NCBI GenBank assembly: GCA_021372315.1
Contig: JAJFUT010000109.1
Span: forward strand, 3,759 to 67,758
Direction of reading: 5' to 3'
Length of the DNA stretch: 64,000 nt
DNA from: Methanobacteriota archaeon
GTDB taxonomy: Archaea > Thermoplasmatota > Thermoplasmata > Methanomassiliicoccales > UBA472
Numbering within the stretch: position 1 is the first letter of the stretch; each line of letters opens with the position of its first letter. This document shows positions 1-64,000 of this stretch, in pieces. The notes under the pieces were generated by a model. The model did not search any database. It worked only from the letters and a program-made list of their open reading frames with translations, and was not told the DNA's origin. A program made the translations under genes and the position numbers.

Positions 1-547
1 TTGTCTCGATGACGCCTGCCTTCGTCGCCCCTATGCCCTTCGCGAGGGCGAGCGCGATGCTCTTGGCACTGCCGGAATGGTCCTGTTCGACCGCGACGAG
101 CGCCGGGGTGCCGAATCCCTGGACGTACATCTCCCTGACCATCGGGCCAGGTGCCTTCGGGGCCATCATTATGACGTCGTTCTCCTTCGGGACCTTGATC
201 TCCTTGAAGACGATGCTGAAACCGTGCGCGAACTCCAAGGCCGCGCCCTTCTTCAGGTTCGGCGCCACCTGGGACTTGAACACCTCTCCCTGGACCTCGT
301 CCGGGAGGAGGACCATGACGACATCGGCTCCCTTGACCGCTTCAGCGACCTCGGCGACCTTCATGCCGTTCTTCTTCGCGTCCACCCAGGACTTACCGTC
401 CTTCCTGAGCCCGACGATGACGTTCAAACCCGAGTCCTTCAGGCACATCGACTGTGCCTTGCCCTGGCTTCCGAATCCCAGGACGGCGATCTTCTTGCCC
501 TTGAGGACACCGAGGTCGGCGTCTGAATCATGATACAGTTTTGCCAT
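1..547 (-). CDS. ilvC: ketol-acid reductoisomerase, N-terminal ~182 codons (3' end lies outside the window)
   Basis: Reverse translation from ATG 547..545 reads MAKLYHDSDADLGVLKGKKIAVLGFGSQGKAQSMCLKDSGLNVIVGLRKDGKSW..., a class-I KARI N-terminal Rossmann domain. A GGTGA motif lies 5 nt upstream. It is absent from the ORF track only because it has no stop inside the window. Confidence 0.9.
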   Translation of the reverse strand, partial: MAKLYHDSDADLGVLKGKKIAVLGFGSQGKAQSMCLKDSGLNVIVGLRKDGKSWVDAKKNGMKVAEVAEAVKGADVVMVLLPDEVQGEVFKSQVAPNLKKGAALEFAHGFSIVFKEIKVPKENDVIMMAPKAPGPMVREMYVQGFGTPALVAVEQDHSGSAKSIALALAKGIGATKAGVIET

Positions 548-617
548 TTTTCTCACCTTTTCGTATGTCGATCCCTTCTCCGAATTATACACCAGATATT
601 TGGATATGTTGAGCTCT

Positions 618-2342
618 TCACGCCCCGGATATGGTTGGCGTGAAATCGACGTCCCTCGCGCAAACGCCGTTCTCCTGCCAGCGGCACCTTCCGCGGATGA
701 CCTCCTTGGACGATTTTCCGCCGGGCTGCATCGGGAGTATGTCCTCCTCCGGGTCCGTGTGGATGTCAACCAGGAACGGCACGTCGGACTTGAACGCCTT
801 CAAGAACGCCTCCCTTATCTCGGAGGGCCTCTCCACCTTGATCGAGTCCGCCCCATATGCCTTGGCCAGCATGACGAAATCGGGGTTCCTCTGAAGGTCC
901 GTTCCGGAGTAGCGCCTGTCGCTGAACAGCTTCTGCCACTGCCTGACCATTCCAAGCCAGTTGTTGTTGAACAGCGCCACCACGACTGGAAGGTCCTCGT
1001 TGACCGCCGTAGCGAACTCCTGCACGACCATCTGGAGCGATCCGTCGCCGGCGATGTCGACCACCTGCTTGTCGCGGTGGGCGTACTTGACGCCGAGCGA
1101 TGCCGGGAATCCGAAGCCCATCGTCCCCATCCCGCCCGAGGTTATGAAATGGTTCGGCATCTTCATCCTGAGCAGGTGAGCCGCCCACATCTGGTTCTGA
1201 CCCACCTCCGTGCACACGTAAGCGTCGTCCTTCAGGATCTTGCTCAGTTCGTAGATGATCTTCTGCGGCTTGATCGGTGGATCGCTGATGTTCATGTCGC
1301 AGTCGCACATCTCGCGAAGCTTCTTCATCCTGAGCGACCACTCGCTCTCGCCCTTGGCCTTCCCGAGCCCCTTGATGAGCTGCTGGAGCGCCTTCTTCGC
1401 GTCCGCTATGATCTTCACCTTCGTTCTCGGGTTCTTTCCGGCCTCCATCGGGTCTATGTCGATATGGATGATCTTGGTGGACTCCGGCATCTCGGACGGG
1501 ATCCCGGACGACCTGTCGCTGAACCTGGCCCCGATGACCACCATGACGTCGCATTCAAGGAACGCCTTTCTGGCGATCTCCCTACCATGCATCCCTATCA
1601 TGCCCAACGCCAGGGGATGCGTCTCGGGGATGATCCCCTTGCCCATGAGCGATGTCGCCACGGGGGCCATGAGCATCTCGGAGAGCTTCAGCACCTCCTT
1701 GCTGGCATTGGCCCACATGGCCCCGCCCCCGACCATCAGCATCGGTCTCTCGGCAGCCTTCAGAAGCTTCACGGCCTCAAGCACGCCTGAGAGGTCCTCG
1801 TACGGGGCCGGTACTGGGAACTCCTCATCCATCCAGCTCTCCTGCACCTCTCCCTTGATGATATCCACGGGGAGGTCGACATGAACTGGCCCCATCCTTC
1901 CGTTGATCGCGATGTTCCATCCCTTCTTGATCGCCTCAGGAAGGTTCCTGGTGTTCATCACGCGGAAGTTGTGCTTTGTGATAGGCATCATCAATGAGAA
2001 GATGTCCGCCTCCTGGAACGCGTTGTTGCCGATCATGCCGGTCGATACCTGGCCGGTCAGCACCATCATCGGCGAGGAGTCCGCATATGCGGTAGCCACT
2101 CCCGTCACGAGGTTGGTCGCTCCAGGACCCGAGGTGGCCAGGCACACGCCCGGTTTCCCCGTCGCTCTGGCATATCCGTCGGCCATGTGAGCCGCGCACT
2201 GTTCGTGCCTGACCAAGACGTGGTGGATATCGGAACCTATCAGGTCATCGTATATCTGGAGGGTAACGCCTCCTGGATATCCGAACATCACGTCCACGCC
2301 CTGTCTTTCGAGCAGATCCAGAACAGCCTTTGAGCCTTTCAT
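618..2342 (-). CDS. ilvB: acetolactate synthase (AHAS) large catalytic subunit
   Basis: 574-aa ORF. N-terminus MKGSKAVLDLLERQGVDVMFGYPGG; TPP motif IAGDGSLQM...NNNWLGMVRQWQ. A GGTGA motif lies 7 nt upstream of the ATG. Confidence 0.93.
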   Translation of the reverse strand: MKGSKAVLDLLERQGVDVMFGYPGGVTLQIYDDLIGSDIHHVLVRHEQCAAHMADGYARATGKPGVCLATSGPGATNLVTGVATAYADSSPMMVLTGQVSTGMIGNNAFQEADIFSLMMPITKHNFRVMNTRNLPEAIKKGWNIAINGRMGPVHVDLPVDIIKGEVQESWMDEEFPVPAPYEDLSGVLEAVKLLKAAERPMLMVGGGAMWANASKEVLKLSEMLMAPVATSLMGKGIIPETHPLALGMIGMHGREIARKAFLECDVMVVIGARFSDRSSGIPSEMPESTKIIHIDIDPMEAGKNPRTKVKIIADAKKALQQLIKGLGKAKGESEWSLRMKKLREMCDCDMNISDPPIKPQKIIYELSKILKDDAYVCTEVGQNQMWAAHLLRMKMPNHFITSGGMGTMGFGFPASLGVKYAHRDKQVVDIAGDGSLQMVVQEFATAVNEDLPVVVALFNNNWLGMVRQWQKLFSDRRYSGTDLQRNPDFVMLAKAYGADSIKVERPSEIREAFLKAFKSDVPFLVDIHTDPEEDILPMQPGGKSSKEVIRGRCRWQENGVCARDVDFTPTISGA

Positions 2343-2400
2343 CTCTCATTCACCTTTTTCAACGATGATGGAGGCACTCTTAACAGAAGGGTGCCTCATT

Positions 2401-2484
2401 TCAAATAACGACGACCACGCCCAAACGAAGAACAGCTGAGACGTTCGTGCTGTTATTTGACACGGTTATTGGGATAACCGGCAT
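2401..2484 (-). promoter_or_regulatory. candidate ilvB leader mini-ORF (27 codons, 13 of them Val/Ile/Leu) embedded in a hairpin-rich 5' region
   Basis: Reverse strand reads ATG CCG GTT ATC CCA ATA ACC GTG TCA AAT AAC AGC ACG AAC GTC TCA GCT GTT CTT CGT TTG GGC GTG GTC GTC GTT ATT TGA = MPVIPITVSNNSTNVSAVLRLGVVVVI*. Inverted repeats lie at 2463-2480 (CGGTTAT/ATAACCG), 2430-2455 (AACAGC/GCTGTT) and 2371-2397 (GAGGCAC/GTGCCTC). Expression has not been shown. Confidence 0.3.
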
Positions 2485-2486
2485 CG

Positions 2487-2498
2487 TATAAATATATT
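2487..2498. promoter_or_regulatory. TATA-like element (TATAAATATATT / AATATATTTATA); could serve ilvB (minus) or the grpB-like gene (plus)
   Basis: This is the only strongly AT-rich TATA-like block in the 310-bp ilvB upstream region. On the minus strand, 23 nt separate it from an in-frame GTG of the mini-ORF at 2463. Confidence 0.3.
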
Positions 2499-2652
2499 CC
2501 TTGATGCCCTGACGCCAGTCCGAACGAGCGATTCCAATCGAAAATCAATTTATCACTTGTTTCTGTACTGGATACAATTTCATTCACCTTTCTTATGAAG
2601 TGAAGTATTGAAAGACGGTTGATGCGTCATGAGCGGTTCATAACATGACGAG

Positions 2653-3149
2653 ATGTTGATCGTCGATTATGACCCCAAATGGTCTGAGATGTACCAGACC
2701 GAAGCAGCAATCATTCGAACGGCGCTCGAAGGCAGATGTACATCGATCGAGCATATAGGCAGCACTGCAGTGCCTGGGCTCTGCGCGAAGCATGTTATCG
2801 AATCATGGTCAGCGTCATGGACATCGACGAATTCAGGGAGCGCAATCAGGAGCTCGCCGATATGGGATATTTACACATGCCATTCGACGATGATGAGGGC
2901 CGATCGTTCTTCAGGAAAGGGATGCCGCGCACCCATCATCTACACGTCGTCGTCGAAGGCAGCGAGGCCTGGGAACCACACATCAGGTTCCGGGACCTTC
3001 TCCGCGGAGACCACGTCCTCAGGGAAAGGTACTCTCAGTTGGAACGGGGGAGCGCGGCACGTCAAAGGAACGACAGGCAGGCGTATCTCGATTCCAATCA
3101 TCAGCTCATAGACGAAGCGCTCCAGCGTCCACTGGTCGACCCACGGTGA
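2653..3149 (+). pseudogene. GrpB-family (UPF0157) protein, disrupted by a 1-nt frameshift near 2799-2803
   Basis: Frame 1 (2653..) gives MLIVDYDPKWSEMYQTEAAIIRTALEGRCTSIEHIGSTAVPGLCAKHVIE. The homology continues in the ORF that starts at 2736: IMVSVMDIDEF...GMPRTHHLHVVVEGSEAWEPHIRFRDLLRGDHVLRERYSQLE. Adding one base in GTTATCGA-ATCATGG would join the two frames. Confidence 0.7.
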
Positions 3150-3205
3150 TCTAATCGTACTCGCCCGTTCGGAACTGAACGTCTTCTAGGGAGGTACGGT
3201 TTTAG

Positions 3206-3517
3206 ACACAAGGGCGATCGTACACCTACAGCGAGGTCTACGGCATGCTCGGAGAGATCACCGGCATACCTCCTCAGAAGGTCCATGCACTTCCTTCCGT
3301 CGCGAAGGTGATGATCGCACCGGTCCAGTTCGTCAATTGACTGGCGAAAAGGGACGATCTCATATACCGGCTGTCGACCGTAGGCTCGGTCCCCTCGGAC
3401 AGGTCTCCAAGCACGGAGAGGGCGAGGAAAGAGATAGGTTACATGTCTATGCATGATCTCCGAAGAGGCCTCGAGAAGACGTATGGCTGGTATAAGGAGA
3501 ACGGATATCTGCGGTGA
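3206..3517 (+). pseudogene. 3' fragment of an NAD-dependent epimerase/dehydratase gene with an internal stop
   Basis: The open frame after TAG 3203-3205 reads TQGRSYTYSEVYGMLGEITGIPPQKVHALPSVAKVMIAPVQFVN*LAKRDDLIYRL...STERARKEIGYMSMHDLRRGLEKTYGWYKENGYLR*. The tail matches the usual SDR-epimerase C-terminus. An in-frame TGA lies at 3338-3340, and there is no N-terminal Rossmann part. Confidence 0.45.
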
Positions 3518-3571
3518 CTTGGCATAACATTTTGAAAAAGAGTTAAATCATCGCCTTCGAATCCCGGCCTC

Positions 3572-4564
3572 ATGGAGAGCGGCGAGGTACAGTACGGTGA
3601 TGTCAATGGCCTTTGGGACAAGGTCCGTAACGTGTTCCGCATCAGCTACACGTTGAACTTCGTCTTCGCTGCGCTCGTAGGCGTTGCGTTCGCATGGACC
3701 GTCGTTCCTGAATGGACCATCGGGACGCTCATCGTCCTCGACGTTTTCTTCCTCGCGCTGTTCGTCAACATCTCCAACGATTATTTCGATCACAAGAGCG
3801 GTGCGGACGAGAACCGCTGGAAGAAGTACAGCGTCGCGAATGATAAGGACCTTAGGGAGATGTTCAACGAGAAGATCTACTGGAGCGGGAACGCGTTCGA
3901 CAGGGGCATCGTCAGCGACAGGACGGGCAAGGTCATCATCGCATCCCTCGCTTTGATAGCTGTCTTGCTGGCCATACCCATCCTGCAGTTCGGCGGATGG
4001 ATGGTGCTGCTCATGGGCGGCATCGCGTTCTTCCTCAGTTATTTCTATACCGCCCCCCCGCTCAACCTCGGTGCGCGAGGGCTCGGTGAGGTCGACGTCC
4101 TGCTTTCGTTCACATTCCTCTCGCTATTCCCTTATGTCGTCCTCGTCAACGACATCAACCTAGAGATCGTCCTCATCTCCATAACGGTAGGTCTTAGCGT
4201 AATGCTGTTGAGGTCCGTCGACCAGATGTCCGGCTACGAGGCGCACAAGGCGGCCGGGGAGAAGGATTTCAGCGTGAGGTTCGGTCTTGATGGCGCGGCC
4301 AACGTCGTCATCTACTTCCTCACGATAATGTATGCCATCGACATCTGCCTGGTCCTCCTTTACGGGGTCGGCTTCGCCCTTCTATTGCTGACCATACCGG
4401 TCACGAAGGAGCTTATCAAGATGTTCAGGGACAAGGACGACAAATACAGATGGATACGTCCCGTCCCGACGATGCTGAAGATCGCGATGGGTCAGATGCT
4501 GCTGCTCGTGATATCGTTCCTGCTCATGCAGTTCATGTCCGAGCTCTCATGGCATCCCTTCTGA
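3572..4564 (+). CDS. UbiA/MenA-family aromatic prenyltransferase (polytopic membrane protein)
   Basis: 330 aa with many TM segments. First Asp-rich motif NISNDYFDHKSGADE is MenA-like (NDYFDxxxGxD). Second acidic region SVDQMSGYEAHKAAGEKD. Confidence 0.8.
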   Translation: MESGEVQYGDVNGLWDKVRNVFRISYTLNFVFAALVGVAFAWTVVPEWTIGTLIVLDVFFLALFVNISNDYFDHKSGADENRWKKYSVANDKDLREMFNEKIYWSGNAFDRGIVSDRTGKVIIASLALIAVLLAIPILQFGGWMVLLMGGIAFFLSYFYTAPPLNLGARGLGEVDVLLSFTFLSLFPYVVLVNDINLEIVLISITVGLSVMLLRSVDQMSGYEAHKAAGEKDFSVRFGLDGAANVVIYFLTIMYAIDICLVLLYGVGFALLLLTIPVTKELIKMFRDKDDKYRWIRPVPTMLKIAMGQMLLLVISFLLMQFMSELSWHPF

Positions 4565-5497
4565 TCAATCGGAGGAGAACGCGAAGCGCTTCGACATCTG
4601 CATGATCGCCTGGACGTTCCCCCTGGTGATGAGGGAGTATTCCCTGACGGCATCGAAACCGCATTTCTTGCAGGACTCCGTGCCCCTCATAGGGCATCCG
4701 TAATGATGCGAACGGTCAGGAAGGACGAACATCGAGACCCAGTCCGCGCACGTCTCCCCGTAGTCCTCGATGAGCATCTCCTTCAGGGCCTTTCCCGAGT
4801 TCAATATAGGCGCCCCCTCCTTCTTCAGGGCGATCGCCTGCCGGACGATCTCCTTCTTCTCGTCGAGCGTAAGCATGCTCTCGAACGGTGGGGGCGTCAG
4901 GAAGTTGAGCATGATCCCGTGTATCTTGTCGCTCTTCGAGACGATGTCCACGGTCTCCCTGAGGAGGTCCTTGTTCTCCTTCATGATGGTCATGTTGGCA
5001 AAGATGTTGGGATGATCGACCTTCTCGAGGTTCGCCATCAACATGTCGTAGACGCCATCGGAGCAGCGTATCTTGTCATGGACCTCCTTCGGTCCATCGA
5101 GCGAGACGGAGATGACGTCGCTGTTGGTGAAGATGACGTTCGTGCCATTGGTCGTATAGCCGGTAACGAAGTACCCGATGCCCTTTCCAGCCTCGACGAG
5201 GTCGCTTACGGTCCTATCGCCATCCTTCCACATCGTCGGCTCGCCGCCCTCGAAGAACAATATCCTGGCGCCCTTCTCGAACCCGAGCTTCATCTCCTCG
5301 ACGGCATCGGCGTAGCTCAGTCTCTTGACGTCAGGGAGGTTGGAAGCGTTCCCATGGATGCTGCAGTGCTTGCACTTGAGGTTGCACTCGAAGTTGATTA
5401 TCATCGTGTTAACGAGCGGCCTCTTCTTTCCGAAGACGCTCGCGATGAACCATCTGGCATAGTAGGTGTACTGACCCAAGGATATCAGTTTTGCCAT
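4565..5497 (-). CDS. radical SAM protein with a Cys-rich C-terminal (twitch/SPASM-like) region
   Basis: 310 aa. CNLKCKHC (CxxxCxxC) lies near residue 38. GGEPTMW is present. C-terminal region YGCPMRGTESCKKCGF. Confidence 0.8.
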   Translation of the reverse strand: MAKLISLGQYTYYARWFIASVFGKKRPLVNTMIINFECNLKCKHCSIHGNASNLPDVKRLSYADAVEEMKLGFEKGARILFFEGGEPTMWKDGDRTVSDLVEAGKGIGYFVTGYTTNGTNVIFTNSDVISVSLDGPKEVHDKIRCSDGVYDMLMANLEKVDHPNIFANMTIMKENKDLLRETVDIVSKSDKIHGIMLNFLTPPPFESMLTLDEKKEIVRQAIALKKEGAPILNSGKALKEMLIEDYGETCADWVSMFVLPDRSHHYGCPMRGTESCKKCGFDAVREYSLITRGNVQAIMQMSKRFAFSSD

Positions 5498-5705
5498 CGA
5501 CCATCGGGATGGGGGTCGGTATATTAATAATTGAGATGGGACGCTCCGATCGTGACGGTCCGAACTCTTATTGGCGATGGTTAATACCAGCTACGAGAAA
5601 TCATTGCATCACCACATTGAAACGATCACGATGCAACGATTAAATACTCATCAGGTCTTTTTTTATAATTGAAGGGGGGATCAAATAGCAAGTCTACGAA
5701 CTCAA

Positions 5706-5936
5706 GTGATCGAACAGATAGCGACTTTGATGACCGCAGCTTTCGCATTCGTGGCAGCATTGTCATGGAACCAGGCGATACTGGCGCTGATACGGGAATT
5801 TATCAGCCAGGAGGAAGACTGGGTATCCCTCATGGTAGTGGCAATAGTCATCACGATAATTGCGGTCATAGCAAGCTTGATGATCGCACGCGCCGCCTCA
5901 AAGGCCAAGGGAGCCGACGCAAAGGCGGGCAAGTAA
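5706..5936 (+). CDS. small two-TM membrane protein
   Basis: 76 aa with a GTG start preceded by GAAGGGGGGA. Two hydrophobic helices and a Lys/Ala-rich tail. Function unknown. Confidence 0.55.
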   Translation: MIEQIATLMTAAFAFVAALSWNQAILALIREFISQEEDWVSLMVVAIVITIIAVIASLMIARAASKAKGADAKAGK

Positions 5937-5946
5937 GCGCTATCCC

Positions 5947-5993
5947 GGCCGCTGTTGGCGGCCACACAATCCTTTTATCGTCCCTATTTTTTA
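5947..5993 (+). terminator. hairpin (GGCCGC-tgttg-GCGGCC) followed by T-tracts
   Basis: A perfect 6-bp stem at 5947-5963 lies directly after the stop at 5936. It is followed by CTTTTAT and ATTTTTTATT. Oligo-T is the usual archaeal termination signal. Confidence 0.3.
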
Positions 5994-6011
5994 TTCCCCT
6001 TGGAATTGCAC

Positions 6012-6323
6012 ATGCCGATACTAGCATACATCCTGATGTTCATCTCGATCGCACTGATAGCCTACGGTTTCACGGTCAGAGGTGGAGGGATCAAAGCCGT
6101 CCCCGGATACAAGCCTGACCCAAACGTGGAGGTCAGGGAGGAAGATCTCGTCAAGTTCGCGAGCAAGAACCTCGTGCTGATAGGCATCGTCGATCTCATC
6201 ATCGCCGCGGCTCTCATCCTGATCGGCGACGACGTTCTGGTATTCGCCGCCACCATACTGTTCACGCTGTTCATCTTCGTGGCGATCAGATATGCGTCGA
6301 AGGTGCTGGTCATCCCGAAATGA
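6012..6323 (+). CDS. hypothetical membrane protein
   Basis: An ATG at 6012 inside the 5955..6323 ORF gives MPILAYILMFISIALIAYGF... with three predicted TM helices. No recognisable domain. Confidence 0.5.
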   Translation: MPILAYILMFISIALIAYGFTVRGGGIKAVPGYKPDPNVEVREEDLVKFASKNLVLIGIVDLIIAAALILIGDDVLVFAATILFTLFIFVAIRYASKVLVIPK

Positions 6324-6393
6324 AAACGATATAACCAGTCGCACCGCAAGTCAAATATCGAATGAGAATATAACATATAACGGAGGGAGCGTT

Positions 6394-7410
6394 TTGAAGA
6401 TCAAGGTAGGGATCAACGGATTCGGCACTATCGGCAAGAGGGCCGCATGGGCGGTCTCAAAGCAGGACGACATGGAACTGGTCGGGGTAACGAAGACCAG
6501 GCCGAGCTTCGAGGCGCTGATGGCCATCGATCAAGGCTTCCCTCTTTACGCGGCATGCCAGGACGACGTCGCCGGTTTCGAGAAGGCCGGGATGAAGACC
6601 GCCGGCACGCTCGATGACCTGCTGACGAAGGTCGACATCATCGTCGACACGACGCCTGGAGGCGTGGCCGAGGGATACAAGTCCAAGTACGAGGCCGCGG
6701 GCGTCAAGGGAATATTCCAGGGTGGGGAGGACCACAGCCTCACTGGCATATCCTTCAACGCCATGGCCAACTATCACGAATCATGGGGGGCGAAGTTCTC
6801 CCGAGTGGTGTCCTGCAACACGACCGGACTTTGCCGCACCCTCTACCCGATCGACAAGGAGATAGGCGTCTCAAGGGTCATCGCGTCCCTCATCAGGAGA
6901 GGCGCCGACCCCGGTGACAGGAAGGGCTCGATGCTCAACGCCATCGAACCGTCGCTGAAGCTCCCGACACATCATGGACCTGACGTGCAGACGATCATGC
7001 CTTGGATGAACATCCAGACGATGGCCGTCGTCACTCCGACGACGCTCATGCACGTCCACTGCATCGCCGTAGACCTCAAGAGGAAGACGACCGAGGACGA
7101 GGTCGTCAGCATATGGCAGCTCACCCCGCGTGTCCGTCTGGTCCGCGGAAAGGACGGCATCAAGTCCACCGGCCAGGTCATGGAGCTCTCGAGGGACATG
7201 GGCAACCCGCGCGGCGACATGATGGAGATTGTTGTCTGGAAGGACGGAATCAAGGTCGTCGACGACCATCTGTACTACTATCAGGCGATACACCAGGAGA
7301 GCGATGTCGTGCCAGAGATAGTCGACTGCATAAGGTCGATGACAAAGCTCGAGCAGGACCCGCTCAGGTCGATCGCCAAAACGAATAAGGCGCTGGGCCT
7401 GTCAAAATAA
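6394..7410 (+). CDS. gap: archaeal type II glyceraldehyde-3-phosphate dehydrogenase
   Basis: TTG at 6394 is preceded by GGAGGGAG. (M)KIKVGINGFGTIGKR, SCNTTGL catalytic Cys, and a 338-aa length typical of archaeal GAPDH. The longer 6292 start would add non-homologous residues. Confidence 0.9.
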   Translation: MKIKVGINGFGTIGKRAAWAVSKQDDMELVGVTKTRPSFEALMAIDQGFPLYAACQDDVAGFEKAGMKTAGTLDDLLTKVDIIVDTTPGGVAEGYKSKYEAAGVKGIFQGGEDHSLTGISFNAMANYHESWGAKFSRVVSCNTTGLCRTLYPIDKEIGVSRVIASLIRRGADPGDRKGSMLNAIEPSLKLPTHHGPDVQTIMPWMNIQTMAVVTPTTLMHVHCIAVDLKRKTTEDEVVSIWQLTPRVRLVRGKDGIKSTGQVMELSRDMGNPRGDMMEIVVWKDGIKVVDDHLYYYQAIHQESDVVPEIVDCIRSMTKLEQDPLRSIAKTNKALGLSK

Positions 7411-7429
7411 CACTAGGGAAGGACGGCCT

Positions 7430-8452
7430 TCAGATTTCGAACTTGTTCGCAGGGATCGTGATGACGAACCGGGCGCCCTTTCCAGGCTCGCCGATCTCCT
7501 TTATCGTCATCCCGGTGATCTCGAGGACCTCTCTGACAAGGTATAGCCCCAGCCCCGTGTTCCTGCCATACCCCCTGGCGAATATGATGTCCTTCTCGTC
7601 GGCAGGTATCCCTGTTCCGTCGTCCTCGAAAACAAGCTGACCATGCTCGTCCTCGGTCGTGAACGTGATCTTGAGGACATTGGCGCCCGCATGCCGCTGC
7701 ACGTTGTCCATCAGATTGAAGAAGACCTTGTCAAGCATCGGGTCCGCAAGGATGCGGAGCCTTCCGACGCTCATCTCCATAGGAACTCGGGGCTCGTTCA
7801 GCGAGGAATAGGCAACCTTCAGACTTTCTTCCACGTTGATCCAGGCCGGTCTCTTCAACCCCAGCTCCTGATAGTATCTGGTGAACTCCATCTGGACCTT
7901 GATCGTCTCCGCTGACAGCTTCGCCTTCTGTATGTACTTCTTCACCGCGTCATCCTTGCACCTGATCTCAGCGAGCTCCAGGTATCCGAAGAGGCCGGTC
8001 AGGGAATTCAGTACGTCGTGCCTCGTCGCGGACCCGAGGATCGACAGCTTCTTGTTCATGATCTCGATCGAGCGCTCGTCCTCGATCTTCTTGGTGATGT
8101 CCCAGCCGCGCAGGCAGAACTCATGCCTGTCCCCTTCCAGCAGGAAGACCTCTATCTGGAACGTCCTGGGCTGGCCATCCTTCGACAGAAGCCCCAGCTC
8201 TATCGTCATGGTCCGCGTCTCGCCTCCATCTACGGCATCGATGGCCTTGTTCAGGCCATCCAGCTGCATGCACACCAGGTCATCGAAGCGCAACCCCTCG
8301 ATATCGCTGTGCGAATACCCCAAGGAGTTCACCACTCCAGGCGCGGCCAGGACGACGACCCGTTCCCGGCTGAGGATCAGTAACAGACCGACGGACCTTT
8401 CCCACAGTTGCGGGGCATATTTGTTGACCCTATCATAATTCGGAGCGCTCAT
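7430..8452 (-). CDS. cytoplasmic PAS-domain sensor histidine kinase (no adjacent response regulator)
   Basis: 340 aa. H-box region SILGSATRHDVLNSL. HATPase_c motifs NLMDNVQRH, DDGTGIP, GLGLYLVREV, GKGARFVITIP. Confidence 0.85.
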   Translation of the reverse strand: MSAPNYDRVNKYAPQLWERSVGLLLILSRERVVVLAAPGVVNSLGYSHSDIEGLRFDDLVCMQLDGLNKAIDAVDGGETRTMTIELGLLSKDGQPRTFQIEVFLLEGDRHEFCLRGWDITKKIEDERSIEIMNKKLSILGSATRHDVLNSLTGLFGYLELAEIRCKDDAVKKYIQKAKLSAETIKVQMEFTRYYQELGLKRPAWINVEESLKVAYSSLNEPRVPMEMSVGRLRILADPMLDKVFFNLMDNVQRHAGANVLKITFTTEDEHGQLVFEDDGTGIPADEKDIIFARGYGRNTGLGLYLVREVLEITGMTIKEIGEPGKGARFVITIPANKFEI

Positions 8453-8616
8453 CGGTGTATCGATGGCTTATTGGGGTTGGATGATAAAAATATGATTGCC
8501 CATAATTTCATAATTCATCAGTATGTCGCGTGTTCCAGACCGAAACCGTAATTTAACCCCATAGCTTAGGGTGGGTCGGTCACTGTCGGTCCCAAGACAG
8601 CTCCAAGGGTGAATCG

Positions 8617-9849
8617 ATGAAAGAGTTCAACACGTTGGATGATTTCGAACTGAACGGAAAGACCGTCATTCTTAGGGTGGACATCAACTGTCCATTGAAC
8701 CAGCGCACCCTGGAGATAGAGGACGACAACAGGATCAAGCAGATCATGCCAACGCTGCACGAGCTCGTCGACAAGGGCGCGAAGGTCGTCATCATCGCCC
8801 ACCAGGGAAGGCAGGGCGACTGGGACTTCTGTTCGCTCGACCAGCACGCGAAGGTCCTGTCCAAGCATCTCGGCAAGGAGGTCAGGTACGTCGACGACCT
8901 CCAGGGGGATATGGCGATAGACGCGATCAAACGCATGGCGCCGAGCGAGGTCATCGTCCTGAAGAACGTCAGGGAGCTCTCCTGCGAACAGGAGAGGAAG
9001 CCGATGGAGGAGCATGCCAAGGAGGACATCGTTCAGAGGCTGGCCTCCGTCGCCGATCTGTACGTCTCCGACGCCTTCGGGGCGGCGCATCGGGCGCACT
9101 GCTCGTTGATCGGATTTCAGGCGGTCATGCCCTCGGCCGCCGGAAGGCTCATGGAGAAGGAGCTGACCGCGCTCGGCACGGTCTTCAACGATCCCAAGAG
9201 GCCTTGCGTTTTCGTCCTCGGAGGGGCGAAGTTCTCCGATTCCATCAAGGTCATCGACAGGGTCCTGACGAAATGCATCGCGGACAGGGTCATATTGGTA
9301 GGCCTGAGCGCGAACGCCCTCCTGAAGGCGAGCGGCGTCGATCTCGGCCGCGAGAGCGAGGAGATACTGATGAAGGAGTTCACCCCGGAGAACCTCGAGG
9401 CGGCGAAGAAGCTGCTCAGGGAGAAAGGGGACAGGATAATGCTGCCGATCGACGTCGGCGTGGACGCGAATGGGAAAAGGATGGACGTCCCGGTCGCCGA
9501 CCTGCCGAACGAAAATCCCATAATGGACGTGGGACCGAGGTCCATCGAGATGTTCACGAAGGTCATCTCGGGAGCTGGTACCGTCTTCATGTCAGGACCT
9601 GCCGGCGTGTACGAAAGGGACGAGTTCGCCCTCGGGACAAGAGAGCTCATGAGGGCCGCCGTCGAATCAGGTGCGTACACCGTCATAGGAGGAGGCCATA
9701 CCGTCTCGGCGGCGGAGAGGTTCGGCTTCTACGACCGTTTCTCCTATGTCAGCACAGGCGGCGGGGCGCTGGAGACATATCTTTTAGGGAAGACGATGCC
9801 GGTCGTCGAAGCGCTCAGGACAGCCTATCGCAGAGAAAAAATGAAATGA
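8617..9849 (+). CDS. pgk: phosphoglycerate kinase
   Basis: 410 aa. VILRVDINCPL, IIAHQGRQGD, DAFGAAHRAH, GGGHTVSA. Confidence 0.95.
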   Translation: MKEFNTLDDFELNGKTVILRVDINCPLNQRTLEIEDDNRIKQIMPTLHELVDKGAKVVIIAHQGRQGDWDFCSLDQHAKVLSKHLGKEVRYVDDLQGDMAIDAIKRMAPSEVIVLKNVRELSCEQERKPMEEHAKEDIVQRLASVADLYVSDAFGAAHRAHCSLIGFQAVMPSAAGRLMEKELTALGTVFNDPKRPCVFVLGGAKFSDSIKVIDRVLTKCIADRVILVGLSANALLKASGVDLGRESEEILMKEFTPENLEAAKKLLREKGDRIMLPIDVGVDANGKRMDVPVADLPNENPIMDVGPRSIEMFTKVISGAGTVFMSGPAGVYERDEFALGTRELMRAAVESGAYTVIGGGHTVSAAERFGFYDRFSYVSTGGGALETYLLGKTMPVVEALRTAYRREKMK

Positions 9850-9896
9850 CCTCGGCCCTCCCTCGGTCCTGTTCTTTAGAAGATCGAAACAGGGTT

Positions 9897-11063
9897 TCAG
9901 AGGACCTTTCTCATCCTCTCGATCGCTTCCTCTATGCGCTCTACAGGCTGTGTCGTGGCGAACCTGACGTAACCGTCGCCGAACTCGCCGAAACCGAGGC
10001 CTGGCGTGCAAACCACTCCGACGCTGAGCATTCTGTCCGCGAACTCCATCGATGAGCCGTCGACCTTGAGCCAGAGATAGAACGTTCCCTTCGGAGGGTC
10101 GATCTTGAACCCGAGCCCCCTCAGGCCCTTGACGAGGACGTCGCGTCTGTCCTGGTACACCTTGATGTTCTGCTTCACCAGGTCGGGCTTCTCAGCGCCC
10201 TTGTACATGCCGAGCGCCTTGATGAGGGCCCTCTGGACGAACATGGACGTCCCGGAGTCGATCTGAGATTTGACCTTCCTGAGCCCGGAGATGAGGTTCG
10301 CGTCCCCGACCGCATACCCGATGCGGTACCCGGTCATGTTGAAAGTCTTCGATAGCGATCCGAACTCGATCGCGCCCGTGCCCTGGCAGCATTCCAATAT
10401 GCTCGGGGCGGTGTAGTCGTCGAATGTCATCTCCGAGTAGGCGTTGTCGTAGCAAAGTATGGTGTCGGTCTCGACGCACCACGTGGACGCCTTCCAGAGA
10501 AAGTCCTTCGGTGCGATGGCGCCGGTCGGGTTGTTCGGATAGTTCAGATAGAGCATCTTCGCATCCGAGGGAAGCGCGTCCAGGTCGGGCAGGAAGCCCT
10601 TGTCCGGATGCAGCGGCACCTTGACTGGAATGGCGTCGCACAGCAACGTCCCCCCCTGCGAATAGACTGGATACCCTGGGTCGGGACAGAGGACCTTCTC
10701 GCCTGGGTTGACGAACGCCCTGCAGATGTTCGCGATACCTTCCTTGCTGCCGATCAATATCGCGACCTCTCCGTCGGGGTCGACCTCGACGTTGAATCGC
10801 CTATGGTACCATTCCGCGACCGCCCTCCTCACGTCTGGCTCCCCTCCGCTGGAAGGGTACCTGTGGTTCGCCGGGTCGTCCAGCTGTCTCTTGACCTCTT
10901 CGACTATCGGGGATGGGGTCGGTATGTCCGGGTCGCCGATCCCGAAATCGATGATATCTATCCCTTCCTGCCGCTTCTTCCTGACCTTATCATCGATCTC
11001 TACGAACAAGTATGGCGGTATCTTCTTCAGCCGCGTCGCGTAATCAAATGGCATATGGTTCAC
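9897..11063 (-). CDS. dapL: LL-diaminopimelate aminotransferase-type class I/II aminotransferase
   Basis: 388 aa. RLKKIPPYLFVEIDDKVRKKRQEGIDIIDFGIGDPDIPTP, NYPNNPTG, SLSKTFNMTGYRIGY (PLP lysine). It is the last gene of the dap/lys operon. No dapD/dapE-type gene is present here. Confidence 0.8.
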   Translation of the reverse strand: MNHMPFDYATRLKKIPPYLFVEIDDKVRKKRQEGIDIIDFGIGDPDIPTPSPIVEEVKRQLDDPANHRYPSSGGEPDVRRAVAEWYHRRFNVEVDPDGEVAILIGSKEGIANICRAFVNPGEKVLCPDPGYPVYSQGGTLLCDAIPVKVPLHPDKGFLPDLDALPSDAKMLYLNYPNNPTGAIAPKDFLWKASTWCVETDTILCYDNAYSEMTFDDYTAPSILECCQGTGAIEFGSLSKTFNMTGYRIGYAVGDANLISGLRKVKSQIDSGTSMFVQRALIKALGMYKGAEKPDLVKQNIKVYQDRRDVLVKGLRGLGFKIDPPKGTFYLWLKVDGSSMEFADRMLSVGVVCTPGLGFGEFGDGYVRFATTQPVERIEEAIERMRKVL

Positions 11064-11064
11064 C

Positions 11065-11892
11065 TCAAACGGTCTCGCCCTGGTATACGAGCTTGGCGGG
11101 TCCGCGCATGCGGGCGGAGCTCATGTCGGCCTTGACGGTTATCCACAGGCTCCCTCCGGGCAACGCGACCTCGATCTCTTTGTCGAAGGCCACCTTCCCC
11201 AGCATCGCCGCAACGGCGACCGTCGCGCATGCTCCGGTCCCGCAGGCCATGGTCCACGCCGCCCCGCGCTCGTACACCCTCACATTCAATATCCCGTCCA
11301 TCAATTTAACGAATTCTACGTTCGTCTTCCTGGGGAACATCGGATGCCTCTCGAGCTTTGGGGCGAGGGCGTCCATCATCTCGTCGGTAAATTGCTGGAA
11401 TGTGATGAAATGGGGGTTGCCCATCGACACGCCCGTGCCCTTCACTTGCACGCCGTCGACATCGACCGTCCCTTCTATGAAACGCCCGCTGCATTTCATC
11501 GGTATGTCCTCGCACTCCAGGTTCGGAGCGCCCATCTCCACGATGACCGAGTCGACCTTGCCGTCCTTCACGATGCACTCGATGGACTTGGTGCCAGCCA
11601 TCGTCCCGATCGTCATGGTCGTCCTCTTGACGATGCCACGGTCGTAGAGGTGCTTGGCGACGCAGCGAATGCCGTTGCCGCACATCTCCGCCTCGCTCCC
11701 GTCCGCGTTCATGACGACCATCTTCGCGTCCGCGGAGCGGTCCAGCTCGATGTAGAGTATGCCGTCGGCACCGACGCCGAAGCGCCTGTCGCAGATGGCC
11801 TTGACGAAATCGGGGGCCTTCGATATGGAACCGTCGAAGTTCTCGACGATCGCGAAGTCGTTCCCTATGCCGTGGTACTTCCAGAACCTCAA
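11065..11892 (-). CDS. dapF: diaminopimelate epimerase
   Basis: 275 aa. FWKYHGIGNDFAIV, EMCGNGIRC, TMACGTGACA (the two catalytic Cys). Confidence 0.92.
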   Translation of the reverse strand: MRFWKYHGIGNDFAIVENFDGSISKAPDFVKAICDRRFGVGADGILYIELDRSADAKMVVMNADGSEAEMCGNGIRCVAKHLYDRGIVKRTTMTIGTMAGTKSIECIVKDGKVDSVIVEMGAPNLECEDIPMKCSGRFIEGTVDVDGVQVKGTGVSMGNPHFITFQQFTDEMMDALAPKLERHPMFPRKTNVEFVKLMDGILNVRVYERGAAWTMACGTGACATVAVAAMLGKVAFDKEIEVALPGGSLWITVKADMSSARMRGPAKLVYQGETV

Positions 11893-13160
11893 ATCATCAG
11901 CCTCGACGGTATCTTCTGGTGCGCTATCAGGTCGTCGACCGTCTCCGCCTCCCGGATCAGGTAGGTCTCGCCCTCGTTGACCAGCACCTCCGCCGGCTTG
12001 CCGCGCGCGTTGTAGTTGGAACTCATGGAGAACCCGTAGGCGCCCGTATCATAGACGACGATCAGGTCGCCCTCGGCGACCCTCGGCAGCTTCCTTTCCT
12101 TGGCCAGAAAGTCCCCGGACTCGCAGATAGGACCGACGACGTCGTACACGAGGTCGGCAGGATGGTCGAACTTGTTCGCGACGGCGACGTGATGGTAAGA
12201 GCCGTAGAACGCGGGTCTGATGAGCGTGTTGAACCCCGCATCGACGCCGACGAACCTCTTCTCGGGGGTCTCCTTGATGTCGTTCACTGTCGTCAGGAGC
12301 ACGGTCGAATCGCATACGATGTACCTTCCGGGCTCGAGAGCGAGCGTCTGGACGTCCGTTGCGTCCCTGACCCTGGATTCGATCGCCTCGGCCAATGCCC
12401 AAACGTCCATCTCGTTCTCACCGGGCACGTATGGTATTCCTATGCCGCCTCCGAGGTCGAGCACCTCCAGGTGGAGGCCCAGGACGTCCCTGATCTCGTT
12501 CACCATGTCGATCATGACGTCCGTCACGTGCAGGAACGGCTCGACGTCCTGAACGCCGGCCCCGATGTGGCAGTGGATGCCGAACGGCTTGAAGCCGAGC
12601 GACAGGGCTTCGGAATAGGCGTTGATGATCGCTCCCTTCGGAACGCCGAACTTCGTCGTCTTTGCGCCTGTTACGACATGCGAATGATGTCCTGCCCCGA
12701 CGTCGGGATTCACCCTTATCGATATCGGATAGCCTTCCGGAGCGACCTCCGCCAGCCTCCTCATCTCCGAGATCGAGTCGATGTTGATCGGAACCTTGCG
12801 CTTGACCAGTCCCTTGAGCTCGGTCGTGCTGACGCTGGTGCCCGTGTACAGGATCTTCTCCGGCGCGAACCCGGCCCTGAGGCAGAGGTCGACCTCGCCT
12901 ATCGACACTGCGTCGATGTGCGCCCCCTCCTTCTGAAGGATCTTCAGTATCGAGAGGTTGTTGTTCGCCTTCAGGGCGTAATGGATGCGGGTCGGCATCC
13001 TCTCGTTGAACGCGATATCGATGCGCCTGAAGTTGCTTCTAAGGCGCTCCTCGTCCGTGACGTAGACCGGCGTTCCGTACCTCTTCGCGATGTCCGAGGC
13101 CTTCACGCCTCCTATCATCATCTCTCCGTCGACACTCTGGAATTCCCTCATTTCAATCAC
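11889..13160 (-). CDS. lysA: diaminopimelate decarboxylase
   Basis: 423 aa. YGTPVYV, HYALKANNN (PLP Lys), LDLGGGIGIPY, GPICESGD, TGAYGFSMSSNYN. Confidence 0.93.
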   Translation of the reverse strand: MIEMREFQSVDGEMMIGGVKASDIAKRYGTPVYVTDEERLRSNFRRIDIAFNERMPTRIHYALKANNNLSILKILQKEGAHIDAVSIGEVDLCLRAGFAPEKILYTGTSVSTTELKGLVKRKVPINIDSISEMRRLAEVAPEGYPISIRVNPDVGAGHHSHVVTGAKTTKFGVPKGAIINAYSEALSLGFKPFGIHCHIGAGVQDVEPFLHVTDVMIDMVNEIRDVLGLHLEVLDLGGGIGIPYVPGENEMDVWALAEAIESRVRDATDVQTLALEPGRYIVCDSTVLLTTVNDIKETPEKRFVGVDAGFNTLIRPAFYGSYHHVAVANKFDHPADLVYDVVGPICESGDFLAKERKLPRVAEGDLIVVYDTGAYGFSMSSNYNARGKPAEVLVNEGETYLIREAETVDDLIAHQKIPSRLMI

Positions 13161-14514
13161 CGATGTACATATCGTGCAACTTCTTGACGACCTCGACCGC
13201 CCTTTCGTTCCCCACGACGAAGTTCAAGGCCACGTCCGAGGCGCCCTCTGATATCATTTCCACGTTAGCCCCTGTCTCCGACACGGCGGAGAATATCTTA
13301 GCGGAGACGCCGCATGTCTGCAGCATCCCATCGCCTACCGCGCATATCAACGATACGCCCTCCTTGACATGGACCTTCTCCACATCGTCCTTCAATGCCT
13401 TAACCCTCTCGCAGATATCATAGACCTGGTCGGTCGGGACCAGGACCGCCATCGTCGATAGGGACGTCGACACCGCGTACGTGGTGACGCCGCCCGAGCA
13501 GACGGCGTCCAGTATCTTGTTTATCAGTCCCGGCTGATAGACGATCTCCCCGGAATAGACCTTGATGATAGAGAGGTCCTTCTTCATCGCCACGCTCCTG
13601 AGCATGGTCTCTCCGGGCCTTCGTATCTTAAATATCCTCGTCCCCTTCCCGTCCGGGTTGAAGGAGTTCTTGACCCACACCTCCAGGTCCTTCTTGCGCG
13701 CCGGTTCTATCGTCCTCGGATGCAGGACCTTGGCGCCGAAGTAGGCGAGCTCTGCTGCCTCGTTATAATCCATCTCGGTCAGCGTCTTGGCGTCCTTTAC
13801 GACCCTGGGGTCGGCGGTCATGAAACCGTCCACGTCGGTCCAGATCTCGACCGCGTCAGCATCCAGCCCGTTCGCCACGACCGAACCGACATAGTCGGAG
13901 CCGCCTCTTCCGAACGTTAGCGGGCGACCGTCAGGACCTATGCCGTAGAACCCGGTGATGATGGGCACCTGCCCCATCTCGATGAGCGGGAGCACGCGGG
14001 CCTTTAGGTTCGCGCCGGTGGCGAACAGGTCGGCCGAACCGTTGCCTGGAGTCCCTGTGGCGACGATGCCGGCCTCCTCGCCGGTCATGGCCACGGCATC
14101 GCATCCCAGCGATCTGAGGACGTAGGCGACGGTCAGCGACGACAGCCTTTCGCCCCAGCTCGACAGCGCATCGTACGCCACGTCCCTTTCATCATCCTTT
14201 GAAACATGATATGATCTGAGCGCATCCCTGAGGCCGGTCATCCTCGCTTCGAGCAGGGGCTCGAACTCCCTCTGCAGCTCGACGGTCATCTCCCCCCTCG
14301 CGACGGTCAGATGCATTTCCCGAAGCCATGCCAGCGTCTCTCCGGCCTTTCCCTCTGGTTCCTTCGGGAGCGCGATCAGGGCGTTGGTGACGCCCGACAT
14401 CGCCGAGACGACGACGGCCTTGGGCCCCGGGTCCCTGATGATGATCTCCGCGGTCCTGCGGATTGCCTCTGCCGACCCTACGCTGGTGCCACCGAACTTC
14501 ATGACCTTGATCAT
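13153..14514 (-). CDS. lysC: aspartate kinase
   Basis: An internal ATG at 14514 gives MIKVMKFGGTSVGS and forms an ATGA overlap with the dapB stop. Two C-terminal ACT-like regions. The 14589 start of the full ORF would add 25 non-homologous residues. Confidence 0.9.
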   Translation of the reverse strand: MIKVMKFGGTSVGSAEAIRRTAEIIIRDPGPKAVVVSAMSGVTNALIALPKEPEGKAGETLAWLREMHLTVARGEMTVELQREFEPLLEARMTGLRDALRSYHVSKDDERDVAYDALSSWGERLSSLTVAYVLRSLGCDAVAMTGEEAGIVATGTPGNGSADLFATGANLKARVLPLIEMGQVPIITGFYGIGPDGRPLTFGRGGSDYVGSVVANGLDADAVEIWTDVDGFMTADPRVVKDAKTLTEMDYNEAAELAYFGAKVLHPRTIEPARKKDLEVWVKNSFNPDGKGTRIFKIRRPGETMLRSVAMKKDLSIIKVYSGEIVYQPGLINKILDAVCSGGVTTYAVSTSLSTMAVLVPTDQVYDICERVKALKDDVEKVHVKEGVSLICAVGDGMLQTCGVSAKIFSAVSETGANVEMISEGASDVALNFVVGNERAVEVVKKLHDMYIGD

Positions 14515-15299
14515 AGTCCCAGGACCTCCGCCATGCTGTGCGAGGACCCGTCCTTCCTGTTCGCGACCCAGCGTATGGCGGTGATGCACCCCTCTGCGAA
14601 CGCCTCCCTGGAATGGGCCTTGTGGGTTAGCTCGATGCGTTCCATGTTGCCACCGAAGATCACCGTATGTTCACCAACGACGTCGCCGACCCTGATGGAA
14701 TGGATGCCGATCTCCCTGCCTCTGGCGCCGACCATGCCTTCCCTTCCGCAGACGATGCTCTCGATGCCCGTGGCCTCGGCGACGATCTTCGCCGCCTTCA
14801 TGGCGGTGCCCGAGGGCGCGTCCCTCTTCTTATCGTGATGGACCTCGACGATCTCGACGTCGTAATCCTTGAGCGTCATCGCCAGCTGTTCGCAGGCCTT
14901 CCAGAAGACGTTGACGCCGATGCTGAAGTTGGCCGTTATGACGGCCGACGAACCCTTGGCCAAGAACGTCCTGTCCAGCTCGCTGACGAACTCGTCCTTC
15001 AGTCCGGTCGTCCCAATGACGCAGTTGATCCCGGACGGAACGGCCAACCTCAGGTTGACCTCGGCGGCCGATGCGGGCGTGACGTCGACGAAGACGTCAG
15101 CCTCGCGCACCAGGTCACGGATAGAGTCGGGCCCCGAAGCCTTGACCCCCGGGGCGATGTCCTTTCCGACATGGCCTCCGCTGGCCGAGACGACCGCCCC
15201 CACAAGTTCCATATCTGGCTGCCTGGCTATCAATCCGCAGACAAGTGAACCTAGCTTTCCCGTGGCGCCCGCCACGACCACCCGTATCATCGATGTCAC
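14511..15299 (-). CDS. dapB: 4-hydroxy-tetrahydrodipicolinate reductase
   Basis: 262 aa. RVVVAGATGKLG, EVHHDKKRDAPSGTA. Confidence 0.92.
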   Translation of the reverse strand: MTSMIRVVVAGATGKLGSLVCGLIARQPDMELVGAVVSASGGHVGKDIAPGVKASGPDSIRDLVREADVFVDVTPASAAEVNLRLAVPSGINCVIGTTGLKDEFVSELDRTFLAKGSSAVITANFSIGVNVFWKACEQLAMTLKDYDVEIVEVHHDKKRDAPSGTAMKAAKIVAEATGIESIVCGREGMVGARGREIGIHSIRVGDVVGEHTVIFGGNMERIELTHKAHSREAFAEGCITAIRWVANRKDGSSHSMAEVLGL

Positions 15300-15300
15300 C

Positions 15301-16173
15301 TCACAGCAGCTTCAATTCGGCCAAGGTGGCGCGGACGATCTCGGCGTTCGACGGTTCCATATCGCAGAGCGGCAGGCGGAACACGCCGGAAGGGCGCTTC
15401 ATCATGCGCATAGCGGTCTTCACAGGTATCGGGTTCGTCTCGACGAACAGGTTCTTGAACAGGGGGAGAAGCCTGTAATGGAGCTCCCTCGCCTCCAGCA
15501 GCTCGCCCCTGAGCATGTGGTGCGTCATGTCAGAGACCATCTTCGGCGCGACGTTGGACGCGACCGATATGACGCCCTTGGCGCCTGCGGCCATGAGCGG
15601 GAACGTCAGCCCGTCGTCCCCCGAGATCACGTCGAAGTCCGACGGGACCTCCCTTATGACCTGCATGATCTGGTCCATGTTCCCAGATGCCTCCTTTATG
15701 CCCGCGATGTTAGGTATCTCGGCCATCTTCTTCACCGTGCTCGGAAGTATGTTGCATCCGGTCCTGCTCGGGACGTTGTAGACTATGATCGGTATGTCCA
15801 CGGCGTTCGCTATCGCCTCGTAGTGGCGGAACAGCCCTCTCTGCGTTGGTTTGTTATAATACGGCGAAATGGAAAGAACCGCATCGACGCCGAGGTCCTT
15901 CGCCCCCTTCGTCAGATGGATGGCCTCGTGGGTGGCGTTGCTGCCAGCTCCCGCTATGACCTTGACCCTCTTCTTGGTGTCCATGACTATCTGGATCACC
16001 CTCAGGTGCTCTTTGTGCGAGAGGGTCGCCGATTCGCCGGTCGTTCCGCATGGGACGATCGCATCGACCCCGTTCTTCTCCTGGATCTCCACAAGCTCGC
16101 GAATGCCATCTTCGTCGAGCTCGCCATTCTCCTTGAAAGGCGTGATCATCGCCGTCGCGCATCCTGAGAACAT
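15301..16173 (-). CDS. dapA: 4-hydroxy-tetrahydrodipicolinate synthase
   Basis: 290 aa. TAMITPF, GTTGESATLS, YNVPSRTG, GIKEASG (Schiff-base Lys). Confidence 0.93.
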   Translation of the reverse strand: MFSGCATAMITPFKENGELDEDGIRELVEIQEKNGVDAIVPCGTTGESATLSHKEHLRVIQIVMDTKKRVKVIAGAGSNATHEAIHLTKGAKDLGVDAVLSISPYYNKPTQRGLFRHYEAIANAVDIPIIVYNVPSRTGCNILPSTVKKMAEIPNIAGIKEASGNMDQIMQVIREVPSDFDVISGDDGLTFPLMAAGAKGVISVASNVAPKMVSDMTHHMLRGELLEARELHYRLLPLFKNLFVETNPIPVKTAMRMMKRPSGVFRLPLCDMEPSNAEIVRATLAELKLL

Positions 16174-16596
16174 TCACTTCCCCCCGAAATGCTCCTTGAG
16201 GATCAGTCTCGTCCTCGTAGACTGGACGTTGTCAAAGCGTCTGATCCTTTCGATGATCTCGTTCAGCTGGGGGGACGACGTGACGTCGATGATGGCGACG
16301 ATGTCCTCCTCGCCAGTGACCTCATAGACCTCGGCGACCCCTTCGAACTTCGAGATGTTCGCGGCCACCTCGGACGTGTTCACGTTGACGTCGATCTTCA
16401 CCTCGATGATCGCCTTCACGTTCTTGCTGCTCGTCTTGATCGTGAAGCTCTGGATGACCCCATCCTCGAACAGCTTCTTGACCCTGCTGCGTATCGTGCC
16501 TTCCGACACGTTCAGTTCGTTCGCGATTTCGACAAAGGGCTTTCTCGAGTCCTTCTTTAGGATGTCTATGATCCTGTCATCAAGATGGTCGATCAT
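16174..16596 (-). CDS. lrp: Lrp/AsnC-family transcriptional regulator, first gene of the lysine operon
   Basis: 140 aa. LDDRIIDILKKDSRKPFVEIANELNVSEGTIRSRVKKL HTH plus a C-terminal RAM-like domain. Its stop abuts the dapA start with no gap. Confidence 0.85.
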   Translation of the reverse strand: MIDHLDDRIIDILKKDSRKPFVEIANELNVSEGTIRSRVKKLFEDGVIQSFTIKTSSKNVKAIIEVKIDVNVNTSEVAANISKFEGVAEVYEVTGEEDIVAIIDVTSSPQLNEIIERIRRFDNVQSTRTRLILKEHFGGK

Positions 16597-16737
16597 TATT
16601 ATTCGCTCCCCGCTGTATATTTACGGCAAGTTCTCATTATTCGTATAATTCTTTAGTCAATTCGAATGATGTTATTTAATATTTCCGAAAAATAAAGATT
16701 TAACTGTTCAAATACACATTTTTACCACGAAATTCGT

Positions 16738-17214
16738 TCAATGATTGAACTTGTCCAAGAACTTGAGCCAGATCTTTTCGTCGTCCACCTTCTTCATCAT
16801 CGCCGCCTTCTTCAGCTCCCTCCCCTCCTTGTCGAGACCCCGTAGCTCATCGACCCCTCTCAGTAGGCCGAGCACAAGGTCCAGCAGGACACGGGCATCC
16901 TTGCGGGTGATGGAATCATCATCCTTCAGCTCTCTCTCGAGCCGCCTCGCCTCCGGCTCCAGGGCCGCGGCGAGCTTCCTCGCGTCCGCGATGTCCTCAT
17001 CGGTCACGTCCTCGTCCGAGATGATCCTGAAGATCGTATCCTTGAGCGGCAGGACCTTGCCGTCCACCTCATAGCTGTCGGGAATGAGCTCCCCGACCCA
17101 GAACAGGGCGCTGTGTATCCTGGAAATGATCCGCTCCCTCTCCGTCTTCGTCAGGCAATGCTCTCCCTCGTCCAGGGCCGCGTCGTCGCACGGCGTCAGT
17201 AGATCATCCCCCAT
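16738..17214 (-). CDS. acidic hypothetical protein
   Basis: 158 aa with a coding-like composition. It overlaps the panE stop by 11 nt. No motif recognised. Confidence 0.55.
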   Translation of the reverse strand: MGDDLLTPCDDAALDEGEHCLTKTERERIISRIHSALFWVGELIPDSYEVDGKVLPLKDTIFRIISDEDVTDEDIADARKLAAALEPEARRLERELKDDDSITRKDARVLLDLVLGLLRGVDELRGLDKEGRELKKAAMMKKVDDEKIWLKFLDKFNH

Positions 17215-18109
17215 CTCTCGCCCTCCATGTCTCCAGGGCCTTTACGAGCTCGACCATGCGGGAATTGACCCTGACCATCTTCGGGTCAGGGGACCTATCG
17301 CATATGGCTCCGTTTATGGCGTCGATCTCCGTCCTCTTCCCGTTCTCCAGGTCCTGCAGCATGCTCGATCTGTTGTCAGCGGTCGCTCGTATGACCTTCT
17401 CGACATCATCGTAGCTCATCTCTCCCTCGTTCAGGATGTTCCAGTGCCTAGCGACGGCCATCGCCTCCTCGAAGAGCTTCTCCGAGATCGCAAGGGCTCT
17501 CGGGTCCTTCAGTATCGCGCCGTTGGGCGCCATCAGTATGGCCGTGACCGGATTCACCGCGGCGTTCACGAGGGTCTTCCTCCAAACATCGCCGATGATG
17601 TCGTCCGTCACTTCCGAGTGCAGTCCCGAGCCGTTGAGGACATGGGTCAGCAAGGTCGGCTGCGCCGTACGCCCGTCGACGCATCCTACCACGATCTTCG
17701 TCCTGCTCACCGACCTGACCTTGCCCGGTCCGATCATCGTCGCTCCCATGTACGCAACGCCGATGCAGGTCCTGGCGAAGCTCACCCTCGTCGGGGCGGC
17801 GAGCACCGAGAGACCGTTCTGGACGACGAGGAGGAGCGTACCGGGACCGATGAGCCGTTTCGAGTCCTGCACCGCGCGGTCCAGGTCATGCGCCTTCACG
17901 GTGATGACCACAAGGTCCTGGACCGGTACGGCGCCCGTGTCGGTCTCCGCCTTCACGCGGAAGACGCCCTCTCCCTCTATGATCAGGCCGTTCTTCCTGA
18001 TGGCCTTCACATGGTCGACCCTGCCGACAAGCGTAACATCATGGTCCCTCGACAGCATCCCGCCGATGACACTTCCGACGGCCCCCGCGCCGATGATGGT
18101 GACCTTCAT
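17204..18109 (-). CDS. panE: 2-dehydropantoate 2-reductase (ketopantoate reductase family)
   Basis: 301 aa. MKVTIIGAGAVGSVIGG Rossmann, VKAHD, SSMLQDLENGKRTEID. Confidence 0.8.
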   Translation of the reverse strand: MKVTIIGAGAVGSVIGGMLSRDHDVTLVGRVDHVKAIRKNGLIIEGEGVFRVKAETDTGAVPVQDLVVITVKAHDLDRAVQDSKRLIGPGTLLLVVQNGLSVLAAPTRVSFARTCIGVAYMGATMIGPGKVRSVSRTKIVVGCVDGRTAQPTLLTHVLNGSGLHSEVTDDIIGDVWRKTLVNAAVNPVTAILMAPNGAILKDPRALAISEKLFEEAMAVARHWNILNEGEMSYDDVEKVIRATADNRSSMLQDLENGKRTEIDAINGAICDRSPDPKMVRVNSRMVELVKALETWRARDGG

Positions 18110-19056
18110 TTCGGAACACCTTTCCTCGCTTCAGTAGCGGCGACATGCGCCATCCTCAGCACGTCCGTCCTTGTGTTCGACAGGTATGAGAGGACGATCG
18201 ATTCGGCCGTGCCTAGCGATATCCTGTGGCCTACGGACACATAGTATCTCCTCCGTCCCGCCACGATTGCCCTGCCCATCAGCTCCCCGTCGAGCAGGAT
18301 ATCTCCGTTCTCCTGCACCTGGCCCGTCAGAATGGATTTCGCCACGCCAACTGTCGGCAGCCCCGTCCTTACGCCCAGATGGGAGGCGATGCCGAACCTT
18401 CGCGGGTGCAGACGCCCCTGTCCGTCGACGAGGACGACGGTGCCATTTTCCTTATCCAGCAGTTTGATCAATGAAGGCATCTCCCTGAAGCTGAGATAGC
18501 CCGGGACATAGGGGAACTCGACCTTCGTCCGGGAGATCCTGGTCGAGATATCTCCGCTCTTCACGTCGAGCGTGACGGCGGCTGCGAAGGCATCGTCCCC
18601 TTCGTAGGATACGTCCAGGCCGACGATCCTCTCGACGGGGTCGAAATCGTCTTTCGTCGCGACCTCGGCGGCGGAGAGGGATTGCAATTCCCTCATCTCC
18701 CTGAGCACTGGTCTCAGATCGAACCTGTCGAATCGGAGGGCCTCCAGGTTCTGGACCACCCCGTCGACTATCTCAAGGCCCTCTTCCCTGAGGAGTCTGG
18801 TCTTGGTGTCGTTTCCCTTCCCGAGACCGCGGTACCAGCCGACACGGCCATCCCTGTAGACGACCCTGTGGCAGGGGACGACGATCGGTCTGGGGTTCGA
18901 TGAAAGGGTCGTTCCAACGGCCCGCGACGCGGCCTTGTCCCCGAGCGCCTCGGCGATGTCGCCGTATGTGCTGACCATCCCCCGCGGTATCTGAGAGGTG
19001 GCATCGTAGATGTGCCTGTACAGATCGCAATCCTCGAGGTCGCTGTATTCTTTCAT
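18106..19056 (-). CDS. fusion protein: O6-alkylguanine-DNA alkyltransferase domain + endonuclease V
   Basis: The N-terminal ~110 aa carry YGDIAEALG...NPRPIVVPCHRVV (PCHR active site). The C-terminal ~200 aa carry GLDVSY, YVPGYLSFREMP, VLVDGQGRLHPRRFGIASHLGV, PTVGVAKS (EndoV). Confidence 0.85.
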   Translation of the reverse strand: MKEYSDLEDCDLYRHIYDATSQIPRGMVSTYGDIAEALGDKAASRAVGTTLSSNPRPIVVPCHRVVYRDGRVGWYRGLGKGNDTKTRLLREEGLEIVDGVVQNLEALRFDRFDLRPVLREMRELQSLSAAEVATKDDFDPVERIVGLDVSYEGDDAFAAAVTLDVKSGDISTRISRTKVEFPYVPGYLSFREMPSLIKLLDKENGTVVLVDGQGRLHPRRFGIASHLGVRTGLPTVGVAKSILTGQVQENGDILLDGELMGRAIVAGRRRYYVSVGHRISLGTAESIVLSYLSNTRTDVLRMAHVAATEARKGVPK

Positions 19057-19109
19057 GCGTCCGCTAATTGTGCTTCAGTGATAATATAACGATTCGTCCG
19101 CCGGCAGCA

Positions 19110-20525
19110 TCACGACCGGGGGACCCTCACGAAGGCCACGAGCACAAGGCTGGTGAGGAGCAGGGCCGATGTGAGCAGTGTCGGAGCGAACCAGCTTCCG
19201 GTCCAATCCCTCAGTGCGCCGGACAGTACGGGCGACATCAGCGCCCCCATCTCAGCGACGAGGTTCCACATCCCGAACGCCTGACCCATCATGCCCTTGG
19301 GGGCCAGGTCCGATGTGATCGTCATGTGGACCGTCTGCATCGCCGAGAACAGGACGCCGATCGCGAAAAGGACGGCGGCAAGTCCGAGAACGTCTATCTC
19401 TCCAGACGATATGATCCATGCCATTATCAGCACCAAGATCGCCACCGATCCGCACAGCACCAGGTACGGGACCTTCCTCCCTCTTCCCTTCTCGAGAGCC
19501 CTGTCGTACATTCTGCCGCCCAGCGGATACCCGATGATGCTGGCGATCCCGAACAGGCCGGCGTACATTGCCGAGCCCGTCAGCCCCATCTCGGTGGACT
19601 CTGACACCACCAGCATTGCCCAGTAACCGAAGAACCATAGGGTGTACAGGATCGGGATGGCCGAGATGTACATCAGCACCAGCCCCCTGTCCCTGAGCAC
19701 GGGCGCGCTCTCCTTGCCCATCTTCACATAGATGATGTAAACGAGGACCAGTGCCAGCAGGACGATCGCCGCGCTCTGTTCGATCCCGCCCCACCCCAGC
19801 CAAAGCGTCATCTGGAAGACGCTCATGATCGAAGCCAGGAAGACGAAGGCGATAAGGAGGAGCGAGAAGAGCGGCCTCCATCCCGAGACGCCCTTCTCGG
19901 CCTTTGGTTTGAAGGCCCTCCTCATGCCCAGGGACACGAGCAGAGTTATCGGGGAGAACAGGAGGAACGGAACGGTCCAGGCCGCCTCATCGCCTACGTA
20001 GGCCGCTGCCGTATCCATGATCCAGGGCGCGGATACGGTCGCTATCGTTAGGCCGAGCGCAAGTCCGACGAAGACCACCCCCATGGCCAGCCCCTTCTTC
20101 TCCCTGGGCGTCACCTCATCGATGATCGCCCTGTCGTTCGAGTAATAAGCTCCCTCCCCAAGTCCGGTCAGGACCCTCAAGGCCACGAACGCCGTGAGGG
20201 ACCTGGCGAAGGTGCTGGCGAAGGTCATGACCGCTGCCCATGCCGTGCTGATCACGACCATCCATCTTCGCCCGTATCTGTCGCCAAGATAGCCTGCGGG
20301 GTATTGCGTGAGCATGTACCCCGCGAAGAACATCGAACCGATGATGCCACCGAGGGCATGCTCCATCGGCGCCTCTGCGAAGAACCCGACCTGGTTCTGT
20401 ATCATCCACGAGACGACCGGCCCCGTAAGACTTCTGTCGATGTAGCACACGGTCCATGCAAGGAACAGCCATGCCCATACCCCGTGATAGCTCTCGAATC
20501 TTTTTGACGGCCTCAAGGAACGCAT
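19110..20525 (-). CDS. MFS transporter
   Basis: 471 aa with about 12 TM segments. The loop motif GYLGDRYGRR is the MFS signature. Confidence 0.85.
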   Translation of the reverse strand: MRSLRPSKRFESYHGVWAWLFLAWTVCYIDRSLTGPVVSWMIQNQVGFFAEAPMEHALGGIIGSMFFAGYMLTQYPAGYLGDRYGRRWMVVISTAWAAVMTFASTFARSLTAFVALRVLTGLGEGAYYSNDRAIIDEVTPREKKGLAMGVVFVGLALGLTIATVSAPWIMDTAAAYVGDEAAWTVPFLLFSPITLLVSLGMRRAFKPKAEKGVSGWRPLFSLLLIAFVFLASIMSVFQMTLWLGWGGIEQSAAIVLLALVLVYIIYVKMGKESAPVLRDRGLVLMYISAIPILYTLWFFGYWAMLVVSESTEMGLTGSAMYAGLFGIASIIGYPLGGRMYDRALEKGRGRKVPYLVLCGSVAILVLIMAWIISSGEIDVLGLAAVLFAIGVLFSAMQTVHMTITSDLAPKGMMGQAFGMWNLVAEMGALMSPVLSGALRDWTGSWFAPTLLTSALLLTSLVLVAFVRVPRS

Positions 20526-20621
20526 TCCCCCGAAGCCATTTCCTGGATTCAGGCTGGAAATGGTAAAACAATGCCTGATGATCTGAACGTTCCAACGCCT
20601 TTGTATTATTTATGGCGGGGC

Positions 20622-21119
20622 TCATTCCCCGCCATATCTCTGAAAGAAGAACAGGTCGTCGCGGGCCTTCCTGTTCCTCGGTTCGGGGCTCTCGGCCGGA
20701 TACCCGACCGCAAGGCAGACGGTGATGGACTTGTTCTTCGGGATGCCCAGGTAATCCCCGAGCCTTTCGGGGTCGAACGCTCCGATCCAGCAGCTTCCCA
20801 GTCCCTTCTCGACCGCTGCGAGGCTCACGTGGTCCAAAGCGATCGCGATATCGACCTTCGCCCATTTCTGCTGGGGGTCGTCGATGCCGATGAAGAACGC
20901 CCCGCAATCTTCAATGAACGTCTGGTTCTTGCACAACGGGACAAGGTCGGCGATCCTCTTCCTGTCCGTGACGACGATCATCTCCCAAGGCTGCCTGTTC
21001 GCACCCGATGGCGCCAATCTCGCAGCCTCTAGGAGGTCCTCGAGGTCGTCCATTGGAATCTCCTTCCTCACATACTTCCTGATGCTGCGCCTGGACCGGA
21101 TCGCTTCCCTGGTGTCCAT
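20622..21119 (-). CDS. nitroreductase-family protein
   Basis: 165 aa. AIRSRRSIRKY, APSGANRQPW. Confidence 0.85.
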   Translation of the reverse strand: MDTREAIRSRRSIRKYVRKEIPMDDLEDLLEAARLAPSGANRQPWEMIVVTDRKRIADLVPLCKNQTFIEDCGAFFIGIDDPQQKWAKVDIAIALDHVSLAAVEKGLGSCWIGAFDPERLGDYLGIPKNKSITVCLAVGYPAESPEPRNRKARDDLFFFQRYGGE

Positions 21120-21203
21120 TGATTTTCCCCGTTTAGATATTGCATTACATGGTATGTAAAGTATTGATATCGATAAAGGGAATGATGAAAGAGGTTTGGC
21201 GGA

Positions 21204-22781
21204 TCATTGCTTCGCTTGTTCCGTCTTCACGTAGACGACGCTCTGCGGGTAGGGGATCTCGATACCGTTCTCTTTGAACTTCTTGTAAAGTATCTCCCTG
21301 AACTCCGAAGCCGCCTTCCACTTGTTCACGGCGTTGTCGATCCCGATGAATATCTTCATATTGATCGACGAATCCGCGAATTCGCTCAGCCTGATCGAAG
21401 GGACCTTGTCCTTCTTGGAATTGGACATCTCTAGGTATGAATCAACCATGAGCCTTTTCACCAGCTCCAGGTCAGAGTTGTAAGCAACACCGACGGAAAC
21501 GGCGATCGTCAGCTCCTTGTCCGGCATGACCACGTTGATGATCTTGTTGTTAGCTATCGTTGCGTTGGGTATGATCACGAGCTGATTGCTCGTCGTATCC
21601 AGCATCTCGGTCGCTCTGAGCCCGATGTGCTTGATCTCACCGTAGTCGCCTGAGTCCATGAGGAGAAGGTCCCCGACCTTGAACGGACGGTCTATGAGCA
21701 GTTGTATGCCAGCGAAGAAGTTCGCCAAAGTTGTCTGGGCTGCCAGACCGACGACTATGCCCAGGAACCCGGCGCCCGCAAGGAACACGGTCAGGTCATA
21801 TCCCAATATGCCGCAGACCAGCATGACCGCGATGAACGGGAACAGGATCATCCCGATCTTTTCGAGCACCGGTATGAGGACATCATCCAGTTCGGTGTCC
21901 GTCTTGTTCGCGAACTTCTTCGCGTAGTGCAGAACGACCTCGACGTAGATCTTGTATGCCAGCCAGGACCCGATGAGGACAAGGGAGATGGCATAGATCG
22001 TCTCGATGTTGGCGAGCATCTTCTGCGATATGTCCAGGATCTCGATCGAACCAACAGCGCCGATCAGGACGATCAGCGAGAACACCGGCATCCTCAGGAT
22101 GCCGAGGACGATATCGTCCAGGTCCGTCTTCGTCTTCTTCGTCATCATATGGACGGCCGGGTCGACAACGAAATAGAACAGAAGGCCTATCAATATCCAG
22201 CCGAGCAATGTCACGAGGAAGGCGCCATCATTCGTATCGAGGGGCGAGGGCAGGTCATTCTCCCAGATGTTGAATATCTTGTTCTCACCGGCGTTCACAC
22301 CGAATATGGAGACGGTACCTAGGTCGACAGACCTGCTGGTGACCGTTACATCGGTGAGATCGTTCATCGCGGTGGCGGTGAAATTGACCAGGAACACCTT
22401 TTGAAGGTCCTCCACGTCCCTGTCGGCGGTGAACGTCACGATCATCGACACGGACTCGCCAGGCTCTAAGGTCACGAAGTCGTCCTCGAAGGACGCGGTG
22501 ATCCCATGGTAGCTGTCCGGGAACACGGTACCTTTGACCACGAGCGGCTCGGTGCCATTGTTATAGATGACATATTCGAAGACCACGCTCTCTTCCGCCC
22601 TAAGCTCCCTGGAAGGACCGGACTGGTCCAATACATTTATCTCCCCCGCGGACGCCGTAGGGAACATCGTCAACAGCAGAAGGACGGCGAACAACGATGC
22701 GACCATCGCCATCGACGCCTTTCCATACCTGATCTGGGCATTCATGCTGCACCGCACCTCGAATTTCATAGGCTCCATCAC
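21204..22781 (-). CDS. MscS-family mechanosensitive channel with a large N-terminal extracellular domain
   Basis: 525 aa. Signal/TM, then a ~170-aa external domain, TM helices, then ANFFAGIQLLIDRPFKVGD (MscS pore-helix/beta-domain signature). The start could instead be the internal Met (MNAQIRY...). Confidence 0.85.
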   Translation of the reverse strand: MMEPMKFEVRCSMNAQIRYGKASMAMVASLFAVLLLLTMFPTASAGEINVLDQSGPSRELRAEESVVFEYVIYNNGTEPLVVKGTVFPDSYHGITASFEDDFVTLEPGESVSMIVTFTADRDVEDLQKVFLVNFTATAMNDLTDVTVTSRSVDLGTVSIFGVNAGENKIFNIWENDLPSPLDTNDGAFLVTLLGWILIGLLFYFVVDPAVHMMTKKTKTDLDDIVLGILRMPVFSLIVLIGAVGSIEILDISQKMLANIETIYAISLVLIGSWLAYKIYVEVVLHYAKKFANKTDTELDDVLIPVLEKIGMILFPFIAVMLVCGILGYDLTVFLAGAGFLGIVVGLAAQTTLANFFAGIQLLIDRPFKVGDLLLMDSGDYGEIKHIGLRATEMLDTTSNQLVIIPNATIANNKIINVVMPDKELTIAVSVGVAYNSDLELVKRLMVDSYLEMSNSKKDKVPSIRLSEFADSSINMKIFIGIDNAVNKWKAASEFREILYKKFKENGIEIPYPQSVVYVKTEQAKQ

Positions 22782-22873
22782 GTCCCCCTATTATAAGGGA
22801 ATCGAAGTGACCAGCGTGAGTGATTTGTCACAATCGAAGATGGCCTGAAAACATTATATCCGTTCTTGATGTT

Positions 22874-23764
22874 ATGGCCAACATGGATTGGATGCCCATC
22901 GCCCGTCTCGCGATCGCCGTCGCGGTGCTGATCTACGGGTCATACACCGACTGGAAGACGAGGACGGCCTCAGATACCTGTTGGATCGTCATGGGGATCG
23001 CCGGCCTGGCGTTCCTCGCTGTGGACATCCTCGACAGAGGGGAGGACCTCACCTATCTGCTGATGCTCATCCCTATCGGCTGGCTGTTCTTCGATCTGCT
23101 CATAGACAGGAAAGGGCTGTTCGAACCGGGCACCAACTACCTGCCGCTCGGCCTCTATGTGGTCAGCTTTGCCATTCTCGGGTATATGGTGTACTCGTTC
23201 AACGGGGAAGCGTACCTATGGGCCCTGATATCCATACCGATCATGTTCCTGCTCTACTACATCCTCTACATATTCGATATCATAAAGGGGGGCGCCGATG
23301 CGAAGGCATTGATCGCCCTATCTCTTCTGATGCCGGTCTATCCGATCATCGGCTCGTTGCCCATCATCGCCCTTCCCAGCGACGTGGCGCAGTACGTGAT
23401 GCCGTTCTCGCTTCTCTCGTTGTTCTACGGGGCGCTGCTGACCATCGTCGTTCCGTTGTACTATCTCGTCGTCAACACCATCCGCGGAGACCGGAAGTTC
23501 CCGTCGATGCTCTTCGGTGTGCGCATGGACATGGCCGAGGCAAAAAGGAAGTTCGTCTGGCCGATGGAGTACGTCGACGGAGAGGAGATCAAGATATCCT
23601 CCTTCCCCAAAGGCCCAGAATCGATCGAGGAGCATTTCGCCACCCTCGAGGCCAAAGGACTGACGAGGATATGGGTGACACCGAAGATCCCGATGCTCAT
23701 CCCGATAACGGCTGGTGTGATCATAGCCGCGACCGTCGGGAACGCGCTCTTCCTGCTCTTCTGA
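22874..23764 (+). CDS. A24-family aspartic peptidase (archaeal prepilin/preflagellin peptidase-like) with a C-terminal soluble domain
   Basis: ATG at 22874 (MANMDWMPIARL...). The two catalytic Asp contexts are YTDWKTR and GGADAKAL. Polytopic membrane protein. Confidence 0.75.
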   Translation: MANMDWMPIARLAIAVAVLIYGSYTDWKTRTASDTCWIVMGIAGLAFLAVDILDRGEDLTYLLMLIPIGWLFFDLLIDRKGLFEPGTNYLPLGLYVVSFAILGYMVYSFNGEAYLWALISIPIMFLLYYILYIFDIIKGGADAKALIALSLLMPVYPIIGSLPIIALPSDVAQYVMPFSLLSLFYGALLTIVVPLYYLVVNTIRGDRKFPSMLFGVRMDMAEAKRKFVWPMEYVDGEEIKISSFPKGPESIEEHFATLEAKGLTRIWVTPKIPMLIPITAGVIIAATVGNALFLLF

Positions 23765-24398
23765 GCGGATATGGACAATGGTCCGACAGCGGGCATTCGT
23801 CGCATCCAGGGACCGTACGGCAGACGCTCTTGCAGTGTTGGACGCACAAGGCGTAGAACTCCCTGTACGCGCCAGGCGACCGGGGGAGCTTCGATTCCAC
23901 GAAACGTTGGACATCGTCATAGGCCAACGAACTGAACGTCCCGGTCCTGGACAGTACTCTGGACACGTATGAGGCGGCCACGAACTTCGGTCTGCCGCCC
24001 GCGAACAGCAAGATCGAATCGGCGGTCTCCTTTCCGATGCCCCCGAGGGAAAGCAGCTCCCACCTGGCGGCGTCCGTGTCCTGCATCAGCATGGCCATCG
24101 CGTCCCCTTCGTAGCGGTCCAGGATGTGTCGGGACATGCCGCGCAGGTGCTTCGCCTTCTGATTGTAGAACCCCGTCGGCCTGATGACCCTCTCCAGGTC
24201 CCCGTCGGCGTTGGCCAACGCGCCTACGTCCATCAATCCCCTTTCTCGCATTTCGTCGAGCACCTTCGACACGGTCTCCCAGACGGTCTGCTGCGTCAGC
24301 ACCGCCCCGACCATCACTTCGAAGGGAGACCCCGAAGGCCACCAATCCTCGACATCATATTCTTCTGACAACCGGAGCCGCAGCTCGCCGATCTTCAA
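23721..24398 (-). CDS. endonuclease III-related HhH-GPD protein with an Fe-S cluster loop
   Basis: 225 aa. VGAVLTQQTVWE, LLSLGGIGKETADSILLFA (HhH), C-terminal CKSVCRTVPGCDECPLSDHC. Its 3' end overlaps the convergent peptidase gene by 44 nt. Confidence 0.8.
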   Translation of the reverse strand: MKIGELRLRLSEEYDVEDWWPSGSPFEVMVGAVLTQQTVWETVSKVLDEMRERGLMDVGALANADGDLERVIRPTGFYNQKAKHLRGMSRHILDRYEGDAMAMLMQDTDAARWELLSLGGIGKETADSILLFAGGRPKFVAASYVSRVLSRTGTFSSLAYDDVQRFVESKLPRSPGAYREFYALCVQHCKSVCRTVPGCDECPLSDHCPYPLRRAGRARSRRSRL

Positions 24399-24411
24399 GA
24401 TCGATCCCCCT

Positions 24412-25416
24412 TCAAAGAACGAGCGCGAGCGACGCTCCGCACTTGCCGCACCTTCCGTCCTTCACGTTGACCATCCTCATCGAGAAACCGCTCCTCTTAA
24501 TGGCGAGGCTTCCGCACTCGGGGCAGTATGTGCTCTCCTGGTCCGAGGTCATGTTGCCTACGTACGCGAACCTGACACCTTTCTCCTTCGCGATCTTGCA
24601 CGCCCTTTCCATCGTGCTCGCCGGGGTCGGCGGAACGTCCTTCATCTTGTAGTCGGGGTGGAACCTCGAGAAATGCACGGGCATGTTCACATCGATGCCT
24701 GCGGACCATTCGGAGAACCGCTCCAGCTCACCTACGGGATCGTTCTTGCCGGGTATGATCAGGTATGTAAGTTCGACATGGACACCGATCTCCTTTGCGA
24801 CACTGACCGCATCAAGTACAGGCGCTAGCTTCGCCTTGCAGACGTTCTTGTAGAACTCCTCGGTGAACCCCTTGACGTCGATGTTCATCGCGTCCACGAT
24901 GCCCTTCATCCTCCTGAGCGGCTCCTCGCTGATGTAGCCGTTGGTCACGAACGTGGTGAAGATCCCGCGCTCCTTGCATATCCTTCCTGAATCGATGACG
25001 AACTCCGTCCACATCGTCGGTTCGTTGTAGGTCCACGAGATGCCCTTGCACCCCGAGGACCTGACGAGCTCGGGAACGCCTTCTGGCGGGACATCTCTGA
25101 GGAAGAACGAGTCCGGTCCCGCCTGGGAGATGCTGAAGTTCTGGCAGTGCAGGCACCCCAGATTGCATCCGACGCTGCCCAAGGAGAGAACGTTCTCGCC
25201 CGGTTTGAAATGGTACAGCGGCTTCTTCTCGATCGGATCGATGTTGAGCGAGGAGACCTTGCCATAGGTCATCGCCATCAGCTTCCCGGCGACATTCGTT
25301 CTGACACCGCATATGCCGCTCTTCCCCTTGGCGATAAGGCAGAGATGGGGGCACAGGCCGCACCTTACCTTGTCGCCCTCCTCCTTCCAGAAATCCGCCT
25401 CGTGCATATATCTCAC
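24412..25416 (-). CDS. AmmeMemoRadiSam-system-type radical SAM enzyme (PFL-activase-like)
   Basis: 334 aa. N-terminal VRCGLCPHLCLIAKGKSGICGVR plus the radical-SAM motif CNLGCLHCQN. Confidence 0.8.
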   Translation of the reverse strand: MRYMHEADFWKEEGDKVRCGLCPHLCLIAKGKSGICGVRTNVAGKLMAMTYGKVSSLNIDPIEKKPLYHFKPGENVLSLGSVGCNLGCLHCQNFSISQAGPDSFFLRDVPPEGVPELVRSSGCKGISWTYNEPTMWTEFVIDSGRICKERGIFTTFVTNGYISEEPLRRMKGIVDAMNIDVKGFTEEFYKNVCKAKLAPVLDAVSVAKEIGVHVELTYLIIPGKNDPVGELERFSEWSAGIDVNMPVHFSRFHPDYKMKDVPPTPASTMERACKIAKEKGVRFAYVGNMTSDQESTYCPECGSLAIKRSGFSMRMVNVKDGRCGKCGASLALVL

Positions 25417-26375
25417 CCTTTGAAATGCTCGTATCCCTTGTATGGCAACGGACCTTTTCCGCCCTCGCCGATCAACACGACGTCCCTTTCCAGCGTCGCC
25501 CTTCCGATCACTGAGACATCGTCCTTCATCATGCTCATGAGCCTTCCGAGCCCGGAAGGGTCTATCGTGAACAGAAGCTGATAGTCCCCTCCGCTGTAGA
25601 GGGCCGCGTCATCGACCAGCTTGCCGTACTTCTCGCATATGGCCACGGCCGCCGGGTCAACGGGAACCTTGTCTCGCATCACCTCGAAGCCAACCCCGCT
25701 CGCGTTCGAGAGCTCATGTACGGACATGGCGAGCCCGTCCGAGGTGTCCATGCAGGAAGTGACGCAACCGGACGCGGAGAGCAGAACGCCCTCCCTGATC
25801 CTCGGCCTCGGCTCCAACGCAGCTTTCCTGGCCCTTCGGTCATGATCGTCAAGGTCCATCTCATGGAATGCCGCGCCGGCAAGTCCGACCGTGCCCGTTA
25901 CCGCCAGGAGGTCCCCTTCCTTCGCACCGGACCTCTTCAAAAGTCCGTCGGTCCTGACCAATCCGAGGGAGGTCCCGGCGATGGTGAGCTCTGGGCACTC
26001 CTTCGTGTCGCCGCCAAGATATTTTGCGCTCACAGATTCGCAGCAGTCCGTGACGCCCTCGACCATGTCCATTAGCGTGTCCGAGCCCGTGCTTCGAGGA
26101 AGTCCCATGGCCATCACGACGCCGATCGGCTCCGCCCCCATAGCGGCGATGTCGCTTAGGTTGACCGCCGCGGCCATCCATCCGACCTGATACGCGCTCA
26201 TGCGATCGGGGATGTGGGTCCTCTTCGAGATGAGGTCCGTGCTGACGACGAGATATCGGCTTCCGATACGCACGCAAGCAGCATCGTCCCCCATGCCTAC
26301 GACCCCGCGGGGCAGGAGTCTCGAAAGGACGGCCCTGACGGCCTCCTTCTCGCCTAGCTCGTTCAGCGTGGACAT
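25413..26375 (-). CDS. thiL: thiamine-monophosphate kinase
   Basis: 320 aa. GDDAACV, VSTDLISKRTH, NLSDIAAMGAEP, and an AIR-synthase-related C-terminal domain. 4-nt overlap with the downstream gene. Confidence 0.85.
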   Translation of the reverse strand: MSTLNELGEKEAVRAVLSRLLPRGVVGMGDDAACVRIGSRYLVVSTDLISKRTHIPDRMSAYQVGWMAAAVNLSDIAAMGAEPIGVVMAMGLPRSTGSDTLMDMVEGVTDCCESVSAKYLGGDTKECPELTIAGTSLGLVRTDGLLKRSGAKEGDLLAVTGTVGLAGAAFHEMDLDDHDRRARKAALEPRPRIREGVLLSASGCVTSCMDTSDGLAMSVHELSNASGVGFEVMRDKVPVDPAAVAICEKYGKLVDDAALYSGGDYQLLFTIDPSGLGRLMSMMKDDVSVIGRATLERDVVLIGEGGKGPLPYKGYEHFKG

Positions 26376-26477
26376 CGTGAAATCATATGCGACGCCCCCA
26401 ATTAAAGATTTATCTGGCCGCTTCCGGTGAGGTCATCGGCAACCGTTTAATATGCCAGCATCATTAATCTCACCTGC

Positions 26478-27722
26478 ATGGTCGAGATCAAGCTCCCTTA
26501 TGGCAAGGACGCATCGAGGACGGTCGAGGTCCCGGACAGGAACTTCCTGGGGAACCTTTCGCCCAAGGACGTCATGCTCGGCGACAGGGACGATGTCATC
26601 AACCGCTCGCTCGACCGCCCCATCGGTTCGGCCGGGATAGAGCAGTTCCTGGAAGGCGGGAAGGACGTCGTTTTCATCGTCAACGACGGGACGAGGCCTA
26701 CGCCAACGGCCTCGGTGCTTGAGGCGCTGTCAAAGAGGGTCGATCTCTCGAAGTTCAGGTTCCTCGTGGCCACAGGCGCTCACCGCGGTCCGAACGAGGA
26801 GGAGCTCGGTTTCATCTTCGGGGGCGTATTGGAGAAGGTACGGGCCAACATCCATTCTCACGATTCAAGGAATGATAGGTGCGTCCATCTAGGCCGCTCC
26901 AAGAACGGCACCGACATGGAGGTGAACGAGATCGCCGTCAACGCGGACAGGCTCATCATCATCACCAGCGTCGAGCCCCATTACTTCGCCGGATACACTG
27001 GCGGAAGGAAATCGTTCCTTCCTGGCGTGGCGTCGTTCCGGTGCATCGAGCAGAACCACCGTCTCGCCATGAGGAAGGAGGCCGAGGTGCTCAGGCTCGA
27101 AGGCAATCCCGTCCACGAGGATATGATCGACGCCCTCCAGGTCGTCAAAGGGAAGAGCATATTCTCCATCCAGATCGTCATGGACCGGCATCAGAACGTT
27201 TACAAGGTGGCCAGCGGCGACCTGTTCTCGGCGTTCTACAAGGCCGTTTCCTGGGCCGATGAGGTGTTCTCCGCCGAGCTGAAGGAGAGGGCAGACATGG
27301 TCATTTCGGTGGCACCCTATCCCATGGACGTCGACCTGTACCAGTCGCAGAAGGCGATAGACAATGCCAAGCACGCTCTGAAGGACGGCGGGGTCGCTCT
27401 GCTCGTCTCCAAGTGCAGAGAGGGATTCGGCGACGACACTTTCTGTAAACAGCTCTCGTCATCGAATGACCCCGAGGCGATACTCAGGAACATGGAGTGC
27501 GAATATAGGCTCGGTTATCACAAGGCGGCAAAGGTCGCCGAGATGATGTGCCGCTCCAGGATATGGGCCGTCACGGACCTTGATCCAGATGAGCTCGCTG
27601 GCATGAACATCACGCCGTTCAAGGACGTTCAGGAGGCGGTCGACACGTTCCTATCGGAACGTCCCGACGCAAAGATATTAGTGATGATGGACGGTAGCGT
27701 CACCGTCCCGAGGGTCGTTTAG
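26478..27722 (+). CDS. LarA-family (DUF2088) nickel-pincer lactate-racemase-like protein
   Basis: 414 aa. VNDGTRPTPTA, EPHYFAGYTGGRKS, GNPVHEDM. Confidence 0.8.
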   Translation: MVEIKLPYGKDASRTVEVPDRNFLGNLSPKDVMLGDRDDVINRSLDRPIGSAGIEQFLEGGKDVVFIVNDGTRPTPTASVLEALSKRVDLSKFRFLVATGAHRGPNEEELGFIFGGVLEKVRANIHSHDSRNDRCVHLGRSKNGTDMEVNEIAVNADRLIIITSVEPHYFAGYTGGRKSFLPGVASFRCIEQNHRLAMRKEAEVLRLEGNPVHEDMIDALQVVKGKSIFSIQIVMDRHQNVYKVASGDLFSAFYKAVSWADEVFSAELKERADMVISVAPYPMDVDLYQSQKAIDNAKHALKDGGVALLVSKCREGFGDDTFCKQLSSSNDPEAILRNMECEYRLGYHKAAKVAEMMCRSRIWAVTDLDPDELAGMNITPFKDVQEAVDTFLSERPDAKILVMMDGSVTVPRVV

Positions 27723-28826
27723 ATGCCCGAATATATCGATGCCAAGAATCTGAGGGAGGTCCGCAAGGAGCTCATGACCTGCACGTACTGCGGGTTCTGC
27801 AAGAGCGTATGCCCCGCCTTCGAGGGCGTCGGATGGGACAGAAGCGTCGCCAGGGGAAGGATGGTCCTCTCATACGGGCTTTTGCAGAAGGACATCCCGG
27901 CGGACGATTCCGTCGTGGAGGCGTTGTACCAGTGCACGACCTGCAAGGACTGCGAGAGGAGATGCCCCTCGAAGGTCAAGGTCGTCGACGTCGTCGAGAG
28001 GGCAAGGAAGGACCTCGTGTCGGCTGGCAAGATCCTGCCGAGGCACAAAGGGGTCGTCGATAACGTCCTGAGCTCTGGCAATCCTTACGGCGAGAAGAGG
28101 AATGTGAGGGACGCCCTTGGCCAGAATGACAGGAAGGCCGAGATCGGCTATTTCGCCGGATGCACCGCGGCGTACCGCAATCCCAAGATCGCCAAGGCGA
28201 CGATCTCCATATTGGACAAGCTGGGCGTTGATTTCGCCGTCGTTGACGAGATGTGCTGCGGGTCGGTCCTCCAGAGGATTGGATGGAACGAAGAGGACGT
28301 CACGAAGATCATGCAGACGAACATCGACGCGATGAAGGAGCGCGGCGTCAAGGAGGTGCTGTTCTCCTGCGCTGGATGCTACAGGATGTTCAAGGAGGAA
28401 TATCCCCGCCACGTCGATGTGCCGTTCAAGGTCAGGCACATCTCGGAGTTCCTGGCTGAGAGGGACCTGCCCCTGAAGGAGGGCAAGGGGGTCATCACAT
28501 ATCACGATCCATGCCACCTCGGCAGGCACTCGCACGTCTACGAGGCCCCGAGGAAGGTCATATCGAAGGTGCCCGGCGCAACTTTCAAGGAGATGCCTAG
28601 GTCGGGCGAGACCTCCAGATGCTGCGGCGGAGGGGGCGGCGTGAGGTCCGCGTATCCGGAGCTGTCATCGAACATAGCGGCCAAGAGGGTCGACGAGGCC
28701 GCGTTCGCCGACACGCTCGTCACTGCCTGCCCGTTCTGCGTCAACAATCTGAACATGGGGAAGGAAGGGTCGTCCTCGAAAGTGAGGATCGTCGACCTTG
28801 TGGAGCTGATCGATGAGTTACTGTGA
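27723..28826 (+). CDS. HdrD/GlcF-like Fe-S oxidoreductase (2x[4Fe-4S] + two CCG domains)
   Basis: 367 aa. CTYCGFCKSVCP and CTTCKDCERRCP, then the cysteine-rich CCG-type regions EMCCGS and SRCCGGGGG...ACPFC. Its ATG directly follows the larA-like stop. Confidence 0.8.
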   Translation: MPEYIDAKNLREVRKELMTCTYCGFCKSVCPAFEGVGWDRSVARGRMVLSYGLLQKDIPADDSVVEALYQCTTCKDCERRCPSKVKVVDVVERARKDLVSAGKILPRHKGVVDNVLSSGNPYGEKRNVRDALGQNDRKAEIGYFAGCTAAYRNPKIAKATISILDKLGVDFAVVDEMCCGSVLQRIGWNEEDVTKIMQTNIDAMKERGVKEVLFSCAGCYRMFKEEYPRHVDVPFKVRHISEFLAERDLPLKEGKGVITYHDPCHLGRHSHVYEAPRKVISKVPGATFKEMPRSGETSRCCGGGGGVRSAYPELSSNIAAKRVDEAAFADTLVTACPFCVNNLNMGKEGSSSKVRIVDLVELIDELL

Positions 28827-28835
28827 GGTGTTCTG

Positions 28836-30005
28836 ATGGCAAGGGTGAGGCGCTACCATTCATGGGACGATGCTTTGGCCGAGTGGAGGAGATACGGACT
28901 TCCGGAGACGTTCATCGACAGGAAGAGGATGGCAGGGACCGTCACCGTCATTGAGGACGACATCTCCCAGGACGAGGCGGCCGGGCTCGTGTCCTCGATC
29001 AATGCGAAGGGCGGGGAAGCATACCTTTGCAGGAAGTCCAAGAGGCCGAAGGTGCTGATCAACGCCCAGCCTCATTTCTACGAAAGGCTGTCGATGATGG
29101 GCGACCAGAACGAGTTCACCATCAGGATCGTCGAGGCGATCGGGAACTACAACTCCGAGCACACGCCGTCACTGCCGCTCGGGCAGGGCGAGCTGAGGTT
29201 CGACAGACCGCTCGTCATGGGCATACTCAACGTCACCCCGGACTCTTTCTCTGACGGAGGGGAGGATCTCGACGCGGACAAGGCGGTCGAAAGGTTCCGA
29301 GAGATGGTCGCCGAAGGCGCCGACATCATAGACATCGGGGCCGAATCGACAAGGCCAGGCTCTCATCCGGTGACCGAGGAAGAGGAGCTGTCGAGGCTCA
29401 GGCCGGTGCTCCAGAAGGTGGCGTCGTCGAAGATACCGATCTCGATAGACACGAGGCACGCGTCGGTCGCCGAATCCGCCCTGCACATGGGCGGCTCGAT
29501 CATCAACGACGTCTCGGGGCTGAGGGACGATGCGATGATAGAGGTCATCGCACGGCATCAATGCCCTGTCGTCGCCATGCACATGAAGGGTGAGCCGAGG
29601 ACGATGCAGGAAGACCTTCATTACGATGATCTGATCGGCGATATCTACTCAGATCTCTCGATCATGCTGGCCCGGGCGGAGTCGAAGGGGATACGAAAGG
29701 AGATGGTCGTCCTGGACCCGGGCATAGGCTTCGGAAAGGGGACGGAGCAGAACCTGGAGATCATTCGGCGATTCAGGGAGTTCAGGGGGCTCGGGAGGCC
29801 GTTGCTCCTAGGGACCTCTAGAAAGGCATTCATCGGGGCCATCGCAGGAGGTGGTCCGAAAGAGAGGACGTCCGGGTCGATCGCCTCTGCCGTCGTAGGG
29901 GTCATGAACGGTGCGAACATCGTCAGGGTGCACGACGTGGCCGAGACAGTGAGGGCGCTGAAGGTGGCCGAAGCGATAATGACGCCCAATCTGCGGCCGT
30001 ACTAA
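28836..30005 (+). CDS. folP: dihydropteroate synthase with a ~120-aa N-terminal extension
   Basis: LVMGILNVTPDSFSDGG starts at residue ~125. Also IIDIGAESTRPG, DTRHA, INDVSG, LLGTSRKAFIG. Residues 1-120 have no recognisable motif. Confidence 0.85.
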   Translation: MARVRRYHSWDDALAEWRRYGLPETFIDRKRMAGTVTVIEDDISQDEAAGLVSSINAKGGEAYLCRKSKRPKVLINAQPHFYERLSMMGDQNEFTIRIVEAIGNYNSEHTPSLPLGQGELRFDRPLVMGILNVTPDSFSDGGEDLDADKAVERFREMVAEGADIIDIGAESTRPGSHPVTEEEELSRLRPVLQKVASSKIPISIDTRHASVAESALHMGGSIINDVSGLRDDAMIEVIARHQCPVVAMHMKGEPRTMQEDLHYDDLIGDIYSDLSIMLARAESKGIRKEMVVLDPGIGFGKGTEQNLEIIRRFREFRGLGRPLLLGTSRKAFIGAIAGGGPKERTSGSIASAVVGVMNGANIVRVHDVAETVRALKVAEAIMTPNLRPY

Positions 30006-30202
30006 CCTAAGAAGTAATATCCTGCGGCGATGGCGGCGAACAGGCCGAGAACGACCACCATGAACAATGTGTTCTTGTTGCGTTCCTTCCTCAGCTCCTT
30101 CTCGTGCTCCAACCTGCACTTGTCAGAGCAGAACCTCTCACCGACCTCGATCGGATCGTCACACACGGCGCAATGATCGTGCAGGGGTAGGACCTCGGCC
30201 AT
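30002..30202 (-). CDS. small Zn-ribbon + C-terminal TM protein (DUF2116-like)
   Basis: 66 aa. HCAVCDDPI...FCSDKC, then a hydrophobic tail. Confidence 0.55.
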   Translation of the reverse strand: MAEVLPLHDHCAVCDDPIEVGERFCSDKCRLEHEKELRKERNKNTLFMVVVLGLFAAIAAGYYFLG

Positions 30203-30208
30203 GCCCGT

Positions 30209-30799
30209 TCACTTCCTTCCTGGTACTAGGACCGAGCTTATCGCGATCGCCATGGCGATCTTGATCCCGTCGACCGCGGCGAACGGCACCGCGCCGATGA
30301 CGAAAGCGCTCATGAGGTCCATGTCGAGGACGGTCGCCATCTGGACGACCCCGCAGGCGTATATCACGCCGACGGCGGCGACCATCGCCATCGAGAGCGA
30401 TCCGACGCTCCAGGACCTCTTCCTCTCGACGATCTCGCCGAGGATGACGGACGCGAGCACGAATCCGATCAGATAGCCTCCGGTGACGCCCATGAAGGCG
30501 GCGGAACCGACAAGTCCGCTGAACCACCCGAAGGACGCGCCCATTCCCAGGTACATGCACTGGCTCAAAGCACCGAACCTGCCGAGGCAGACCGCCCCGA
30601 CCAGGACGACAAGGACCTGGCCCGTGAAAGGGACCGGGGTGAACGGGAGAACGAACCGCATCTGCGCCGCGAGAGCCATCAGTACGGCGAAGAACACCGA
30701 TGCCATGACCTTCTCGGCCAGGTTCGCTTCGTTCCTCCACCTGAACAGACCTCCAGACGCACTGTCGCGGATGCGCTCGTAGCCGTATGCTATGTTCAT
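30209..30799 (-). CDS. bioY: biotin transporter S-component
   Basis: FVLPFTPVPFTGQVLVVLLVGA..., GVTGGYLIGF. The internal ATG (MNIAYGY...) gives a typical ~196-aa length. The full ORF runs to 30892. Confidence 0.8.
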   Translation of the reverse strand: MNIAYGYERIRDSASGGLFRWRNEANLAEKVMASVFFAVLMALAAQMRFVLPFTPVPFTGQVLVVLVGAVCLGRFGALSQCMYLGMGASFGWFSGLVGSAAFMGVTGGYLIGFVLASVILGEIVERKRSWSVGSLSMAMVAAVGVIYACGVVQMATVLDMDLMSAFVIGAVPFAAVDGIKIAMAIAISSVLVPGRK

Positions 30800-30924
30800 C
30801 GAGGTCAGTGAACTGTGCTTGGCTTGATATAATTTATCACGGAGGCTCCTTCGAAGCGGAAGGGGCGCCTTAGCAGCCCCATCGGAGCGCAACCCTTATT
30901 TTTCACCTCCGCCATGCGCAGCCT

Positions 30925-31293
30925 ATGTTGGACTGGAAGGTACTAGGGAAACAGACATTGCCCGTCGGCATCCAGGTGAACTGGGAATCGAGGATAGAGG
31001 AGTTGGCGGGAAAGAAGGAGGACGGCAAGAGGTTCCTCGCGATGTTCCACGAGGCCGAAATAACCTACAAGTTCGACACGATCCGCGAGCTGCACATCTT
31101 CATGGTGGAGATGCCCCCCAAGACGAGCATGAAGGACCTGGAGTACATGAAGGAGTACATACAATCGCTCAGGAGGTCCGCCAGGTCCCCGATGGTCTCC
31201 CTCGAGGGGAAAGAGCAGAAGAGCACCGTGGTCATCTCCGCGAACGAGGACGTCAACGAGTACGCCCTCCGCCATCAGGAAAAGGGCGAGTAA
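30925..31293 (+). CDS. hypothetical protein
   Basis: 122-aa ORF with a coding-like composition. No motif recognised. Confidence 0.45.
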   Translation: MLDWKVLGKQTLPVGIQVNWESRIEELAGKKEDGKRFLAMFHEAEITYKFDTIRELHIFMVEMPPKTSMKDLEYMKEYIQSLRRSARSPMVSLEGKEQKSTVVISANEDVNEYALRHQEKGE

Positions 31294-31312
31294 ATATTTT
31301 GGATGGGGGGTC

Positions 31313-32428
31313 TCAAGCCGAGACCGTCCCGATGATCCTTTCCAGCTTTTCGACCTTCTCGCTGGCGTCGCCGGACTGTTGCTGCGCGACCCAGCCAGTC
31401 AGCTTCTTCAGGGCCTTGCCCGAGTCTATCAGGTCACAGGCCTTGTGATATCCCTCCTCCAGGCTGGACGCGTGCCCCGTGATGTACATGATCGGAGCGG
31501 CGTTGAAGCATACGATGTCCCTTCTCGAGCCATGGTCCTCGCCCGATAGCACGCGCACCTGCTCGATCGCCTCCGCTTCCCTGTTCAGCTTGCACATGAT
31601 GACCTTCTCGTCGGCCTGATCTATGCCCAGTCCCTCGTACGAGATAGCGAACGTCTCGATATTTCCGTCCTCGGTCAGCTCGGCGACGTGCGTGGGGCCG
31701 AGCGTTGATAGCTCGTCAAGACCTCTCCTCTCCTGAGCGTCCATGCCATGCACTACGTAGGCTCTTCTGTAGCCGATCTCCTTCATCGTCTGGGCGACCG
31801 GCATGAGCATCTCTAGTGAATAGACGCCCCTGACGCCGTAGGTCGGCAGCGCCGGGTTCGCCAGCGAGCCGGCCATGTTGAGCACGGTGCCGAACCTGAT
31901 CTGCGACAGTATCCGCCCCAGCGCCTGAGGGTGGACCTTCCCGCTCGTTCCGTTGAACATGCCGATGCCGGCGTTCTCGATGCTCCTCTTCACGACGGAG
32001 ACATCGCACTCGACGTCCACCCCGAGAGCCTCGACCACGTCGACGGTCCCGCACTTGGACGTGATGGCCCTGGCGCCATGCTTCGCCATGAAGATCCCGT
32101 CGGCCGCTGCGACGATGGACGCGGCCGTCGATATGTTGAACGTCTTGATGGTGTCCATCCCCGTCCCGCAGTTGTCCACGAGAGGGCCGGACACCTCCGG
32201 CCTGACCTTGACCGTATCTATATCGTATATGGCCTCCCAGCTTCCCGCGAGCTCCTCGGGCGTTGCTCCCTTCGCGGTCATTGCCGCGAGGAACGCTCCC
32301 TGCTGCAGGTCCGGCTGTTTGTTCAGCAGCACCTCTAGGAACAGGTCCTTCGCCTCAGCCCTCGTCAGGTCATGCCCTTTGATCAGCGCATCGACCTTGC
32401 TTCCGAAATATTTCAGATTCTCCTCCAT
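31313..32428 (-). CDS. TrpD-family (glycosyltransferase family 3) phosphoribosyltransferase-like protein
   Basis: 371 aa. QQGAFLAAMTAKGATPEEL, DNCGTGMDTIKTFNISTAAS, AKHGARAITSKCGTVDVVEALG. No other trp genes are nearby, so the substrate is uncertain. Confidence 0.75.
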   Translation of the reverse strand: MEENLKYFGSKVDALIKGHDLTRAEAKDLFLEVLLNKQPDLQQGAFLAAMTAKGATPEELAGSWEAIYDIDTVKVRPEVSGPLVDNCGTGMDTIKTFNISTAASIVAAADGIFMAKHGARAITSKCGTVDVVEALGVDVECDVSVVKRSIENAGIGMFNGTSGKVHPQALGRILSQIRFGTVLNMAGSLANPALPTYGVRGVYSLEMLMPVAQTMKEIGYRRAYVVHGMDAQERRGLDELSTLGPTHVAELTEDGNIETFAISYEGLGIDQADEKVIMCKLNREAEAIEQVRVLSGEDHGSRRDIVCFNAAPIMYITGHASSLEEGYHKACDLIDSGKALKKLTGWVAQQQSGDASEKVEKLERIIGTVSA

Positions 32429-32437
32429 GATGACACC

Positions 32438-33472
32438 TCAGAACTTCGTCACGACCGTCTTCATCCCGACCCTCGATCCAGCCTTCTCGAAGGCTTGCGG
32501 GAGACCTTCGAGTGACACCTTGTCCGTCACTAGCCAATCGACATCGACAGTGCCTTTCAGGATCATCTCGACCGCGAGCCGGTCCTGGCGGCTGGAATTG
32601 CCGTAGGCTCCGACAAGGCATATCTCCTTGTAATGCAGCCCCCTGATGTCCAACGGCACCTCATAGTTGTCCTTCTTCGGTCCGCTAAAGACCGATATCC
32701 GCCCCTGCGGGGCCATAAGCCTCAATATCCAGTTGTCGACCCTGACCTCCGGTGTGCTCATCAGGACGACGTCAGCTCCGTTCCCGCCGGTCTCGCTGGA
32801 GACGACCGCTTGGACGTCCTCCACGGACGGGTCTATCATCCGGTCGACCAGACCTTTAGGGATGATCTCCCTGCGGTTCCGAAGGTGCTCCGTCATGATC
32901 ACCTTGGCGGCCCCGTTCGCCCTGGCCAATATCGCATGCAGACAACCGATCGGCCCCCCGCCGAATATCAGAACGTCGTCTCCGGCGCCGACCCTTGCCA
33001 GTTCCTGCCCGTTGATGCAGCAGGCGAGAGGTTCGGACAGCGATATCGAAATGGGGTCGGCATCCTCCGGCAGCTTAACGATACCATTGGAACGGACCGA
33101 CTCCTCCGGGATGGCGATCCTCTGCGCGAATCCGCCATCGCGGTTGAATCCGAAAATGCCCTGCGTGGCGCACTGGTTGTCTATTCCTTTCAGACATGGG
33201 CGGCATCTACCACAGGGGATGCCGGGCCATATCTGTACGAGATCGCCCTCTTGTATCTGCGAGGAATTGGATGCGACGACCCTGCCGACCATCTCATGCC
33301 CGAGGATGCGCGGATAGACCAGGTCCTTGTGCCCGTTCTGCAGCATCTTCACATCGGTTCCGCAGACGGCGCAAGCGACGAGGTCGACCACCAGCCCTCC
33401 GACGGACAATACCGGGTCTGCGACCTCCTCAACGGAGAGATGCCCTGGACCGTGCATCACCGCTGCTCTCAT
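32438..33472 (-). CDS. zinc-dependent medium-chain alcohol/polyol dehydrogenase
   Basis: Internal ATG MRAAVMHGPG.... CAVCGTD, GHEMVG, a structural-Zn lobe CGRCRPC, and GGGPIG Rossmann. Confidence 0.85.
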   Translation of the reverse strand: MRAAVMHGPGHLSVEEVADPVLSVGGLVVDLVACAVCGTDVKMLQNGHKDLVYPRILGHEMVGRVVASNSSQIQEGDLVQIWPGIPCGRCRPCLKGIDNQCATQGIFGFNRDGGFAQRIAIPEESVRSNGIVKLPEDADPISISLSEPLACCINGQELARVGAGDDVLIFGGGPIGCLHAILARANGAAKVIMTEHLRNRREIIPKGLVDRMIDPSVEDVQAVVSSETGGNGADVVLMSTPEVRVDNWILRLMAPQGRISVFSGPKKDNYEVPLDIRGLHYKEICLVGAYGNSSRQDRLAVEMILKGTVDVDWLVTDKVSLEGLPQAFEKAGSRVGMKTVVTKF

Positions 33473-33564
33473 ATTGAGTTGGATATAACATCCAATTATA
33501 TAAATTGGATGATACATCCAATTAAAAAGGGGTCATCTGGACGATCGGGCCACTTCGTCCATTC

Positions 33565-34233
33565 TCATCTCAGGAACGGCCTGTCCATGAGGTTCGCCCG
33601 AGTGCCCTTCTCCTTGGCGCGCTTCTTCCAGGTCTTGTTGGTCCGGGATACATAGGACAGATCTCGCATCGGAAGGCGGGACATCAGGGCGTCGGCCTCC
33701 TCCGGGATCGTTTGGCCATCCGCAAGGGCCGCAGCAACGATGTCCAGGGCCATCGCGGCCCATCTCCCCCTCCCACCGGCCGAACTCAGGGATGCGCCGT
33801 CGATCGCGCAGCTCATCGGCATCCTCAATCCCCCGGCCCATCTCATGCGGTTTCCATCGGAGAAGTTGCGCATTATCATGATCGAGACGTCGAGCTTCCT
33901 TGGATCGGGGTCCTCGCAATTGCCAATGGCCAAAAACGTCTTCCCTTCCAGTTCGGCAAGACCGTCGTCCCTTACCATCTCCATCCATCTGATGACGTTC
34001 GAGGGCGGCGAATCGATGTACACAGGGTACGATAGCACGACGATGTCCGATGAAGAGACGTCATTCAACATTTCATCATAGGACGCCTTGGCGATCAGAG
34101 AACGCGATATGATGTGCGACCTCGTCTCGATCCCCTTAGCAGCCAGCAATGACATGAGATGCTCACCGAGCGCCCCCGACGTCGTCGCGCCATCTCTCGG
34201 GCTGCCGATGAGAAGGACGGCCTTCTTCATCAT
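33565..34233 (-). CDS. flavodoxin-like fold NAD(P)H-dependent oxidoreductase
   Basis: 222 aa. MMKKAVLLIGSPRDGATTS and a VVLSYPVY pattern. Confidence 0.65.
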   Translation of the reverse strand: MMKKAVLLIGSPRDGATTSGALGEHLMSLLAAKGIETRSHIISRSLIAKASYDEMLNDVSSSDIVVLSYPVYIDSPPSNVIRWMEMVRDDGLAELEGKTFLAIGNCEDPDPRKLDVSIMIMRNFSDGNRMRWAGGLRMPMSCAIDGASLSSAGGRGRWAAMALDIVAAALADGQTIPEEADALMSRLPMRDLSYVSRTNKTWKKRAKEKGTRANLMDRPFLR

Positions 34234-34814
34234 GCCCTCACCTTCATCGCCATCACAGCAGAGTCGATCATAGGTCTAAGGTCATCCGCTCTCTGCCCAG
34301 ACCAGATGATCATCGATTTCGAGTTGTAGCTGTTGATCGTCCCCCCGATCTGTTTCGCTAACATCTTGAACGTTTCGGATTCGGAGTGATTGAGCTCATC
34401 GCATACAGCAATGCTCAGGATGCTGGGGTTCCTCTCATACCTCGGTCCATGGCATACGGAGTCCTTTTTGATGCTCATATACGGGACCGATGATCCGATC
34501 CGCTTGTCCAGCAGGTCCTTGATGCGTGAGGAATAACATCCGTAGGTCATCCGGGTCAGAAGAACGACCATGTCGGCGTACATCCAGGAGCGGTTCAGCT
34601 CGTTCGAATCATCGCCTTCCACGCACAGACCCGGCGTCTCGACCCAGCAGCTTCCGCACCTCTTGCACGGGACGATCCTCCTCTCATCCAGGTGAACGGT
34701 CTCATGCGGAACGTTCCTTACAGTAAGAACGTCTTCGAGCATGTGGCATATCGCTTTGACGCTCTCGTCCGAGCTTGAAGACCCATCTACGACCAATACT
34801 CTCATGGCGAACAT
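34230..34814 (-). CDS. flavodoxin-like / iron-sulfur flavoprotein-like protein
   Basis: 194 aa. RVLVVDGSSSSD, CKRCGSCWVETPGLCV. 4-nt overlap with the downstream paralogue-like gene. Confidence 0.65.
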   Translation of the reverse strand: MFAMRVLVVDGSSSSDESVKAICHMLEDVLTVRNVPHETVHLDERRIVPCKRCGSCWVETPGLCVEGDDSNELNRSWMYADMVVLLTRMTYGCYSSRIKDLLDKRIGSSVPYMSIKKDSVCHGPRYERNPSILSIAVCDELNHSESETFKMLAKQIGGTINSYNSKSMIIWSGQRADDLRPMIDSAVMAMKVRA

Positions 34815-34920
34815 CCCTTAATGGCATGGACCCGCAGATAATCGTTCGCACGAAAGCGTTTCGCTTCAGCGACCGATGATGGCAAAGATTGATAATCCAC
34901 GCTGGCGGTGATGATTTGCG

Positions 34921-36768
34921 TTGACGTATTGGAAAAAGGTCCCGATCCTTCTATTGGCCTTGCTGTTCGCCATCTCGTTCATGCCCTTCCAGCCGATGGC
35001 ATGCACGAGCGGCGCGGATGAAGCCGCACATCGAAACATCATGCAGATGGAAATCGGCACCCTCTCCGACGAATCGGCCGATGTCATATCCTTCGATGAC
35101 GTCGACCTCTCAGTGAGTTCGGTCAGCACCGGGATGGAGGGGAACGTTCTGAAGATGAGCTTCGAATATCTGTCCGAGGACGGTCTGAGCTCATACCCCT
35201 GCGGCTCGGCCCGAGTCGACCTATGGATATCGGGGGATAGCTCATTCTCGCTCCATTCCACCAGTTATGCGGACGGCAATGGCATCGTTGCCATCGACCT
35301 CGACAACGGGACGTACTTCGCGATCATATGGGCCAGCGATTGGGACAATGTACGGGTGTTCGACCCGATCAACTCGAGCATCTATCACTGGACGACCGAT
35401 TATTTCCATGTCGATGGGAACACCACGTTCGAGATGGAGATATCGAGCGATGACAGGGCGGCGTGGTCAGCCTATTCCGCGGTCCTCAAGGGTGCCGCTT
35501 GGCTTGAGAACATCACGAGATGGGAGAGGGACCTCGTGACCATCGAATGGCCATTGGGCGACTGGCCCCAATGTGACGGGGATTCGATCGAGGTCCCGGG
35601 ATCGAGCGACGGCGAGTCACCGATATGGAACGAGAAGATCATCCTGCACGAATACGCCCACGCGATACATTACGCGGCGAGAGGGAACGACTTCCCAAGC
35701 CTGGACGGTCCGGACATTCACTACGTGGACAGCGAATCCAGCGGCGGTTTCGCGCTAGTGGAGGGGTGGGCCGAGTTCTTTGCCGCCGCCGTGTCCGGCG
35801 ACCCGTATAGGAACGACGGCACGAGCTTTGAGAGCACCGTCTACGCCGATGGACCGCACGGGAACAGCAACTTCGGGGACTGGGACGGCAACATCGTGGA
35901 AGGCGCGGTCGCGAACGTCCTTTGGGACATCCTCGACGGGACATCGTCCTCTGACAGGCCTATCTGGAACTACGACAGTTCGGGAGATCAGGTCGACAAC
36001 GAGTTCGACGCGTTCTGGCAGATCTTCATCGATGACGATCCGCCCGAGGAGATGGTGGACGTATGGACCTCCTGGGAGAACAGGACGGAGGGCCTGATGT
36101 GGATATTCAGGAACGCCCGGTTCGATCTCGACCTCACGCCGCCGCTGAACCCGACCGACCACGGCTCGAGCCATGACCTGAACGAGATGTCGGACGACTC
36201 GACGATAGACATGATCCTTCACGGCGCCGTCGACGGAGGCGGTTCGATAGCTGGATTCTCGATACTGTGGGACAACAACACATCGTCCGTTCCGGACGAT
36301 TCGATAGACATGGACTCCAACGAATTTTCCAGCCCGCCGTTATCGGGAGGTACATGGTACCTGCACGTGAGGGCCGTCGACAGCTCCGGCAACGTCGCGA
36401 ACGAGACGTACCACGTAGGCCCCTTCCTTATATCCGAGGAAGCCGTCGATGTTGCAACGGACGAGGGAGGTCACATCATATTCTCATTGACGGACGTTGC
36501 AGTCCTGGCGGCGATAATCGCCATGGCCATCATCATGGTGTTCGCGGTCTCCAGGGTGGTCCGCAGACCGACGAATGAGGACATAAGCCTCACTGAGAGG
36601 GAGAAGTACCACCAGATACTCTACCAAGGCTGGGGCATCGTTCCTCCCCAGCCAGGCTATCAGCAGATGGCTCAGCATCCATTTCATGGCGATAACTTCT
36701 GCCCCCACTGCGGCAAGAAGGACCTTCACGGGGCATTTTGCGCCTTCTGTGGGAAAAGGCTCCGATGA
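34921..36768 (+). CDS. cell-surface zincin-like protein (HExxH) with signal peptide, C-terminal TM anchor and cytoplasmic Zn-ribbon
   Basis: 615 aa with a TTG start. Hydrophobic leader ...LLLALLFAISFMPFQPMAC, HEYAHAIHY + EGWAEFF, many NxS/T sequons, TM VAVLAAIIAMAIIMVFAV, tail CPHCGKK...CAFCGKRL. Confidence 0.65.
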   Translation: MTYWKKVPILLLALLFAISFMPFQPMACTSGADEAAHRNIMQMEIGTLSDESADVISFDDVDLSVSSVSTGMEGNVLKMSFEYLSEDGLSSYPCGSARVDLWISGDSSFSLHSTSYADGNGIVAIDLDNGTYFAIIWASDWDNVRVFDPINSSIYHWTTDYFHVDGNTTFEMEISSDDRAAWSAYSAVLKGAAWLENITRWERDLVTIEWPLGDWPQCDGDSIEVPGSSDGESPIWNEKIILHEYAHAIHYAARGNDFPSLDGPDIHYVDSESSGGFALVEGWAEFFAAAVSGDPYRNDGTSFESTVYADGPHGNSNFGDWDGNIVEGAVANVLWDILDGTSSSDRPIWNYDSSGDQVDNEFDAFWQIFIDDDPPEEMVDVWTSWENRTEGLMWIFRNARFDLDLTPPLNPTDHGSSHDLNEMSDDSTIDMILHGAVDGGGSIAGFSILWDNNTSSVPDDSIDMDSNEFSSPPLSGGTWYLHVRAVDSSGNVANETYHVGPFLISEEAVDVATDEGGHIIFSLTDVAVLAAIIAMAIIMVFAVSRVVRRPTNEDISLTEREKYHQILYQGWGIVPPQPGYQQMAQHPFHGDNFCPHCGKKDLHGAFCAFCGKRLR

Positions 36769-36801
36769 AAACCTTATCTCGCCGATGAAGGTTATCGAAC
36801 C

Positions 36802-37257
36802 ATGCGCCGCGTGGACAGGGAGATAACGGACAGGAACGTCATCGACGAGCTGATAGCAAAAGCGAGCATCTGCAGGATCGGCCTGGTCGACGGCGACGAG
36901 GCGTACATCGTCCCCATGAACTTCGGGTATGGGGACGGCTGTCTCTGGTTCCATTCTGCGCTGGAGGGAAGGAAGGTCGATCTGGTCAAAAAGAACGGAA
37001 AGGCGTCCTTCGAGATGGACATCGACGACGGTCTGGTCATGGACAAGGTCGCCGACAAGTGCACGAATCGCTATTCATGCGTGATGGGCACGGGACCTAT
37101 CTCCATCGCCGAGGGCGAGGAGAAGATGAAGGGGATCGAGCTCCTGATGGAGCACTACTCCTCCGAGCCGTTCAAGATGACCGACAAGTGCGCCCCCATG
37201 GTCCACATCTTCAAACTGGAGATAAGGTCGCTGAGCTGCAAGAGGAACGGGCGATGA
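36802..37257 (+). CDS. pyridoxamine 5'-phosphate oxidase-family (NimA-like) FMN-binding protein
   Basis: 151 aa. MRRVDREITD...ICRIGLVDGDEAYIVPMNFGY. Confidence 0.8.
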   Translation: MRRVDREITDRNVIDELIAKASICRIGLVDGDEAYIVPMNFGYGDGCLWFHSALEGRKVDLVKKNGKASFEMDIDDGLVMDKVADKCTNRYSCVMGTGPISIAEGEEKMKGIELLMEHYSSEPFKMTDKCAPMVHIFKLEIRSLSCKRNGR

Positions 37258-37962
37258 TCAGTCCATGCTTACGACTGCGCCGCCCTCTGTCATGACCATG
37301 TAGGTGCGTAGCGGTATTTGCTTACCAGACAGTTCGATCGCCTTGCTCACGAGCTTCTTCGACACGCGACAGCAGGGCACTTCCATGTGCAGCAGCGAGA
37401 CGTCCTTGATGTCATTTGCCTTGAACATCGCCGCCAGCTTCTGAACGAACTCCCCGTTGTCGTCCAGCTTGGGGCAGCCGATCAGGACGATCCTGTCCTT
37501 GATGAAATCCCTTTGGATGTTCCCGCAGGCGAACGCCGTGCAATCTGCGGCGATGAGCAGGCTGGCGCCATTGAAGTACGGCGCCTTGACCGGCACGAGC
37601 CTTATCTGTATCGGCCAGGTGCTCAGCTGCGAGGCGTTCTCGCCCGAGGGGGCCGCGCTCATTGCCTTGAACTTCCTCGGGCCGGAGCCCGGACACGCAT
37701 GCATAGGTATGTCGTCGCAGCTCTTCTTCGACAGATGCTCCTTTGTGGCCATCTCATCGAACTCGTCCGCTTCCCTCTCAATGATCTTCAACGCATTGGT
37801 CGGGCATTCCCCGATGCATGCCCCGAGACCATCGCAGAACCTGTCGCTCACGACCCGAGCTTTGCCATCAACGAGCGCTATGGCCCCTTCGGCGCAGGCG
37901 GTCACGCAGTTGCCGCATCCCGTGCAAAGTGCTTCGTCGATCTGGATGATCTTCCTCTTCAT
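37258..37962 (-). CDS. 4Fe-4S dicluster-domain protein with a Cys-containing C-terminal domain
   Basis: CTGCGNCVTACAEGA and CDGLGACIGECPTNA, then a ~150-aa domain (LIGCPKLDD, EVPCC). Start chosen at MKRKIIQIDE; the ORF extends to 37983. Confidence 0.75.
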   Translation of the reverse strand: MKRKIIQIDEALCTGCGNCVTACAEGAIALVDGKARVVSDRFCDGLGACIGECPTNALKIIEREADEFDEMATKEHLSKKSCDDIPMHACPGSGPRKFKAMSAAPSGENASQLSTWPIQIRLVPVKAPYFNGASLLIAADCTAFACGNIQRDFIKDRIVLIGCPKLDDNGEFVQKLAAMFKANDIKDVSLLHMEVPCCRVSKKLVSKAIELSGKQIPLRTYMVMTEGGAVVSMD

Positions 37963-38053
37963 GATCATTCGACGAATCTGCATATATAAAATCCTTCTTT
38001 GACTAGATAGGTAAATATTCCGATAATTGCATCAATGACGGCCAGGTGCGCTT

Positions 38054-39154
38054 TTGACCGAAAGATTGCGGATCGTAGAGGTGAACGCCTTCCACTATCC
38101 TTACCGTGGTGGGATAGAGAATCGTGTCCACAACATCGGCAAACGATTGGCCGAAAAGCACGATGTTATCGTGCTGACGAGCCAGTTGCCGGATACGGAC
38201 CCCCGAGAGACGATCGATGGTTACGAAGTTTTGAGGCTCCCGTCGAAGTTCATAGGAAGATACAATCCTCCTTACGTGTCCACGTCTGGTCTGATGGAGG
38301 CTTTGAAAGCGTTGGATCCAGACATCGTTGACTTCCATTACCGCTGGGCGCCGACCTACAACAAGCTGGCGCGCGGATACCCCGGAAAGAAGGTGTTCAC
38401 GTTTCACAACACTTTCGGCGAGGGGGTCGGCATCACGAGACTGCCTTCCATGGTCAACGATCAGATGTGGAAACGCCATCTGAAACGGTTCGGCAAGGTC
38501 GTCTGCATCAGCGAGTTCATCAGGACAGACCTCATAAGGAGGGGACTCGACCCGTTAAAGCTGGTGACCGTGCCCAACGGCGTCGATATGCCTGACGTGC
38601 GCGCAGATATCGAGGAGAAGGACTTCATACTCTTCGTCGGCAGGCTGGTCGCCACGAAAGGTCTCCCATATCTGATAAGGGCCATGGCCCGAATCGACTC
38701 GAAACTGGTGATCTGCGGAGCTGGTCCCGAAGAGAGGCACCTCAGGAAACTGGCTTCAAAACTGGGCCTCGATCGCAAGGTCGAGTTCGCTGGAAAGGTC
38801 TCGGAGGAAAGGAAGTCCGAACTTCTGGCGTCCTGCAAGATATTCGTCATGCCTTCGCTTTACGAATCGTATGGGATAGCTGTCGCAGAGGCCATGTCGT
38901 TCGGCAGGCCGATCGTGGCCACGAGCGTCGGAGGTCTACCGGAGGTCGTCAAGGATGCTGGCCTGATCTCAGCCGCCAAGGACCCGTCCGACCTTGCATG
39001 CAAGATCAATGATCTTCTTCTCGATGATGGTAGGAGAGCGATCATGGGAGCGAGAGCGAGAACATATTCATTGAAGTACGATTGGGATTCCATCGCATCA
39101 AAAATGGAATCCCTGTACGTCCAATCCATTTACAACGGCCATGGTGACCATTAG
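38054..39154 (+). CDS. GT4-family glycosyltransferase
   Basis: 366 aa. FVGRLVATKGL, PSLYESYGIAVAEAMSFGRPIVATSVGGLPEVV (EX7E region). Confidence 0.85.
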   Translation: MTERLRIVEVNAFHYPYRGGIENRVHNIGKRLAEKHDVIVLTSQLPDTDPRETIDGYEVLRLPSKFIGRYNPPYVSTSGLMEALKALDPDIVDFHYRWAPTYNKLARGYPGKKVFTFHNTFGEGVGITRLPSMVNDQMWKRHLKRFGKVVCISEFIRTDLIRRGLDPLKLVTVPNGVDMPDVRADIEEKDFILFVGRLVATKGLPYLIRAMARIDSKLVICGAGPEERHLRKLASKLGLDRKVEFAGKVSEERKSELLASCKIFVMPSLYESYGIAVAEAMSFGRPIVATSVGGLPEVVKDAGLISAAKDPSDLACKINDLLLDDGRRAIMGARARTYSLKYDWDSIASKMESLYVQSIYNGHGDH

Positions 39155-39555
39155 GGTCCGTTCAGGTTCAAATATCGTCCGAATCCGAAGCTTTTTTGCG
39201 AATATGTCATTGTTTTCCCGTCCATGATCGGAAATGACGGTGCATCGGCCGAGAGAACGATCTCGATCCCTAAGACCGGTAGATGGTGTTCAATCAGATC
39301 GAAATCACGTGCTTCAAGTTGATGAACGAACATGCTGGACCATCTACGATATGGTTCTCGTAAACGCTAATGCATCGGTATCGATAGGCCGATTGTCGGC
39401 CCGATCGCCCATCCACCTCAGGCCACCATATGACGGTTTCCTCGGCGTCGCCGGCCGGTCCATCGGTGATGATACCATGCGGTCTCAAAACAGGATATCT
39501 AGCTACGGATAGCGGGAGGGGGCTATTTTATTCATATTAATACCCGTTTGAAGCA

Positions 39556-40149
39556 ATGCTGACTTATAATAGGCCGGATTTACACAATTGGGGTATTGCC
39601 ATCTCGAAATACAGTATCCAGAACGTGGTTGCATCCGCAAATTTGGGCACAGAGCTCGATCTAAACGTCCTCGCACTCAATCTGAATGGAGCCGAGTATG
39701 AGCCTCAGGCATTTCCTGGCCTCATCTTCAGGCTGAAGGAGCCTAAGACCGCGACCTTGCTTTTCCATAGTGGGAAGCTCGTCTGCACCGGCGCCAAGAC
39801 ATTGGAGCAGGTGAAGCTCGCGATCGAAACGGTCGTGAAGAGCGTCAAGGAGGCCGGGGTAACGATCACTGGCACACCTACCTACGAGGTCCAGAACATC
39901 GTCGCTTCGTCCGATCTCGGACAGCCGATCGATCTAACGTCCGTCGTCATATCATTGGGCCTGGAGAGGGTAGAGTACGAGCCGGAAGTGTTCCCTGGTC
40001 TCGTTTACCGCATGAGCGACCCGAAGGTCGTGTTCCTGCTCTTCGGTTCCGGAAGGCTCGTGTGCACCGGCGCACGCAAACCTCACGATGTCGAGGTGTC
40101 CGTCGACAAGCTGACGGAAGAACTGCGCGCGGCCGACCTGTTGCACTGA
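39556..40149 (+). CDS. tbp: TATA-box binding protein, paralogue 1
   Basis: 197 aa with two TBP repeats. IQNVVASANLG...EYEPQAFPGLIFRL...LLFHSGKLVCTGAK and VQNIVASSDLG...EYEPEVFPGLVYRM...LLFGSGRLVCTGAR. Confidence 0.9.
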   Translation: MLTYNRPDLHNWGIAISKYSIQNVVASANLGTELDLNVLALNLNGAEYEPQAFPGLIFRLKEPKTATLLFHSGKLVCTGAKTLEQVKLAIETVVKSVKEAGVTITGTPTYEVQNIVASSDLGQPIDLTSVVISLGLERVEYEPEVFPGLVYRMSDPKVVFLLFGSGRLVCTGARKPHDVEVSVDKLTEELRAADLLH

Positions 40150-40297
40150 ACGTGCACTGGCCGGTATCTCTCCGAAGACGCAGCCGCGATCCTTTCCGAA
40201 TTGGACGACCCGATCCGACCCGGGGCTTGATGATGAAGGTCACAACGTTCCTTGATCGGGCGACCGTCCCTTATTAAATCATTCGACGTCGGCTTCA

Positions 40298-40305
40298 TTT
40301 AAATA
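40298..40305 (+). promoter_or_regulatory. TATA box (TTTAAATA) upstream of TBP paralogue 2
   Basis: Matches the archaeal TTTAWATA consensus. 20 nt separate it from ATG 40326, consistent with a leaderless or near-leaderless transcript. The ATACCA and ATTTTAC blocks downstream of it recur upstream of TBP paralogue 3. Confidence 0.4.
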
Positions 40306-40380
40306 TACCATAAATTTTACTCTCCATGGGGCATCGTTATATCGAACTACAATATCCAGAACATCGTAACGTCCGCGAAC

Positions 40381-40887
40381 TTGGGCACAGAGCTCGATCT
40401 CAACTCCCTCGCCCTCAATCTGAAGGATGCTGAGTATGAGCCTCAGTCGTTCCCTGGCCTGATCCTTCGTTCGAAGGAATCCAAGACGACGGCGCTATTG
40501 TTCAGAAGCGGGAAGATCGTTTGCACCGGCGCCAAGAACCTCGAGCAGGTCAAGCGCTCGGTCGAATCCGTCGTGAAGAGCGTCAGGGAGGCAGGCATCC
40601 CCATCGCCGGAGTCCCAACATACGAGGTCCAGAACATAGTTGCCTCGTCGGACCTCGGGCAGCTCATCGATCTAACTTCGATCGTCCTGTCCCTCGGACT
40701 CGACAAGGTGGAGTACGAGCCTGAGGTTTTCCCAGGTCTCGTGTATCGCATGAAGGAACCGAAGGTCGTGTTCCTGCTCTTCGGGTCAGGGAGACTGGTC
40801 TGCGTCGGGGCTCGGGTGCCCGAGGACGTCGGGACGGCCATCGACAAACTGACGGAAGAGCTGCGCATGGCCGATCTGTTGCACTGA
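40381..40887 (+). CDS. tbp: TATA-box binding protein, paralogue 2 (canonical start displaced; homology extends upstream to 40327)
   Basis: The ORF-track ORF starts at TTG 40381. The same frame is open and TBP-homologous from 40327 (WGIVISNYNIQNIVTSAN). The only ATG (40326-40328) is one nt out of frame and sits next to a GGGG run. Confidence 0.7.
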   Translation: MGTELDLNSLALNLKDAEYEPQSFPGLILRSKESKTTALLFRSGKIVCTGAKNLEQVKRSVESVVKSVREAGIPIAGVPTYEVQNIVASSDLGQLIDLTSIVLSLGLDKVEYEPEVFPGLVYRMKEPKVVFLLFGSGRLVCVGARVPEDVGTAIDKLTEELRMADLLH

Positions 40888-41058
40888 GAGCCACATTTCT
40901 AAGAACAAAAAGGAATCCGGTTCGATCCAGGTATCGATCTGGAACGATCGCTCGTTTTCAGGAGTCGCACCTGATGTATTGGTCGTCCCGAGATCCTTTT
41001 CATCCTTCGGCCTGCGATCTACGAGCAACCTCTATAGCAAATACCAAGCTCATTTTAC

Positions 41059-41625
41059 ATGGTCTGTGGGATCCTCATATCAAAATATTGCGTTCAGAAC
41101 ATGGTAGCATCTGCAAGTCTGGGCAGAGAGCTTGACCTCACCACTCTTGCGCTCAATATGAACGGGGCCCAGTATGAACCGCAGACCTTCCCCGGATTGG
41201 TCTTCCGGTTAAAGGAGCCTAAGACAGCGACTCTGCTCTTCCACAGTGGAAAGCTCGTTTGTACTGGTGCCAAGACCCTTGCACAGGTCGAACTCGCCAT
41301 TGAAACAGTTGTCAAGAGCGTCACGGAAGCTGGCATTCCGATCACTGGCTCCCCCACCTTCCAGGTTCAGAACATCGTCGCTTCGGCGGATCTTGGGTGC
41401 CATTTAGATCTTACGTCGTTGGTCATATCATTGGGTCTGGACAAGGTGGAGTATGAACCAGAGGTGTTCCCAGGTCTGGTCTATCGTATGATCGAACCTA
41501 AGGTGGTATTCCTCATTTTCGGGTCTGGTAGATTGGTATGCACAGGGGCACGGACATCACAGGATGTCGGGATCGCAGTGGATAAGCTGACGGAAGAACT
41601 CCGCGCGGCCGATCTTCTGCAATGA
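41059..41625 (+). CDS. tbp: TATA-box binding protein, paralogue 3
   Basis: 188 aa, MVCGILISKYCVQNMVASASLG.... Both TBP repeats are intact. Confidence 0.9.
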   Translation: MVCGILISKYCVQNMVASASLGRELDLTTLALNMNGAQYEPQTFPGLVFRLKEPKTATLLFHSGKLVCTGAKTLAQVELAIETVVKSVTEAGIPITGSPTFQVQNIVASADLGCHLDLTSLVISLGLDKVEYEPEVFPGLVYRMIEPKVVFLIFGSGRLVCTGARTSQDVGIAVDKLTEELRAADLLQ

Positions 41626-41648
41626 ACCAATCTCCGATCTTAAGAATG

Positions 41649-41654
41649 AAAAAA
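41649..41654 (-). terminator. oligo-T tract downstream of tRNA-Pro
   Basis: The minus strand reads ...CATCATATCACTATTTTTTCATT beginning right after the tRNA 3' end. Oligo-T is the usual archaeal terminator. Confidence 0.35.
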
Positions 41655-41667
41655 TAGTGATATGATG

Positions 41668-41743
41668 TGGTGGGTCTGTCCGGATTTGAACCGGAGTCAC
41701 CAGCACCCCAAGCTGGAAGGATACCAAGCTACCCCACAGACCC
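41668..41743 (-). tRNA. tRNA-Pro (anticodon GGG), CCA encoded
   Basis: Hand-folded. Acceptor GGGTCTG/CAGACCC. D arm with G18G19. Anticodon stem CCAGC/GCTGG with loop TTGGGGT (GGG, G37). T arm TCCGG-TTCAAAT-CCGGA. Discriminator A + CCA. Confidence 0.9.
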
Positions 41744-41769
41744 TTAAAAAATTGGGGTTGATAAAGGGT

Positions 41770-41961
41770 TTAGCCTAGAGGGATCAGTTCCTCGAGCAGG
41801 TCCGAATGCGAAATGATCATGCGCCTGCAGCAGTAACGCGTCAGGCCCAGGTCGTCCAGCACTTCCTTCGGGTCCTCTCCCATCTGCACCCTCTTGACGA
41901 AGGTCTGATACGAGCTTCCGATGACCTTGCCGCACGTGAAACATCTCACCGGTATTATCAT
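41770..41961 (-). CDS. rpoN: DNA-directed RNA polymerase subunit N (Rpo10)
   Basis: 63 aa. [15 protein letters not shown]...[11 protein letters not shown]. Confidence 0.93.
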
Positions 41962-41967
41962 TCCTGC

Positions 41968-42372
41968 TCACCTGTAGGACTTCTGCCTCTTCTTCCTTGC
42001 ACCACGGCCCAGGGGCTTCTTCGGCAGCTTTCTCCTGATGTCGGAGATCAACAGTGACCTGTCGAACTGCTTGACAGCCTTTTCCAGTTCCTCATCGCCG
42101 TAATACTCTACGATCGACTTAGCGATTGCGGTCCTGGTCGCCTCGGCCTGACCCATGACACCGCCGCCAGCCACGCTGACGTCGATATCGACCTTCTTCG
42201 CCCTCTCACCTAGAAGGGCAAGGGGCTCCATGATCTTGAGCCTGGCGAGCTCTGGCTGCCATGCCTCGATCGGGACCGAGTTGATGCGTAGCTTGCCGGT
42301 TCCTTCCTGACAGACTGCGCGAGCTACTGCCGTCTTCCTCTTTCCGCTCGTGTTGATGACCTTTGCCGCCAT
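41968..42372 (-). CDS. rps9: 30S ribosomal protein uS9
   Basis: 134 aa. TSGKRKTAVARA...GGGVMGQAEA...RKKRQKSYR. Confidence 0.95.
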   Translation of the reverse strand: MAAKVINTSGKRKTAVARAVCQEGTGKLRINSVPIEAWQPELARLKIMEPLALLGERAKKVDIDVSVAGGGVMGQAEATRTAIAKSIVEYYGDEELEKAVKQFDRSLLISDIRRKLPKKPLGRGARKKRQKSYR

Positions 42373-42376
42373 GTAC

Positions 42377-42802
42377 TCACCTCACCTTGGAGCCTAGGAA
42401 CTCAGCGACCTCGCCGACGAAGATGTACTTCTCGGTGTTGAGCTTCGTTGCGCTAGCGATCTTCTCCATCTTCGCGTCGGCGAACTCCACAGGGACCCCG
42501 ACATAGATCTTGAGCTTCTTGTAAGCCGCCTTGCCTATTGGGTGGTCCCAAGGAAGCATTCCCCTGACCATGCGCTTTAGAATCAGATCAGCGCGCCTCG
42601 GGTAGAACGGCCCAGAGTGGGCGTAGCCCCTGTCGCGCTTTGACTTGTATTTCTCATATATTGCATAACGGTCACCTGTGATGACCGCCTTCTCGGCGTT
42701 GACGATGACTATCGTCTCGCCCTTGAGCAGCTGGTGAGCCACAGTGGTGGCGAGCCTTCCAGCGATGTGCTTCTCCGCATCGATTACGATCATCTGATTC
42801 AC
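42377..42802 (-). CDS. rpl13: 50S ribosomal protein uL13
   Basis: 141 aa. VIDAEKHIAGRLAT...AVITG...RMVRGMLP. Confidence 0.95.
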   Translation of the reverse strand: MNQMIVIDAEKHIAGRLATTVAHQLLKGETIVIVNAEKAVITGDRYAIYEKYKSKRDRGYAHSGPFYPRRADLILKRMVRGMLPWDHPIGKAAYKKLKIYVGVPVEFADAKMEKIASATKLNTEKYIFVGEVAEFLGSKVR

Positions 42803-43158
42803 CTCATGATCTTGATGCCGGTCCCGTTGGGCTTCATCTTCACAAGTTCCATTATGCTGATGCCCTTACCGCCGGCCTCCGCGATCTTCTTCTTCGCGGA
42901 TTCGGAGAAATCATACGCAGCTACGGTTACCTTCTTGTTGATGCTGCCAGCTCCCAACACCTTACCGGCTACGACGACGAAGTCGCCATCGGTGGTGTAT
43001 CGCTCTAACTTGCTCAGGTTGACTTCCGCCCTATTCGCATTGGACTTCTCAAGTCTCTGAGCAATGTCTCGCCAGATGTCCGCCCCGTTCTCCCTCGAGG
43101 ACTTCTTGAGGTCCGCGATGAGGAGCACCAGGTTCGGATCAGTCTTCTGTAGTCTCAT
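42799..43158 (-). CDS. rpl18e: 50S ribosomal protein eL18 (L18e)
   Basis: ATG at 43158 (MRLQKTDPNLVLLIADLKK...) is preceded by GGGAGAG and gives 119 aa, the usual L18e length. An upstream GTG at 43191 is the alternative start. Confidence 0.88.
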   Translation of the reverse strand: MRLQKTDPNLVLLIADLKKSSRENGADIWRDIAQRLEKSNANRAEVNLSKLERYTTDGDFVVVAGKVLGAGSINKKVTVAAYDFSESAKKKIAEAGGKGISIMELVKMKPNGTGIKIMR

Positions 43159-43263
43159 TTGTCTGACTCTCCCGACATTGGTAAGCGGCACTAATAGAGA
43201 GGGGGTTAAAATACCTTTCCAAGCGCCGCTAGAGTCAATGACACCAAGCCAGCAACCCCGTTC

Positions 43264-46200
43264 TCATTTATCAGCTTGTCGCTTGATCGCGACCTTGACA
43301 GCCTCTTCTATCCGGTCCAACGTCCTCTCCCTGTCAAGCGCCCAATCCCGGGACCACACACGGATGGTGTTCCAGCCGAGGTTCTTGAGAACGCCCTCGC
43401 GGACGATCTCCCTGTCCCGTGCGTTCCGACCGGCGGTGTACGACGTTCCGTCGCAGAGCACTCCGATGAGATACCTGCCCTTCTGGGCCGGGTCCATGAC
43501 CGCCACGTCGACCCTTATCGAGGACGAACCCACGTTCCTGGCGACCTGGTGCCCCCTCGCGGTGAGCGCCGACGCTATGGAACCTTCGAGCATAGACTTC
43601 GACAGAGCGATCTCCTGCGGCGTCATCGCCACCCTCCCGCCCTTGGACTCGGCATGGTCGAGGTAGTCCCTCAGAAGGACGACCCCTAGAGGTCCGTTCT
43701 GGCCTACCTGTATATCCCTGGACATGATCGAAGAGACGACCTTCACGGACCTTCTGGCCCTGGTGATCGCCACGTTCAGCCTCCGCGCGCCTCCTTCCTG
43801 GTTCAGCGGCCCGAAGTTGAGCGTCATCGTCCCGTTCCCGTCCTTGCCATACCCGACGGAGAAGATCATGACGTCCCTCTCATCGCCCTGCACGTTCTCC
43901 AGGTTCTTCACGAAGAACGGCTCCGAGCCTTCGTCGTCGAAGAGGTTCGCGAGCTCGGGCCGGTCCCGGCTCATGGCCTTCACCTTGTACTCAAGAACGT
44001 CCAGGACCGCGTCCTGTTGCGCCACGCTGAACGCCACGACGCCCAACGACATCTCGGGATAGGCAAGGTATTGATCGATCACGGTGTCAGCGACGATCGC
44101 CGCCTCGATCCTGTTATCTCTCCTTCCGCCCCTGTCGTACACTCCGTCCTTGACATGGATGAGCTCTATCCCCTCGCCCGGTCTCGACGGTTCGGCCGAA
44201 GGCGTCGTGATGAGCTTGCCGCCGTAGAGGTGGCGGTTGGAGAATGAGATGAGCGATTCCTGCCTCGACCTGTAATGCCATAAGAGCATCCTCTGCTTAA
44301 GCCCTATCGTCCCGCACTCGTCCAGAATGCTCTCGAGGTCCTCTAGCTCGTCCTCGTCGTCGGTCTCCGAGATGCGGTCGAAGAAACGCGTCGGGGGCAG
44401 CTGCCTGTTATCGCCCACGACCACGAGCTGTTTTCCTCTCAGTATGCAGCAGATCGCGTCCTCCGGGACGATCTGGGACGCCTCGTCGAAGATGACGACG
44501 TCGAACTGCACCTTCTCTGGCGGAGGGAGGAACTGGCTTACGGATATGGGGCTCATCATGAAGCAGGGCTTGGCGACGCCGAGCACCGTCGGGCTCCTAG
44601 CTATCATCTCCCTGACCGCAGGCCTCTTCTTGCTGCCCTTGAGCCCGATGAGATAGCCCTCCTCCTGCCTCCACCTCTCGTCGGCGTTCATCCTGTTGTT
44701 CTTGATCTTGTCGAAAAGGAGCTTCCTGAGCCTGGCCTTGGATATTTCCCTGGAGTCCTTGTCGAGCTGCTTGTACTTGGATATCCTGTCCATGTGCTCG
44801 GACGAGTTGAACCGGCCGAGCGCCTGCTCCTTCGCGTGCAGCTCCTGCAGCCACAGCTGGAAGAACCTCTTCCTGAACATCGGCTTCAGGTCCGATAGCG
44901 CGGGCTGACGCTTCAGCACCTCCTCGTAGAGCGAACCGAGGCCTTCGGCCCTGAGCATCGCCTCGGTCTCCCTGAACTCGACCCACTCAGCGAGCCTGGC
45001 CTTGGCATCGACGTGGCCCTTGGCGAACGTCCTCAATCTGATCATCTCGGACGACCCGTCGAACGCCCTGAGGTTGTCAACAAAGAGGTTCCGTGCCGAC
45101 CCGAGCGCGAGGTCCAGGTCCTTCATCGCCCTGAGCGCCGTCGGTCCGTTACCGACGACGTCCTCCCTGAGCTCAGTTCCCTCGGCGACTACCTTCACCC
45201 ATGAGCCATCGTATCCGGGCATGTCCATGAACGATTTCGTCCAGCGCAGGGCAGATATGACCGGTCCCACGTCCTTTCCCATGTCGCCGTTATATCGTCC
45301 GAACCATTCAACGCCGTTCTTCTCGACATCTGCCAGCAATGTTTTGGCGCGCTGGTATTTTCTTAGGGCGAGCACGTCCCTGCGCGCGTCCTTGAACCCG
45401 ACCTTGCCGGTCGTGGACAGCATGTTGATCGCCTTCATGTCGATCCTGTAGCTAGTTCTGAAGATCCTGAGAAAGCTGGTATATTGCTTCTCGAACCTGT
45501 CCGCATAGGCGGTGCCGTCGAAGTCGAGGAACTCCTTCTTGTATCTCGTCAGGATGTATGCCTCGTTCGTGTTCGATTCGTCCGTGGCCGTCAGGAGCTT
45601 CATCGCTATGTCTAGGAGCCTCTCGGCCTCCCCCTTGGCGAACCAGTTCCTTGGCGGGAGCGGCGACCCTCCTGCGACGGAGAGCAGCGCCGAGAACTTA
45701 CGCATGGAATCGAGGCTCTTCGGGACCTCCATTCCCGCCTTCGGGCAGAACGCCGAGGATATCGCCAGAAGCTTCTCGATCTCCTTGAACACATCCTCCA
45801 GCCTGACGATGAGCTCCGCCTGTTCGGCCGGTCCGAGGTTCTTCAGGTCGCAGTCCCTCCATGGGTGGATCTCCCTCTCGACGAGAACGGACCTCGATGA
45901 GATGAGCCTCTGTATCGCATGCTCGGCGCTGTCCATCCTCTCCCTCGTGAAAGTCAGCGTGCCAGGGAGGTCGAACACGATCTGAGGATAATCATGCAGC
46001 GAGGCCAGCTCGCCATAGGCATGATGGGCGCTCATCTCCATAGGGCCCTGGGGGGAATGGAGCATGGCGACGTAGGCGTTGAGCTCCTCCCTGACGGTCC
46101 GCAGATGATTGAGCTTGAACTCGTCCTGCCCCTCGGTCCTGTGATCGACCATCTCGAGCGGACGAAGCATGCTCTCCAGAACGTCCTGCTTCGTCGGGTT

Positions 46201-47316
46201 GCTGGAGTGCATCTCGAGGCAGAATTCGCCCAGGCCGCAGCTGTCGAGCCTTCTCTTCACGACCTCCAGGGCGGCCATCTTCTCCGCGACGAACAGGACG
46301 GACTTGCCCTTAGCTAAGGACTCCGCGATGATGTTCGCGATCGTCTGGCTCTTGCCAGTGCCCGGAGGCCCGATGAGCACGAGGTTCTCCCCGCGCTTGA
46401 CGGCCTCGACAGCCTCCTGCTGGCTCGAGTCCGCCTCCAATATCTGATAGGTAGTGATGGGATCGAGCTCCCCCCCGGCAGGAGCGGTCCCTTCCGGCGG
46501 GACCCGCGAGAGATCGCCGGCGAGCGCCCTGAGGAGAGGGTGCTGCCTGATGGCGTCGGTGTTGCTTCTCAGGTCCTTATAGATGACGACCTTGGAGAAC
46601 ATGAACAGTCCGAGCAGAGGCTTCCCGATCTGAACGACCCAGCCGTTCCTCTTCATCAAGATGGCGGCAAGCGAGTTCAGGTAATCCAGGATGCTGAACC
46701 CCTCCAGGTCATCGGGCAGGGGCGGCAGGTCGGTGTTCATCTCCTTCCTGACCTTGAGCGCGAGCGCAGGGTTGAGGACGATCTCCTCCCCTATCACCTC
46801 AATAGTGTAGGACGATATCATCCCTTTCCTCGAGAGCTTGACCGGGGCTAACAGCAGCGGGGCCATGTGGACCTCGTCCTTCTCGTCCTTCCAGTTCAGC
46901 GTTCCGAACGTGACGAAGAGGGCGTCGACGCCCCTTTCCCTCCTGATGAGATTGGACTTTGAACGGAGGTTCCTGAGCACCTTCTCGGTGTTGGGGTTGA
47001 GCGTCGACGGCACCTCTCTCCCGTTCAGCACCGTAACGTTGTTGGAGAGGTCGCATTCCCTTCCGCCTGAAGGGTCCTCCCTGAACTCGTCCCTGAACTT
47101 CTCGCAATGGAGGGAAAGTGTCTTCCGATCGAGAACGAGACCGTTGAAGATGTCCTTCATTTCGGAACCGTTGATGATTATCGTCGCGGACTTCGTCATC
47201 CTGTAGTTCAGGAGCTTGTTGCTCATGCTGAGGTCGATCAGCTTCGACCCCCAGTCCGCGATCTTCTCGTCCAAGGTCATCTTCGTCTGCGTCACTTTAT
47301 TCCCCCTGCTGGTCAT
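43264..47316 (-). CDS. DUF4011-type N-terminal domain + Upf1-like SF1 helicase + C-terminal Vsr/DUF559-like (REase-fold) domain
   Basis: 1350 aa. N-terminus LIDLSMSNKLLNYR and GVDALFVTFGTLNW...APLLLAPVKL. Walker A GPPGTGKSQT, Walker B VIFDEASQI, GDNRQLPPT, WHYRSRQESLISFSN, GDERDVMIFSVGYG, RRLNVAITRARR. Tail IRVDVAVMD...YLIGVLCDGTSY...ARDREIVREGVLKNLGWNTIRVWSRDW. Confidence 0.85.
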   Translation of the reverse strand: MTSRGNKVTQTKMTLDEKIADWGSKLIDLSMSNKLLNYRMTKSATIIINGSEMKDIFNGLVLDRKTLSLHCEKFRDEFREDPSGGRECDLSNNVTVLNGREVPSTLNPNTEKVLRNLRSKSNLIRRERGVDALFVTFGTLNWKDEKDEVHMAPLLLAPVKLSRKGMISSYTIEVIGEEIVLNPALALKVRKEMNTDLPPLPDDLEGFSILDYLNSLAAILMKRNGWVVQIGKPLLGLFMFSKVVIYKDLRSNTDAIRQHPLLRALAGDLSRVPPEGTAPAGGELDPITTYQILEADSSQQEAVEAVKRGENLVLIGPPGTGKSQTIANIIAESLAKGKSVLFVAEKMAALEVVKRRLDSCGLGEFCLEMHSSNPTKQDVLESMLRPLEMVDHRTEGQDEFKLNHLRTVREELNAYVAMLHSPQGPMEMSAHHAYGELASLHDYPQIVFDLPGTLTFTRERMDSAEHAIQRLISSRSVLVEREIHPWRDCDLKNLGPAEQAELIVRLEDVFKEIEKLLAISSAFCPKAGMEVPKSLDSMRKFSALLSVAGGSPLPPRNWFAKGEAERLLDIAMKLLTATDESNTNEAYILTRYKKEFLDFDGTAYADRFEKQYTSFLRIFRTSYRIDMKAINMLSTTGKVGFKDARRDVLALRKYQRAKTLLADVEKNGVEWFGRYNGDMGKDVGPVISALRWTKSFMDMPGYDGSWVKVVAEGTELREDVVGNGPTALRAMKDLDLALGSARNLFVDNLRAFDGSSEMIRLRTFAKGHVDAKARLAEWVEFRETEAMLRAEGLGSLYEEVLKRQPALSDLKPMFRKRFFQLWLQELHAKEQALGRFNSSEHMDRISKYKQLDKDSREISKARLRKLLFDKIKNNRMNADERWRQEEGYLIGLKGSKKRPAVREMIARSPTVLGVAKPCFMMSPISVSQFLPPPEKVQFDVVIFDEASQIVPEDAICCILRGKQLVVVGDNRQLPPTRFFDRISETDDEDELEDLESILDECGTIGLKQRMLLWHYRSRQESLISFSNRHLYGGKLITTPSAEPSRPGEGIELIHVKDGVYDRGGRRDNRIEAAIVADTVIDQYLAYPEMSLGVVAFSVAQQDAVLDVLEYKVKAMSRDRPELANLFDDEGSEPFFVKNLENVQGDERDVMIFSVGYGKDGNGTMTLNFGPLNQEGGARRLNVAITRARRSVKVVSSIMSRDIQVGQNGPLGVVLLRDYLDHAESKGGRVAMTPQEIALSKSMLEGSIASALTARGHQVARNVGSSSIRVDVAVMDPAQKGRYLIGVLCDGTSYTAGRNARDREIVREGVLKNLGWNTIRVWSRDWALDRERTLDRIEEAVKVAIKRQADK

Positions 47317-47548
47317 TCATCGCATGGGTAATAATGGATTTGCTCCAAGAACCCTTTAAAGGAATCATTGGGAATGGCAGGCCGTCCGATCGGAACGGCG
47401 CCGCAGGGGTTAGTTCGTTGACCCAGATTCGACGTCGGATGCGCCATGCCGTCTTTTTATAATAAAAAAAATATTAATAACCTATTTAAACATGGACGTA
47501 TTAAATAATACGTTTGTCATAGTGTAAAGCTCACCCCGAGGTTGTTTA

Positions 47549-48640
47549 ATGATTCGTTTTGGTCCAGCTGGTATTCCTCTCTCTTGTAAGGGGAGGACGT
47601 TAAAAGACGGAATCGAGGACGTCCACAATCTAGGCCTTAACGCCATGGAGGTCCAGATGGTCAGGGTCAATGTAGTCGAAAGGGTGCCTGACGAAGAGGA
47701 GGTGGGCCTGACCCCGATGGACGTGGAGAGCGACCTCATCATAGAGATGCTCCGCCAGGTCAAGAAGAAGAATACCATCATCACGAACGTCAACGATAAG
47801 ATCAAGGCGGACGACACCCTCATCACGCTGGCCTCCGGTCTCGTTCAGAACTTCAAGGAGCTGAAGGGATTGGGGACGATGGGGAAGGAGCTCGACGTGG
47901 AGCTCACCATGCACACTCCGTATTATATGGACCTCACCTCCGGCAACGAGCTCACTAAGAAGAGCATCGACAGCATCAGGTGGGCCGGCCTGCTCACGAA
48001 CCACATGGAAGGGTCCATGGTCGTCTCTCACATCGGTCTCTATGGCGACCCCCAGAAGATGAGCAAGAAGCAGGCTTACAAGGTCATCAAGGAGAACATC
48101 GAAGGCGTGATGGCGTTCTGGAGCAAGAACAAGATCAAGGCGAAGCTCGGCTTCGAGACGTCCGGAAGGCAGGAGGTGTTCGGCAGCCTGGAGGAGCTGA
48201 TACAGCTCAGCGACGAGATAGACGGCATCGTGCCGGTGCTCAACTTCGCTCACCTCCATGCCAGGCAGAACGGGACCCTCAGGGAGCCGCAGGACTTCGG
48301 CGAGCTCTTCGACAGGCTTAAAACCTATGTCGGCGGGCACTATTACACTCATTTCGCAGGCGTCGAGCATGAGGGAGGGAACGAGAAGAGGGTCACTCCC
48401 ATCAAGAAGGGAGACCTTCGCTTCGAGCCCTTGGCCGAGTACCTGGCCGACGAGAATCCCGAATGCACGATAATCTCCAGCTCGCCGCTGCTCGAGCACG
48501 ACGCGATGTACATGAAGGTCATCTACGAGCGCGTCATGACGAAGAAGGTCTGCAAGGACACGAAGGCGGGCAAGAAGGACAAGTCTAAGTCAAGGGACGA
48601 CGACGATGACTATTATGACGACGACAAGGACGTTGATTGA
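47549..48640 (+). CDS. endonuclease IV-like TIM-barrel (xylose-isomerase-like) protein with an internal insertion and a charged tail
   Basis: 363 aa. MIRFGPAGIP...LNAMEVQMV, ...LTMHTPYYMDL, VVSHIG, GFETSG, NFAHLHA, THFAGVEH. C-terminal KAGKKDKSKSRDDDDDYYDDDKDVD. Confidence 0.7.
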   Translation: MIRFGPAGIPLSCKGRTLKDGIEDVHNLGLNAMEVQMVRVNVVERVPDEEEVGLTPMDVESDLIIEMLRQVKKKNTIITNVNDKIKADDTLITLASGLVQNFKELKGLGTMGKELDVELTMHTPYYMDLTSGNELTKKSIDSIRWAGLLTNHMEGSMVVSHIGLYGDPQKMSKKQAYKVIKENIEGVMAFWSKNKIKAKLGFETSGRQEVFGSLEELIQLSDEIDGIVPVLNFAHLHARQNGTLREPQDFGELFDRLKTYVGGHYYTHFAGVEHEGGNEKRVTPIKKGDLRFEPLAEYLADENPECTIISSSPLLEHDAMYMKVIYERVMTKKVCKDTKAGKKDKSKSRDDDDDYYDDDKDVD

Positions 48641-48645
48641 GAGTG

Positions 48646-49182
48646 ATGGGTAGCTCGGCGTACATCCTCAGCGAGGTCGAGGCCGCGATCGAGAAGGTCG
48701 GCGACTCGAAGGTCGAAGAGATCGTCTCGGCGATCGTCTCGGCAAAGAAGATATTCATCTTCGGTGTCGGTCGTTCGGGGCTGGTCGGGCAATCCTTCGC
48801 CGTGCGCCTTGTCCAGATGGGGCTTGACGTCCATTTCGTCGGAGATATGACCACGCCGATAGTCGAAAAGGACGATCTTGTCATCATCATCTCGAACACT
48901 GGTGAGACCATGTCGGCCGTTCAGACGGCCAACATCGTCCGCCGCATAGGGGCGACGGTCCTGACGATCACATCATCAGTTCATTCAAAGCTTGCGATCG
49001 CTTCGACGATAGTCCTGGTCATCCCTCCGTTCAAGGACGAGAAGAGGAAACAGCTAGCACCGCTGGGAACTCTCTTCGAGGTCTCGACAGGGATAATATT
49101 GGACTCGCTGGTCCCGGTCATAATGCAGAAGCTGAACCTCACCGAGGCTTCCCTCAGAAAGAGGCACGCGATCTGGGTGTGA
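48646..49182 (+). CDS. hxlB: 6-phospho-3-hexuloisomerase (SIS domain)
   Basis: KIFIFGVGRSGLVGQSFAVRLVQMGLDVHFVGDMTTP, DLVIIISNTGET. ATG at 48646; an in-frame TTG at 48637 is the alternative start. Confidence 0.8.
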   Translation: MGSSAYILSEVEAAIEKVGDSKVEEIVSAIVSAKKIFIFGVGRSGLVGQSFAVRLVQMGLDVHFVGDMTTPIVEKDDLVIIISNTGETMSAVQTANIVRRIGATVLTITSSVHSKLAIASTIVLVIPPFKDEKRKQLAPLGTLFEVSTGIILDSLVPVIMQKLNLTEASLRKRHAIWV

Positions 49183-49195
49183 CTGTCAAATTAAA

Positions 49196-50007
49196 TCATC
49201 GGTCATCCAGCTCTTCAATGAACTTTTTGATCGTCACATAGCTCTCTGCTTGGTCCCTCTTTCTCTGTTCCTCATCATTTCCAGATAAGAACCTTCCAAC
49301 CCAAGAAGGGCCCTCGGCATCGATCGATCTGAATTTCTTCCTAATCTTTCACATGCCCAATTGCATGCTATGCTCATTTAGGAACGGTTTTACCTTCCGG
49401 CCTATTGCACCAGGATTCTCGAGACACTGCGAAACTACGGAGTAAATGTAATAATCATCTTTCTCCTTGTATCGTTCACTCAGCACTACTCCTTTCATTC
49501 CAATGCACCCCGTGATATCCAACACTTTTATTGTAGAGCTCGACACTCCATTACCTGGAAGAAACCATCGAAAATTCTTATCAAGATTATGTTGAAATGC
49601 AATATCGCATCCGTTTGCGGTCCTTGCAGGAGGTGTTCTTTGTATCACCCTATGTCTATGTTTCCCCGAATCAATTGACGGGCTTGTCAAAAATCTATAG
49701 AGATGGGATATACCACACCGTTTGATCTTGATACCACTTTCTTTTCGAAACTGAATGAGATCGTTTGTCCATCTTTCCCTCTACTCTCAGTATATCCTCG
49801 TTCCTGGACAAGATCGATAATTGTTGAATATTCATCGTCCCTCATCAGTTCTGGATTGACGGCTAGGTCAATATCGACGGATCCGACGTGGGTGATCCCT
49901 CCCCTGCCGAACTCCTCTATGAGGAAGAATGGTGCCCAACCCCCAACAAGCACCAGCGCTTCTCGATACGAACTCGGGGTCAATGACAATTCCAACAGGG
50001 CCGACAA
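49196..50007 (-). pseudogene. AbiEii/AbiGii-like nucleotidyltransferase toxin gene, broken by a frameshift and an in-frame stop
   Basis: ORF 49687..50007 carries LVLVGGWAPFF...HVGSVDIDLAV (NTase GG/GS...DxD) and ends ISIDF*. The +1 frame continues LTSPSIDSGKHRH...IKVLDITGCIGMKGVVLSERYKEKDDYYIY. The switch lies in an A5 run at 49689-49693. A TGA at 49346-49348 is followed by 49 more open in-frame codons, to 49199. Confidence 0.6.
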
Positions 50008-50060
50008 TGATGTCTCAGAAACACCAGTACCATAATCGGACGACGATCTTGGCTGCCCAA

Positions 50061-51101
50061 CTAAACTCCCAATATCTTCTCTCTGATGGCTTCAGCCTGC
50101 TCCCTTCCACGTTGAGGATAGTTGTTGAGGTCTAAGTAGAGCTGAATGTTGGACACTACTCTCACTCCATCTATCGATCGGGCGCTTCTCAGTATCCCAT
50201 CGTCCTTTGGTTCCATCAGATAGACATTGCCGCCAAATTCAACAGGCTCTAAACCCAGATTGTTTATTACAGCGGAAAAATCATTGCAGTACAAGTACAC
50301 ATCAACTGACCTCACAACTGGAAGGACCAACTGGGCAGCAGCTCCTAGGGTAAGAGCATAATCGTCCTCGATCTCCCTCAGCTTTGAAAATATTTGTTCA
50401 TAGCCTTTAAGAGGCGAATAATACCCGACGATCTTCTGATCATCATAGCTATATCTATCGGCCATCAGATCAAGTAAACCAGAAGGGTCTGAGATCCTTA
50501 TCGCGCCTCTCTTTTTATCAATGTACTTTTCAGCTTCGAGGCTATCCAGCACCTTATACACTTGAGCCAGGCTTACCGAGCAGTAGTTCGATAATTCCTG
50601 CATCGTCCATCTCTTCTCCGGATTCTCGAGCATGCTCCTGATGATCAAAGAACTCTTCAGAGAGAGCAGGTTCTTTTGTTTCCTCTCGATTTTATATTTG
50701 TTACTGCTACCCCACTGATTAATATATACATTATCATATTTTAAATAGATATTCCCTGACAGGTCAATGCACCCGATATTGGACCTTTCGCACAATCGTC
50801 TTCCTCGTTCGCTGATGAAAGGCGCAACCAGGACAGGATAATGGTCTGCCCTGGATCGATCGCCAATTCGACCCGCGAACTCAGCGATGGATCTAGGTTC
50901 CCCATTTGAGCGGAACTCGAGCAACAATTTCTTTTTCTGATTTCCGATCATGAAATTGGCGATTAGATAGGTCCTGCCATCCTTGCTCACATTATCTGGA
51001 TCTCTTTCCCATTTGATTATCCCTAAGTGGGACAGCAATGTTTCTACCTTTTTTTCATATTCCGTCTCTTTCATAATTTTCACTATATTACTAATATTCA
51101 C
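50061..51101 (-). CDS. AbiEi-like antitoxin/transcriptional regulator (central wHTH) with an extra N-terminal domain
   Basis: 346 aa. wHTH WTMQELSNYCSVSLAQVYKVLDSLEAEKYI. C-terminal part with VSNIQLYLDL, as in AbiEi-type proteins. It lies directly upstream of the NTase gene. The family assignment is from memory of the architecture, not a search. Confidence 0.5.
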   Translation of the reverse strand: MNISNIVKIMKETEYEKKVETLLSHLGIIKWERDPDNVSKDGRTYLIANFMIGNQKKKLLLEFRSNGEPRSIAEFAGRIGDRSRADHYPVLVAPFISERGRRLCERSNIGCIDLSGNIYLKYDNVYINQWGSSNKYKIERKQKNLLSLKSSLIIRSMLENPEKRWTMQELSNYCSVSLAQVYKVLDSLEAEKYIDKKRGAIRISDPSGLLDLMADRYSYDDQKIVGYYSPLKGYEQIFSKLREIEDDYALTLGAAAQLVLPVVRSVDVYLYCNDFSAVINNLGLEPVEFGGNVYLMEPKDDGILRSARSIDGVRVVSNIQLYLDLNNYPQRGREQAEAIREKILGV

Positions 51102-51167
51102 CGAGTGGTGAAAATAATATGGATGGTGAAAGTAAAAACTATTATCCCAACACTGTCTAGAAATAAT

Positions 51168-51812
51168 TCACTGTTCCGAGCGCTTCTTGCGCGCCATGAC
51201 GGTCTCCCCGTAATAGGGGTTCTGGTACTCGTCCCAATATATGGCGAAGGGCCTTTCTTCGACCGATCCTTCCTTCAATCTGAAGACGGCGATCTCGACG
51301 TTAACGGGGTCGATGACAAGGGCCGAATGGTATGGGCCGCTGAACATCTTCGTCTGAGTGTCAACATCGACCTGCGAAAGGAAGCAGCCATGCCCCGGGT
51401 GGGAATGGTACCATCCGACAATGACGTAGTTGAAGCAGGAGTCATCCATCGATTCGAAAAGCCTCTCGAATCCTTCACGATCGAACTTCACGCTGACAGA
51501 GGTGGCATCCAGGTCCGTCGTGGCCACGTCCCTTACCAGAGCGTAGGTCTTGCCGCCATCCTCATAGATGGAGCCGAGCAGAAAGCCCATGACCTCGACC
51601 ACATCGTCCTTCTTGCTAAGCGCATGATTGCGGATCCTCTCTTCGGCCGTCTTGGAGATGTAGAGCTCGAATGCGCCATCGCTCTCGGCGTAGGATCTCA
51701 TGGATTCTTCGGACAGCCACTTATGGGGCCTGCATCTTTCCTTTGGTGGTCTAGGCCTCTTCTCGACGGCGAGGTCCGTCGATGCAGTGATGATGGGCTT
51801 CCTCCTGATCAT
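51168..51812 (-). CDS. JAMM/MPN+ metalloprotease (Rpn11/JAB-like deubiquitylase candidate)
   Basis: An internal ATG at 51812 forms an ATGA overlap with the E2 stop. Glu in VVEVMGFLLG. JAMM motif HSHPGHGCFLSQVD (HxHx7SxxD). Confidence 0.85.
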   Translation of the reverse strand: MIRRKPIITASTDLAVEKRPRPPKERCRPHKWLSEESMRSYAESDGAFELYISKTAEERIRNHALSKKDDVVEVMGFLLGSIYEDGGKTYALVRDVATTDLDATSVSVKFDREGFERLFESMDDSCFNYVIVGWYHSHPGHGCFLSQVDVDTQTKMFSGPYHSALVIDPVNVEIAVFRLKEGSVEERPFAIYWDEYQNPYYGETVMARKKRSEQ

Positions 51813-52312
51813 CTTATCACCCTTGGCTGAACGGTCTTCGCCACAGGGGCCGCCTTCAGGCCCTCCTTGTTGAAATGTTCCGCGGCCATGGTGCAAGAAT
51901 CTGTGCCGAACGGACTGGAGCCGTTCGGAGATAGTAGGAGCGATTCGATACCTTTCAGGAAGCTGAGCAGCGAGGAGTTGAAGTTCCATTCGCTAAGAAG
52001 CCTCGTGCAGACGTGGCCTCCATCATCGGGCTGCATGATGTTGGGGTGGAAGATCGGCGTCTTCCAGATGACGAGAGGTTTTTCGAACGGATATTCTCGC
52101 CCGATGATCATCCTGAAGCTATGGGTGTATCGATAGGTCACCCTCCCGCCTTCGTATACCGGGCCAGGCAGATGATTGAACGTGATGTCGAGATCGAGCG
52201 GGAAGCTGTCCAGCCCTTCATCCGATATCTCGATGGTCGCCTTCGTGGCCAGCCGGCAGGCCGAGATCTCGTTCTTCAACCTTGACTTTAGGATCTCCTC
52301 CGGGAGCGTCAT
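51809..52312 (-). CDS. UBC-fold E2 ubiquitin-conjugating enzyme homologue
   Basis: 167 aa. YPFEKPLVIWKTPIFHPNIMQPDDGGHVCTRLLSEWNFNSSLLSFLKGIESLLLSPNGSSP. It has the HPN motif, a catalytic-position Cys, and the LLxxPNxxxP helix of eukaryotic E2s. Confidence 0.85.
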   Translation of the reverse strand: MTLPEEILKSRLKNEISACRLATKATIEISDEGLDSFPLDLDITFNHLPGPVYEGGRVTYRYTHSFRMIIGREYPFEKPLVIWKTPIFHPNIMQPDDGGHVCTRLLSEWNFNSSLLSFLKGIESLLLSPNGSSPFGTDSCTMAAEHFNKEGLKAAPVAKTVQPRVIR

Positions 52313-52545
52313 GCACCGCCCTCGGGGTCGGGGATGAGCTCAAGTTCATCATTATCGGATATCCCGGCCTCGGTCACGGTCTGCTGTCCTCTCAACAGCT
52401 TCTTCCCCTTCCTGATGACGTAAGCTCCCTCTTCCTTGTTCCAGAAAGAAGCCGCGCCTTCGATGATCTCCTGGACCGTGTTATCGGCCTCAAGTTCCAT
52501 GTCGACCGTTCCACCGGTCTCAGCGTTCCTGATCTTCAACTTCAT
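52309..52545 (-). CDS. ubiquitin-like beta-grasp protein ending -Gly-Gly-Ala
   Basis: 78 aa, MKLKIRNAETGGTVDMELEADNTVQEIIEG...ELELIPDPEGGA*. The length and hydrophobic pattern resemble ubiquitin. A diglycine lies one residue from the C-terminus. Confidence 0.8.
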   Translation of the reverse strand: MKLKIRNAETGGTVDMELEADNTVQEIIEGAASFWNKEEGAYVIRKGKKLLRGQQTVTEAGISDNDELELIPDPEGGA

Positions 52546-52617
52546 CGACCCACATCTGAGGGGAAAAAACAGCTGCCCATTCTTAATCGTTTTCGATTAG
52601 AATCATATTATTGATAA

Positions 52618-53418
52618 TCATGACCGGTCGGGGTGGTTAGGGCAGGACGGGTCGATGGCCAGTTCATATTCCTCGCTGGTGCCGAGCAGGCCGTTGTAGA
52701 ACATGACGTTCTTGATGCATCTTTCCTTCTGTCCGGACAGGACCTTCAACCCTTCCCTGACCTGAACGGCAGCGATGATGCTGGTGGTAGTGATCTCCGC
52801 GGCCAATTTCCTCTCATGGAACACAACATCCGCGCCCGTGCAGCTGTACCGTTTCTCCAGGACCTTGAAATGGCTGCGGTTCATCGAGCATTGGATGCAC
52901 GGCGTTGATGGAGGAAGGACGACATGGACCTTTCCAGAGAACCCGTCGGTGCCTCCGTCGATGAATGGGACGCCAGCGTAATAGGAATGGGAGTTCACAT
53001 GCAGCCTCGCCGATACGTTGTCCAGGCATCCGAAGACAAGGTCGTATTCCTTGAACGTCTTCCAGTCAAGCTCCTCGACCCTTCCCACATGCGATCCGAA
53101 CCTCGCTTCGGGGTTCAGCTCCGCAGCCCTCTTCGCGACCACCTCGGCCTTCATGGCCTTAACGTCAGCGTCCTCATCGCGAAAGAACACGCATCTGTTC
53201 AGGTTCGATCGGACCACGTGGTCCATGTCTATCAGGAGGATATCCCTGAAACCCGATAGCACAAGGTTCTTTACAAGCTCATTTCCGAGCGCCCCTGCCC
53301 CCACCACCACGCATCTGGACCTTTCTATCTTGTCGACGTCGAGCCAGCCGATCCTTCTGGACCTCTCTAGCCGGTCCTCTTCCAGATCCCCAGGTCTGAT
53401 GCTGTCCTTCTGGTCCAT
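52618..53418 (-). CDS. ThiF/MoeB/UBA-type E1-like adenylyltransferase
   Basis: 266 aa. VVVGAGALGNELVKNL, DMDHVVRSNLNRC, CLDNVSARL, PPSTPCIQC, candidate catalytic Cys in RYSCTGAD. Confidence 0.85.
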   Translation of the reverse strand: MDQKDSIRPGDLEEDRLERSRRIGWLDVDKIERSRCVVVGAGALGNELVKNLVLSGFRDILLIDMDHVVRSNLNRCVFFRDEDADVKAMKAEVVAKRAAELNPEARFGSHVGRVEELDWKTFKEYDLVFGCLDNVSARLHVNSHSYYAGVPFIDGGTDGFSGKVHVVLPPSTPCIQCSMNRSHFKVLEKRYSCTGADVVFHERKLAAEITTTSIIAAVQVREGLKVLSGQKERCIKNVMFYNGLLGTSEEYELAIDPSCPNHPDRS

Positions 53419-53524
53419 CCGCTCGTCCCCGTCATGTCAACAGCGGCAGGAGGTATGAAAGCTTCGCGCAGAATATCTCGGGAGAGAATCTGATCGAATT
53501 CCACCGCGAAAACCATCATCCCTT

Positions 53525-54076
53525 CTACATCGTGTGATCGATCAGTATCCTGATGCCGATCAGGATGAGGACAAGGCCACCCACGATCTTGACCCTCTCG
53601 CCGAACATCGTTCCAAGCCTTGTTCCGAACATGAACCCCGCCAGGCAGAACGCGAAGGTCACCGATCCGATGACCAGGACCGGAACGAAGATCGAGGTAT
53701 CCAGGAACGCGAAGCTGAGACCGACCATCAGCGCATCTATGCTCGTGGCGACGGCCAGTAGCAGTGCCGCGGTCAGCGTGACATCCCCATCGTCATCATC
53801 ATCGCCCCTGATCGAATCGTAGATCATCTTGCCACCGATGATCCCCAGGAGGATGAACGCGACCCAATGGTCTATCCCCATGATGAGGTCCTTGAACCCT
53901 TGACCGGCGAGCCAGCCGAGAACCGGCATCAATGCCTGGAATCCCCCGAACAGAGCTGCCAGCATGATCCCGGTCCTTCGCCTGTTCTTCTTTACGGTGA
54001 TCCCTTTGGCGATCGAAACAGCGAACGCATCCATGGCCAACCCGATCGCGATAAGAAGAATCGTCAATATGTCCAT
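53525..54076 (-). CDS. mntP: manganese efflux pump
   Basis: 183 aa. Internal repeat with GLAMDAFAVSIAKG and TSIDALMVGLSF. Confidence 0.9.
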   Translation of the reverse strand: MDILTILLIAIGLAMDAFAVSIAKGITVKKNRRRTGIMLAALFGGFQALMPVLGWLAGQGFKDLIMGIDHWVAFILLGIIGGKMIYDSIRGDDDDDGDVTLTAALLLAVATSIDALMVGLSFAFLDTSIFVPVLVIGSVTFAFCLAGFMFGTRLGTMFGERVKIVGGLVLILIGIRILIDHTM

Positions 54077-54212
54077 GGGCGCATCGATCCAATCTCCCCG
54101 AGCGATGGAACAGATATTTGACAGTTTTCATATCGAGGCTGGCATCGTCAATCGGCAGGAACTGCGATTCACGGTGGGTTGATCCTCTCGTCTAAGAAAT
54201 AACGGTTAGACC

Positions 54213-54635
54213 TCATCTCCAGATATCCGGAGGAATGTACAACGTCTGGTAGTAGGGATAGATCACCAGAGCGTCCAATAGCACCATGATCGCCAACGCC
54301 CAGAGAAATATCCAGCTGCCGAGAGCGACAAATACGCCCATAAGAACCGTCACGAACGTGATGAGGACGATCGCGAACTCGTTCGCGACAACCCAGCCAG
54401 ACCTGTCATGCGTCTGGGTCCTTTTTCCATATTGATTAATTCCAGTGCTGTGGAGGAACTCGTCGTCCTTATGGTTGTCCACATGGTAGGTCGAAAACAA
54501 AAAGTTAAAATTCTTTTTCCAGGGCAGGCGAGCTAACCCAGACCGATATTCTTTGTCAAGGAACTCGCCGCATTCGTTGCACCGGTCTTCCTCATCGAAC
54601 GAGGTCGAACCGCAACGCGTGCATTGCTTGTCCAT
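54213..54635 (-). CDS. hypothetical Zn-ribbon + two-TM protein
   Basis: 140 aa. CTRCGS...CNECGE, then C-terminal TM helices. Confidence 0.5.
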   Translation of the reverse strand: MDKQCTRCGSTSFDEEDRCNECGEFLDKEYRSGLARLPWKKNFNFLFSTYHVDNHKDDEFLHSTGINQYGKRTQTHDRSGWVVANEFAIVLITFVTVLMGVFVALGSWIFLWALAIMVLLDALVIYPYYQTLYIPPDIWR

Positions 54636-54858
54636 TCTCTTTCTTCCCCAATATCGTGCAATTACTTGCGAACAGCATAATTATCATTTCCCTTGGCGCA
54701 AGGTCAAGCGAGAATCCACCGTGATCCGGTCCTTCATCACGTCAAAGGCATGGATCGCACAAGGGTTCCATCTCACCAGAGCGAATGAGGATCGGCGATC
54801 CCAAACGGTAAAAAGCTTTTATTAAAGCCATAGCGTTCCACACCCCATCGGTATTCGC

Positions 54859-55977
54859 ATGAACGATTTCAAGGTCACTCCATGGGAGGTCACGGGCGAC
54901 ATCGATTATGACGAGCTAATCGTCCGTTTCGGTACGAAGAGGATCGACGAGGAGCTGCTCCAGCGTTTCGCTTCCTATGGCCCTATACACCCCCTTCTCA
55001 GGCGCGGGATCGTTTATTCGCAGAGGGACATGGAGTTCATACTTGACCAGTACGAGAAGGGCAACAAGTTCTTCCTGTACACTGGCCGAGGGCCGTCGGG
55101 ACACATACACTTAGGCCATCTGATGCCATGGATATTCACCAAGTACATCCAGGACACCTTCGGCGCGAACCTGTACTTCCAGATGACCGACGACGAGAAG
55201 TTCCTGTTCAACGACGACCTATCGCTGAAACAGACCAAGGACATGGCCTACGAGAACGCGCTCGACGTCATCGCCCTAGGGTTCGATCAGAGGAGGACGA
55301 AGATCATCGTGGACACGGAGCTCATCAAAACGCTGTACCCGATGGCACTCGAAGTGGCCAAGAGGGTGACGTTCAGCACGGCCAAGGCCGTGTTCGGATT
55401 CGGCAACGACAACAACATCGGCGAGATATTCTACACCAGCGTCCAGGCGGCCCCCTGCTTCATCGAGAAATCATTGTATGGCAAGTGCACGCCGTGCCTC
55501 ATTCCCTGCGGCATCGATCAGGACGCGCACTTCCGGGTCGCAAGGGACGTCGCCCCGGCCCTCGGGTGCCCGAAACCAGCTCTCCTTCACACCAAGATGT
55601 TCCCCGGACTGACAGGAGGCGACAAGATGTCGTCGTCCGTGCCTGGAAGCACGATCTATACGACCGACTCGCCCAAGGAAGTCAGGAAGAAGATCGGCAA
55701 CGCGTTCACTGGCGGGGCGGTCACGGTCGAGGAACAGCGCAAGGACGGCGGCAAGCCAGAGGTCTGCGCGGTGTTCAAGTACAATTTCTACCTCTTCGAG
55801 CCGAACGACAAGGCGGTCGATGATCTGGCCGAGAGATGCAGGAAGGGAGAGGTCCTATGCGGGGAATGCAAGAAATTGCTGAGCGAGAGGATAGTACAGT
55901 TCCTCGAAGTGCATCAGCAGAAGAGGGAAGAGGCGAAGGACAAGGTGCACGACTTCATGCTGAAGGAAGAATGCTGA
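54859..55977 (+). CDS. trpS: tryptophan--tRNA ligase (archaeal/eukaryotic type)
   Basis: 372 aa. GRGPSGHIHLGHL (HIGH), KMSSS (KMSKS). A TATA-like CTTTTATTAAAG lies ~30 nt upstream. Confidence 0.9.
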   Translation: MNDFKVTPWEVTGDIDYDELIVRFGTKRIDEELLQRFASYGPIHPLLRRGIVYSQRDMEFILDQYEKGNKFFLYTGRGPSGHIHLGHLMPWIFTKYIQDTFGANLYFQMTDDEKFLFNDDLSLKQTKDMAYENALDVIALGFDQRRTKIIVDTELIKTLYPMALEVAKRVTFSTAKAVFGFGNDNNIGEIFYTSVQAAPCFIEKSLYGKCTPCLIPCGIDQDAHFRVARDVAPALGCPKPALLHTKMFPGLTGGDKMSSSVPGSTIYTTDSPKEVRKKIGNAFTGGAVTVEEQRKDGGKPEVCAVFKYNFYLFEPNDKAVDDLAERCRKGEVLCGECKKLLSERIVQFLEVHQQKREEAKDKVHDFMLKEEC

Positions 55978-56366
55978 ACGTTATCGTCCCGATAGGGGTC
56001 GTCCGCAACGGGATCAGCGTTTCGCAGGATTTCAGCGAGGTCATCTCAGAGATCGAGATATTCGAAGAGTTCAAGGAAGGGCTCTTCCGCCTTGACGAAT
56101 CGAAGGAGATCGTCGTTCTCTTCGTATTCGACCGGAACATAGGCAAGGGGCACAAGAAGGTCCTCCATCCGAAGGGGGACGAGTCCATACCCGTCGTCGG
56201 CGTGTTCGCCTCCCGCTCGCCGTTCAGGCCGAACCCGATCGGCGTGACGACGGTCGAGCTCATCTCCGTCAGGGACAATGTGCTTACGGTGAAAGGACTG
56301 GACGCGTTCGACGGGACCCCGGTCATCGACATCAAGCCAGCAGAACGCAGGGACGGCGGTAGGTAG
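55971..56366 (+). CDS. trmO: TrmO/TsaA-family tRNA methyltransferase
   Basis: MLNVIVPIGVVRN..., RSPFRPNPIG, LDAFDGTPVIDIKP. Its ATG overlaps the trpS stop (ATGCTGA). Confidence 0.85.
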   Translation: MLNVIVPIGVVRNGISVSQDFSEVISEIEIFEEFKEGLFRLDESKEIVVLFVFDRNIGKGHKKVLHPKGDESIPVVGVFASRSPFRPNPIGVTTVELISVRDNVLTVKGLDAFDGTPVIDIKPAERRDGGR

Positions 56367-56394
56367 ATATATCGAGCAGTTTTTTCCCTGACAC

Positions 56395-57915
56395 ATGAAA
56401 GCCTCGCAGCTGTTGGAAGGGCTCAGCTATCCCGAGCGGAAGGTCCTCCTCACCCTGAACCAGTTGAACGGATCTGCAACCCCGGAGCAGATATTCGTCA
56501 CTGGAGGGTTCCAGCAGCAGGTAGAGGTCATGAACGCCTCCTCGTGGCTCCAATCCAAGGAACTGATCGAGGTCAGGGAGAGCGCGAAGAGGTGGTACTC
56601 CCTCAGGTCGAAGGCGGCGCTCGAGTCCGGGCTGCCTGAGCGGAAGGCGCTGGACTTCCTCGGCAAGAACGGCAACAGAGCCACGATCCCGCAGCTGGAG
56701 GAAGGGATCGGCAAGGCGGATTCGTCATTGGCCATCGGCTGGCTCAAGAGGAAGAACCTGGTCAGTTTCGAAAAGTCCGGTGGCCCGGCGTCCCTCGTGC
56801 TCAATGAGGCGGGGCTCAAGGCGCTAGACGGGGACATGCCGGACGAGGCCGTGTTAAAAACATTGGTCGAGAAGGACATCTGCGAGACCGACCTCGACAT
56901 GGCCATCATATCACAGCTCAAGACAAGGCAGGACCTCATCGTCGAGAAGCTGGTCATATCGCGGTCGTTCACCATCAGCGACCTAGGGAAGGAGGTCATC
57001 TCGCTCGGCATCGAGCTCAAGGAGGAGGTCGCGCAGCTCACTCCCGAGCTGATACAGACGGGGAAGTGGAAGGACGTCGCGCTCAGGAAGTACGACATTC
57101 AGACATTCGCCCCGGCCGAGTACGCGTCAAAGAAGCATCCGATAACAAGGATAGGCGATGAGATAAGGCGCATTTTCGTCCAGATGGGCTTCACCGAGAT
57201 CGAGGACGAGTACGTCCAGGCCGCGTTCTGGAACATGGACGCGCTTTTCACGCCTCAGGACCACCCGGCCCGAGACCAGCAGGACACCTTCTACGTGAAG
57301 GACCCGGCAAAGATGACGCTCGACGACGAGGCCGTCGTCGAAAGGGTAAAGGCCGTGCACGAGAACGGCGGCGAAACAGGCTCGCTCGGATGGCGCTGCA
57401 AGTGGTCCAGGGAGGAGGCCGAGAGGACCCTTCTCAGGACTCACACGACCGTCAACACGATCAGATACCTCGCGAAACATCCGGACCCCCCGGCGAAGAT
57501 CTTCAGCATCGGAAGGGTGTTCAGGAACGAATCGATCGACGCGACGCACCTGCCCGAGTTCACGCAGGTCGAGGGCATCATCACGGAGGAGGGGGCGAGC
57601 TTTGACATGCTCGTCAAGATCCTCAGGGACTTCTACAGCAAGATAGGGTTCGACATCATACGGTTCAGGCCAGGTCCGTTCCCTTACACCGAGCCCTCCC
57701 TTGAGATCGAAGTTTACTACAACGGAAAATGGATGGAGCTCGGCGGCGCAGGCGTGTTCAGGCCGGAGGTCGTCGGGCCGCTCGGAGTGAAGTACCCCGT
57801 GCTCGCGTGGGGCCTCGGATTCGAACGCCTTGCCATGCTCAGGTGGAACCTGAAGGACATCAGGGAACTTTACGCCACGGACATGGACACCCTCAGGTCG
57901 AGCCCGATATTCTGA
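56395..57915 (+). CDS. pheS: phenylalanine--tRNA ligase alpha subunit (archaeal long form)
   Basis: 506 aa. N-terminal wHTH repeats, then class II motifs FRNESIDATHLPEF, RFRPGPFPYTEPS, GAGVFRPEV, GLGFERLAM. Confidence 0.93.
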   Translation: MKASQLLEGLSYPERKVLLTLNQLNGSATPEQIFVTGGFQQQVEVMNASSWLQSKELIEVRESAKRWYSLRSKAALESGLPERKALDFLGKNGNRATIPQLEEGIGKADSSLAIGWLKRKNLVSFEKSGGPASLVLNEAGLKALDGDMPDEAVLKTLVEKDICETDLDMAIISQLKTRQDLIVEKLVISRSFTISDLGKEVISLGIELKEEVAQLTPELIQTGKWKDVALRKYDIQTFAPAEYASKKHPITRIGDEIRRIFVQMGFTEIEDEYVQAAFWNMDALFTPQDHPARDQQDTFYVKDPAKMTLDDEAVVERVKAVHENGGETGSLGWRCKWSREEAERTLLRTHTTVNTIRYLAKHPDPPAKIFSIGRVFRNESIDATHLPEFTQVEGIITEEGASFDMLVKILRDFYSKIGFDIIRFRPGPFPYTEPSLEIEVYYNGKWMELGGAGVFRPEVVGPLGVKYPVLAWGLGFERLAMLRWNLKDIRELYATDMDTLRSSPIF

Positions 57916-59176
57916 TCCCTGCCTTCGATGCGTGCTCCTTCGCCTTGTCGTTCATGCCTAGGGCGAGGTATGCCTTGCACATCGTCTCGTGAATGCATTT
58001 CTTGTCGCCCGAGCGGGCCATGCCGAGCGCCTTGCTCAGATACTTGACCGACTCGTTGGCGGACCCTTCGGCAAGGAGCGCCTTCCCCATGCGGTGGTAG
58101 ATCATCTCGATCGCGTCGGGGTCCTGCCTCACGAGCTCGTTCTGCATGAGCAGTTCGAGCCTGTTCCGCGCCTCCTTGTGCTGCCCGTTCATGCTCTCCG
58201 CCTCGGACATCGAGCATTCGAGGTCGATATCCAGCAGGTCGCCGCGCAGATCCGCTGCCCCTTTCAGGACCGTCAACGCCTCGACGGGTTTCCCGCCGTC
58301 CATGAGAACAGCCGCCTTCAGCCTGCAACCATCGATCTTCAGGTCGAGCTGGGGTGAAGATATCATCTCCTCGGAGACGTCCATGGCGACCTTGAGGTCG
58401 CCCACGCTCCTGGCGGTCTTTCCCCTGCAGGTCAGGACCTTCGGCCCGTACCTCTCCGAGGTCGTCGGGACCTTGAGCAAAAGGGACAGGAGGTCCGCGT
58501 CCTGGGCGCGGAGCAGTACGTGGTCCTTGTTCGCCACGAGCATCTCGGCCTCCTTCATCCTTCCGGCGTTGATCAGATGGTAGAGCCTCTCCCTATAATC
58601 GCCCTCTTTGAGCCAATAGTCGGCGGCGGAGGAATGGTATTCCCTCAGCGCGGACGGGTCGACCATCTTCTGTATCGAACTTTGGAGGTCGACGGGAATG
58701 TCTACCATCCCGATCTTATCCTCCGGAAGGAGAGAGATGGTGGTATCGGGCAGGTACGAGCGCTTGAACCTCTTCCTATAGACCGAGGCCATTCCCAGAA
58801 CTGGCCTGAACTCCTCGGCGGTCGCCTCCCACAGCTCCGGCCCTTTGCATCTCTTGAGGTCGAGGAGCGGGGCGATCTCGATGCCCTGGCTCTCGACGTA
58901 GTCCTTGAGGTTCTTCGCCCTCTTCTCACCTGATTCTGTCAGGTAGTAGACCTTCCTCTTCGTCGGACCCCGCTTTATGTGGGACATCCGTTCCACGACA
59001 TCCTCATGCTCCTTCAGCTTCTTCAGCTCTATCGCCGCATGCGCCCTGGAGATGCGTATCGCTTCCGCGATGCCGTCCTGGCTTACCTCTGGAGGCGCAT
59101 CGAAGCTGTCCAGGTATTTCGAGAACTGAGCCAGATGCAATACGATCCTTTCCCCGACCGTTACCGCGCTCACCAT
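57893..59176 (-). CDS. wHTH + TPR-repeat protein (putative regulator)
   Basis: 427 aa. N-terminal SQDGIAEAIRISRAHAAIELKKL...KRKVYYLTESG (wHTH-like), and a helical-repeat C-terminal half. It overlaps the pheS 3' end by 23 nt. Confidence 0.6.
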   Translation of the reverse strand: MVSAVTVGERIVLHLAQFSKYLDSFDAPPEVSQDGIAEAIRISRAHAAIELKKLKEHEDVVERMSHIKRGPTKRKVYYLTESGEKRAKNLKDYVESQGIEIAPLLDLKRCKGPELWEATAEEFRPVLGMASVYRKRFKRSYLPDTTISLLPEDKIGMVDIPVDLQSSIQKMVDPSALREYHSSAADYWLKEGDYRERLYHLINAGRMKEAEMLVANKDHVLLRAQDADLLSLLLKVPTTSERYGPKVLTCRGKTARSVGDLKVAMDVSEEMISSPQLDLKIDGCRLKAAVLMDGGKPVEALTVLKGAADLRGDLLDIDLECSMSEAESMNGQHKEARNRLELLMQNELVRQDPDAIEMIYHRMGKALLAEGSANESVKYLSKALGMARSGDKKCIHETMCKAYLALGMNDKAKEHASKAGIRISGST

Positions 59177-59298
59177 GTGAATCGCTTCTCCACCGCTCTT
59201 GCGATTAAATCGTAGATTGATTACACTTACGCTACCTTTCCCTTCTTTGATAATCGTCCGGCGAAAGGATTAACCCGTCCCATTCGATTCCCAGGGGT

Positions 59299-60129
59299 AT
59301 GAGATTGCTTCTGGCCAGCCTCCCTGATGCCGCTAGCGTGAACATCATGGAAAGGCTGCAGGAGGCTGCGGACTGGGAGGAGGTGGGGGACTTCCATGCC
59401 AAGCCCGTCCTCAGGAACGGGAGTTCCGTCATGACCAGCATGGACCTCCTTCATCTTTCCGCCGATGACGTCGACAAGGATCTCACATCGTCGACCGGGA
59501 TCGAGATCGAGGAGATCGTTTTCCTGTCCAAGCACAAGGCCGCGTCCGGAATCAGGACGCTGACCGTTCATCCGATAGGCAATTACGGCAAGGCCGAGTT
59601 CGGCGGTAGGGAGGGCGAGCTAGTCAAAAGCTCACCTTCGACCATGACGGGGCTGTTGAGGGGCCTGGCAACGAACTCGGCCGGTCTTCCGTTCAAAGTG
59701 TCCTACGAGGTCACGCACCACGGGCCTTGGCTGTCCACACCGTCCGTTTTCATCGAGATCGGCAGCGGGGAAGGGGATTGGGGGCATGAAGGGGCCGCGG
59801 CGGCGATCGCCAAGAGCATCTTGGAATTGCAAAGGGCCGAAGGTCCCGTCGTCGTCGGGATAGGCGGCGGCCATTACGCCCCACGGTTCACGGAGATCAG
59901 TTTCTCCAGGAAGGTGGCGTTCGGGCACATGATCCCAATTTATGCGATCGAGGAGGCGAGCGACGCATCGGCGACAGCGATGATGCTCAAGGCGACCAAG
60001 GCCAGCGGCACCGACATGATCTACGTCCATCGCAAGTCAATGTCCGGCGCAAAGGCGAAACGCTTGAAGGAGCTTGCCACATCGGCGGGGCTCCGAACGG
60101 TCGAGAGCGAGGACCTCGAGCCCCTTTGA
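59299..60129 (+). CDS. dtdA: D-aminoacyl-tRNA deacylase, archaeal DTD2 type
   Basis: 276 aa. FLSKHKAASG, TVHPIGNY, YEVTHHGP, VFIEIGS. Confidence 0.8.
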   Translation: MRLLLASLPDAASVNIMERLQEAADWEEVGDFHAKPVLRNGSSVMTSMDLLHLSADDVDKDLTSSTGIEIEEIVFLSKHKAASGIRTLTVHPIGNYGKAEFGGREGELVKSSPSTMTGLLRGLATNSAGLPFKVSYEVTHHGPWLSTPSVFIEIGSGEGDWGHEGAAAAIAKSILELQRAEGPVVVGIGGGHYAPRFTEISFSRKVAFGHMIPIYAIEEASDASATAMMLKATKASGTDMIYVHRKSMSGAKAKRLKELATSAGLRTVESEDLEPL

Positions 60130-60131
60130 GC

Positions 60132-60839
60132 TCAGCGTACCTCTTCCAGGTCTTCCTCTTCCTGATATCCGTCCTGCCCCTCGCCGGTGATGACCGCGCG
60201 GCATCTCGGGCATATCGGCGAATCGTCCGGTACGTCCTCGCCGCAGTTGTGGCATTCCACATAGGTAGGCTCGACGAAAACTCTTCTTCCGGGCCTTTCT
60301 GGCTTCGGGTATCTCTGTCTGCCTTCGGTCCTTGATGAATGGTGATCGCCCGCATGCTCCCTAGCGTCCAGGACGAACATCAATGCACCGACCCAGGAGA
60401 ACATCAGGCCGAACACGGCCAGGAACGGACCTGGACCGTAGGATGACGTTTCGTCGACGCTTAGATAATCGCCTTCCATGAGGACGAACGCCACTGCGAT
60501 GAAGACGATCATCACGATGTTGAAGGCGACGAGGGGCATAGCCCAAGGAATCTTCCTTTCCCTCGACCAGTTAGAACTTCTCAGCATTATCGCCGAGATC
60601 ATAGCGCAAACGAGGGCCAAAAGCTGAGCGATAAGGATCAGGAGGTACAGCCTGTCGGCGTCCACCATATCGAAGACGGAAAGCTCCCTGCCACCCACGT
60701 GGACCCACGCGGTCAGCGCCGAGGAGCCGATGACCGTGCCGCCTACCGCCCCTAAAAGCGTTCCCGCTTCCGTCAGGTCGTCGACGCCGCTCTTCTTCCT
60801 AAGTTCCTTCGGAAGCTTCCTCTTCCTCTTCCCATCCAT
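60132..60839 (-). CDS. hypothetical multi-TM protein with a C-terminal Zn-ribbon
   Basis: 235 aa with four or five TM helices. The tail is CHNCGEDVPDDSPICPRC. Confidence 0.5.
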   Translation of the reverse strand: MDGKRKRKLPKELRKKSGVDDLTEAGTLLGAVGGTVIGSSALTAWVHVGGRELSVFDMVDADRLYLLILIAQLLALVCAMISAIMLRSSNWSRERKIPWAMPLVAFNIVMIVFIAVAFVLMEGDYLSVDETSSYGPGPFLAVFGLMFSWVGALMFVLDAREHAGDHHSSRTEGRQRYPKPERPGRRVFVEPTYVECHNCGEDVPDDSPICPRCRAVITGEGQDGYQEEEDLEEVR

Positions 60840-60881
60840 CGTTACGAAGCATACGGGTGGGATGAATTAATGTTATCGGGC

Positions 60882-61565
60882 TCATTCGCCGACGAGGGTC
60901 CCTTCCACTTCCTGCCCGAGTATCGCCCTTTTCATCTCGGCTAGGTTCCTTCCGTTGATGATGTAGATCGGGATGCGCTTCCTCATTGCGATCTCCGCGC
61001 CGAGCTTGTCGAACACGTTCGACGGTCCTGCTCCATGCACGCCTACGTTGACGAGGGTGTGCAGCTCTTCGAACGTGATCCTCTTCAAGCGTTTCGCGTC
61101 CTTGAACTTCCTCGGGTCGGCCGAGTAGGCCGCGTCGACGGAGGTGGCATTGACGATCCTGGAGGCCTTGGCCTCCTCTGCGACCATCGCCGAAACGGCA
61201 TCGGTGGTGTGACCAGGCGCAGTGCCTCCCATAACGACGACCTTTCCCTTCGACGACACCTCTACAGCTTCCTTCGCAGTGGTCGGTATGTGGTCGACCG
61301 CAACGTCCCCGAGGGCCATCTGCAGCAGCCTCGCGTTGAGCCTCGTCGCCCCGATGCCAAGCTCATCCAGTTCCCAGACGGGCCTGCCCAGGTCCCTCGC
61401 GGTCGAGATGTAGTATCGCGCGACCTTGCCGCCTCCGCAGACGATGAAAATCCTCTTATCCCCGCACTGTTCCCTGATGAGGTCCGAGATCTCCCTCAGG
61501 AAGATGTGATCGTTATCGCCTGGAATGAGGATAGAACCTCCCAATGAAATGACAACTGTCTCCAT
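60882..61565 (-). CDS. pyrH: UMP kinase (archaeal type)
   Basis: METVVISLGGSIL, FIVCGGG, GGTAPGHTTDAVSA. The ATG at 61565 fits the spacing from the shared TATA-like CTTTAATAG. The ORF extends to 61577. Confidence 0.9.
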   Translation of the reverse strand: METVVISLGGSILIPGDNDHIFLREISDLIREQCGDKRIFIVCGGGKVARYYISTARDLGRPVWELDELGIGATRLNARLLQMALGDVAVDHIPTTAKEAVEVSSKGKVVVMGGTAPGHTTDAVSAMVAEEAKASRIVNATSVDAAYSADPRKFKDAKRLKRITFEELHTLVNVGVHGAGPSNVFDKLGAEIAMRKRIPIYIINGRNLAEMKRAILGQEVEGTLVGE

Positions 61566-61629
61566 GTGCCTCACCAATAGCTTTAATAGGGTAATCCTTA
61601 CTCCCTAAAAAACCATAAGGTTGAAAGAA

Positions 61630-62874
61630 ATGCCAGAGAAGGTACAGGGCGAGACGCTTACGGATCGCCAAAAATATGATTTCAAGAGGGACCTGGAGGA
61701 GATCAGAACTCTGAAGGGGAGGGGCACAGAGCTCATCTCAGTGTATGTGCCGCCCAGCAAGATGATCTCCGACGTCGCAGCCTACCTGCGCGACGAGTTC
61801 TCACAGGCTTCGAACATCAAATCGCAGGGCACCCGCAAGAACGTGCAGGGGGCCATCCAGTCGATACTCGCTCGACTGAAGTACTTCAAGGCGCCGCCAC
61901 CGAACGGGGTCGTCTTCTTCGTAGGCGAGATCGCGACGACCGGCGACCAGACGAGGATGGTGCAGTACACGCTCATCCCTCCAGACCCGATCACGACCTT
62001 CCTTTACCGATGCGATTCCGACTTCTTCCTTGAGCCGCTCGAGGGCATGCTCGAGGACAAGAAGGTCTACGGGCTCATCGTCATCGACAGGTCCGAGGCG
62101 ACGCTCGGCGTTCTGCGAGGAAAGCGCATCAACGTCATACGCAACTTCGATTCCCTCGTCCCGAGCAAGCACAGGATGGGCGGACAGTCAGCACAGCGAT
62201 TCGAACGTCTGATCGAGATCGCGGCCAACGAGTTCTACAAGAGGGTCGCGGACATGGCGACGGACTCCTTCCTCAACCTTCCCGGACTTCAGGGAATACT
62301 CATCGGAGGCCCTGGCCCGACGAAGAACTACTTCGCAGATTCATCCTATCTCCACCATGAGCTTCAGAAGAAGGTCATCGACACGTACGATATCGGCTAC
62401 ACCGACGAGTACGGGCTCAAGGAGCTAGTGGACAAGGCCAAGGAATCGCTCTACGACCTCGACCTCATGAGGGAGAAGCGTCTGATCCTCAGGCTTCTCG
62501 AGGAGATCAGGAAGAACGAGGGGAGCCTCGCAACTTATGGAGAGGACGAGGTCCGGCATATGCTGACGGTCGGTCAGGTGGACACCCTGCTCCTGTCGGA
62601 AGGCCTCAGGAAGAGGAGGCTCGCATTGAAGTGCTCCTCCTGCGGCTTCGAGGGCAGCATCACCGTCCCGAAGACACCCGAGGTCGTGCGATGCCCGAAA
62701 TGCGACCAGGTCGCAGAGGTCGTTTCGGACGTGGACATCGTTGACGAGCTTTTCGAGCTCGCCGCCGGCATGGGCTCGAAGGTGGAGCTCATCTCGACCG
62801 AGTCCGAGGAAGGGGACATGCTCCTGAAGGCCTTCGGCGGCATCGCGGCAATACTCCGTTTCACAACGAGTTGA
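61630..62874 (+). CDS. prf1: peptide chain release factor aRF1
   Basis: NIKS motif (QASNIKSQGTRKN), GGQ (HRMGGQSAQRF), C-terminal Zn-ribbon insert CSSCG...CPKC. ATG at 61630 is preceded by AAGGT. An in-frame TTG at 61621 is the alternative start. Confidence 0.92.
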   Translation: MPEKVQGETLTDRQKYDFKRDLEEIRTLKGRGTELISVYVPPSKMISDVAAYLRDEFSQASNIKSQGTRKNVQGAIQSILARLKYFKAPPPNGVVFFVGEIATTGDQTRMVQYTLIPPDPITTFLYRCDSDFFLEPLEGMLEDKKVYGLIVIDRSEATLGVLRGKRINVIRNFDSLVPSKHRMGGQSAQRFERLIEIAANEFYKRVADMATDSFLNLPGLQGILIGGPGPTKNYFADSSYLHHELQKKVIDTYDIGYTDEYGLKELVDKAKESLYDLDLMREKRLILRLLEEIRKNEGSLATYGEDEVRHMLTVGQVDTLLLSEGLRKRRLALKCSSCGFEGSITVPKTPEVVRCPKCDQVAEVVSDVDIVDELFELAAGMGSKVELISTESEEGDMLLKAFGGIAAILRFTTS

Positions 62875-62878
62875 TCCA

Positions 62879-64000
62879 ATGGACCCAATGGAATCGTTCG
62901 GCGAAGAAGTGCGAAGGTTGACGAACGAGGCGCTGGCGAAGCTCGGCGTCGAGGCGCAGCTCGAAATCGACGTCGGACCTGCGGACATGGCCGATTTCGC
63001 CATCCCCTGCTTCCCGCTCGCGAAGAAGCTCCGCAAGGCCCCGGCGGCCATCGCGGAGGACATCGCCGCGGCGGTAGTCCCTTCTGACAGGATATCCAAG
63101 GTCTGGGCCGCGAACGGTTATCTCAACTTCAAGATAAACGAGGCGTTGCTGGCGTCCCTGACGATGAAGGCGGTCCTGTCCGAGAAGGAGCTGTACGGCA
63201 CGGGTGAAAGGAAACCGCAGAAGGTCCTGCTAGAGCACACGTCCGTCAATCCGACAGGGCCGATCCACGTCGGAAGGGCCAGGAACCCACTCATCGGCGA
63301 CACTCTGTGCCGCTGCCTGAGGCGCGCCGGATACGATGTCACGACCGAGTACTATGTCAACGACGTCGGCAAGCAGGTGGTCCTGCTCGCATGGGGCATA
63401 ATGAACGTCCCCGAGTCCGAGGTGCCTCCGGCCGACCGCGACAAGACGGACCATATGCTCGTCGGATACTATCGCAAGGCCAACGAGCGCATGGAGAGCG
63501 ACCCGGCGGTCGTCAAGCAGATATCCGACATGCTCGTCAAGTTCGAGGCCGGCGACCCGGCCACGGCCGAACAGGTCGGGGAGACGGCCGAGAGGATGCT
63601 CCAGGGCATCCGCTCCAGCCTGGAGAGGGTCTCGGTCAACGTCGACCAGTACACGTGGGAATCCAAGTTCATCATCAACGGAGCGGCCAAGGAGGTCGTC
63701 TCCAAGCTGAAGGCATCCCCCAGATGCTCTGAGGAGAACGGCGCAAGCTACCTCGAGCTGGACGAGCTCAGCAGGCAGGGAAAGAGCACCAAGTTCTTCT
63801 TCACCAGGAGCGACGGCACGACGCTCTACACGACGAGGGACCTGGCCTACCATCTCGACAAGTTCAAGCGCGCCGACGTGTGCATCAACGTCCTGGGCGA
63901 GGACCAGAAGCTCGGCATGCTGCACCTCGTCGCCGCATTGAAGATCATGGGGGAGACGAAGGCTCCCGAGTGCGTCTACTACGCGTTCGTCTCACTTCCC
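62879..64000 (+). CDS. argS: arginine--tRNA ligase, N-terminal ~374 codons (continues beyond the window)
   Basis: ATG at 62879, MDPMESFGEEVRRL.... The HIGH region is HTSVNPTGPIHVGRARN. The frame stays open to the window end, so it is absent from the ORF track. Confidence 0.9.
   Translation, partial: MDPMESFGEEVRRLTNEALAKLGVEAQLEIDVGPADMADFAIPCFPLAKKLRKAPAAIAEDIAAAVVPSDRISKVWAANGYLNFKINEALLASLTMKAVLSEKELYGTGERKPQKVLLEHTSVNPTGPIHVGRARNPLIGDTLCRCLRRAGYDVTTEYYVNDVGKQVVLLAWGIMNVPESEVPPADRDKTDHMLVGYYRKANERMESDPAVVKQISDMLVKFEAGDPATAEQVGETAERMLQGIRSSLERVSVNVDQYTWESKFIINGAAKEVVSKLKASPRCSEENGASYLELDELSRQGKSTKFFFTRSDGTTLYTTRDLAYHLDKFKRADVCINVLGEDQKLGMLHLVAALKIMGETKAPECVYYAFVSLP

Follow-up and report, generated by a model that had tools for sequence, protein, structure and literature searches.

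The textbook example of how the coupling of transcription to translation can control genes is leader-peptide attenuation, which is regarded as a bacterial speciality. In the enterobacterial ilvBN and ilvGMEDA operons, a short upstream ORF (ivbL and ilvL, respectively) carries a run of Val/Ile/Leu codons and senses the supply of charged tRNA by ribosome stalling. Translation of these leaders is led by a Shine-Dalgarno (SD) sequence, their control codons belong to the first of the segments that form the alternative helices 1:2, 2:3 and 3:4, and the terminator is a hairpin plus U-tract. Ribosome position also decides the fate of the polymerase at E. coli pyrBI and pyrE, which work without an antiterminator, and at the Rho-gating leaders tnaC and mgtL. 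The attenuator of C. glutamicum ilvBNC, reportedly described by Morbach in 2000, has a leaderless, Ile/Val-rich leader peptide whose start codon is buried in the first of its hairpins (PMC11857589). In the mycobacterial poly-Cys small ORFs (sORFs), control is translational and the Cys-codon tract pairs with a downstream SD (bioRxiv 10.1101/834739). No description of leader-peptide attenuation in Archaea was found in the literature searched; a review of archaeal coupling does not mention attenuation (PMC8116511), and archaea receive just a brief mention in a general review of coupling (PMC7858274).

The leader described here lies upstream of ilvB in an archaeal window of 64 kb (the whole stretch of DNA that was analysed). 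It probably acts in cis as a leader peptide through which ribosome stalling senses the supply of branched-chain aminoacyl-tRNAs, with the acetolactate synthase gene (in most relatives, ilvB-ilvN-ilvC) under its control. The regulated gene, ilvB, occupies 618..2342 on the minus strand, as do all features below. Its product is the large subunit of a biosynthetic-type acetolactate synthase, with TPP_enzyme N/M/C domains and a TIGR00118 score of 702.7 bits (cut-off 538). The initial annotation had reported a 27-codon ORF upstream of this gene with 8 Val, 3 Ile and 2 Leu, and both the coordinates (2401..2484; translation MPVIPITVSNNSTNVSAVLRLGVVVVI*) and the counts are correct. It had also placed a TATA-like sequence, AATATATTTATA, only 2 nt from the ATG at 2484, and had cautioned that the true start might be the in-frame GTG at 2463. 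The TATA-like sequence is where it was said to be (2487..2498), and its spacing backs the caution. In about 45 related loci, a TATA 7-mer (TTATATA, TTAAATA or ATTAATA) ends 23-24 nt upstream of the leader start codon, and in the window the GTG (2461..2463) follows the 7-mer by 23 nt. Moreover, in the nearest relatives (L001 and L003-L008) the open frame starts no earlier than the GTG equivalent to 2463. A TATA box 23-24 nt before a conserved GTG or ATG points to a leaderless ORF that starts at GTG 2463 in the window, with the transcript predicted to begin at or beside this codon.

So defined, the leader ORF (2401..2463) has 20 codons plus a stop and would encode (M)SNNSTNVSAVLRLGVVVVI*, an assignment that draws on comparison across loci. 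Its length ranges from 20 to 28 codons among the leaders, about 60% of which start with GUG. The ORF ends in a Val-Val-Val-Val-Ile run (GTG GTC GTC GTT ATT, 2404..2418), which is the presumed stalling site given its sequence and the enrichment of the tail described below. The ilvB SD is AGGUGA (2350..2355), and motifs of the GGAGG/GGUGA type occupy the same place in relatives.

How widespread is this arrangement? The comparison set consisted of 80 orthologous ilvB loci from Methanomassiliicoccales and related Thermoplasmatota, the relatives all being metagenome-assembled genomes. A leader ORF with a branched-chain-rich tail is present in 53 of the 80 loci and in the window. These 54 leaders form 13 sequence groups, which reach as far as distant Thermoplasmata, so the mini-ORF noted earlier is conserved across an archaeal order and beyond. 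The initial annotation had suggested aligning ilvB upstream regions from related genomes, and relatives keep the ORF, the Val/Ile/Leu tail and two covarying stems. The genes under the leader in relatives are biosynthetic, with ilvN and/or ilvC downstream of ilvB in most clades. Second ilvB paralogues have leader copies of their own in three loci (L067, L071 and L079), and L001 has a tandem copy. This operon-internal copy has gained a strong Shine-Dalgarno (AGGAGGTG-cag-ATG). Methanomethylophilaceae-type loci within the set of 80 are without the element and serve as an internal negative control.

The element is also specific. Its full layout (a TATA about 23 nt before the start codon of a small ORF that has a hairpin at its stop) has a single match on both strands of the window, and the eight other distinct TATA-plus-small-ORF candidates there have neither a hairpin at the stop nor an amino-acid bias. 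Across the 80 loci (1.27 Mb), similar leaders elsewhere amount to unbiased background, with the exception of the second L001 copy. A second small ORF lying over the downstream hairpin (2399-2346) was considered and rejected, being kept in the three closest genomes only.

The RNA is constrained as well. A repeat search recovered all three inverted repeats of the initial annotation, at 2371-2397 (11 nt arms, 91% match), 2428-2457 (which includes the AACAGC/GCTGTT pair reported before) and 2463-2480 (7/7 arm match). The same search found a fourth that had been overlooked, TCAAATAAC/GTTATTTGA, in which 2401-2409 matches 2452-2460 (9/9). Two of the three original stems are conserved and covary, whereas the first (2463-2480) is specific to the window and lies upstream of the predicted transcript start. 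It was accordingly dropped as a candidate operator or RNA stem. The AACAGC/GCTGTT stem is conserved, but only as the core of a longer hairpin, which encloses the ORF in full. This hairpin I (2401..2460) is the ORF folded on itself, its outer stem joining UCAAAUAAC (2460-2452) to GUUAUUUGA (2409-2401, the last two codons and the stop). The 5' end of the ORF (the first 18 nt) pairs with its 3' end in 53 of 54 loci, and hairpin I covaries. A side observation is that the N-terminal 'SNN' of the peptide is the reverse complement of Val/Ile codons. Hairpin II (2371..2397, GAGGCAC...GUGCCUC) lies directly 3' of the stop. It is found in 54/54 leaders (-9.7 to -21.5 kcal/mol) and begins 0-6 nt from the first stop-codon base in 53 of them. 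Covariation is evident here as well, with pairing in 91% of cells (80% in shuffles; 0/500) and compensatory changes in 5 of 8 pairs.

These helices sit at differing registers relative to the stop codon, and for this reason register-free arm-swap tests were chosen. For hairpin I the native arms give -16.7 kcal/mol and chimeric ones -10.2 kcal/mol (0/20000 permutations), and for hairpin II the result is likewise 0/20000, the clade representatives that are permuted not being phylogenetically independent. Both hairpins occur in nearly all loci despite unrelated arm sequences. RNAalifold returned no structure on a single all-clade alignment, where the registers differ, and in a sub-alignment of groups E, F and G the registers were still shifted. 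In the window, the stretch between 2463 and the ilvB ATG has a folding energy of -39.3 kcal/mol, lower than expected by chance (z = -2.62 against dinucleotide shuffles).

Hairpin II follows the last branched-chain codon by 8 nt in 32/54 loci and by 9 nt in the window. In 9 of 10 Methanomassiliicoccales groups the median is 8 nt, a spacing that is preserved because shifts of the stop codon are compensated by shifts of the hairpin. The Thermoplasmata groups break this rule, with 4, 5 or 12 nt. The linker between the two hairpins varies from 1 to 7 nt, and the ilvB SD lies about 10-20 nt 3' of hairpin II. The 3' limit of the archaeal ribosome footprint is 11 nt past the A site (PMC7261190), so with 8-nt spacing hairpin II starts a few nucleotides inside that limit. 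Between hairpin II and the SD there is a further motif, [C/G]AU[U/C]G (CAUCG in the window, 2363..2367), 4-8 nt 3' of the hairpin and marked by near-invariant A-T columns in one alignment. It was considered as an aCPSF1 'CA' cleavage site (PMC3553952) and set aside as a weak lead, since AU[U/C]G is the only part found nearly everywhere, with GAU in groups B and C.

What would a ribosome do to these structures? In free RNA, hairpins I and II have computed probabilities of 0.64 and 0.84, and in this computed state the leaderless start codon is buried. With the ribosome on the first tail codon the values are 0.10-0.33 and 0.86-0.87, meaning that a ribosome waiting at a branched-chain codon leaves hairpin I open and hairpin II folded. 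With the ribosome on the stop codon they fall to about 0.10 and 0.07-0.26, and both hairpins are open. Partition functions were also computed with a ribosome mask at each leader codon, and the mean unpaired probability of the ilvB SD and start shows no systematic change over the 54 loci (0.42 in free RNA, 0.39 with the ribosome early in the ORF, 0.41 in the tail and 0.41 at the stop). The SD being about equally accessible in all states, the element has no obvious off switch.

One could ask whether the frame is translated at all. The ilvB leader might instead be a structured non-coding 5' leader, for example a protein-binding site or a stability element, its frame a by-product of a U/G-rich 3' arm that pairs with an A-rich 5' arm. 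The strong covariation of both hairpins would fit, and the 'SNN' N-terminus would then simply be Val/Ile codons in reverse complement. Tail synonymous positions are, in addition, strongly conserved within groups, from which it follows that RNA-level constraint is real and might explain part of the pattern. However, the enrichment that had been noticed for this one ORF is found in one frame only. Read in this frame, the C-terminal half has an Ile/Leu/Val fraction of 0.64, whereas the other frames give 0.20 and 0.14, a bias shown by 13/13 groups. The corresponding values for the N-terminal half and for IlvB are 0.22 each (Wilcoxon p = 2.4e-4 against the other frames and, separately, against the N-terminal half). 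The last 8 residues are Ile/Leu/Val at 66 of 104 positions (p = 9e-15). The other frames are interrupted by stop codons, whereas this one always opens at a start codon 23 or 24 nt after the TATA and closes at the foot of hairpin II. Gap runs come in multiples of three inside the ORF (127/133) but not downstream of it (12/103). The non-coding reading also sits badly with the Shine-Dalgarno of the operon-internal copy and with a constant distance that counts from a codon defined by its amino acid while the inter-hairpin linker drifts. Finally, loops and bulges differ freely between clades, with no conserved unpaired nucleotides of the kind that line a ligand pocket, and Rfam yielded no match at the gathering score nor at E <= 10. 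A purely structural leader is thus unlikely. If the frame is translated, might it serve not as a sensor but to make a hydrophobic micro-protein with a function of its own, produced alongside acetolactate synthase? The conservation of the small ORF, in which a polar head precedes a hydrophobic tail, could suggest as much. Between groups, however, composition is conserved and peptide sequence is not. Transmembrane helices need more than a stretch of 5-12 hydrophobic residues, which is all that the tail offers for a membrane span, and a micro-protein gives no reason for the tight positional link to two RNA hairpins. This reading is very improbable.

Two known kinds of attenuator were weighed as well. 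The initial annotation had pictured a three-hairpin attenuator, and a stable G+C-rich hairpin right after a leader ORF rich in cognate codons does recall one, as does the precedent of C. glutamicum ilvBNC with its leaderless leader peptide and start-burying first hairpin (PMC11857589). Hairpin II would then be an intrinsic terminator, and stalling would favour an antiterminator helix that prevents it. The picture is not supported. Its first stem (2463-2480) is neither in the predicted RNA nor conserved, and the oligo-U tract whose lack 3' of the last hairpin the initial annotation had already pointed out is indeed absent, a T-run after hairpin II being lacking in every clade (longer T-runs occur only in the loops of some clades). 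Gene ends in this genome and window are T-tracts without hairpin enrichment, which hairpin II does not resemble, and the archaeal terminators reported are likewise U-tracts without hairpins (PMC8716108). A comparison of alternative folds, which had also been suggested, gave no conserved antiterminator-type pairing. When 18 segment pairs were screened by arm-swapping, hairpins I and II themselves were the sole matches, and none of the 16 candidate alternative pairings did so after multiple-test correction; the best, 5' arm against spacer (131/20000, about 1 kcal/mol), fails it. The sign is wrong as well, because a ribosome that has reached the stop codon sits on the 5' arm of hairpin II, so that full translation would prevent the 'terminator' and stalling would allow it. 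A bacterial-type transcription attenuator is accordingly quite unlikely. Nor is there much to recommend translational attenuation as in the mycobacterial poly-Cys leaders or ermC, in which ribosome position would hide or expose the ilvB SD. The layout matches, with a leaderless sORF whose cognate codons lie at its 3' end (bioRxiv 10.1101/834739), hairpin II has CCUC at the end of its 3' arm, which could pair with GGAGG, and in L004, L025, L031 and L033 the minimum-energy fold does pair part of hairpin II with the SD region. Yet SD accessibility stays at 0.39-0.42 across all ribosome states in the 54 loci, neither arm of hairpin II shows matched covariation with the SD, and the CCUC/GAGG motif is missing from the Thermoplasmata and group I versions. 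Any effect would be limited to the time that a ribosome occupies the stop codon, and control of this type seems improbable too. In short, without a U-tract, a conserved alternative helix or a change in SD accessibility, both a terminator/antiterminator scheme and SD sequestration are unsupported.

The ribosome-stalling sensor of branched-chain aminoacyl-tRNA supply is therefore best considered in two halves. The sensing half is well supported, and we infer that it is amino-acid supply itself that regulates the operon. For the output half, the favoured hypothesis is factor-dependent termination; the version given here is tentative and less likely than not to hold. The first ribosome would load onto the nascent 5' end and trail RNA polymerase. 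When Val/Ile/Leu-tRNAs are plentiful, it would reach the stop codon and keep hold of hairpin II by its 5' arm. The stretch of transcript leaving the polymerase would then be naked and ribosome-free, prone to be cleaved or ended early by a factor such as FttA/aCPSF1, and on ribosome release hairpin I would close and block re-initiation. When these tRNAs are scarce, the ribosome would stall just short of hairpin II, which would fold at once. Little naked RNA would be left before the ilvB Shine-Dalgarno, a ribosome would load there and the operon would be expressed. The FttA step was added because simple coupling, in which a trailing ribosome helps the polymerase, gives the wrong sign for a biosynthetic gene. 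A coupled ribosome has been proposed to exclude FttA (PMC11616081).

How does this compare with the systems described above? As in ivbL and ilvL, a short ORF with runs of Val/Ile/Leu codons, the products of the pathway, precedes biosynthetic acetolactate synthase genes (ilvB(-ilvN-ilvC)). Unlike in those leaders, the ORF is leaderless, its control codons are at the extreme 3' end, and two static hairpins replace the alternative-helix system, with neither an alternative helix nor a U-tract. In C. glutamicum ilvBNC, too, the leader peptide is leaderless, the ilvB-ilvN-ilvC genes are controlled and the first hairpin sequesters the leaderless start codon, as hairpin I does here. However, C. glutamicum has strand-exchanging antiterminator/terminator hairpins and control codons near the 5' end, neither of which is seen here. 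With the mycobacterial poly-Cys sORFs the archaeal leader shares a leaderless sORF, cognate codons clustered at the 3' end, an untranslated spacer and an SD-led biosynthetic gene (bioRxiv 10.1101/834739). The difference is that in the archaeal leader the pairing partner of the codon tract is the 5' end of the ORF itself, and SD accessibility stays unchanged. In its logic, ribosome position against one hairpin or factor-loading site, the working model resembles pyrBI/pyrE, tnaC and mgtL. These use bacterial intrinsic terminators or Rho, and we propose that an archaeal counterpart would need FttA/aCPSF1 or another route.

It is possible, though doubtful, that this is the first case of ribosome-mediated leader-peptide attenuation in Archaea and that it works by a non-bacterial route. 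A leaderless pioneer ribosome would gate two static hairpins, and the folding of hairpin II behind the polymerase would decide termination or cleavage of the FttA/aCPSF1 type, without an intrinsic terminator or an antiterminator helix. If this is true, archaeal ribosome-polymerase coupling is tight enough for regulatory use, and the absence of a U-tract and an alternative helix means that the output step should reveal a mechanism unlike the bacterial paradigms. The leader would then also provide a natural reporter of about 125 nt for coupling, leaderless initiation and FttA/aCPSF1 factor-dependent termination, and a search template for the leaders of other amino-acid operons in archaeal genomes.

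Upstream of ilvB in the window, the initial annotation described an attenuator-like leader comprising a small Val/Ile/Leu-rich ORF and three hairpins. The reading as a leader peptide is well supported, whereas the three-hairpin attenuator model is not. The ilvB gene (618-2342, minus strand) encodes a biosynthetic-type acetolactate synthase large subunit with TPP-enzyme N, M and C domains, scoring 702.7 bits against TIGR00118 (cut-off 538). Retranslation of the ORF as originally framed (2401-2484, minus strand) yields MPVIPITVSNNSTNVSAVLRLGVVVVI followed by a stop, with the amino-acid counts first reported. An inverted-repeat search recovered all three repeats as written, and also one that had been overlooked (TCAAATAAC/GTTATTTGA, 2401-2409 with 2452-2460, 9/9 complementary). 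The leader region has no Rfam match at the gathering score or at E <= 10. Its codons include the non-preferred ATT (7% of Ile), TTG (7% of Leu) and GTT (15% of Val).

The element is not peculiar to this contig. Scanning one genome per species gave 80 ilvB loci (L001-L080) with 51-85% protein identity, all of them from Methanomassiliicoccales and related Thermoplasmatota, every relative being a metagenome-assembled genome (MAG). Detection was anchored on the stop codon and disregarded start-codon choice. A leader occurs in 53 of the 80 loci as well as in the window, as an open frame with its stop 47-65 nt upstream of ilvB and terminal residues that are mostly Val, Ile or Leu. C-termini include ...GVVVVI, ...VVMTVI, ...TAVVIL, ...TVVVVLG, ...GVVVVLIR, ...AVVIIIS, ...GIIIR and ...LLVVLVVR, and in the distant Thermoplasmata ...LVLLVLTLGVPVDLRIEGL. 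Where a genome carries a second ilvB paralogue, encoding a more distant acetolactate synthase (about 52% identity), this too bears its own version (L067, L071 and L079, about 2865-3000; MEQTALTAGS..QLLVVLVVR with hairpin GGGGAG..CUCCCC); L071 and L079 share their MAGs with L037 and L032. L001 has two ilvB-like genes in tandem, and the downstream one (4966-6681) has its own leader region (L001:4740-4965), in which 45 codons ending ...SLPVVLSVVV precede a hairpin, the spacer motif CAUUG and a Shine-Dalgarno sequence. Neither a leader ORF nor the hairpin pair is found at L051-L058, L060-L066, L068-L070, L072-L078 and L080, which are mostly Methanomethylophilaceae-type and host-associated. Methanomethylophilaceae-type loci lack the element, so it is no general property of ilvB upstream sequence and was lost or never gained on that branch. 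In most clades an ACT-domain small subunit and/or ketol-acid reductoisomerase lies downstream of ilvB (the L067 paralogue also has an ACT-domain small subunit), and the regulated unit is therefore biosynthetic.

Composition bears on whether the ORF is coding. The Ile/Leu/Val fraction of the C-terminal half is 0.64 in frame, but the same nucleotides give 0.20 and 0.14 in the +1 and +2 frames, and the N-terminal half and the IlvB protein both give 0.22. The direction is the same in all 13 sequence groups of leader-bearing loci (Wilcoxon p = 2.4e-4 against the other frames and against the N-terminal half, each the lowest value attainable at n = 13). Counting the final eight positions in one representative from each of the 13 groups, Ile, Leu or Val fills 66 of 104 (binomial p = 9e-15). 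Gap runs are divisible by three in 127 of 133 cases within ORF columns versus 12 of 103 past the stop, a difference that arises partly by construction. Synonymous sites in the branched-chain-rich tail are conserved within groups, and so there must also be strong constraint at the RNA level. A second small ORF in the window (2346-2399, minus strand; MRHPSVKSASIIVEKGE) begins 2 nt past the leader stop, crosses the hairpin described below as hairpin II and ends 3 nt short of the ilvB ATG. Similar MRH... ORFs are confined to the two closest relatives, L001 and L003, so it is probably outside the conserved element.

Where does the leader begin? An archaeal TATA box is usually centred near -27 from the transcription start. 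At about 45 loci a TATA 7-mer (TTATATA, TTAAATA or ATTAATA) ends 23-24 nt upstream of an in-frame GTG or ATG, which puts its centre near -27 and therefore the start codon at the RNA 5' end. The leader ORF is thus predicted from promoter spacing to be leaderless. GUG is the predicted start codon of many leaders, and a GTG at the TATA-defined position is the only point from which the closest relatives have an open frame. In the window this start is predicted at GTG 2463, for an ORF of 20 codons, whereas the ATG at position 2484, 2 nt past the TATA box, should not be transcribed. The initial annotation had itself cautioned that the TATA box was too close to this ATG, and the spacing bears it out. 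The L001 tandem copy does not sit at a promoter; its leader is instead preceded by a Shine-Dalgarno sequence (AGGAGGTG-cag-ATG), which fits a requirement for translation. Elsewhere in the window, an 11-codon ORF (MDVLNNTFVIV, 47492-47527, plus strand) has leaderless TATA geometry in a very A+T-rich promoter region and ends 21 nt upstream of a xylose-isomerase-like TIM-barrel gene (47549-48640). Lacking both a hairpin pair and any branched-chain link, this ORF is probably due to chance. Nearby, a 1350-aa protein (43264-47316, minus strand) with DUF4011, AAA_11/AAA_12 helicase and C-terminal MTES_1575 restriction-endonuclease-like domains is, judging by these domains, a helicase-nuclease of a kind often present in defence islands.

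The first of the proposed hairpins does not survive as a leader RNA stem. The palindrome CGGTTAT-cccA-ATAACCG (2463-2480) is perfect over 7 bp (P about 0.002 by chance in a 27-nt stretch) and lies past the TATA box but ahead of the predicted transcription start, upstream of the predicted RNA. It is complete only in the window; apart from 6 bp in L003, the relatives resemble shuffled sequence here. The palindrome could be a lineage-specific repressor site. Repeated AATTGGATG...CATCCAATT palindromes at about 33470-33525 flank the TATA box of another gene with leaderless geometry (33472-32438, minus strand) and look like a putative operator.

The leader RNA has two conserved hairpins, not three. 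In hairpin I, which is newly recognised, the 5'-terminal 18 nt of the RNA base-pair with the final 27 nt of the ORF (53 of 54 loci), closing the entire ORF into a single long stem-loop that has the start codon at its base. The second repeat (AACAGC/GCTGTT, 2430-2455) is real and forms an inner part of hairpin I. Pairing in hairpin I accounts both for a frame-independent 5' motif, GUGUCAAAYAAC, and for the 'SNN' N-terminus, in which AAU and AAC are reverse complements of AUU and GUU. Hairpin II is the third proposed stem (2371-2397, minus strand). All 54 leaders have it, with energies between -9.7 and -21.5 kcal/mol; in 53 of them its start lies 0-6 nt away from the first stop-codon base. Its arms are unrelated across clades (GAGGCAC/GUGCCUC, GAGGACG/CGUCCUC, GGGUCGACUC/GAGUCGGCCC, GGGGAG../..CUCCCC). 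On one leader alignment (A1), 91% of cells are paired versus 80% in shuffles (0/500), five of eight pairs show compensatory changes, and pairing falls to 30-64% when the 3' partner is slid. RNAalifold on one alignment of all clades finds no structure because the helices occupy different registers from clade to clade. A register-free test exchanged 5' and 3' arms among 17 clade representatives, which are not independent. Native and chimeric energies are -16.7 and -10.2 kcal/mol for hairpin I and -16.2 and -10.8 kcal/mol for hairpin II, and 0/20000 permutations reach native in either case. A motif, [C/G]AU[U/C]G, is conserved 4-8 nt 3' of hairpin II.

The spacing between codon and hairpin links decoding to structure. 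Measured from the first nucleotide of the last branched-chain codon, the pairing of hairpin II begins at a distance of 8 nt in 32 of the 54 loci and of 9 nt in the window. A spacing of 8 nt is the median in nine of ten Methanomassiliicoccales groups; Thermoplasmata leaders depart from this rule. Hairpin II begins 5 nt after the first stop base when the last sense codon is branched-chain, and 2 nt after it when a single further codon (G, Q, R or S) precedes the stop. The linker between the hairpins varies from 1 to 7 nt while the codon spacing is constant, so the constant is set by the codon rather than by helix stacking. The footprint of an elongating archaeal ribosome is 27 nt long, and its 3' boundary lies 11 nt from the A site (PMC7261190). 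For a ribosome awaiting the last branched-chain codon, hairpin II would then begin within the footprint, a few nt short of its 3' edge. Partition functions over the 54 loci (ranges reflect two assumed leading-edge limits, nuclease footprint and helicase boundary) give probabilities for hairpins I and II of 0.64 and 0.84 with no ribosome, 0.10-0.33 and 0.86-0.87 with one on the first tail branched-chain codon, 0.01 and 0.39-0.76 on the last, and 0.10-0.11 and 0.07-0.26 on the stop codon.

How might these states reach ilvB? Sequestration of the Shine-Dalgarno sequence is rejected, since accessibility of the ilvB SD/start is 0.42 in free RNA and 0.39, 0.41 and 0.41 with an early, tail or stop ribosome. 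A strand-exchange switch fares no better: 16 alternative pairings were screened, and in none of them are the arms matched. The best, 5' arm with spacer (131/20000 in the arm-swap, about 1 kcal/mol), is too weak to call. The spacer after hairpin II (2363-2370, with equivalents in all loci) resembles the hairpin I 3' arm (for example UCGUUAUUUGA versus UCGUUGA) and could pair weakly with the RNA 5' end. A typical terminator is also rejected; no T-run lies 3' of hairpin II, in agreement with the original remark that the last hairpin lacks oligo-U. Runs of at least 5 T follow 14% of this genome's stop codons and 0% of its mid-gene controls, and gene ends show no enrichment of hairpins. Archaeal Term-seq results agree (PMC8716108). 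Moreover, a ribosome finishing the leader covers the hairpin II 5' arm, which means that complete translation would block the hairpin and stalling would permit it; a terminator ahead of a biosynthetic gene would have to behave the opposite way.

The anatomy, conservation, frame-specific composition, covariation, spacing and three structural states are observed or computed, and from them we infer translation, stalling and a consequence for ilvB. We read the element as a probable sensor of branched-chain aminoacyl-tRNA supply with the ribosome as the switch. After the ORF has been cleared, hairpin I would hide the leaderless start codon, limiting reading to the first, co-transcriptional ribosome. 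Hairpin II would fold while the ribosome is short of the far side of the last branched-chain codon and melt once it has passed; the folded form would be ON, as expected for a biosynthetic operon. The output version favoured here is tentative, and somewhat unlikely to be correct: hairpin II held open would lead to factor-dependent abort, and folded, to ribosome loading on ilvB. With plentiful tRNA, the terminating ribosome would keep hairpin II open, its 3' arm and the spacer would emerge naked and ribosome-free, and a candidate factor such as FttA/aCPSF1 might abort the transcript. With scarce tRNA, hairpin II would fold immediately, leaving about 10-20 nt to the Shine-Dalgarno sequence, and a ribosome would load on ilvB. 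Steric exclusion of FttA by a coupled ribosome has been proposed (PMC11616081), and aCPSF1 cleaves single-stranded RNA (PMC3553952). This hypothesis was preferred since the sign predicted by simpler models of coupling is wrong.

The element would work like bacterial ilv leaders. Its closest likenesses are three bacterial leaderless cases: C. glutamicum ilvBNC, where a hairpin buries the leaderless start (PMC11857589), Deinococcus deserti, with 14 predicted leaderless leader peptides (PMC4007540), and the mycobacterial poly-Cys sORFs, with the codon tract at the 3' end (bioRxiv 10.1101/834739). However, it has neither of the two features that define the classical attenuator family (alternative helices; a hairpin plus U-tract), nor the pairing of codon tract with Shine-Dalgarno that defines the mycobacterial type. 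No description of archaeal leader-peptide attenuation was found in the literature searched, though absence there is no proof; a review of archaeal transcription-translation coupling leaves attenuation unmentioned (PMC8116511), and a general coupling review treats archaea only in passing (PMC7858274). The finding is real, conserved and specific. It would belong to a known kind of regulation, in a domain for which no prior description was found, and its output step is probably non-bacterial.

Follow-up and report, generated by a model that had tools for sequence, protein, structure and literature searches.

A probable composite array of three TATA-box binding protein genes in a Methanomassiliicoccales-type archaeon, with an old tandem pair beside a strain-specific third copy

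Three TATA-box binding protein (TBP) genes, here termed c1, c2 and c3, lie in the same orientation on the plus strand at positions 39556–41625 of the 64-kb stretch of DNA that we analyzed (the window), each with two repeats. We consider it likely that all three are functional and that together they form a composite array in a Methanomassiliicoccales-type archaeon, made up of an ancient c1–c2 pair and a strain-specific c3. The identity, intactness, age and orthology of the genes, the purifying selection on them and the junctions of the array are matters of observation. According to our interpretation, c1 (a-type) and c2 (b-type) would descend vertically from an ancient tandem pair that has stayed in its place, with a GT4 glycosyltransferase gene on one side and a variable region on the other; c2 would be the faster-evolving accessory paralogue, with concentrated repeat-1 changes and one base-contacting Thr replaced by Val; and c3 would be a more distantly related third TBP that the source genome alone has, within a 780-bp segment adjoining a tRNA-Pro gene.

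The a-type gene c1 (39556–40149, 197 codons from an ATG; conserved core from 39592, GGT ATT) is followed by the core of the b-type accessory gene c2 (40330–40887; TBP frame open from 40303) and by the strain-specific c3 (41059–41625, 188 aa from an ATG). A spacer of 180 nt separates the c2 core from the c1 stop and one of 171 nt separates the c3 ATG from the c2 stop, and the period between copies is exactly 738/738 nt. The preliminary description had recognized three tandem, co-oriented TBP paralogues of high protein identity with 170–180-bp spacers, all of which is borne out by three plus-strand reading frames with full TBP cores and measured identities of 72–80%; its length of ~190 codons per gene suits c1 and c3, whereas for c2 it presumes a start that is not seen in frame. 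On the left, the array is flanked by a Pyridox_ox_2 gene (+), a 4Fe-4S protein gene (–) and the GT4 glycosyltransferase gene (+) at 36802–39154 (Pfam), identical in kind to the genes upstream of the TBP pair in the related genomes L082 and L083. On the right, a minus-strand tRNA-Pro(GGG) gene (41668–41743; ARAGORN, Rfam) converges with c3 and sets the right-hand limit of the variable region, and beyond it the minus-strand rpoN-rps9-rpl13-rpl18e operon (41770–43191; Pfam) forms a conserved flank syntenic with L169–L175. A scan of the spacers for non-coding RNAs found this tRNA-Pro alone. A sigma-70 promoter scan was uninformative, the model being inapplicable to archaea.

The Pfam TBP family (PF00352) was matched twice in each copy (189–192 bits; cut-off, 22.9), with whole-protein E-values of 1.9e-57 (c1), 9.8e-57 (c2) and 1.3e-57 (c3). 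With c2 as the query and coverage of core residues 8–179, the solved archaeal TBPs 2z8u, 1mp9, 1pcz and 1ais were matched at 2.5e-44, 1e-41, 5.5e-40 and 1.1e-39, respectively, and from this similarity the copies are predicted to adopt the saddle-shaped alpha/beta fold. The TBP contacts with DNA, which we take to be, in yeast numbering, the intercalating F99/F116/F190/F207 together with N69/N159, T124/T215 and V71/V122/V161/V213, are conserved without exception in c1 and c3. The four intercalating Phe, both Asn and the hydrophobic contact residues are also kept in c2, where the base-contacting Thr equivalent to T215 is replaced by Val at S5' (LVCVGAR) and the remaining contacts are conserved; the same Thr-to-Val change occurs in the b-type genes of two relatives (L081b and L082b). 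Judged by its sequence, each copy would be expected to bind TATA boxes and to recruit TFB and RNA polymerase. No TFB homologue was found within the 64-kb window by tblastn with a single probe sequence.

The tandem, co-oriented copies in the same frame, their exact period, the short upstream blocks in common and an identical c1–c2 run of 20–26 nt could suggest a recent head-to-tail triplication of one TBP gene plus its promoter. The preliminary description took this direction, proposing fairly recent duplications that included the promoter, and the details it pointed to are correct: the run TTGGGCACAGAGCTCGATCT is common to c1 and c2 (20 nt, at 39643 and 40381), and c2 and c3 both carry upstream ATACCA (40305 and 41041) and ATTTTAC (40314 and 41052). 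The divergence between the copies, however, makes such an event scarcely credible. Protein identity is 76–78% for c1–c2, 79–80% for c1–c3 and 72% for c2–c3, and the corresponding nucleotide identities over 555 gap-free core bases are 76%, 75% and 71%; dS between copies is saturated at 0.95, 1.86 and 2.0, for which reason the values above 1 are imprecise. Codon-column shuffles give identical runs as long as the longest among the copies (26, 18 and 14 nt; P = 0.13, 0.27 and 0.69). The array itself, though far beyond chance, is no evidence of recency. The spacers are unrelated, with 34% identity in register versus 25±4% out of register, and no homology between them was found beyond the promoter block, the best local alignment being 12 nt. 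The upstream blocks, in turn, are a motif that also occurs at the lone TBP genes of distant relatives (L001, L166 and L168), contrary to the proposed duplication of the promoter. Furthermore, orthologues of c1 and of c2 occur as distinct genes in other genomes, and c3 is sister to c1 in just 0–0.2% of bootstraps. The copies are not each other's closest relatives: c1 and c2 group with the TBPs of other genomes, and c3 lies outside both and is a duplicate of neither. Assembly collapse or expansion is implausible because the copies differ at 24–29% of bases.

The genomes L082 (GCA_041652135.1), L083 (JGI 3300022663) and L081 carry c1/c2 orthologues at the same GT4-flanked position, in the order GT4-TBPa-TBPb-P-II-P-II, extended to Fer4-GT4-TBPa-TBPb-P-II-P-II in L082 and L083. 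In neighbour-joining trees of 168–185 sites, a-types and b-types group across genomes, c1 with L082a, L083a and P0006 and c2 with L081b, L082b and L083b, and the b clade is supported at 94–99%. The c1 protein is 93% and 89% identical in amino acids to L082a and L083a, respectively, and identical to a database protein (P0004, from an NCBI MAG contig); a contig index gave no exact match to the c1 or the c3 protein. The b-type synapomorphies A54T, T55A, L63I, A77S and I78V (core numbering) are common to c2 and the relatives' b-types, as is the start-codon anomaly of the b-type gene described below. This grouping places the c1/c2 split before the divergence of other genomes, at least three in number, in which an orthologous pair persists at the GT4-flanked position. 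The relatives differ from the window in having two TBP genes followed by two P-II genes rather than three TBPs, and in an a-to-b spacing of 825 or 676 nt versus 738 nt.

Comparison of substitution rates indicates that c1, c2 and c3 are all under purifying selection, with dN/dS of 0.06–0.16 between the three paralogues, 0.04–0.06 among a-type orthologues and 0.10–0.14 among b-type orthologues. Among 13 clade sequences, c1 has no unique residue and c3 has 17, and c1 evolves most slowly of the three and is probably the housekeeping TBP. An earlier suggestion that the differences cluster in repeat 1 holds for c2 (17 unique substitutions in repeat 1 versus 4 in repeat 2), but not for c3 (9 versus 8) or c1 (2 versus 5); the peptide difference given as its example, LILRSKESKTTALLFRSGKI in c2 versus LIFRLKEPKTATLLFHSGKL in c1 and c3, is correct. 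The repeat-1 divergence of c2 and its Thr-to-Val change are the only sequence hints of paralogue-specific expression or promoter classes. The array had also been called recombination-prone; this is shown only in the relative L083, where L083a and L083b share an identical gene-conversion tract of 113 nt. In the window no such tract could be detected, and conversion among its three copies was rejected, their identical runs lying within the shuffle range. A c2–c3 conversion found no support either (14 exclusive shared sites, against a c3 background of 5–10 with unrelated orthologues); several of the states shared by c2 and c3 are ancestral and present in L164 too.

The c2 gene departs from the other two at its 5' end. 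No ATG, GTG or TTG occurs in its frame between an upstream TAA (40300–40302) and TTG 40381, the first in-frame canonical start, which by alignment to 2z8u lies downstream of beta-strand S1. By comparison, c1 and c3 have an ATG ahead of S1 (39556, upstream of the promoter-like block, and 41059). The b-type gene is for this reason easily missed or called a pseudogene, and no protein identical to c2 was found in the database, although c1 and c3 of the same contig are deposited. These points, together with the altered base-contacting residue, would fit a c2 that is a pseudogene, or that yields a truncated, non-functional protein from TTG 40381 after loss of its start. We regard this as unlikely in view of the strongly purifying selection on the gene. 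Of the differences between c2 and L081b, 33 are synonymous and 3 nonsynonymous (dN/dS 0.025), and the constraint extends upstream of the TTG: the S1 codons there have pN/pS of 0–0.16, and the codons for IQNIVTSANL differ between c2 and L082b by 6 synonymous and 0 nonsynonymous changes. The TTG itself is not conserved, being CTG in L082b and CTC in L083b. L082b is constrained although no ATG/GTG/TTG reading frame of at least 100 aa is listed for it in the TBP frame, and a canonical start is equally absent from the TBP genes of L001 and L168, which appear to stand alone; in all, four related genes share the anomaly. Going by the conservation of the codons ahead of TTG 40381, c2 would be translated in full length, from a non-canonical start.

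Each copy is accompanied by a promoter-like block on the plus strand. The c1 block (39559–39594), which is conserved in the clade by upstream alignments, consists of TTATAATA (39564–39571) and ATTTAC (39578–39583) followed by a G-run; the c2 block (40298–40329), conserved in L081, an independent JGI assembly, consists of TTTAAATATACC (40298–40309, containing the in-frame TAA), ATTTTAC (40314–40320) and an ATG (40326–40328) that is out of the c2 frame; and the c3 block (41025–41058) consists of GCAACCTCTATAGCAAATACC (41025–41045) and ATTTTAC (41052–41058). The motif is conserved upstream of the TBP genes of the clade, the lone ones included, and 18/21 bases match by eye between the c3 block and the block upstream of the lone L001 gene. 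At the c1 block, 41 nt are nearly identical to L082a, against a coding-region dS of 0.44–0.65. Because this block lies inside the annotated 5' end of c1, ATG 39556 is uncertain as the start. A sequencing error or frameshift in GGGG 40328–40331, by which ATG 40326 would come into frame, was rejected as an origin of the c2 anomaly, since L081 has the same GGGG with TTG replacing the ATG; the pattern NTGG GGN encodes a conserved Trp-Gly that is also found in c1, L001 and L166. A programmed +1 frameshift from ATG 40326 was rejected because L081b, L082b and L083b do not share this ATG. It is conceivable, though we hold it only tentatively, that the TBP genes of this clade, including c2 and the apparently lone and presumably essential copies of relatives, routinely start at a non-canonical codon, for which a conserved AUH (Ile) or CUG beside the G-run, just downstream of the promoter block, would be the candidates. 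If so, annotated starts such as the c1 ATG may be wrong, and the amount of a general transcription factor that the cell cannot do without would be governed by weak near-cognate initiation.

The third gene probably has a different history. It occupies a segment unique to the source genome (40888–41667), whose 780 bp comprise the spacer, c3 and a 42-nt tail; its left edge, at the c2 stop, and its right edge, at the tRNA-Pro 3' end, are the exact points at which homology to the relatives ends. In the relatives, P-II genes follow TBPb, and CRISPR arrays lie beside or after the same tRNA-Pro, which is present in L169, L172 and L174; no P-II gene was found in the 64-kb window. In the trees, c3 falls outside the a+b clade with 82–92% bootstrap, and outside c1+c2 with 87–92%. 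No c3 orthologue above 80% identity was found among 5.8 billion proteins (P0019 is c3 itself, called from the internal Met15), and its closest database relatives are c1 and c1 orthologues, at 77–80%. Lateral transfer or a rearrangement is therefore the most likely source of c3, in preference to a duplication in place. An integrase, an att repeat, a tRNA-derived direct repeat and mobile-element genes were sought with c3, and none was found. The c3 start does match the 5' end of tRNA-Pro in inverted orientation over 18 nt (10 nt exact), but no better than chance would allow in a region of 3.2 kb. A viral origin of c3 was rejected, there being no relative in IMG/VR, as was a conserved native context, the closest lone TBPs (L164–L168 and L001–L003) lying in unrelated neighbourhoods.

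Rather unlikely, yet deserving some weight, is the alternative that c3 descends vertically from an old third member of the array, which was lost from the related genomes or lies elsewhere in them. Its database matches to c1 and orthologues, the monophyly of a+b+c3 in 36–45% of bootstraps, the clade-typical promoter block and the fact that c3 keeps precisely the 738-nt register of the other two copies would all be compatible with it, and the related MAGs are incomplete, with L082b demonstrably missing from the database. Against it, c3 is absent at the corresponding position in four related lineages (L081, L082, L083 and L169), which have a common b-to-P-II arrangement with a b-to-P-II spacer conserved between L081 and L082, and its GC3 is atypical, at 0.585 versus a window mean of 0.755, although this is only ~1.6 sd lower. 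An ancient register, moreover, is not expected to survive, because orthologous a-to-b spacings vary (825 and 676 nt). The exact 738-nt period is equally unexpected for a c3 that arrived independently.

No second assembly was found to span either c3 junction, so that the adjacency rests on a single MAG contig, and the c2-c3-tRNA-Pro order could in principle be an assembly or binning chimera of a locus with the c1–c2 pair only. In a closely related strain from JGI sample 3300037067, P-II genes come after c2 (L081) and a CRISPR array comes after tRNA-Pro (L169), and assemblies often break at CRISPR regions. We nevertheless judge a chimera very improbable: it needs two false joins around a 780-bp piece, neither junction has repeats, and the genes on both flanks share native composition, from which c3 alone deviates. 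In addition, L081 is a different strain and not the source genome, because its c2 differs by 7%, which also counts against a chimera.

The locus offers a natural series, from a conserved, probably housekeeping c1 through an old accessory c2, with its altered base-contacting residue and divergent first repeat, to a strain-specific, probably imported c3, and with this series one could study how TBP paralogues gain promoter specificity. In archaea, alternative general transcription factors correspond to alternative sigma factors, and work on them has so far been confined almost entirely to haloarchaea and Methanosarcina. The locus also holds a lesson for annotation, in that a b-type gene without a canonical start is prone to being overlooked.

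To our knowledge, the TBP genes of Methanosarcina are not adjacent to one another. In that genus, one of TBP1, TBP2 and TBP3 is the primary, constitutive TBP, and the accessory ones are expressed by condition (PMC5112694). In Halobacterium salinarum NRC-1, multiple TBPs (tbpA–F) act with seven TFBs; some of these TBPs are dispensable and regulon-linked (PMC2121645). These multi-TBP archaea, to which the preliminary description had already likened the locus, are the right comparison. The source genome, too, has divergent TBP paralogues, each maintained by selection. As in Halobacterium, there are several divergent, intact TBP paralogues per genome, some on mobile or variable DNA; the Halobacterium TBPs, however, are dispersed over the chromosome and megaplasmids among IS elements (the pNRC200 TBP gene examined is solitary), whereas those of the window are chromosomal and head to tail. 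TBP genes are carried by 88 plasmid records from haloarchaea and by 3 haloviruses, and such viral and plasmid TBPs (HRTV-9, HJTV-2) provide a precedent for TBP mobility and hence for an acquired c3 beside a tRNA, although the viral proteins are only 34–35% identical to c3, which lacks mobile-element genes. The likeness to Methanosarcina lies in the number of three TBPs in a methanogen-related euryarchaeon, with the division into primary and accessory factors paralleled by a slow c1 and faster c2 and c3; the difference is that here an ancient tandem pair accounts for two of the three TBPs, the remaining one being strain-specific. By analogy with the accessory TBPs of both groups, the paralogues may split promoters or conditions among themselves. 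Multi-TBP archaea are already known, and the present locus adds to them a Methanomassiliicoccales-type lineage.

The three TBP (TATA-box binding protein) genes c1 (39556–40149), c2 (core 40330–40887) and c3 (41059–41625) lie in tandem on the + strand, and their ORFs share one common reading frame over 39556–41625. Pfam TBP (PF00352) is matched twice in each copy, with whole-protein E values of ~1e-57, in agreement with the preliminary description, whose quoted sequence strings are all present. The c2 protein also matches the solved archaeal TBPs 2z8u, 1mp9, 1pcz and 1ais at E values of 1e-40 to 1e-44. Over the core, the 185 codons that begin with the conserved ‘GI’ pair and run to the stop, the alignment of the three copies is gap-free. 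Protein identities are 76–78% (c1–c2), 79–80% (c1–c3) and 72% (c2–c3), and DNA identities over the core codons are 76%, 75% and 71%, respectively. Assembly collapse or expansion is ruled out by the 24–29% base differences between copies. All three genes are intact and under purifying selection, each with its own promoter-like block upstream.

The array is preceded by genes for a Pyridox_ox_2 protein, a 4Fe-4S protein and a GT4 glycosyltransferase. Downstream, and convergent with c3, are tRNA-Pro(GGG) (41668–41743), which is the only Rfam match, and the rpoN–rps9–rpl13–rpl18e operon, followed by a DUF4011 helicase gene (43264–47316, – strand). The 1350-aa product of the latter carries DUF4011, AAA_11/AAA_12 helicase and C-terminal MTES_1575 restriction-endonuclease-like domains, and the gene is conserved beside the ribosomal operon in relatives. 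One weak terminator-like hairpin lies at 40935–40950. Neither a TFB gene (tblastn with one probe) nor a P-II gene was found within the 64-kb window. Two database proteins carrying the label ‘MAG: Euryarchaeota archaeon’, one identical to c1 (P0004) and one identical to c3 read from the internal Met15 (P0019), come from one shared 96,193-bp contig. Among named relatives, Methanomassiliicoccales MAGs are the closest both for the window TBPs and for ribosomal protein S9. Further along, a ~2-kb low-GC (~0.44–0.48) insertion at 49183–51198 is missing from the syntenic contigs L172 and L174; its ORF at 50061–51101 (– strand) encodes HTH_Crp_2 and AbiEi_2 (type IV toxin-antitoxin antitoxin-like) domains. 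JAB/MPN protease-like and UQ_con (E2-like) genes next to each other at 51168–52312 (– strand), which look like an archaeal ubiquitin-like modification pair, are kept in both contigs.

We reject the recent duplication first proposed, with which the divergence among the copies is at odds. Over the 185 core codons, the Nei–Gojobori method gave dN 0.152, dS 0.95 and dN/dS 0.16 for c1–c2, 0.119, 1.86 and 0.06 for c1–c3, and 0.178, 2.0 and 0.09 for c2–c3, so that synonymous sites are at or near saturation. The long identical nucleotide runs that had been read as a sign of recency (longest 26, 18 and 14 nt) do not surpass those obtained when codon columns are shuffled (P = 0.13, 0.27 and 0.69), and the 20-nt run is thus explained by amino-acid conservation. 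Recency is further contradicted by an old orthologous pair and by the placement of c3 outside it. The loci L082 (GCA_041652135.1, a Methanomassiliicoccales MAG) and L083 (JGI 3300022663) carry a TBP pair in the setting of c1 and c2, Fer4–GT4–TBP–TBP, and there two P-II genes come next; in the related contig L081 (JGI 3300037067) two P-II genes likewise follow an orthologue with 93% DNA and 98% protein identity to c2. In neighbour-joining trees with bootstrap support, the first genes of the pairs group across genomes (a-type: c1, L082a, L083a and P0006), as do the second genes (b-type: c2, L081b, L082b and L083b; 94–99% support), and the two types form a clade without c3 (82–92%). The a/b duplication is therefore older than the split of these lineages. 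Orthologous a-type genes are already at dS 0.65–1.9, and dN/dS between orthologues is 0.04–0.06 for a-type and 0.10–0.14 for b-type genes. Tandem TBP pairs are rare among the sampled relatives, more than one TBP gene being present within the fetched flanks at 4 of 163 loci.

Gene conversion has left its mark in L083, a relative whose two TBP genes match perfectly over 113 nt (core nt 379–491 of L083a and L083b; L083 ~6092–6204 and ~6768–6880), clearly a recent event; none is detectable among c1, c2 and c3. Between c1 and L082a, the first ~150 core nt and ~41 nt upstream (window 39552–39740, L082 2622–2810) are 97–98% identical and the remainder of the gene just 72–89%; this 5′ peak could be due to inter-lineage recombination or to constraint at the nucleotide level. 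Two tandem TBP genes in L004 (1–1109), a contig of a distant Thermoplasmata MAG, are ~50–54% identical to the window copies and seem to stem from an independent tandem duplication. Four TBP-family proteins of 272–289 aa (P0001, P0003, P0030 and P0123) show three apparent TBP repeats (by eye in P0001 and P0003); repeats 2 and 3 of P0003 have diverged, which excludes a trivial assembly duplication in that protein.

The third gene has a separate history. Bootstrapping makes c3 the sister of c1 in 0–0.2% of replicates and never (0%) that of the a-type group, and a search of 5.8 billion proteins returned c1 and its orthologues as its best relatives (77–80%), with nothing closer. It carries 17 unique residues, and its GC3 is 0.585, as against 0.72 for c1, 0.78 for c2, 0.68–0.85 for the genes flanking on both sides and a mean of 0.755 over 59 window ORFs. 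On the left, homology between the window and L081 extends precisely to the stop codon of c2 (40887) and no further, and the c2–c3 spacer matches no b-to-P-II spacer, those of L081 and L082 being visibly alike. On the right, homology to L169, L172 (CP058896.1, 1.82 Mb) and L174, which carry the same ribosomal operon, is lost exactly at the tRNA-Pro 3′ end (41668–41670); L169 (97.8% identical) shares a JGI sample with L081. Beyond the tRNA, L169 and L172 run into CRISPR arrays of different types, followed in L172 by cas genes; no CRISPR array follows the tRNA in the window, and in L082 cas genes come after the P-II genes. The L169 array (2004–3553) has the 36-nt repeat GCTTCAATGGAGCCAGGTCGATTTAGACCTGGTTAG, and the L172 array (8797–11030) has CGGTTCACCCCCACGCATGTGGGGAATAC with Cas1/Cas2/Cse-type (type I-E-like) cas genes. 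By these comparisons, 40888–41667 (780 bp) is a strain-specific segment, its c3 junctions seen in one MAG contig; of the two conserved flanks enclosing it, one adjoins P-II genes in relatives and the other CRISPR arrays.

The phylogenetic position and composition of c3 favour lateral acquisition or rearrangement, to which we give about even chances, over ancient vertical descent, which seems rather unlikely. What speaks most strongly for an old triplet is the copy register (39589/40327/41065), in which both periods are exactly 738 nt; between orthologous a- and b-type genes the period is 825 nt in L082 and 676 nt in L083. Because the c1–c2 and c2–c3 spacers are unrelated beyond the promoter-like block, and given the tree position of c3, we treat this register as a coincidence of roughly 1 in 300, judged post hoc. 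When signs of c3 mobility were sought, neither an integrase nor an att repeat nor a viral relative turned up; TBP genes occur in 88 haloarchaeal plasmid records and three haloviruses, indicating that such mobility exists. Taken together, the sequence comparisons indicate that c3 is no local duplicate and that the array is of composite origin.

The upstream blocks had been taken to mean that the promoter was co-duplicated. Alignment of ~75 nt before the ‘GI’ codons of c1, c2, c3, L082a, L083a and related TBP genes outside tandem pairs (L001, L164, L166 and L168) revealed a shared layout, in which GCRACCTC is followed by an A/T-rich box (TAWAGCAAATAC or TTATAATAGG), N4–6, ATTTAC, 7–12 nt, a G-run and ATH. 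The c3 block (41025–41045) is alike at 18/21 positions (by eye) to that of the distant lone L001 gene. Since the block, which lies ~25–35 nt upstream of the ‘GI’ codons, is conserved clade-wide, ATACCA and ATTTTAC represent TBP-gene promoter conservation, not co-duplication.

The position of this block bears on the start codons. The c2 frame is closed by TAA 40300 within the A/T-rich box, and no ATG, GTG or TTG occurs in frame from there to TTG 40381, which lies downstream of beta-strand S1 (alignment to 2z8u) and is not conserved in relatives; ATG 40326 belongs to another frame. Codons ahead of TTG 40381 nevertheless behave as coding sequence: the first 18 have pN/pS 0.17–0.34, and between c2 and L082b the IQNIVTSANL stretch has 6 synonymous differences and no nonsynonymous one. 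L082b is called from ATC, with no ATG-, GTG- or TTG-initiated ORF of at least 100 aa listed in its TBP frame; L083b has TTG at a site where other genes carry TCG. A canonical start is likewise absent from L001 and L168, each a lone TBP gene within its flanks. Overall, 5 of 14 clade TBP genes (c2, L081b, L082b, L001 and L168) lack an in-frame ATG/GTG/TTG from the upstream stop to S1, and the start-less regions (window 40300–40381, L082 3433–3511, L001 ~5920–6050 and L168 ~5930–6010) are under purifying selection. Sequencing error was rejected: the GGGG run recurs in L081, and L082b likewise has no canonical start. For c1 and L082a the promoter-like block comes downstream of the annotated start (ATG or TTG), which is thus doubtful. 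We consider it very probable that c2 is an expressed gene and no pseudogene. Its start is probably a near-cognate codon, with ATC 40333 and ATA 40339 as candidates. The c2 protein has no database entry, while c1 and c3 of the same contig are deposited, so automated annotation probably dropped it; the start-codon puzzle bears on annotation.

The concentration of differences in the first repeat holds for c2 only: relative to c1 and c3, its repeat 1 has 17 unique substitutions and its repeat 2 has 4; c1 has 0 unique residues among 13 clade sequences. A54T, T55A, L63I, A77S and I78V (core numbering) are common to all b-type genes. DNA-contact residues assignable from the yeast TBP literature are kept in c1, c2 and c3, with the sole exception of the position equivalent to T215, where c2, L081b and L082b have Val (LVCVGAR). 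This replacement takes away a minor-groove hydrogen-bond donor and could change TATA preference. The C-terminal stirrup, known from eukaryotic and archaeal structures as the TFB-contacting element, is nearly invariant across the copies, so TFB recruitment is predicted to be retained in all three. We suggest that c1 may be the bulk TBP supplier, that c2 would stay scarce owing to a weak start codon, and that c2 and c3 may act as alternative TBPs, serving with the TFB(s) of the genome promoter subsets or particular conditions.

The locus is a further case of the multi-TBP archaea, an already known kind. The proposed arrangement would parallel Methanosarcina, in which tbp1 is primary and tbp2 and tbp3 are condition-dependent (PMC5112694), with c1 in the primary role, and the part proposed for c2 and c3 would resemble that in Halobacterium, in which >10% of genes are co-regulated by tbpD and tfbA (PMC2121645).

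Follow-up and report, generated by a model that had tools for sequence, protein, structure and literature searches.

The window analysed here, a stretch of 64,000 nucleotides from a Methanomassiliicoccales archaeon, carries a gene that is best explained as a long-resident, vertically inherited DUF4011/Upf1-like helicase, in which a predicted active translocase would be joined to a nuclease fold that is no longer catalytic. We give this reading, which is drawn from sequence comparison, a probability of about 0.55. The features on which it relies, together with those of the surrounding locus, are listed in Table 1.

Table 1. Features of the helicase gene and its surroundings, with positions counted from the first letter of the window.
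Feature	Position	Strand	Basis
Whole gene, 1350 aa: DUF4011, split SF1B helicase and Vsr-like tail	43264..47316	-	ORF listing, translation, Pfam, PADLOC
DUF4011, N-terminal, aa 25-186	46759..47244	-	Pfam PF13195, 91.8 bits
RecA-like domain 1, first part, aa 291-384, with Walker A	46165..46446	-	Pfam, motif check
All-alpha insertion, ~546 aa (aa 385-930), between motifs I/Ia and II	44527..46164	-	AlphaFold2 model
Remaining helicase core, aa 931-1200	43717..44526	-	Pfam, motif check
Vsr/DUF559-like MTES_1575 REase-fold tail, aa 1245-1340	43297..43584	-	Pfam PF18741, aa 1245-1339, 88.8 bits
Leu1287 codon, at the position of the catalytic-motif Glu (GIECDG to GVLCDG)	43456..43458	-	Tail alignments, blastp against Hhe
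Candidate promoter of the helicase gene	47331..47360	-	Read by eye
L18e promoter (aaaggtatttta) and 5′ leader (cttaccaatgtcgggagagtcaga)	43159..43220	-	Alignment of 58 loci
L18e-L13-S9 ribosomal operon, downstream, co-directional	41968..43158	-	Pfam, orthologue alignment, leader alignment
Divergent upstream pair: xylose-isomerase-like TIM barrel (Pfam AP_endonuc_2) and SIS-domain gene	47549..49182	+	Pfam; synteny in 43 related species genomes

Gene and domain layout

The reading frame is not a chance one, because a protein identical to its product has been recorded (P0001) and its homologues number more than 7,900 at E ≤ 1e-10. Pfam recovers the three parts that the initial annotation had recognised, that is, DUF4011, a split helicase and an MTES_1575 tail, and every motif quoted there is present in the translation. 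LIDLSMSNKLLNYR is found at aa 26. The helicase is matched by AAA_11, AAA_19 and AAA_30 at about aa 296-360 and 937-976 and by AAA_12 at aa 1006-1196, all of them, like the DUF4011 and MTES_1575 matches, above the gathering score. A search of the PDB with the family profile gave no match to the DUF4011 region. The suspected absence of DUF3320 was also confirmed, as the Pfam search of the protein gave no match to it; DUF3320 is missing from the entire short-form clade and its absence is not the truncation of one gene, and the protein ends 10 residues past the tail, as in all its short-form relatives. The composition is native, as had been suggested from a short count: GC is 0.599 and GC3 0.84 in the gene, compared with a GC of 0.573 in the window and a GC3 of 0.75-0.82 in the neighbouring genes.

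The helicase core and its insertion

The Upf1-like SF1B motif set is complete, comprising Walker A (GPPGTGKSQT, aa 316-325), Walker B (DExx), III, V and VI with its arginine finger. In the second part of the core, DEASQ(I) starts at aa 944, GDNRQLPPT at 968, WHYRSR at 1013, QGDERD at 1143 and RRLNVAITRARR at 1178; in the family alignment the motifs of this part are almost invariant, and its dN/dS is 0.03-0.10. The best PDB matches of the first part of RecA-like domain 1 are IGHMBP2, Upf1 and ZNFX1, and the profile matches of aa 931-1200 are Upf1, Sen1, NAM7 and Dna2. Since every ATPase/helicase motif has been kept, the motor is predicted to be active and, by family membership, would hydrolyse ATP and move 5′-to-3′ on single-stranded nucleic acid, like its nearest solved relatives IGHMBP2, Upf1, Sen1 and Dna2.

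Motifs I and II are about 620 aa apart. The AlphaFold2 model of the insertion that separates them consists of long helices only (pLDDT 90.8), and no solved structure resembling it was found (TM ≤0.14). This insertion is conserved across the family, with 30-68% identity to orthologues, and is the fastest-evolving part of the family protein (dN/dS 0.11-0.19).

The nuclease-fold tail and the loss of its Glu

The tail exceeds the PF18741 cut-off of 38.2 bits, and its AlphaFold2 model (pLDDT 86) has the order of elements expected for the REase fold, alpha-beta-beta-beta-alpha-beta. Foldseek matched this model to 3hrl, 3r3p and Hjc, and 3hrl (DUF559) and 3r3p (I-Bth0305I) superpose on it with a TM of 0.69-0.76 relative to the target. 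Matches to the fold group of Vsr, DUF559, the EDxHD homing endonuclease and RAP have weak E-values, from 0.01 to 1. The family tail profile matches 3hrl and RAP-domain proteins of a mitoribosome weakly in the PDB, the tail of a relative weakly matches Pfam RAP, and the E-values of the RAP-domain matches are 0.012 and 0.0023. RAP is an RNA-binding branch of the restriction-endonuclease-like fold.

The initial annotation held that the catalytic Glu is substituted in the block GVLCDGTSYTA, which starts at aa 1285. This proved correct: blastp pairs Leu1287 with the Glu of the GIECDG of Hhe, with no gaps. The D...ExD acidic motif is thus incomplete, with D1270 and D1289 present and Leu1287 in the place of the middle Glu; R1300-D1301-R1302 (RDR), W1315 and W1321 are retained as well. 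The Glu of Hhe is E1727 in RefSeq numbering, or E1731 if the start is the in-frame ATG four codons upstream. An E1731A mutant of Hhe has lost defence (bioRxiv 10.1101/2022.06.16.496414), a result obtained with a weak phenotype and in a protein whose C-terminal part is just 36% identical.

A Glu is found at the position equivalent to 1287 in 241 of the 272 family tails examined. Among the archaeal orthologues its loss is confined to the sub-clade that contains the gene of the window; across the family Glu-less tails arise repeatedly, and in the tandem gene pairs of sister lineages the upstream paralogue is the Glu-less one. When 50%-non-redundant representative tails are compared, those with and without the Glu also differ at 1261, 1291, 1294, 1303, 1304, 1307 and 1323, and the tail of the window has non-consensus residues at all seven positions. 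In the same representative set D1270, D1289, G1290, D1301, R1302 and W1315 are invariant. Given that D1270 and D1289 are kept in all 22 Glu-less representatives, a metal site could persist in such tails; in Vsr, which is an active nuclease, the position equivalent to the Glu is hydrophobic. Strong purifying selection is seen in dN/dS values of 0.03-0.11 for the tail and 0.08-0.15 for the whole gene, which include pairs from within the Glu-less sub-clade. The His that had also been reported as substituted is indeed absent and, family-wide, co-varies with the Glu, but it has already gone from archaeal orthologues that contain the Glu, and is a weak diagnostic marker.

Locus and inheritance

Homologues at 70, 65, 58, 56, 49, 44 and 40% identity all lie directly upstream of L18e and, wherever the contig is long enough, have the AP-endonuclease-like and SIS genes on their far side. 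Among the syntenic loci of 43 species genomes, this site, bounded by the AP-endonuclease-like/SIS genes on one side and by L18e on the other, is occupied in 17 and empty in 26. No sampled member of one monophyletic clade lacks the gene, and the occupied single-copy short forms all fall within one clade of the marker tree. The branching of the full-length protein tree, built by neighbour-joining, mirrors the species tree, with bootstraps of 100 for A1, 100 for A2, 89 for A1 plus A2, and 97 for these two together with the L062 group. Comparison of sequences and gene order thus indicates that the helicase gene is inherited vertically at one fixed site in the clade. The trees are neighbour-joining and use few markers, and they do not separate two independent gains at this one site from a gene present in the ancestor and later lost in some lineages.

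Directly past the helicase stop codon, L18e still has its promoter and leader whole, and the promoter element is alike at occupied and empty sites in the 58 aligned loci. Orthologue and leader alignments place the true start of L18e at the ATG at 43158, not at the GTG at 43191. On the other side, a TATA-like tttaaa was noted by eye at 47355-47360, 39-44 nt 5′ of the helicase ATG; the putative promoter to which it belongs was called from the usual spacing of archaeal promoters.

The surrounding genes are ribosomal, tRNA-synthetase, sugar-isomerase-like and E1/E2/JAB genes in conserved order. The defence-island setting evoked by the initial annotation does not fit, because these neighbours are housekeeping genes and the position is constant across the whole clade: neither defence neighbours nor variable presence among close relatives, by which such islands are recognised, is seen at this locus, and we rejected that setting. 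Only one item in the vicinity resembles a defence gene, an AbiEi-like insert that is foreign and peculiar to this window. The opposite possibility that had been raised, conservation at this position with a housekeeping pattern, holds within the clade but fails across the order, where the site is empty in 26 related species.

Proposed history and alternative explanations

In the history that we favour, a copy of the gene would have come to occupy the gap that separates the L18e promoter from the AP-endonuclease-like gene, in an ancestor of one Methanomassiliicoccales clade, and would then have been inherited vertically within that clade. A C-terminal extension of about 200 aa would have been lost along the way, and the ExD Glu in the sub-clade of the window. 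What the tail retains is its fold together with a single invariant face (D1270, D1289-G, RDR, W1315 and W1321); the polar residues associated with the catalytic Glu have been lost. Since these positions have gone and the fold has been kept, the tail has probably lost the ability to cut by the canonical mechanism, and it is probably a nucleic-acid-binding or dimerisation module. The protein may act against viruses and plasmids or may now serve host nucleic-acid metabolism; our slight preference is for surveillance that would not depend on the nuclease.

The gene might instead encode a nuclease-helicase that still works as a single-gene defence system of the Hhe or ProA type, with a tail that would cut foreign DNA at a Vsr-style re-arranged site formed by D1270 and D1289. 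The top profile matches are PDC-S37, ProA and Hhe, the wider family is mobile and accessory, with 519 plasmid records that contain it, both aspartates persist in every Glu-less representative, and purifying selection on the tail is strong. We nevertheless regard this as possible but unlikely: the corresponding Glu is needed in Hhe, and the conserved polar sites 1261, 1294, 1303 and 1304 change with it, which resembles the loss of a whole site and not a swap. The lost C-terminal extension, moreover, overlaps in relatives the DUF3320/winged-helix region proposed to recognise invader DNA (PMC3710099), and presence is clade-fixed rather than strain-variable. It is hardly credible that the gene is what remains of a defence gene now degenerating into a pseudogene. 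In favour of this are the missing catalytic Glu and C-terminal extension, and the broken frames at the related loci L010, L016, L043 and L053, although errors of long-read assembly may explain these breaks. Against it, the frame of 1350 codons is uninterrupted in this gene and in orthologues of as little as 40% identity, every helicase motif is kept, and the dN/dS values given above, for the gene and for the tail, contradict decay.

A role in host nucleic-acid housekeeping, such as the clearing of RNA-DNA hybrids or the handling of RNA near transcription and translation, with a RAP-like RNA-binding tail, appears improbable to us. It would agree with the vertical inheritance, with the housekeeping neighbours here and at the distant relative P0096, with the action of the nearest solved helicases (Upf1, Sen1, IGHMBP2) on RNA or RNA-DNA hybrids, with the tail profile matches to mitoribosome RAP-domain proteins and with the loss of the nuclease Glu as well as of the C-terminal extension. 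Additionally, the core genes of P. aeruginosa include a DUF4011 gene (PMC10250203). By contrast, 26 sister-clade species thrive with an empty site, which makes the function dispensable; the rate at which the protein evolves is far above that of its neighbours (44% identity between sub-clades compared with about 75% for the adjacent gene); and the adjacency to L18e is accounted for by the place of insertion, the L18e promoter being separate. We consider it quite improbable, too, that a defence-type helicase-nuclease was domesticated in a methanogen lineage and, once fixed beside the L18e operon, lost its target-recognition extension and catalytic centre to become a RAP-like, nuclease-dead translocase that binds nucleic acid and acts in host RNA or RNA-DNA hybrid metabolism. 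If this were true, the recurrent Glu-less tails would form a regulatory or sensor subunit class in the whole PDC-S37/ProA/Hhe family, partnered by catalytic paralogues in the manner of the tandem Methanomassiliicoccus genes.

Comparison with known systems

Hhe, the class named by the initial annotation, is not the closest, as PDC-S37 and ProA score higher and Hhe covers the C-terminal half only. The best profile match is PADLOC PDC-S37, a single-gene phage-defence candidate (model PDLC05009; 1187 bits, E=0), with which the protein is colinear over DUF4011, the helicase, the long insertion and the tail. The match spans profile positions 5-1346 of 1550 (~87%); the last ~200 are absent, whereas P0022, from the same locus in Methanomassiliicoccus, covers the profile end to end. 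The protein of the window also differs from PDC-S37 in the change of the motif Glu to Leu and in being clade-fixed at one chromosomal site, outside any defence island. At the PADLOC-DB v2 release, PDC systems were reportedly candidates, not tested systems, and our literature search found no paper mentioning PDC-S37. The anti-phage protein ProA of NCBIfam (NF058533, equivalog) is likewise a strong colinear match (positions 347-1711 of 1903; 1154.2 bits, below the 1500 cut-off), with ~346 profile positions absent from the protein at the N-terminus and ~190 at the C-terminus; no paper describing ProA was found in the same search.

Hhe, an anti-phage helicase of 1911 aa with a Vsr-like nuclease, known from E. 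coli and Klebsiella, also has a DUF4011 N-terminus, and only its C-terminal part is a good match. It shares the C-terminal half of the helicase and a tail of the same kind (36% identity over 567 aa, the tail gap-free), and scores 753.6 bits with NCBIfam (NF042953, equivalog; cut-off 2000) and 504 bits with PADLOC (PDLC02194; best-matching stretch aa 775-1336). It retains GIECDG, where the protein of the window has Leu1287 at the Glu, and hhe is accessory and mobile, occurring in 304 of 5426 E. coli genomes (5.6%) and also on IncF plasmids, adjoining IS elements.

Two more distant comparisons concern parts of the protein. The Upf1-like SF1B helicases (IGHMBP2, Upf1/NAM7, Sen1, Dna2 and ZNFX1) have the closest solved cores and share the motor motifs, but the similarity is confined to the RecA-like motifs, and their structures have no counterpart of the 546-aa helical insertion, DUF4011 or the nuclease-fold tail. 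The giant MTES_1575 conflict proteins described by Anantharaman et al. 2013 (PMC3710099) have in common the fusion of an SF1 helicase to the Vsr-family MTES_1575 domain. They also bear HEPN, transglutaminase and C-terminal winged-helix domains, the last overlapping DUF3320, none of which Pfam detects in the protein of the window. On the comparisons made here, the gene is a variant of the PDC-S37/ProA/Hhe family, of known architecture, distinguished by its Glu-less tail and its clade-fixed site.

Architecture and family membership

The gene is a single minus-strand ORF (43264..47316), identified in the ORF listing and by translation, that encodes a protein of 1350 aa. All the motifs quoted in the initial annotation were found in this protein in the stated order (Table), and the motor motifs are intact; both the family identity and the architecture are established. 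The reported absence of DUF3320 also held, as Pfam gave no match to this domain in the protein, and the C-terminal extension has been lost. Likewise, composition proved to be native, with a GC content of 0.599 and a GC3 of 0.84, in line with the neighbours. An identical protein is already on record, the database search returned more than 7,900 homologues at E<=1e-10, and the nearest relatives of the window belong to Methanomassiliicoccales. Purifying selection acts on every domain, and the protein probably works as an ATP-driven translocase with 5'-to-3' polarity.

The first helicase motifs and motif II are separated by an insertion of 546 residues (aa 385-930), whose model (pLDDT 90.8) contains long helices only. 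When this region was compared with the PDB using Foldseek, only generic coiled-coil matches were obtained (TM <=0.14), and no solved structure was alike. The insertion is a feature of the family, since the PDC-S37 profile spans it, and it is the fastest-evolving region of the protein (30-68% identity to orthologues, dN/dS 0.11-0.19).

The PADLOC model PDC-S37 was the best match (1187 bits, profile 5-1346 of 1550), and the PADLOC model for Hhe gave 504 bits, with its best stretch at aa 775-1336. In NCBIfam, ProA scored 1154 bits against a cut-off of 1500 (profile 347-1711 of 1903 covered) and Hhe scored 754 bits against a cut-off of 2000, covering the C-terminal part. As both scores are below their cut-offs, the protein lies inside the wider family and is an equivalog of neither named protein. 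The kind of system is not new; it is a variant within PDC-S37/ProA/Hhe that is short, lacks DUF3320 and the motif Glu, and is fixed in its clade. The initial observation was confirmed, and its interpretation was borne out in part.

The family is large, and this tail is found in 7,871 representative clusters at 50% identity. Its members in general are mobile accessory genes: 519 plasmid records contain them, and hhe was counted in 304 of 5426 complete E. coli genomes and is also carried, adjoining IS elements, by an IncF Klebsiella plasmid.

Table. Features of the protein (aa numbering) and of the window (nucleotide numbering)
Feature	Position	Strand	Remarks
LIDLSMSNKLLNYR	aa 26		window protein
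GPPGTGKSQT	aa 316		window protein
DEASQI	aa 944		window protein
GDNRQLPPT	aa 968		window protein
RRLNVAITRARR	aa 1178		window protein
GVLCDGTSYTA	aa 1285		window protein
DUF4011	aa 25-186		Pfam
N-terminal helicase P-loop region	~aa 296-360		Pfam
AAA_11 + AAA_12	aa 937-1196		Pfam
MTES_1575	aa 1245-1339		Pfam
Tail residue	aa 1261		Glu tails Q (88%); window N
Tail residue	aa 1291		Glu tails A (81%); window T
Tail residue	aa 1294		Glu tails H (82%); window T
Tail residue	aa 1303		Glu tails D (96%); window E
Tail residue	aa 1304		Glu tails R (83%); window I
Tail residue	aa 1307		Glu tails Q (68%); window E
Tail residue	aa 1323		Glu tails T (64%); window R
Three tandem TATA-binding-protein genes	39556-41625	+	197, 168, 188 aa
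tRNA-Pro(GGG)	41668-41743		next to TBP genes
Foreign insert, ~2 kb	49183-51167		between SIS gene and JAB gene
Two small ORFs	49349-49690, 49687-50007	-	no family match
HTH/AbiEi_2-like protein	50061-51101	-	346 aa
Four-gene E1/Ubl/E2/JAB cassette	51168-53418	-	position conserved across order
JAB peptidase	~51168-51806	-	
UQ_con E2	51809-52312	-	
Ubiquitin-like protein	52309-52545	-	78 aa, ending ...PEGGA
ThiF-type E1	52618-53418	-	

Loss of the motif Glu in the tail

In the model of the tail (pLDDT 86), the elements follow the alpha-beta-beta-beta-alpha-beta order seen in nucleases of the PD-(D/E)xK or Vsr-like type, with D1270 in strand 2 and residues 1287-1289 at the end of strand 3, the place of the canonical (D/E)xK motif. 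The motif takes the form G(I/V)E(C/F)DG in the best 120 of the more than 7,900 homologues, and Leu replaces Glu only in the sub-clade of the window (P0001-P0007, 49-100% identity). Translations of the homologous loci read ILCDG, LLCDG or IMCDG throughout this sub-clade (A1) and IECDG in sub-clade A2. The substitution of Glu proposed in the initial annotation was therefore upheld, as Leu1287 stands opposite the Glu of GIECDG in a gap-free alignment with Hhe. That residue is E1727 in RefSeq numbering, or E1731 from the in-frame ATG four codons upstream, and the E1731A change is reported to abolish Hhe defence (bioRxiv 10.1101/2022.06.16.496414).

The second proposed substitution, that of the His in 'YHS', fared less well. 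Archaeal orthologues that contain the Glu lack this His too, and its absence was consequently dropped as a stand-alone argument for degeneracy. It still counts as supporting evidence, since the His co-varies with Glu across the family (107/23 vs 4/18 non-redundant representatives, a statistic inflated by shared ancestry).

A survey of the best 150 of the 7,871 representatives, non-redundant at 50%, yielded 152 tail domains. Of these, 130 have Glu at position 1287, and the remaining 22 always have a hydrophobic residue there (L 13, M 4, I 3, V 2); seven further positions differ between the two kinds (Table). By contrast, D1270, D1289, G1290, D1301, R1302, W1315 and W1321 are invariant in both, and R1300 nearly so. 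Tail dN/dS is 0.03-0.11, pairs within the Glu-less sub-clade included (L008/L009, 0.03; L007/L008, 0.05; window vs L002, 0.08). These data define a discrete Glu-less subtype with a hydrophobic replacement, about seven coordinated changes and an otherwise invariant domain.

The Glu that is important in Hhe has been lost along with its co-varying positions, and the canonical catalytic centre appears to have been taken apart as a whole. Strong constraint still acts on the fold and on another conserved surface, and the tail probably serves nucleic-acid binding or dimerisation, with cutting lost. Alternatively, it may hold a re-arranged active site built on the two Asp residues.

Genomic site and inheritance

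Homologues at 70, 65, 58, 56, 49, 44 and 40% identity each lie directly upstream of L18e-L13-S9(-RpoN), in the same direction, and the other flank holds a divergent AP_endonuc_2-type gene and a SIS gene wherever the contig reaches far enough. The site was scanned in one genome per species by L18e alignment, with marker genes mapped on, which gave 54 loci. The family gene is present in 17 syntenic loci, and 26 are syntenic and empty, with about 230-320 bp between the flanking genes (828 bp in one locus); the other 11 show no synteny with the AP-endonuclease-like gene. Instead of a defence island, as originally framed, there is a fixed site amid conserved flanking genes.

A neighbour-joining tree based on five flanking markers places the single-copy short forms, without exception, in one clade (the window, L001, L002, L004, L005, L006, L007-L011, L013, L016-L018, L044 and L053, with L062 as sister). 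The second occupied clade is Methanomassiliicoccus sensu stricto, in which this site holds forms of ~1350-1700 aa, usually two in tandem. The lineages between both clades have an empty site. The distribution may reflect one old insertion followed by several losses or, alternatively, two gains at one site. Within the short-form clade, branching in the tree of full-length proteins follows that of the species (bootstrap 100 for A1, 100 for A2, 89 for A1+A2 and 97 with the L062 group), indicating vertical descent. Both the fixed position and this mode of inheritance are established inside the clade.

The TATA box and 5' leader of L18e (aaaggtatttta ... cttaccaatgtcgggagagtcaga ... ATG) directly follow the stop codon of the gene and are alike in occupied and empty loci. 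The L18e promoter is thus autonomous, with the gene on its upstream side, and adjacency of the gene to the ribosomal operon is explained by insertion having happened there. Co-transcription with L18e was consequently rejected as a functional link. The alignment of leaders places the L18e start at the ATG at 43158, and a putative promoter of the gene itself (TATA-like tttaaa) was seen by eye 39-44 nt upstream of its ATG.

Other features of the site were also recorded. CCAATGTCGGGAGAGTCAGA hardly varies across the order upstream of L18e (window 43159-43220; equivalent 60 nt in L001-L063) and still recognisable in more distant Thermoplasmata, and the L18e promoter and leader are conserved more strongly than much coding sequence. 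This stretch may be a regulatory leader or amount to no more than a Shine-Dalgarno region and promoter; no conserved hairpin was evident in it by eye. Additionally, the occupied loci of the sub-clade have GCTGGC in common just past the stop codon (43240-43250). The reverse complement of this hexamer, GCCAGC, occurs in empty-site relatives at a matching point ~95 nt ahead of L18e (at ~9905 in L012). This may be due to chance or be a trace of the rearrangement behind the insertion.

In the complete genome CP058896.1 (L001, 18177-24047), the ribosomal operon is followed, ~2.6 kb downstream, by a type I-E CRISPR-Cas operon (Cas3, Cse1, Cse2, Cas7, Cas5, Cas6e, Cas1, Cas2), which is absent from that place in the window and the other relatives examined.

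Tandem pairs and double tails

Tandem pairs occupy the same intergenic site in five Methanomassiliicoccus-type genomes (L030, L031, L034, L043 and L063; ~200-9400 in each locus). The upstream paralogue has 1574-1699 aa where intact and lacks the Glu (GILLDG, GIITDG, GIIADG, GILTDG, GIMCDG), and the downstream one has ~1350-1520 aa and keeps GIECDG, except in L043 (GIVCDG). Descent of A1 from a Glu-less upstream paralogue was considered and rejected, as A1 and A2 group together (bootstrap 89) and 0 replicates join A1 with the upstream paralogues. Thus, Glu was lost in those paralogues independently of its loss in the sub-clade of the window.

An IS605 OrfB fragment lies beside the pair in L063. 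In L038 (5390-9890) there is a single copy, 73% identical along its length to the Glu-less upstream paralogue of L034, that carries a downstream-type GIECDG tail; it looks like a fusion of a tandem pair by recombination between both genes.

Some family proteins (P0121, P0122, P0123, P0127, P0144 and P0156) have two MTES_1575 tails per chain, with Glu in both and a degenerate RDRDR in the second (for example REQDE, RKKDK, QKNDY), which hints at a dimeric mode of action in which one partner is reduced. Together, tandem pairs and double tails suggest a tail that functions as a dimer, with pairing of catalytic and non-catalytic copies as a recurring solution. At this locus, the sub-clade of the window carries the Glu-less kind alone, and no second close paralogue from complete genomes was seen among the best 120 matches, which mildly favours the lack of a partner. 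Subtype and tandem pairing lead to a testable hypothesis (catalytic and non-catalytic subunits, or nuclease-independent action) and supply natural mutants with which to examine it.

Conflict or housekeeping role

The role of the gene may still be defensive or related to conflict, as the family is mobile elsewhere, the protein diverges fast (44% identity between sub-clades vs ~75% for the adjacent gene) and the gene is dispensable in 26 related species. On the other hand, it may have been domesticated for a housekeeping role. This would agree with its fixation in the clade, the disappearance of what is presumed to be the target-recognition region (PMC3710099), structural relatives that are RNA-oriented and its housekeeping neighbours, also found for the distant relative P0096. 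A parallel exists in P. aeruginosa, where a DUF4011 gene is among the core genes (PMC10250203).

P0096 itself (L064, 8001-11978) is a more distant short form from another archaeon (1325 aa, 37% identity, Glu present), located between SHMT and a phosphoglucose-isomerase-like gene, with RFC, enolase and riboflavin genes near, that is, in a housekeeping neighbourhood.

Automated tools will call the gene "anti-phage", a label that can mislead for a clade-fixed, vertically inherited gene without the residue essential for Hhe defence. The locus is a well-resolved case of a conflict-system gene settled in a core chromosomal neighbourhood.

Other features of the window

The gene content of the window is archaeal: it also holds L18e, L13, S9, tRNA-Pro and three tandem TBP genes, the third with a lower GC3 (0.58). 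The insert next to the JAB gene has a GC of 0.43-0.47 and a GC3 of 0.40-0.50, compared with ~0.57 and ~0.75 in its neighbours, and is specific to this genome, since SIS and JAB abut in L001 and L002. No AbiEii-type toxin partner was seen for its AbiEi_2-like gene.

A conserved defence island centred on the E1/Ubl/E2/JAB cassette was considered and rejected. PADLOC gave only weak or generic matches of 20-44 bits to CBASS E1-E2 models, BilC (22 bits) and BilD (20 bits), and the cassette is consequently no recognisable Bil system.

Comparison with known systems

Searches of the PDB and of a paper library returned no solved structure or published mechanism for the PDC-S37/ProA/Hhe family, no paper describing ProA and none naming PDC-S37. 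Solved relatives cover parts of the protein only. The helicase core resembles those of IGHMBP2, Upf1/NAM7, Sen1, Dna2 and ZNFX1. The compact structural neighbours of the tail are 3hrl (DUF559), 3r3p (I-Bth0305I) and Hjc. In the PDB profile search, the tail matches RAP-domain proteins (E 0.012) and, again, 3hrl.
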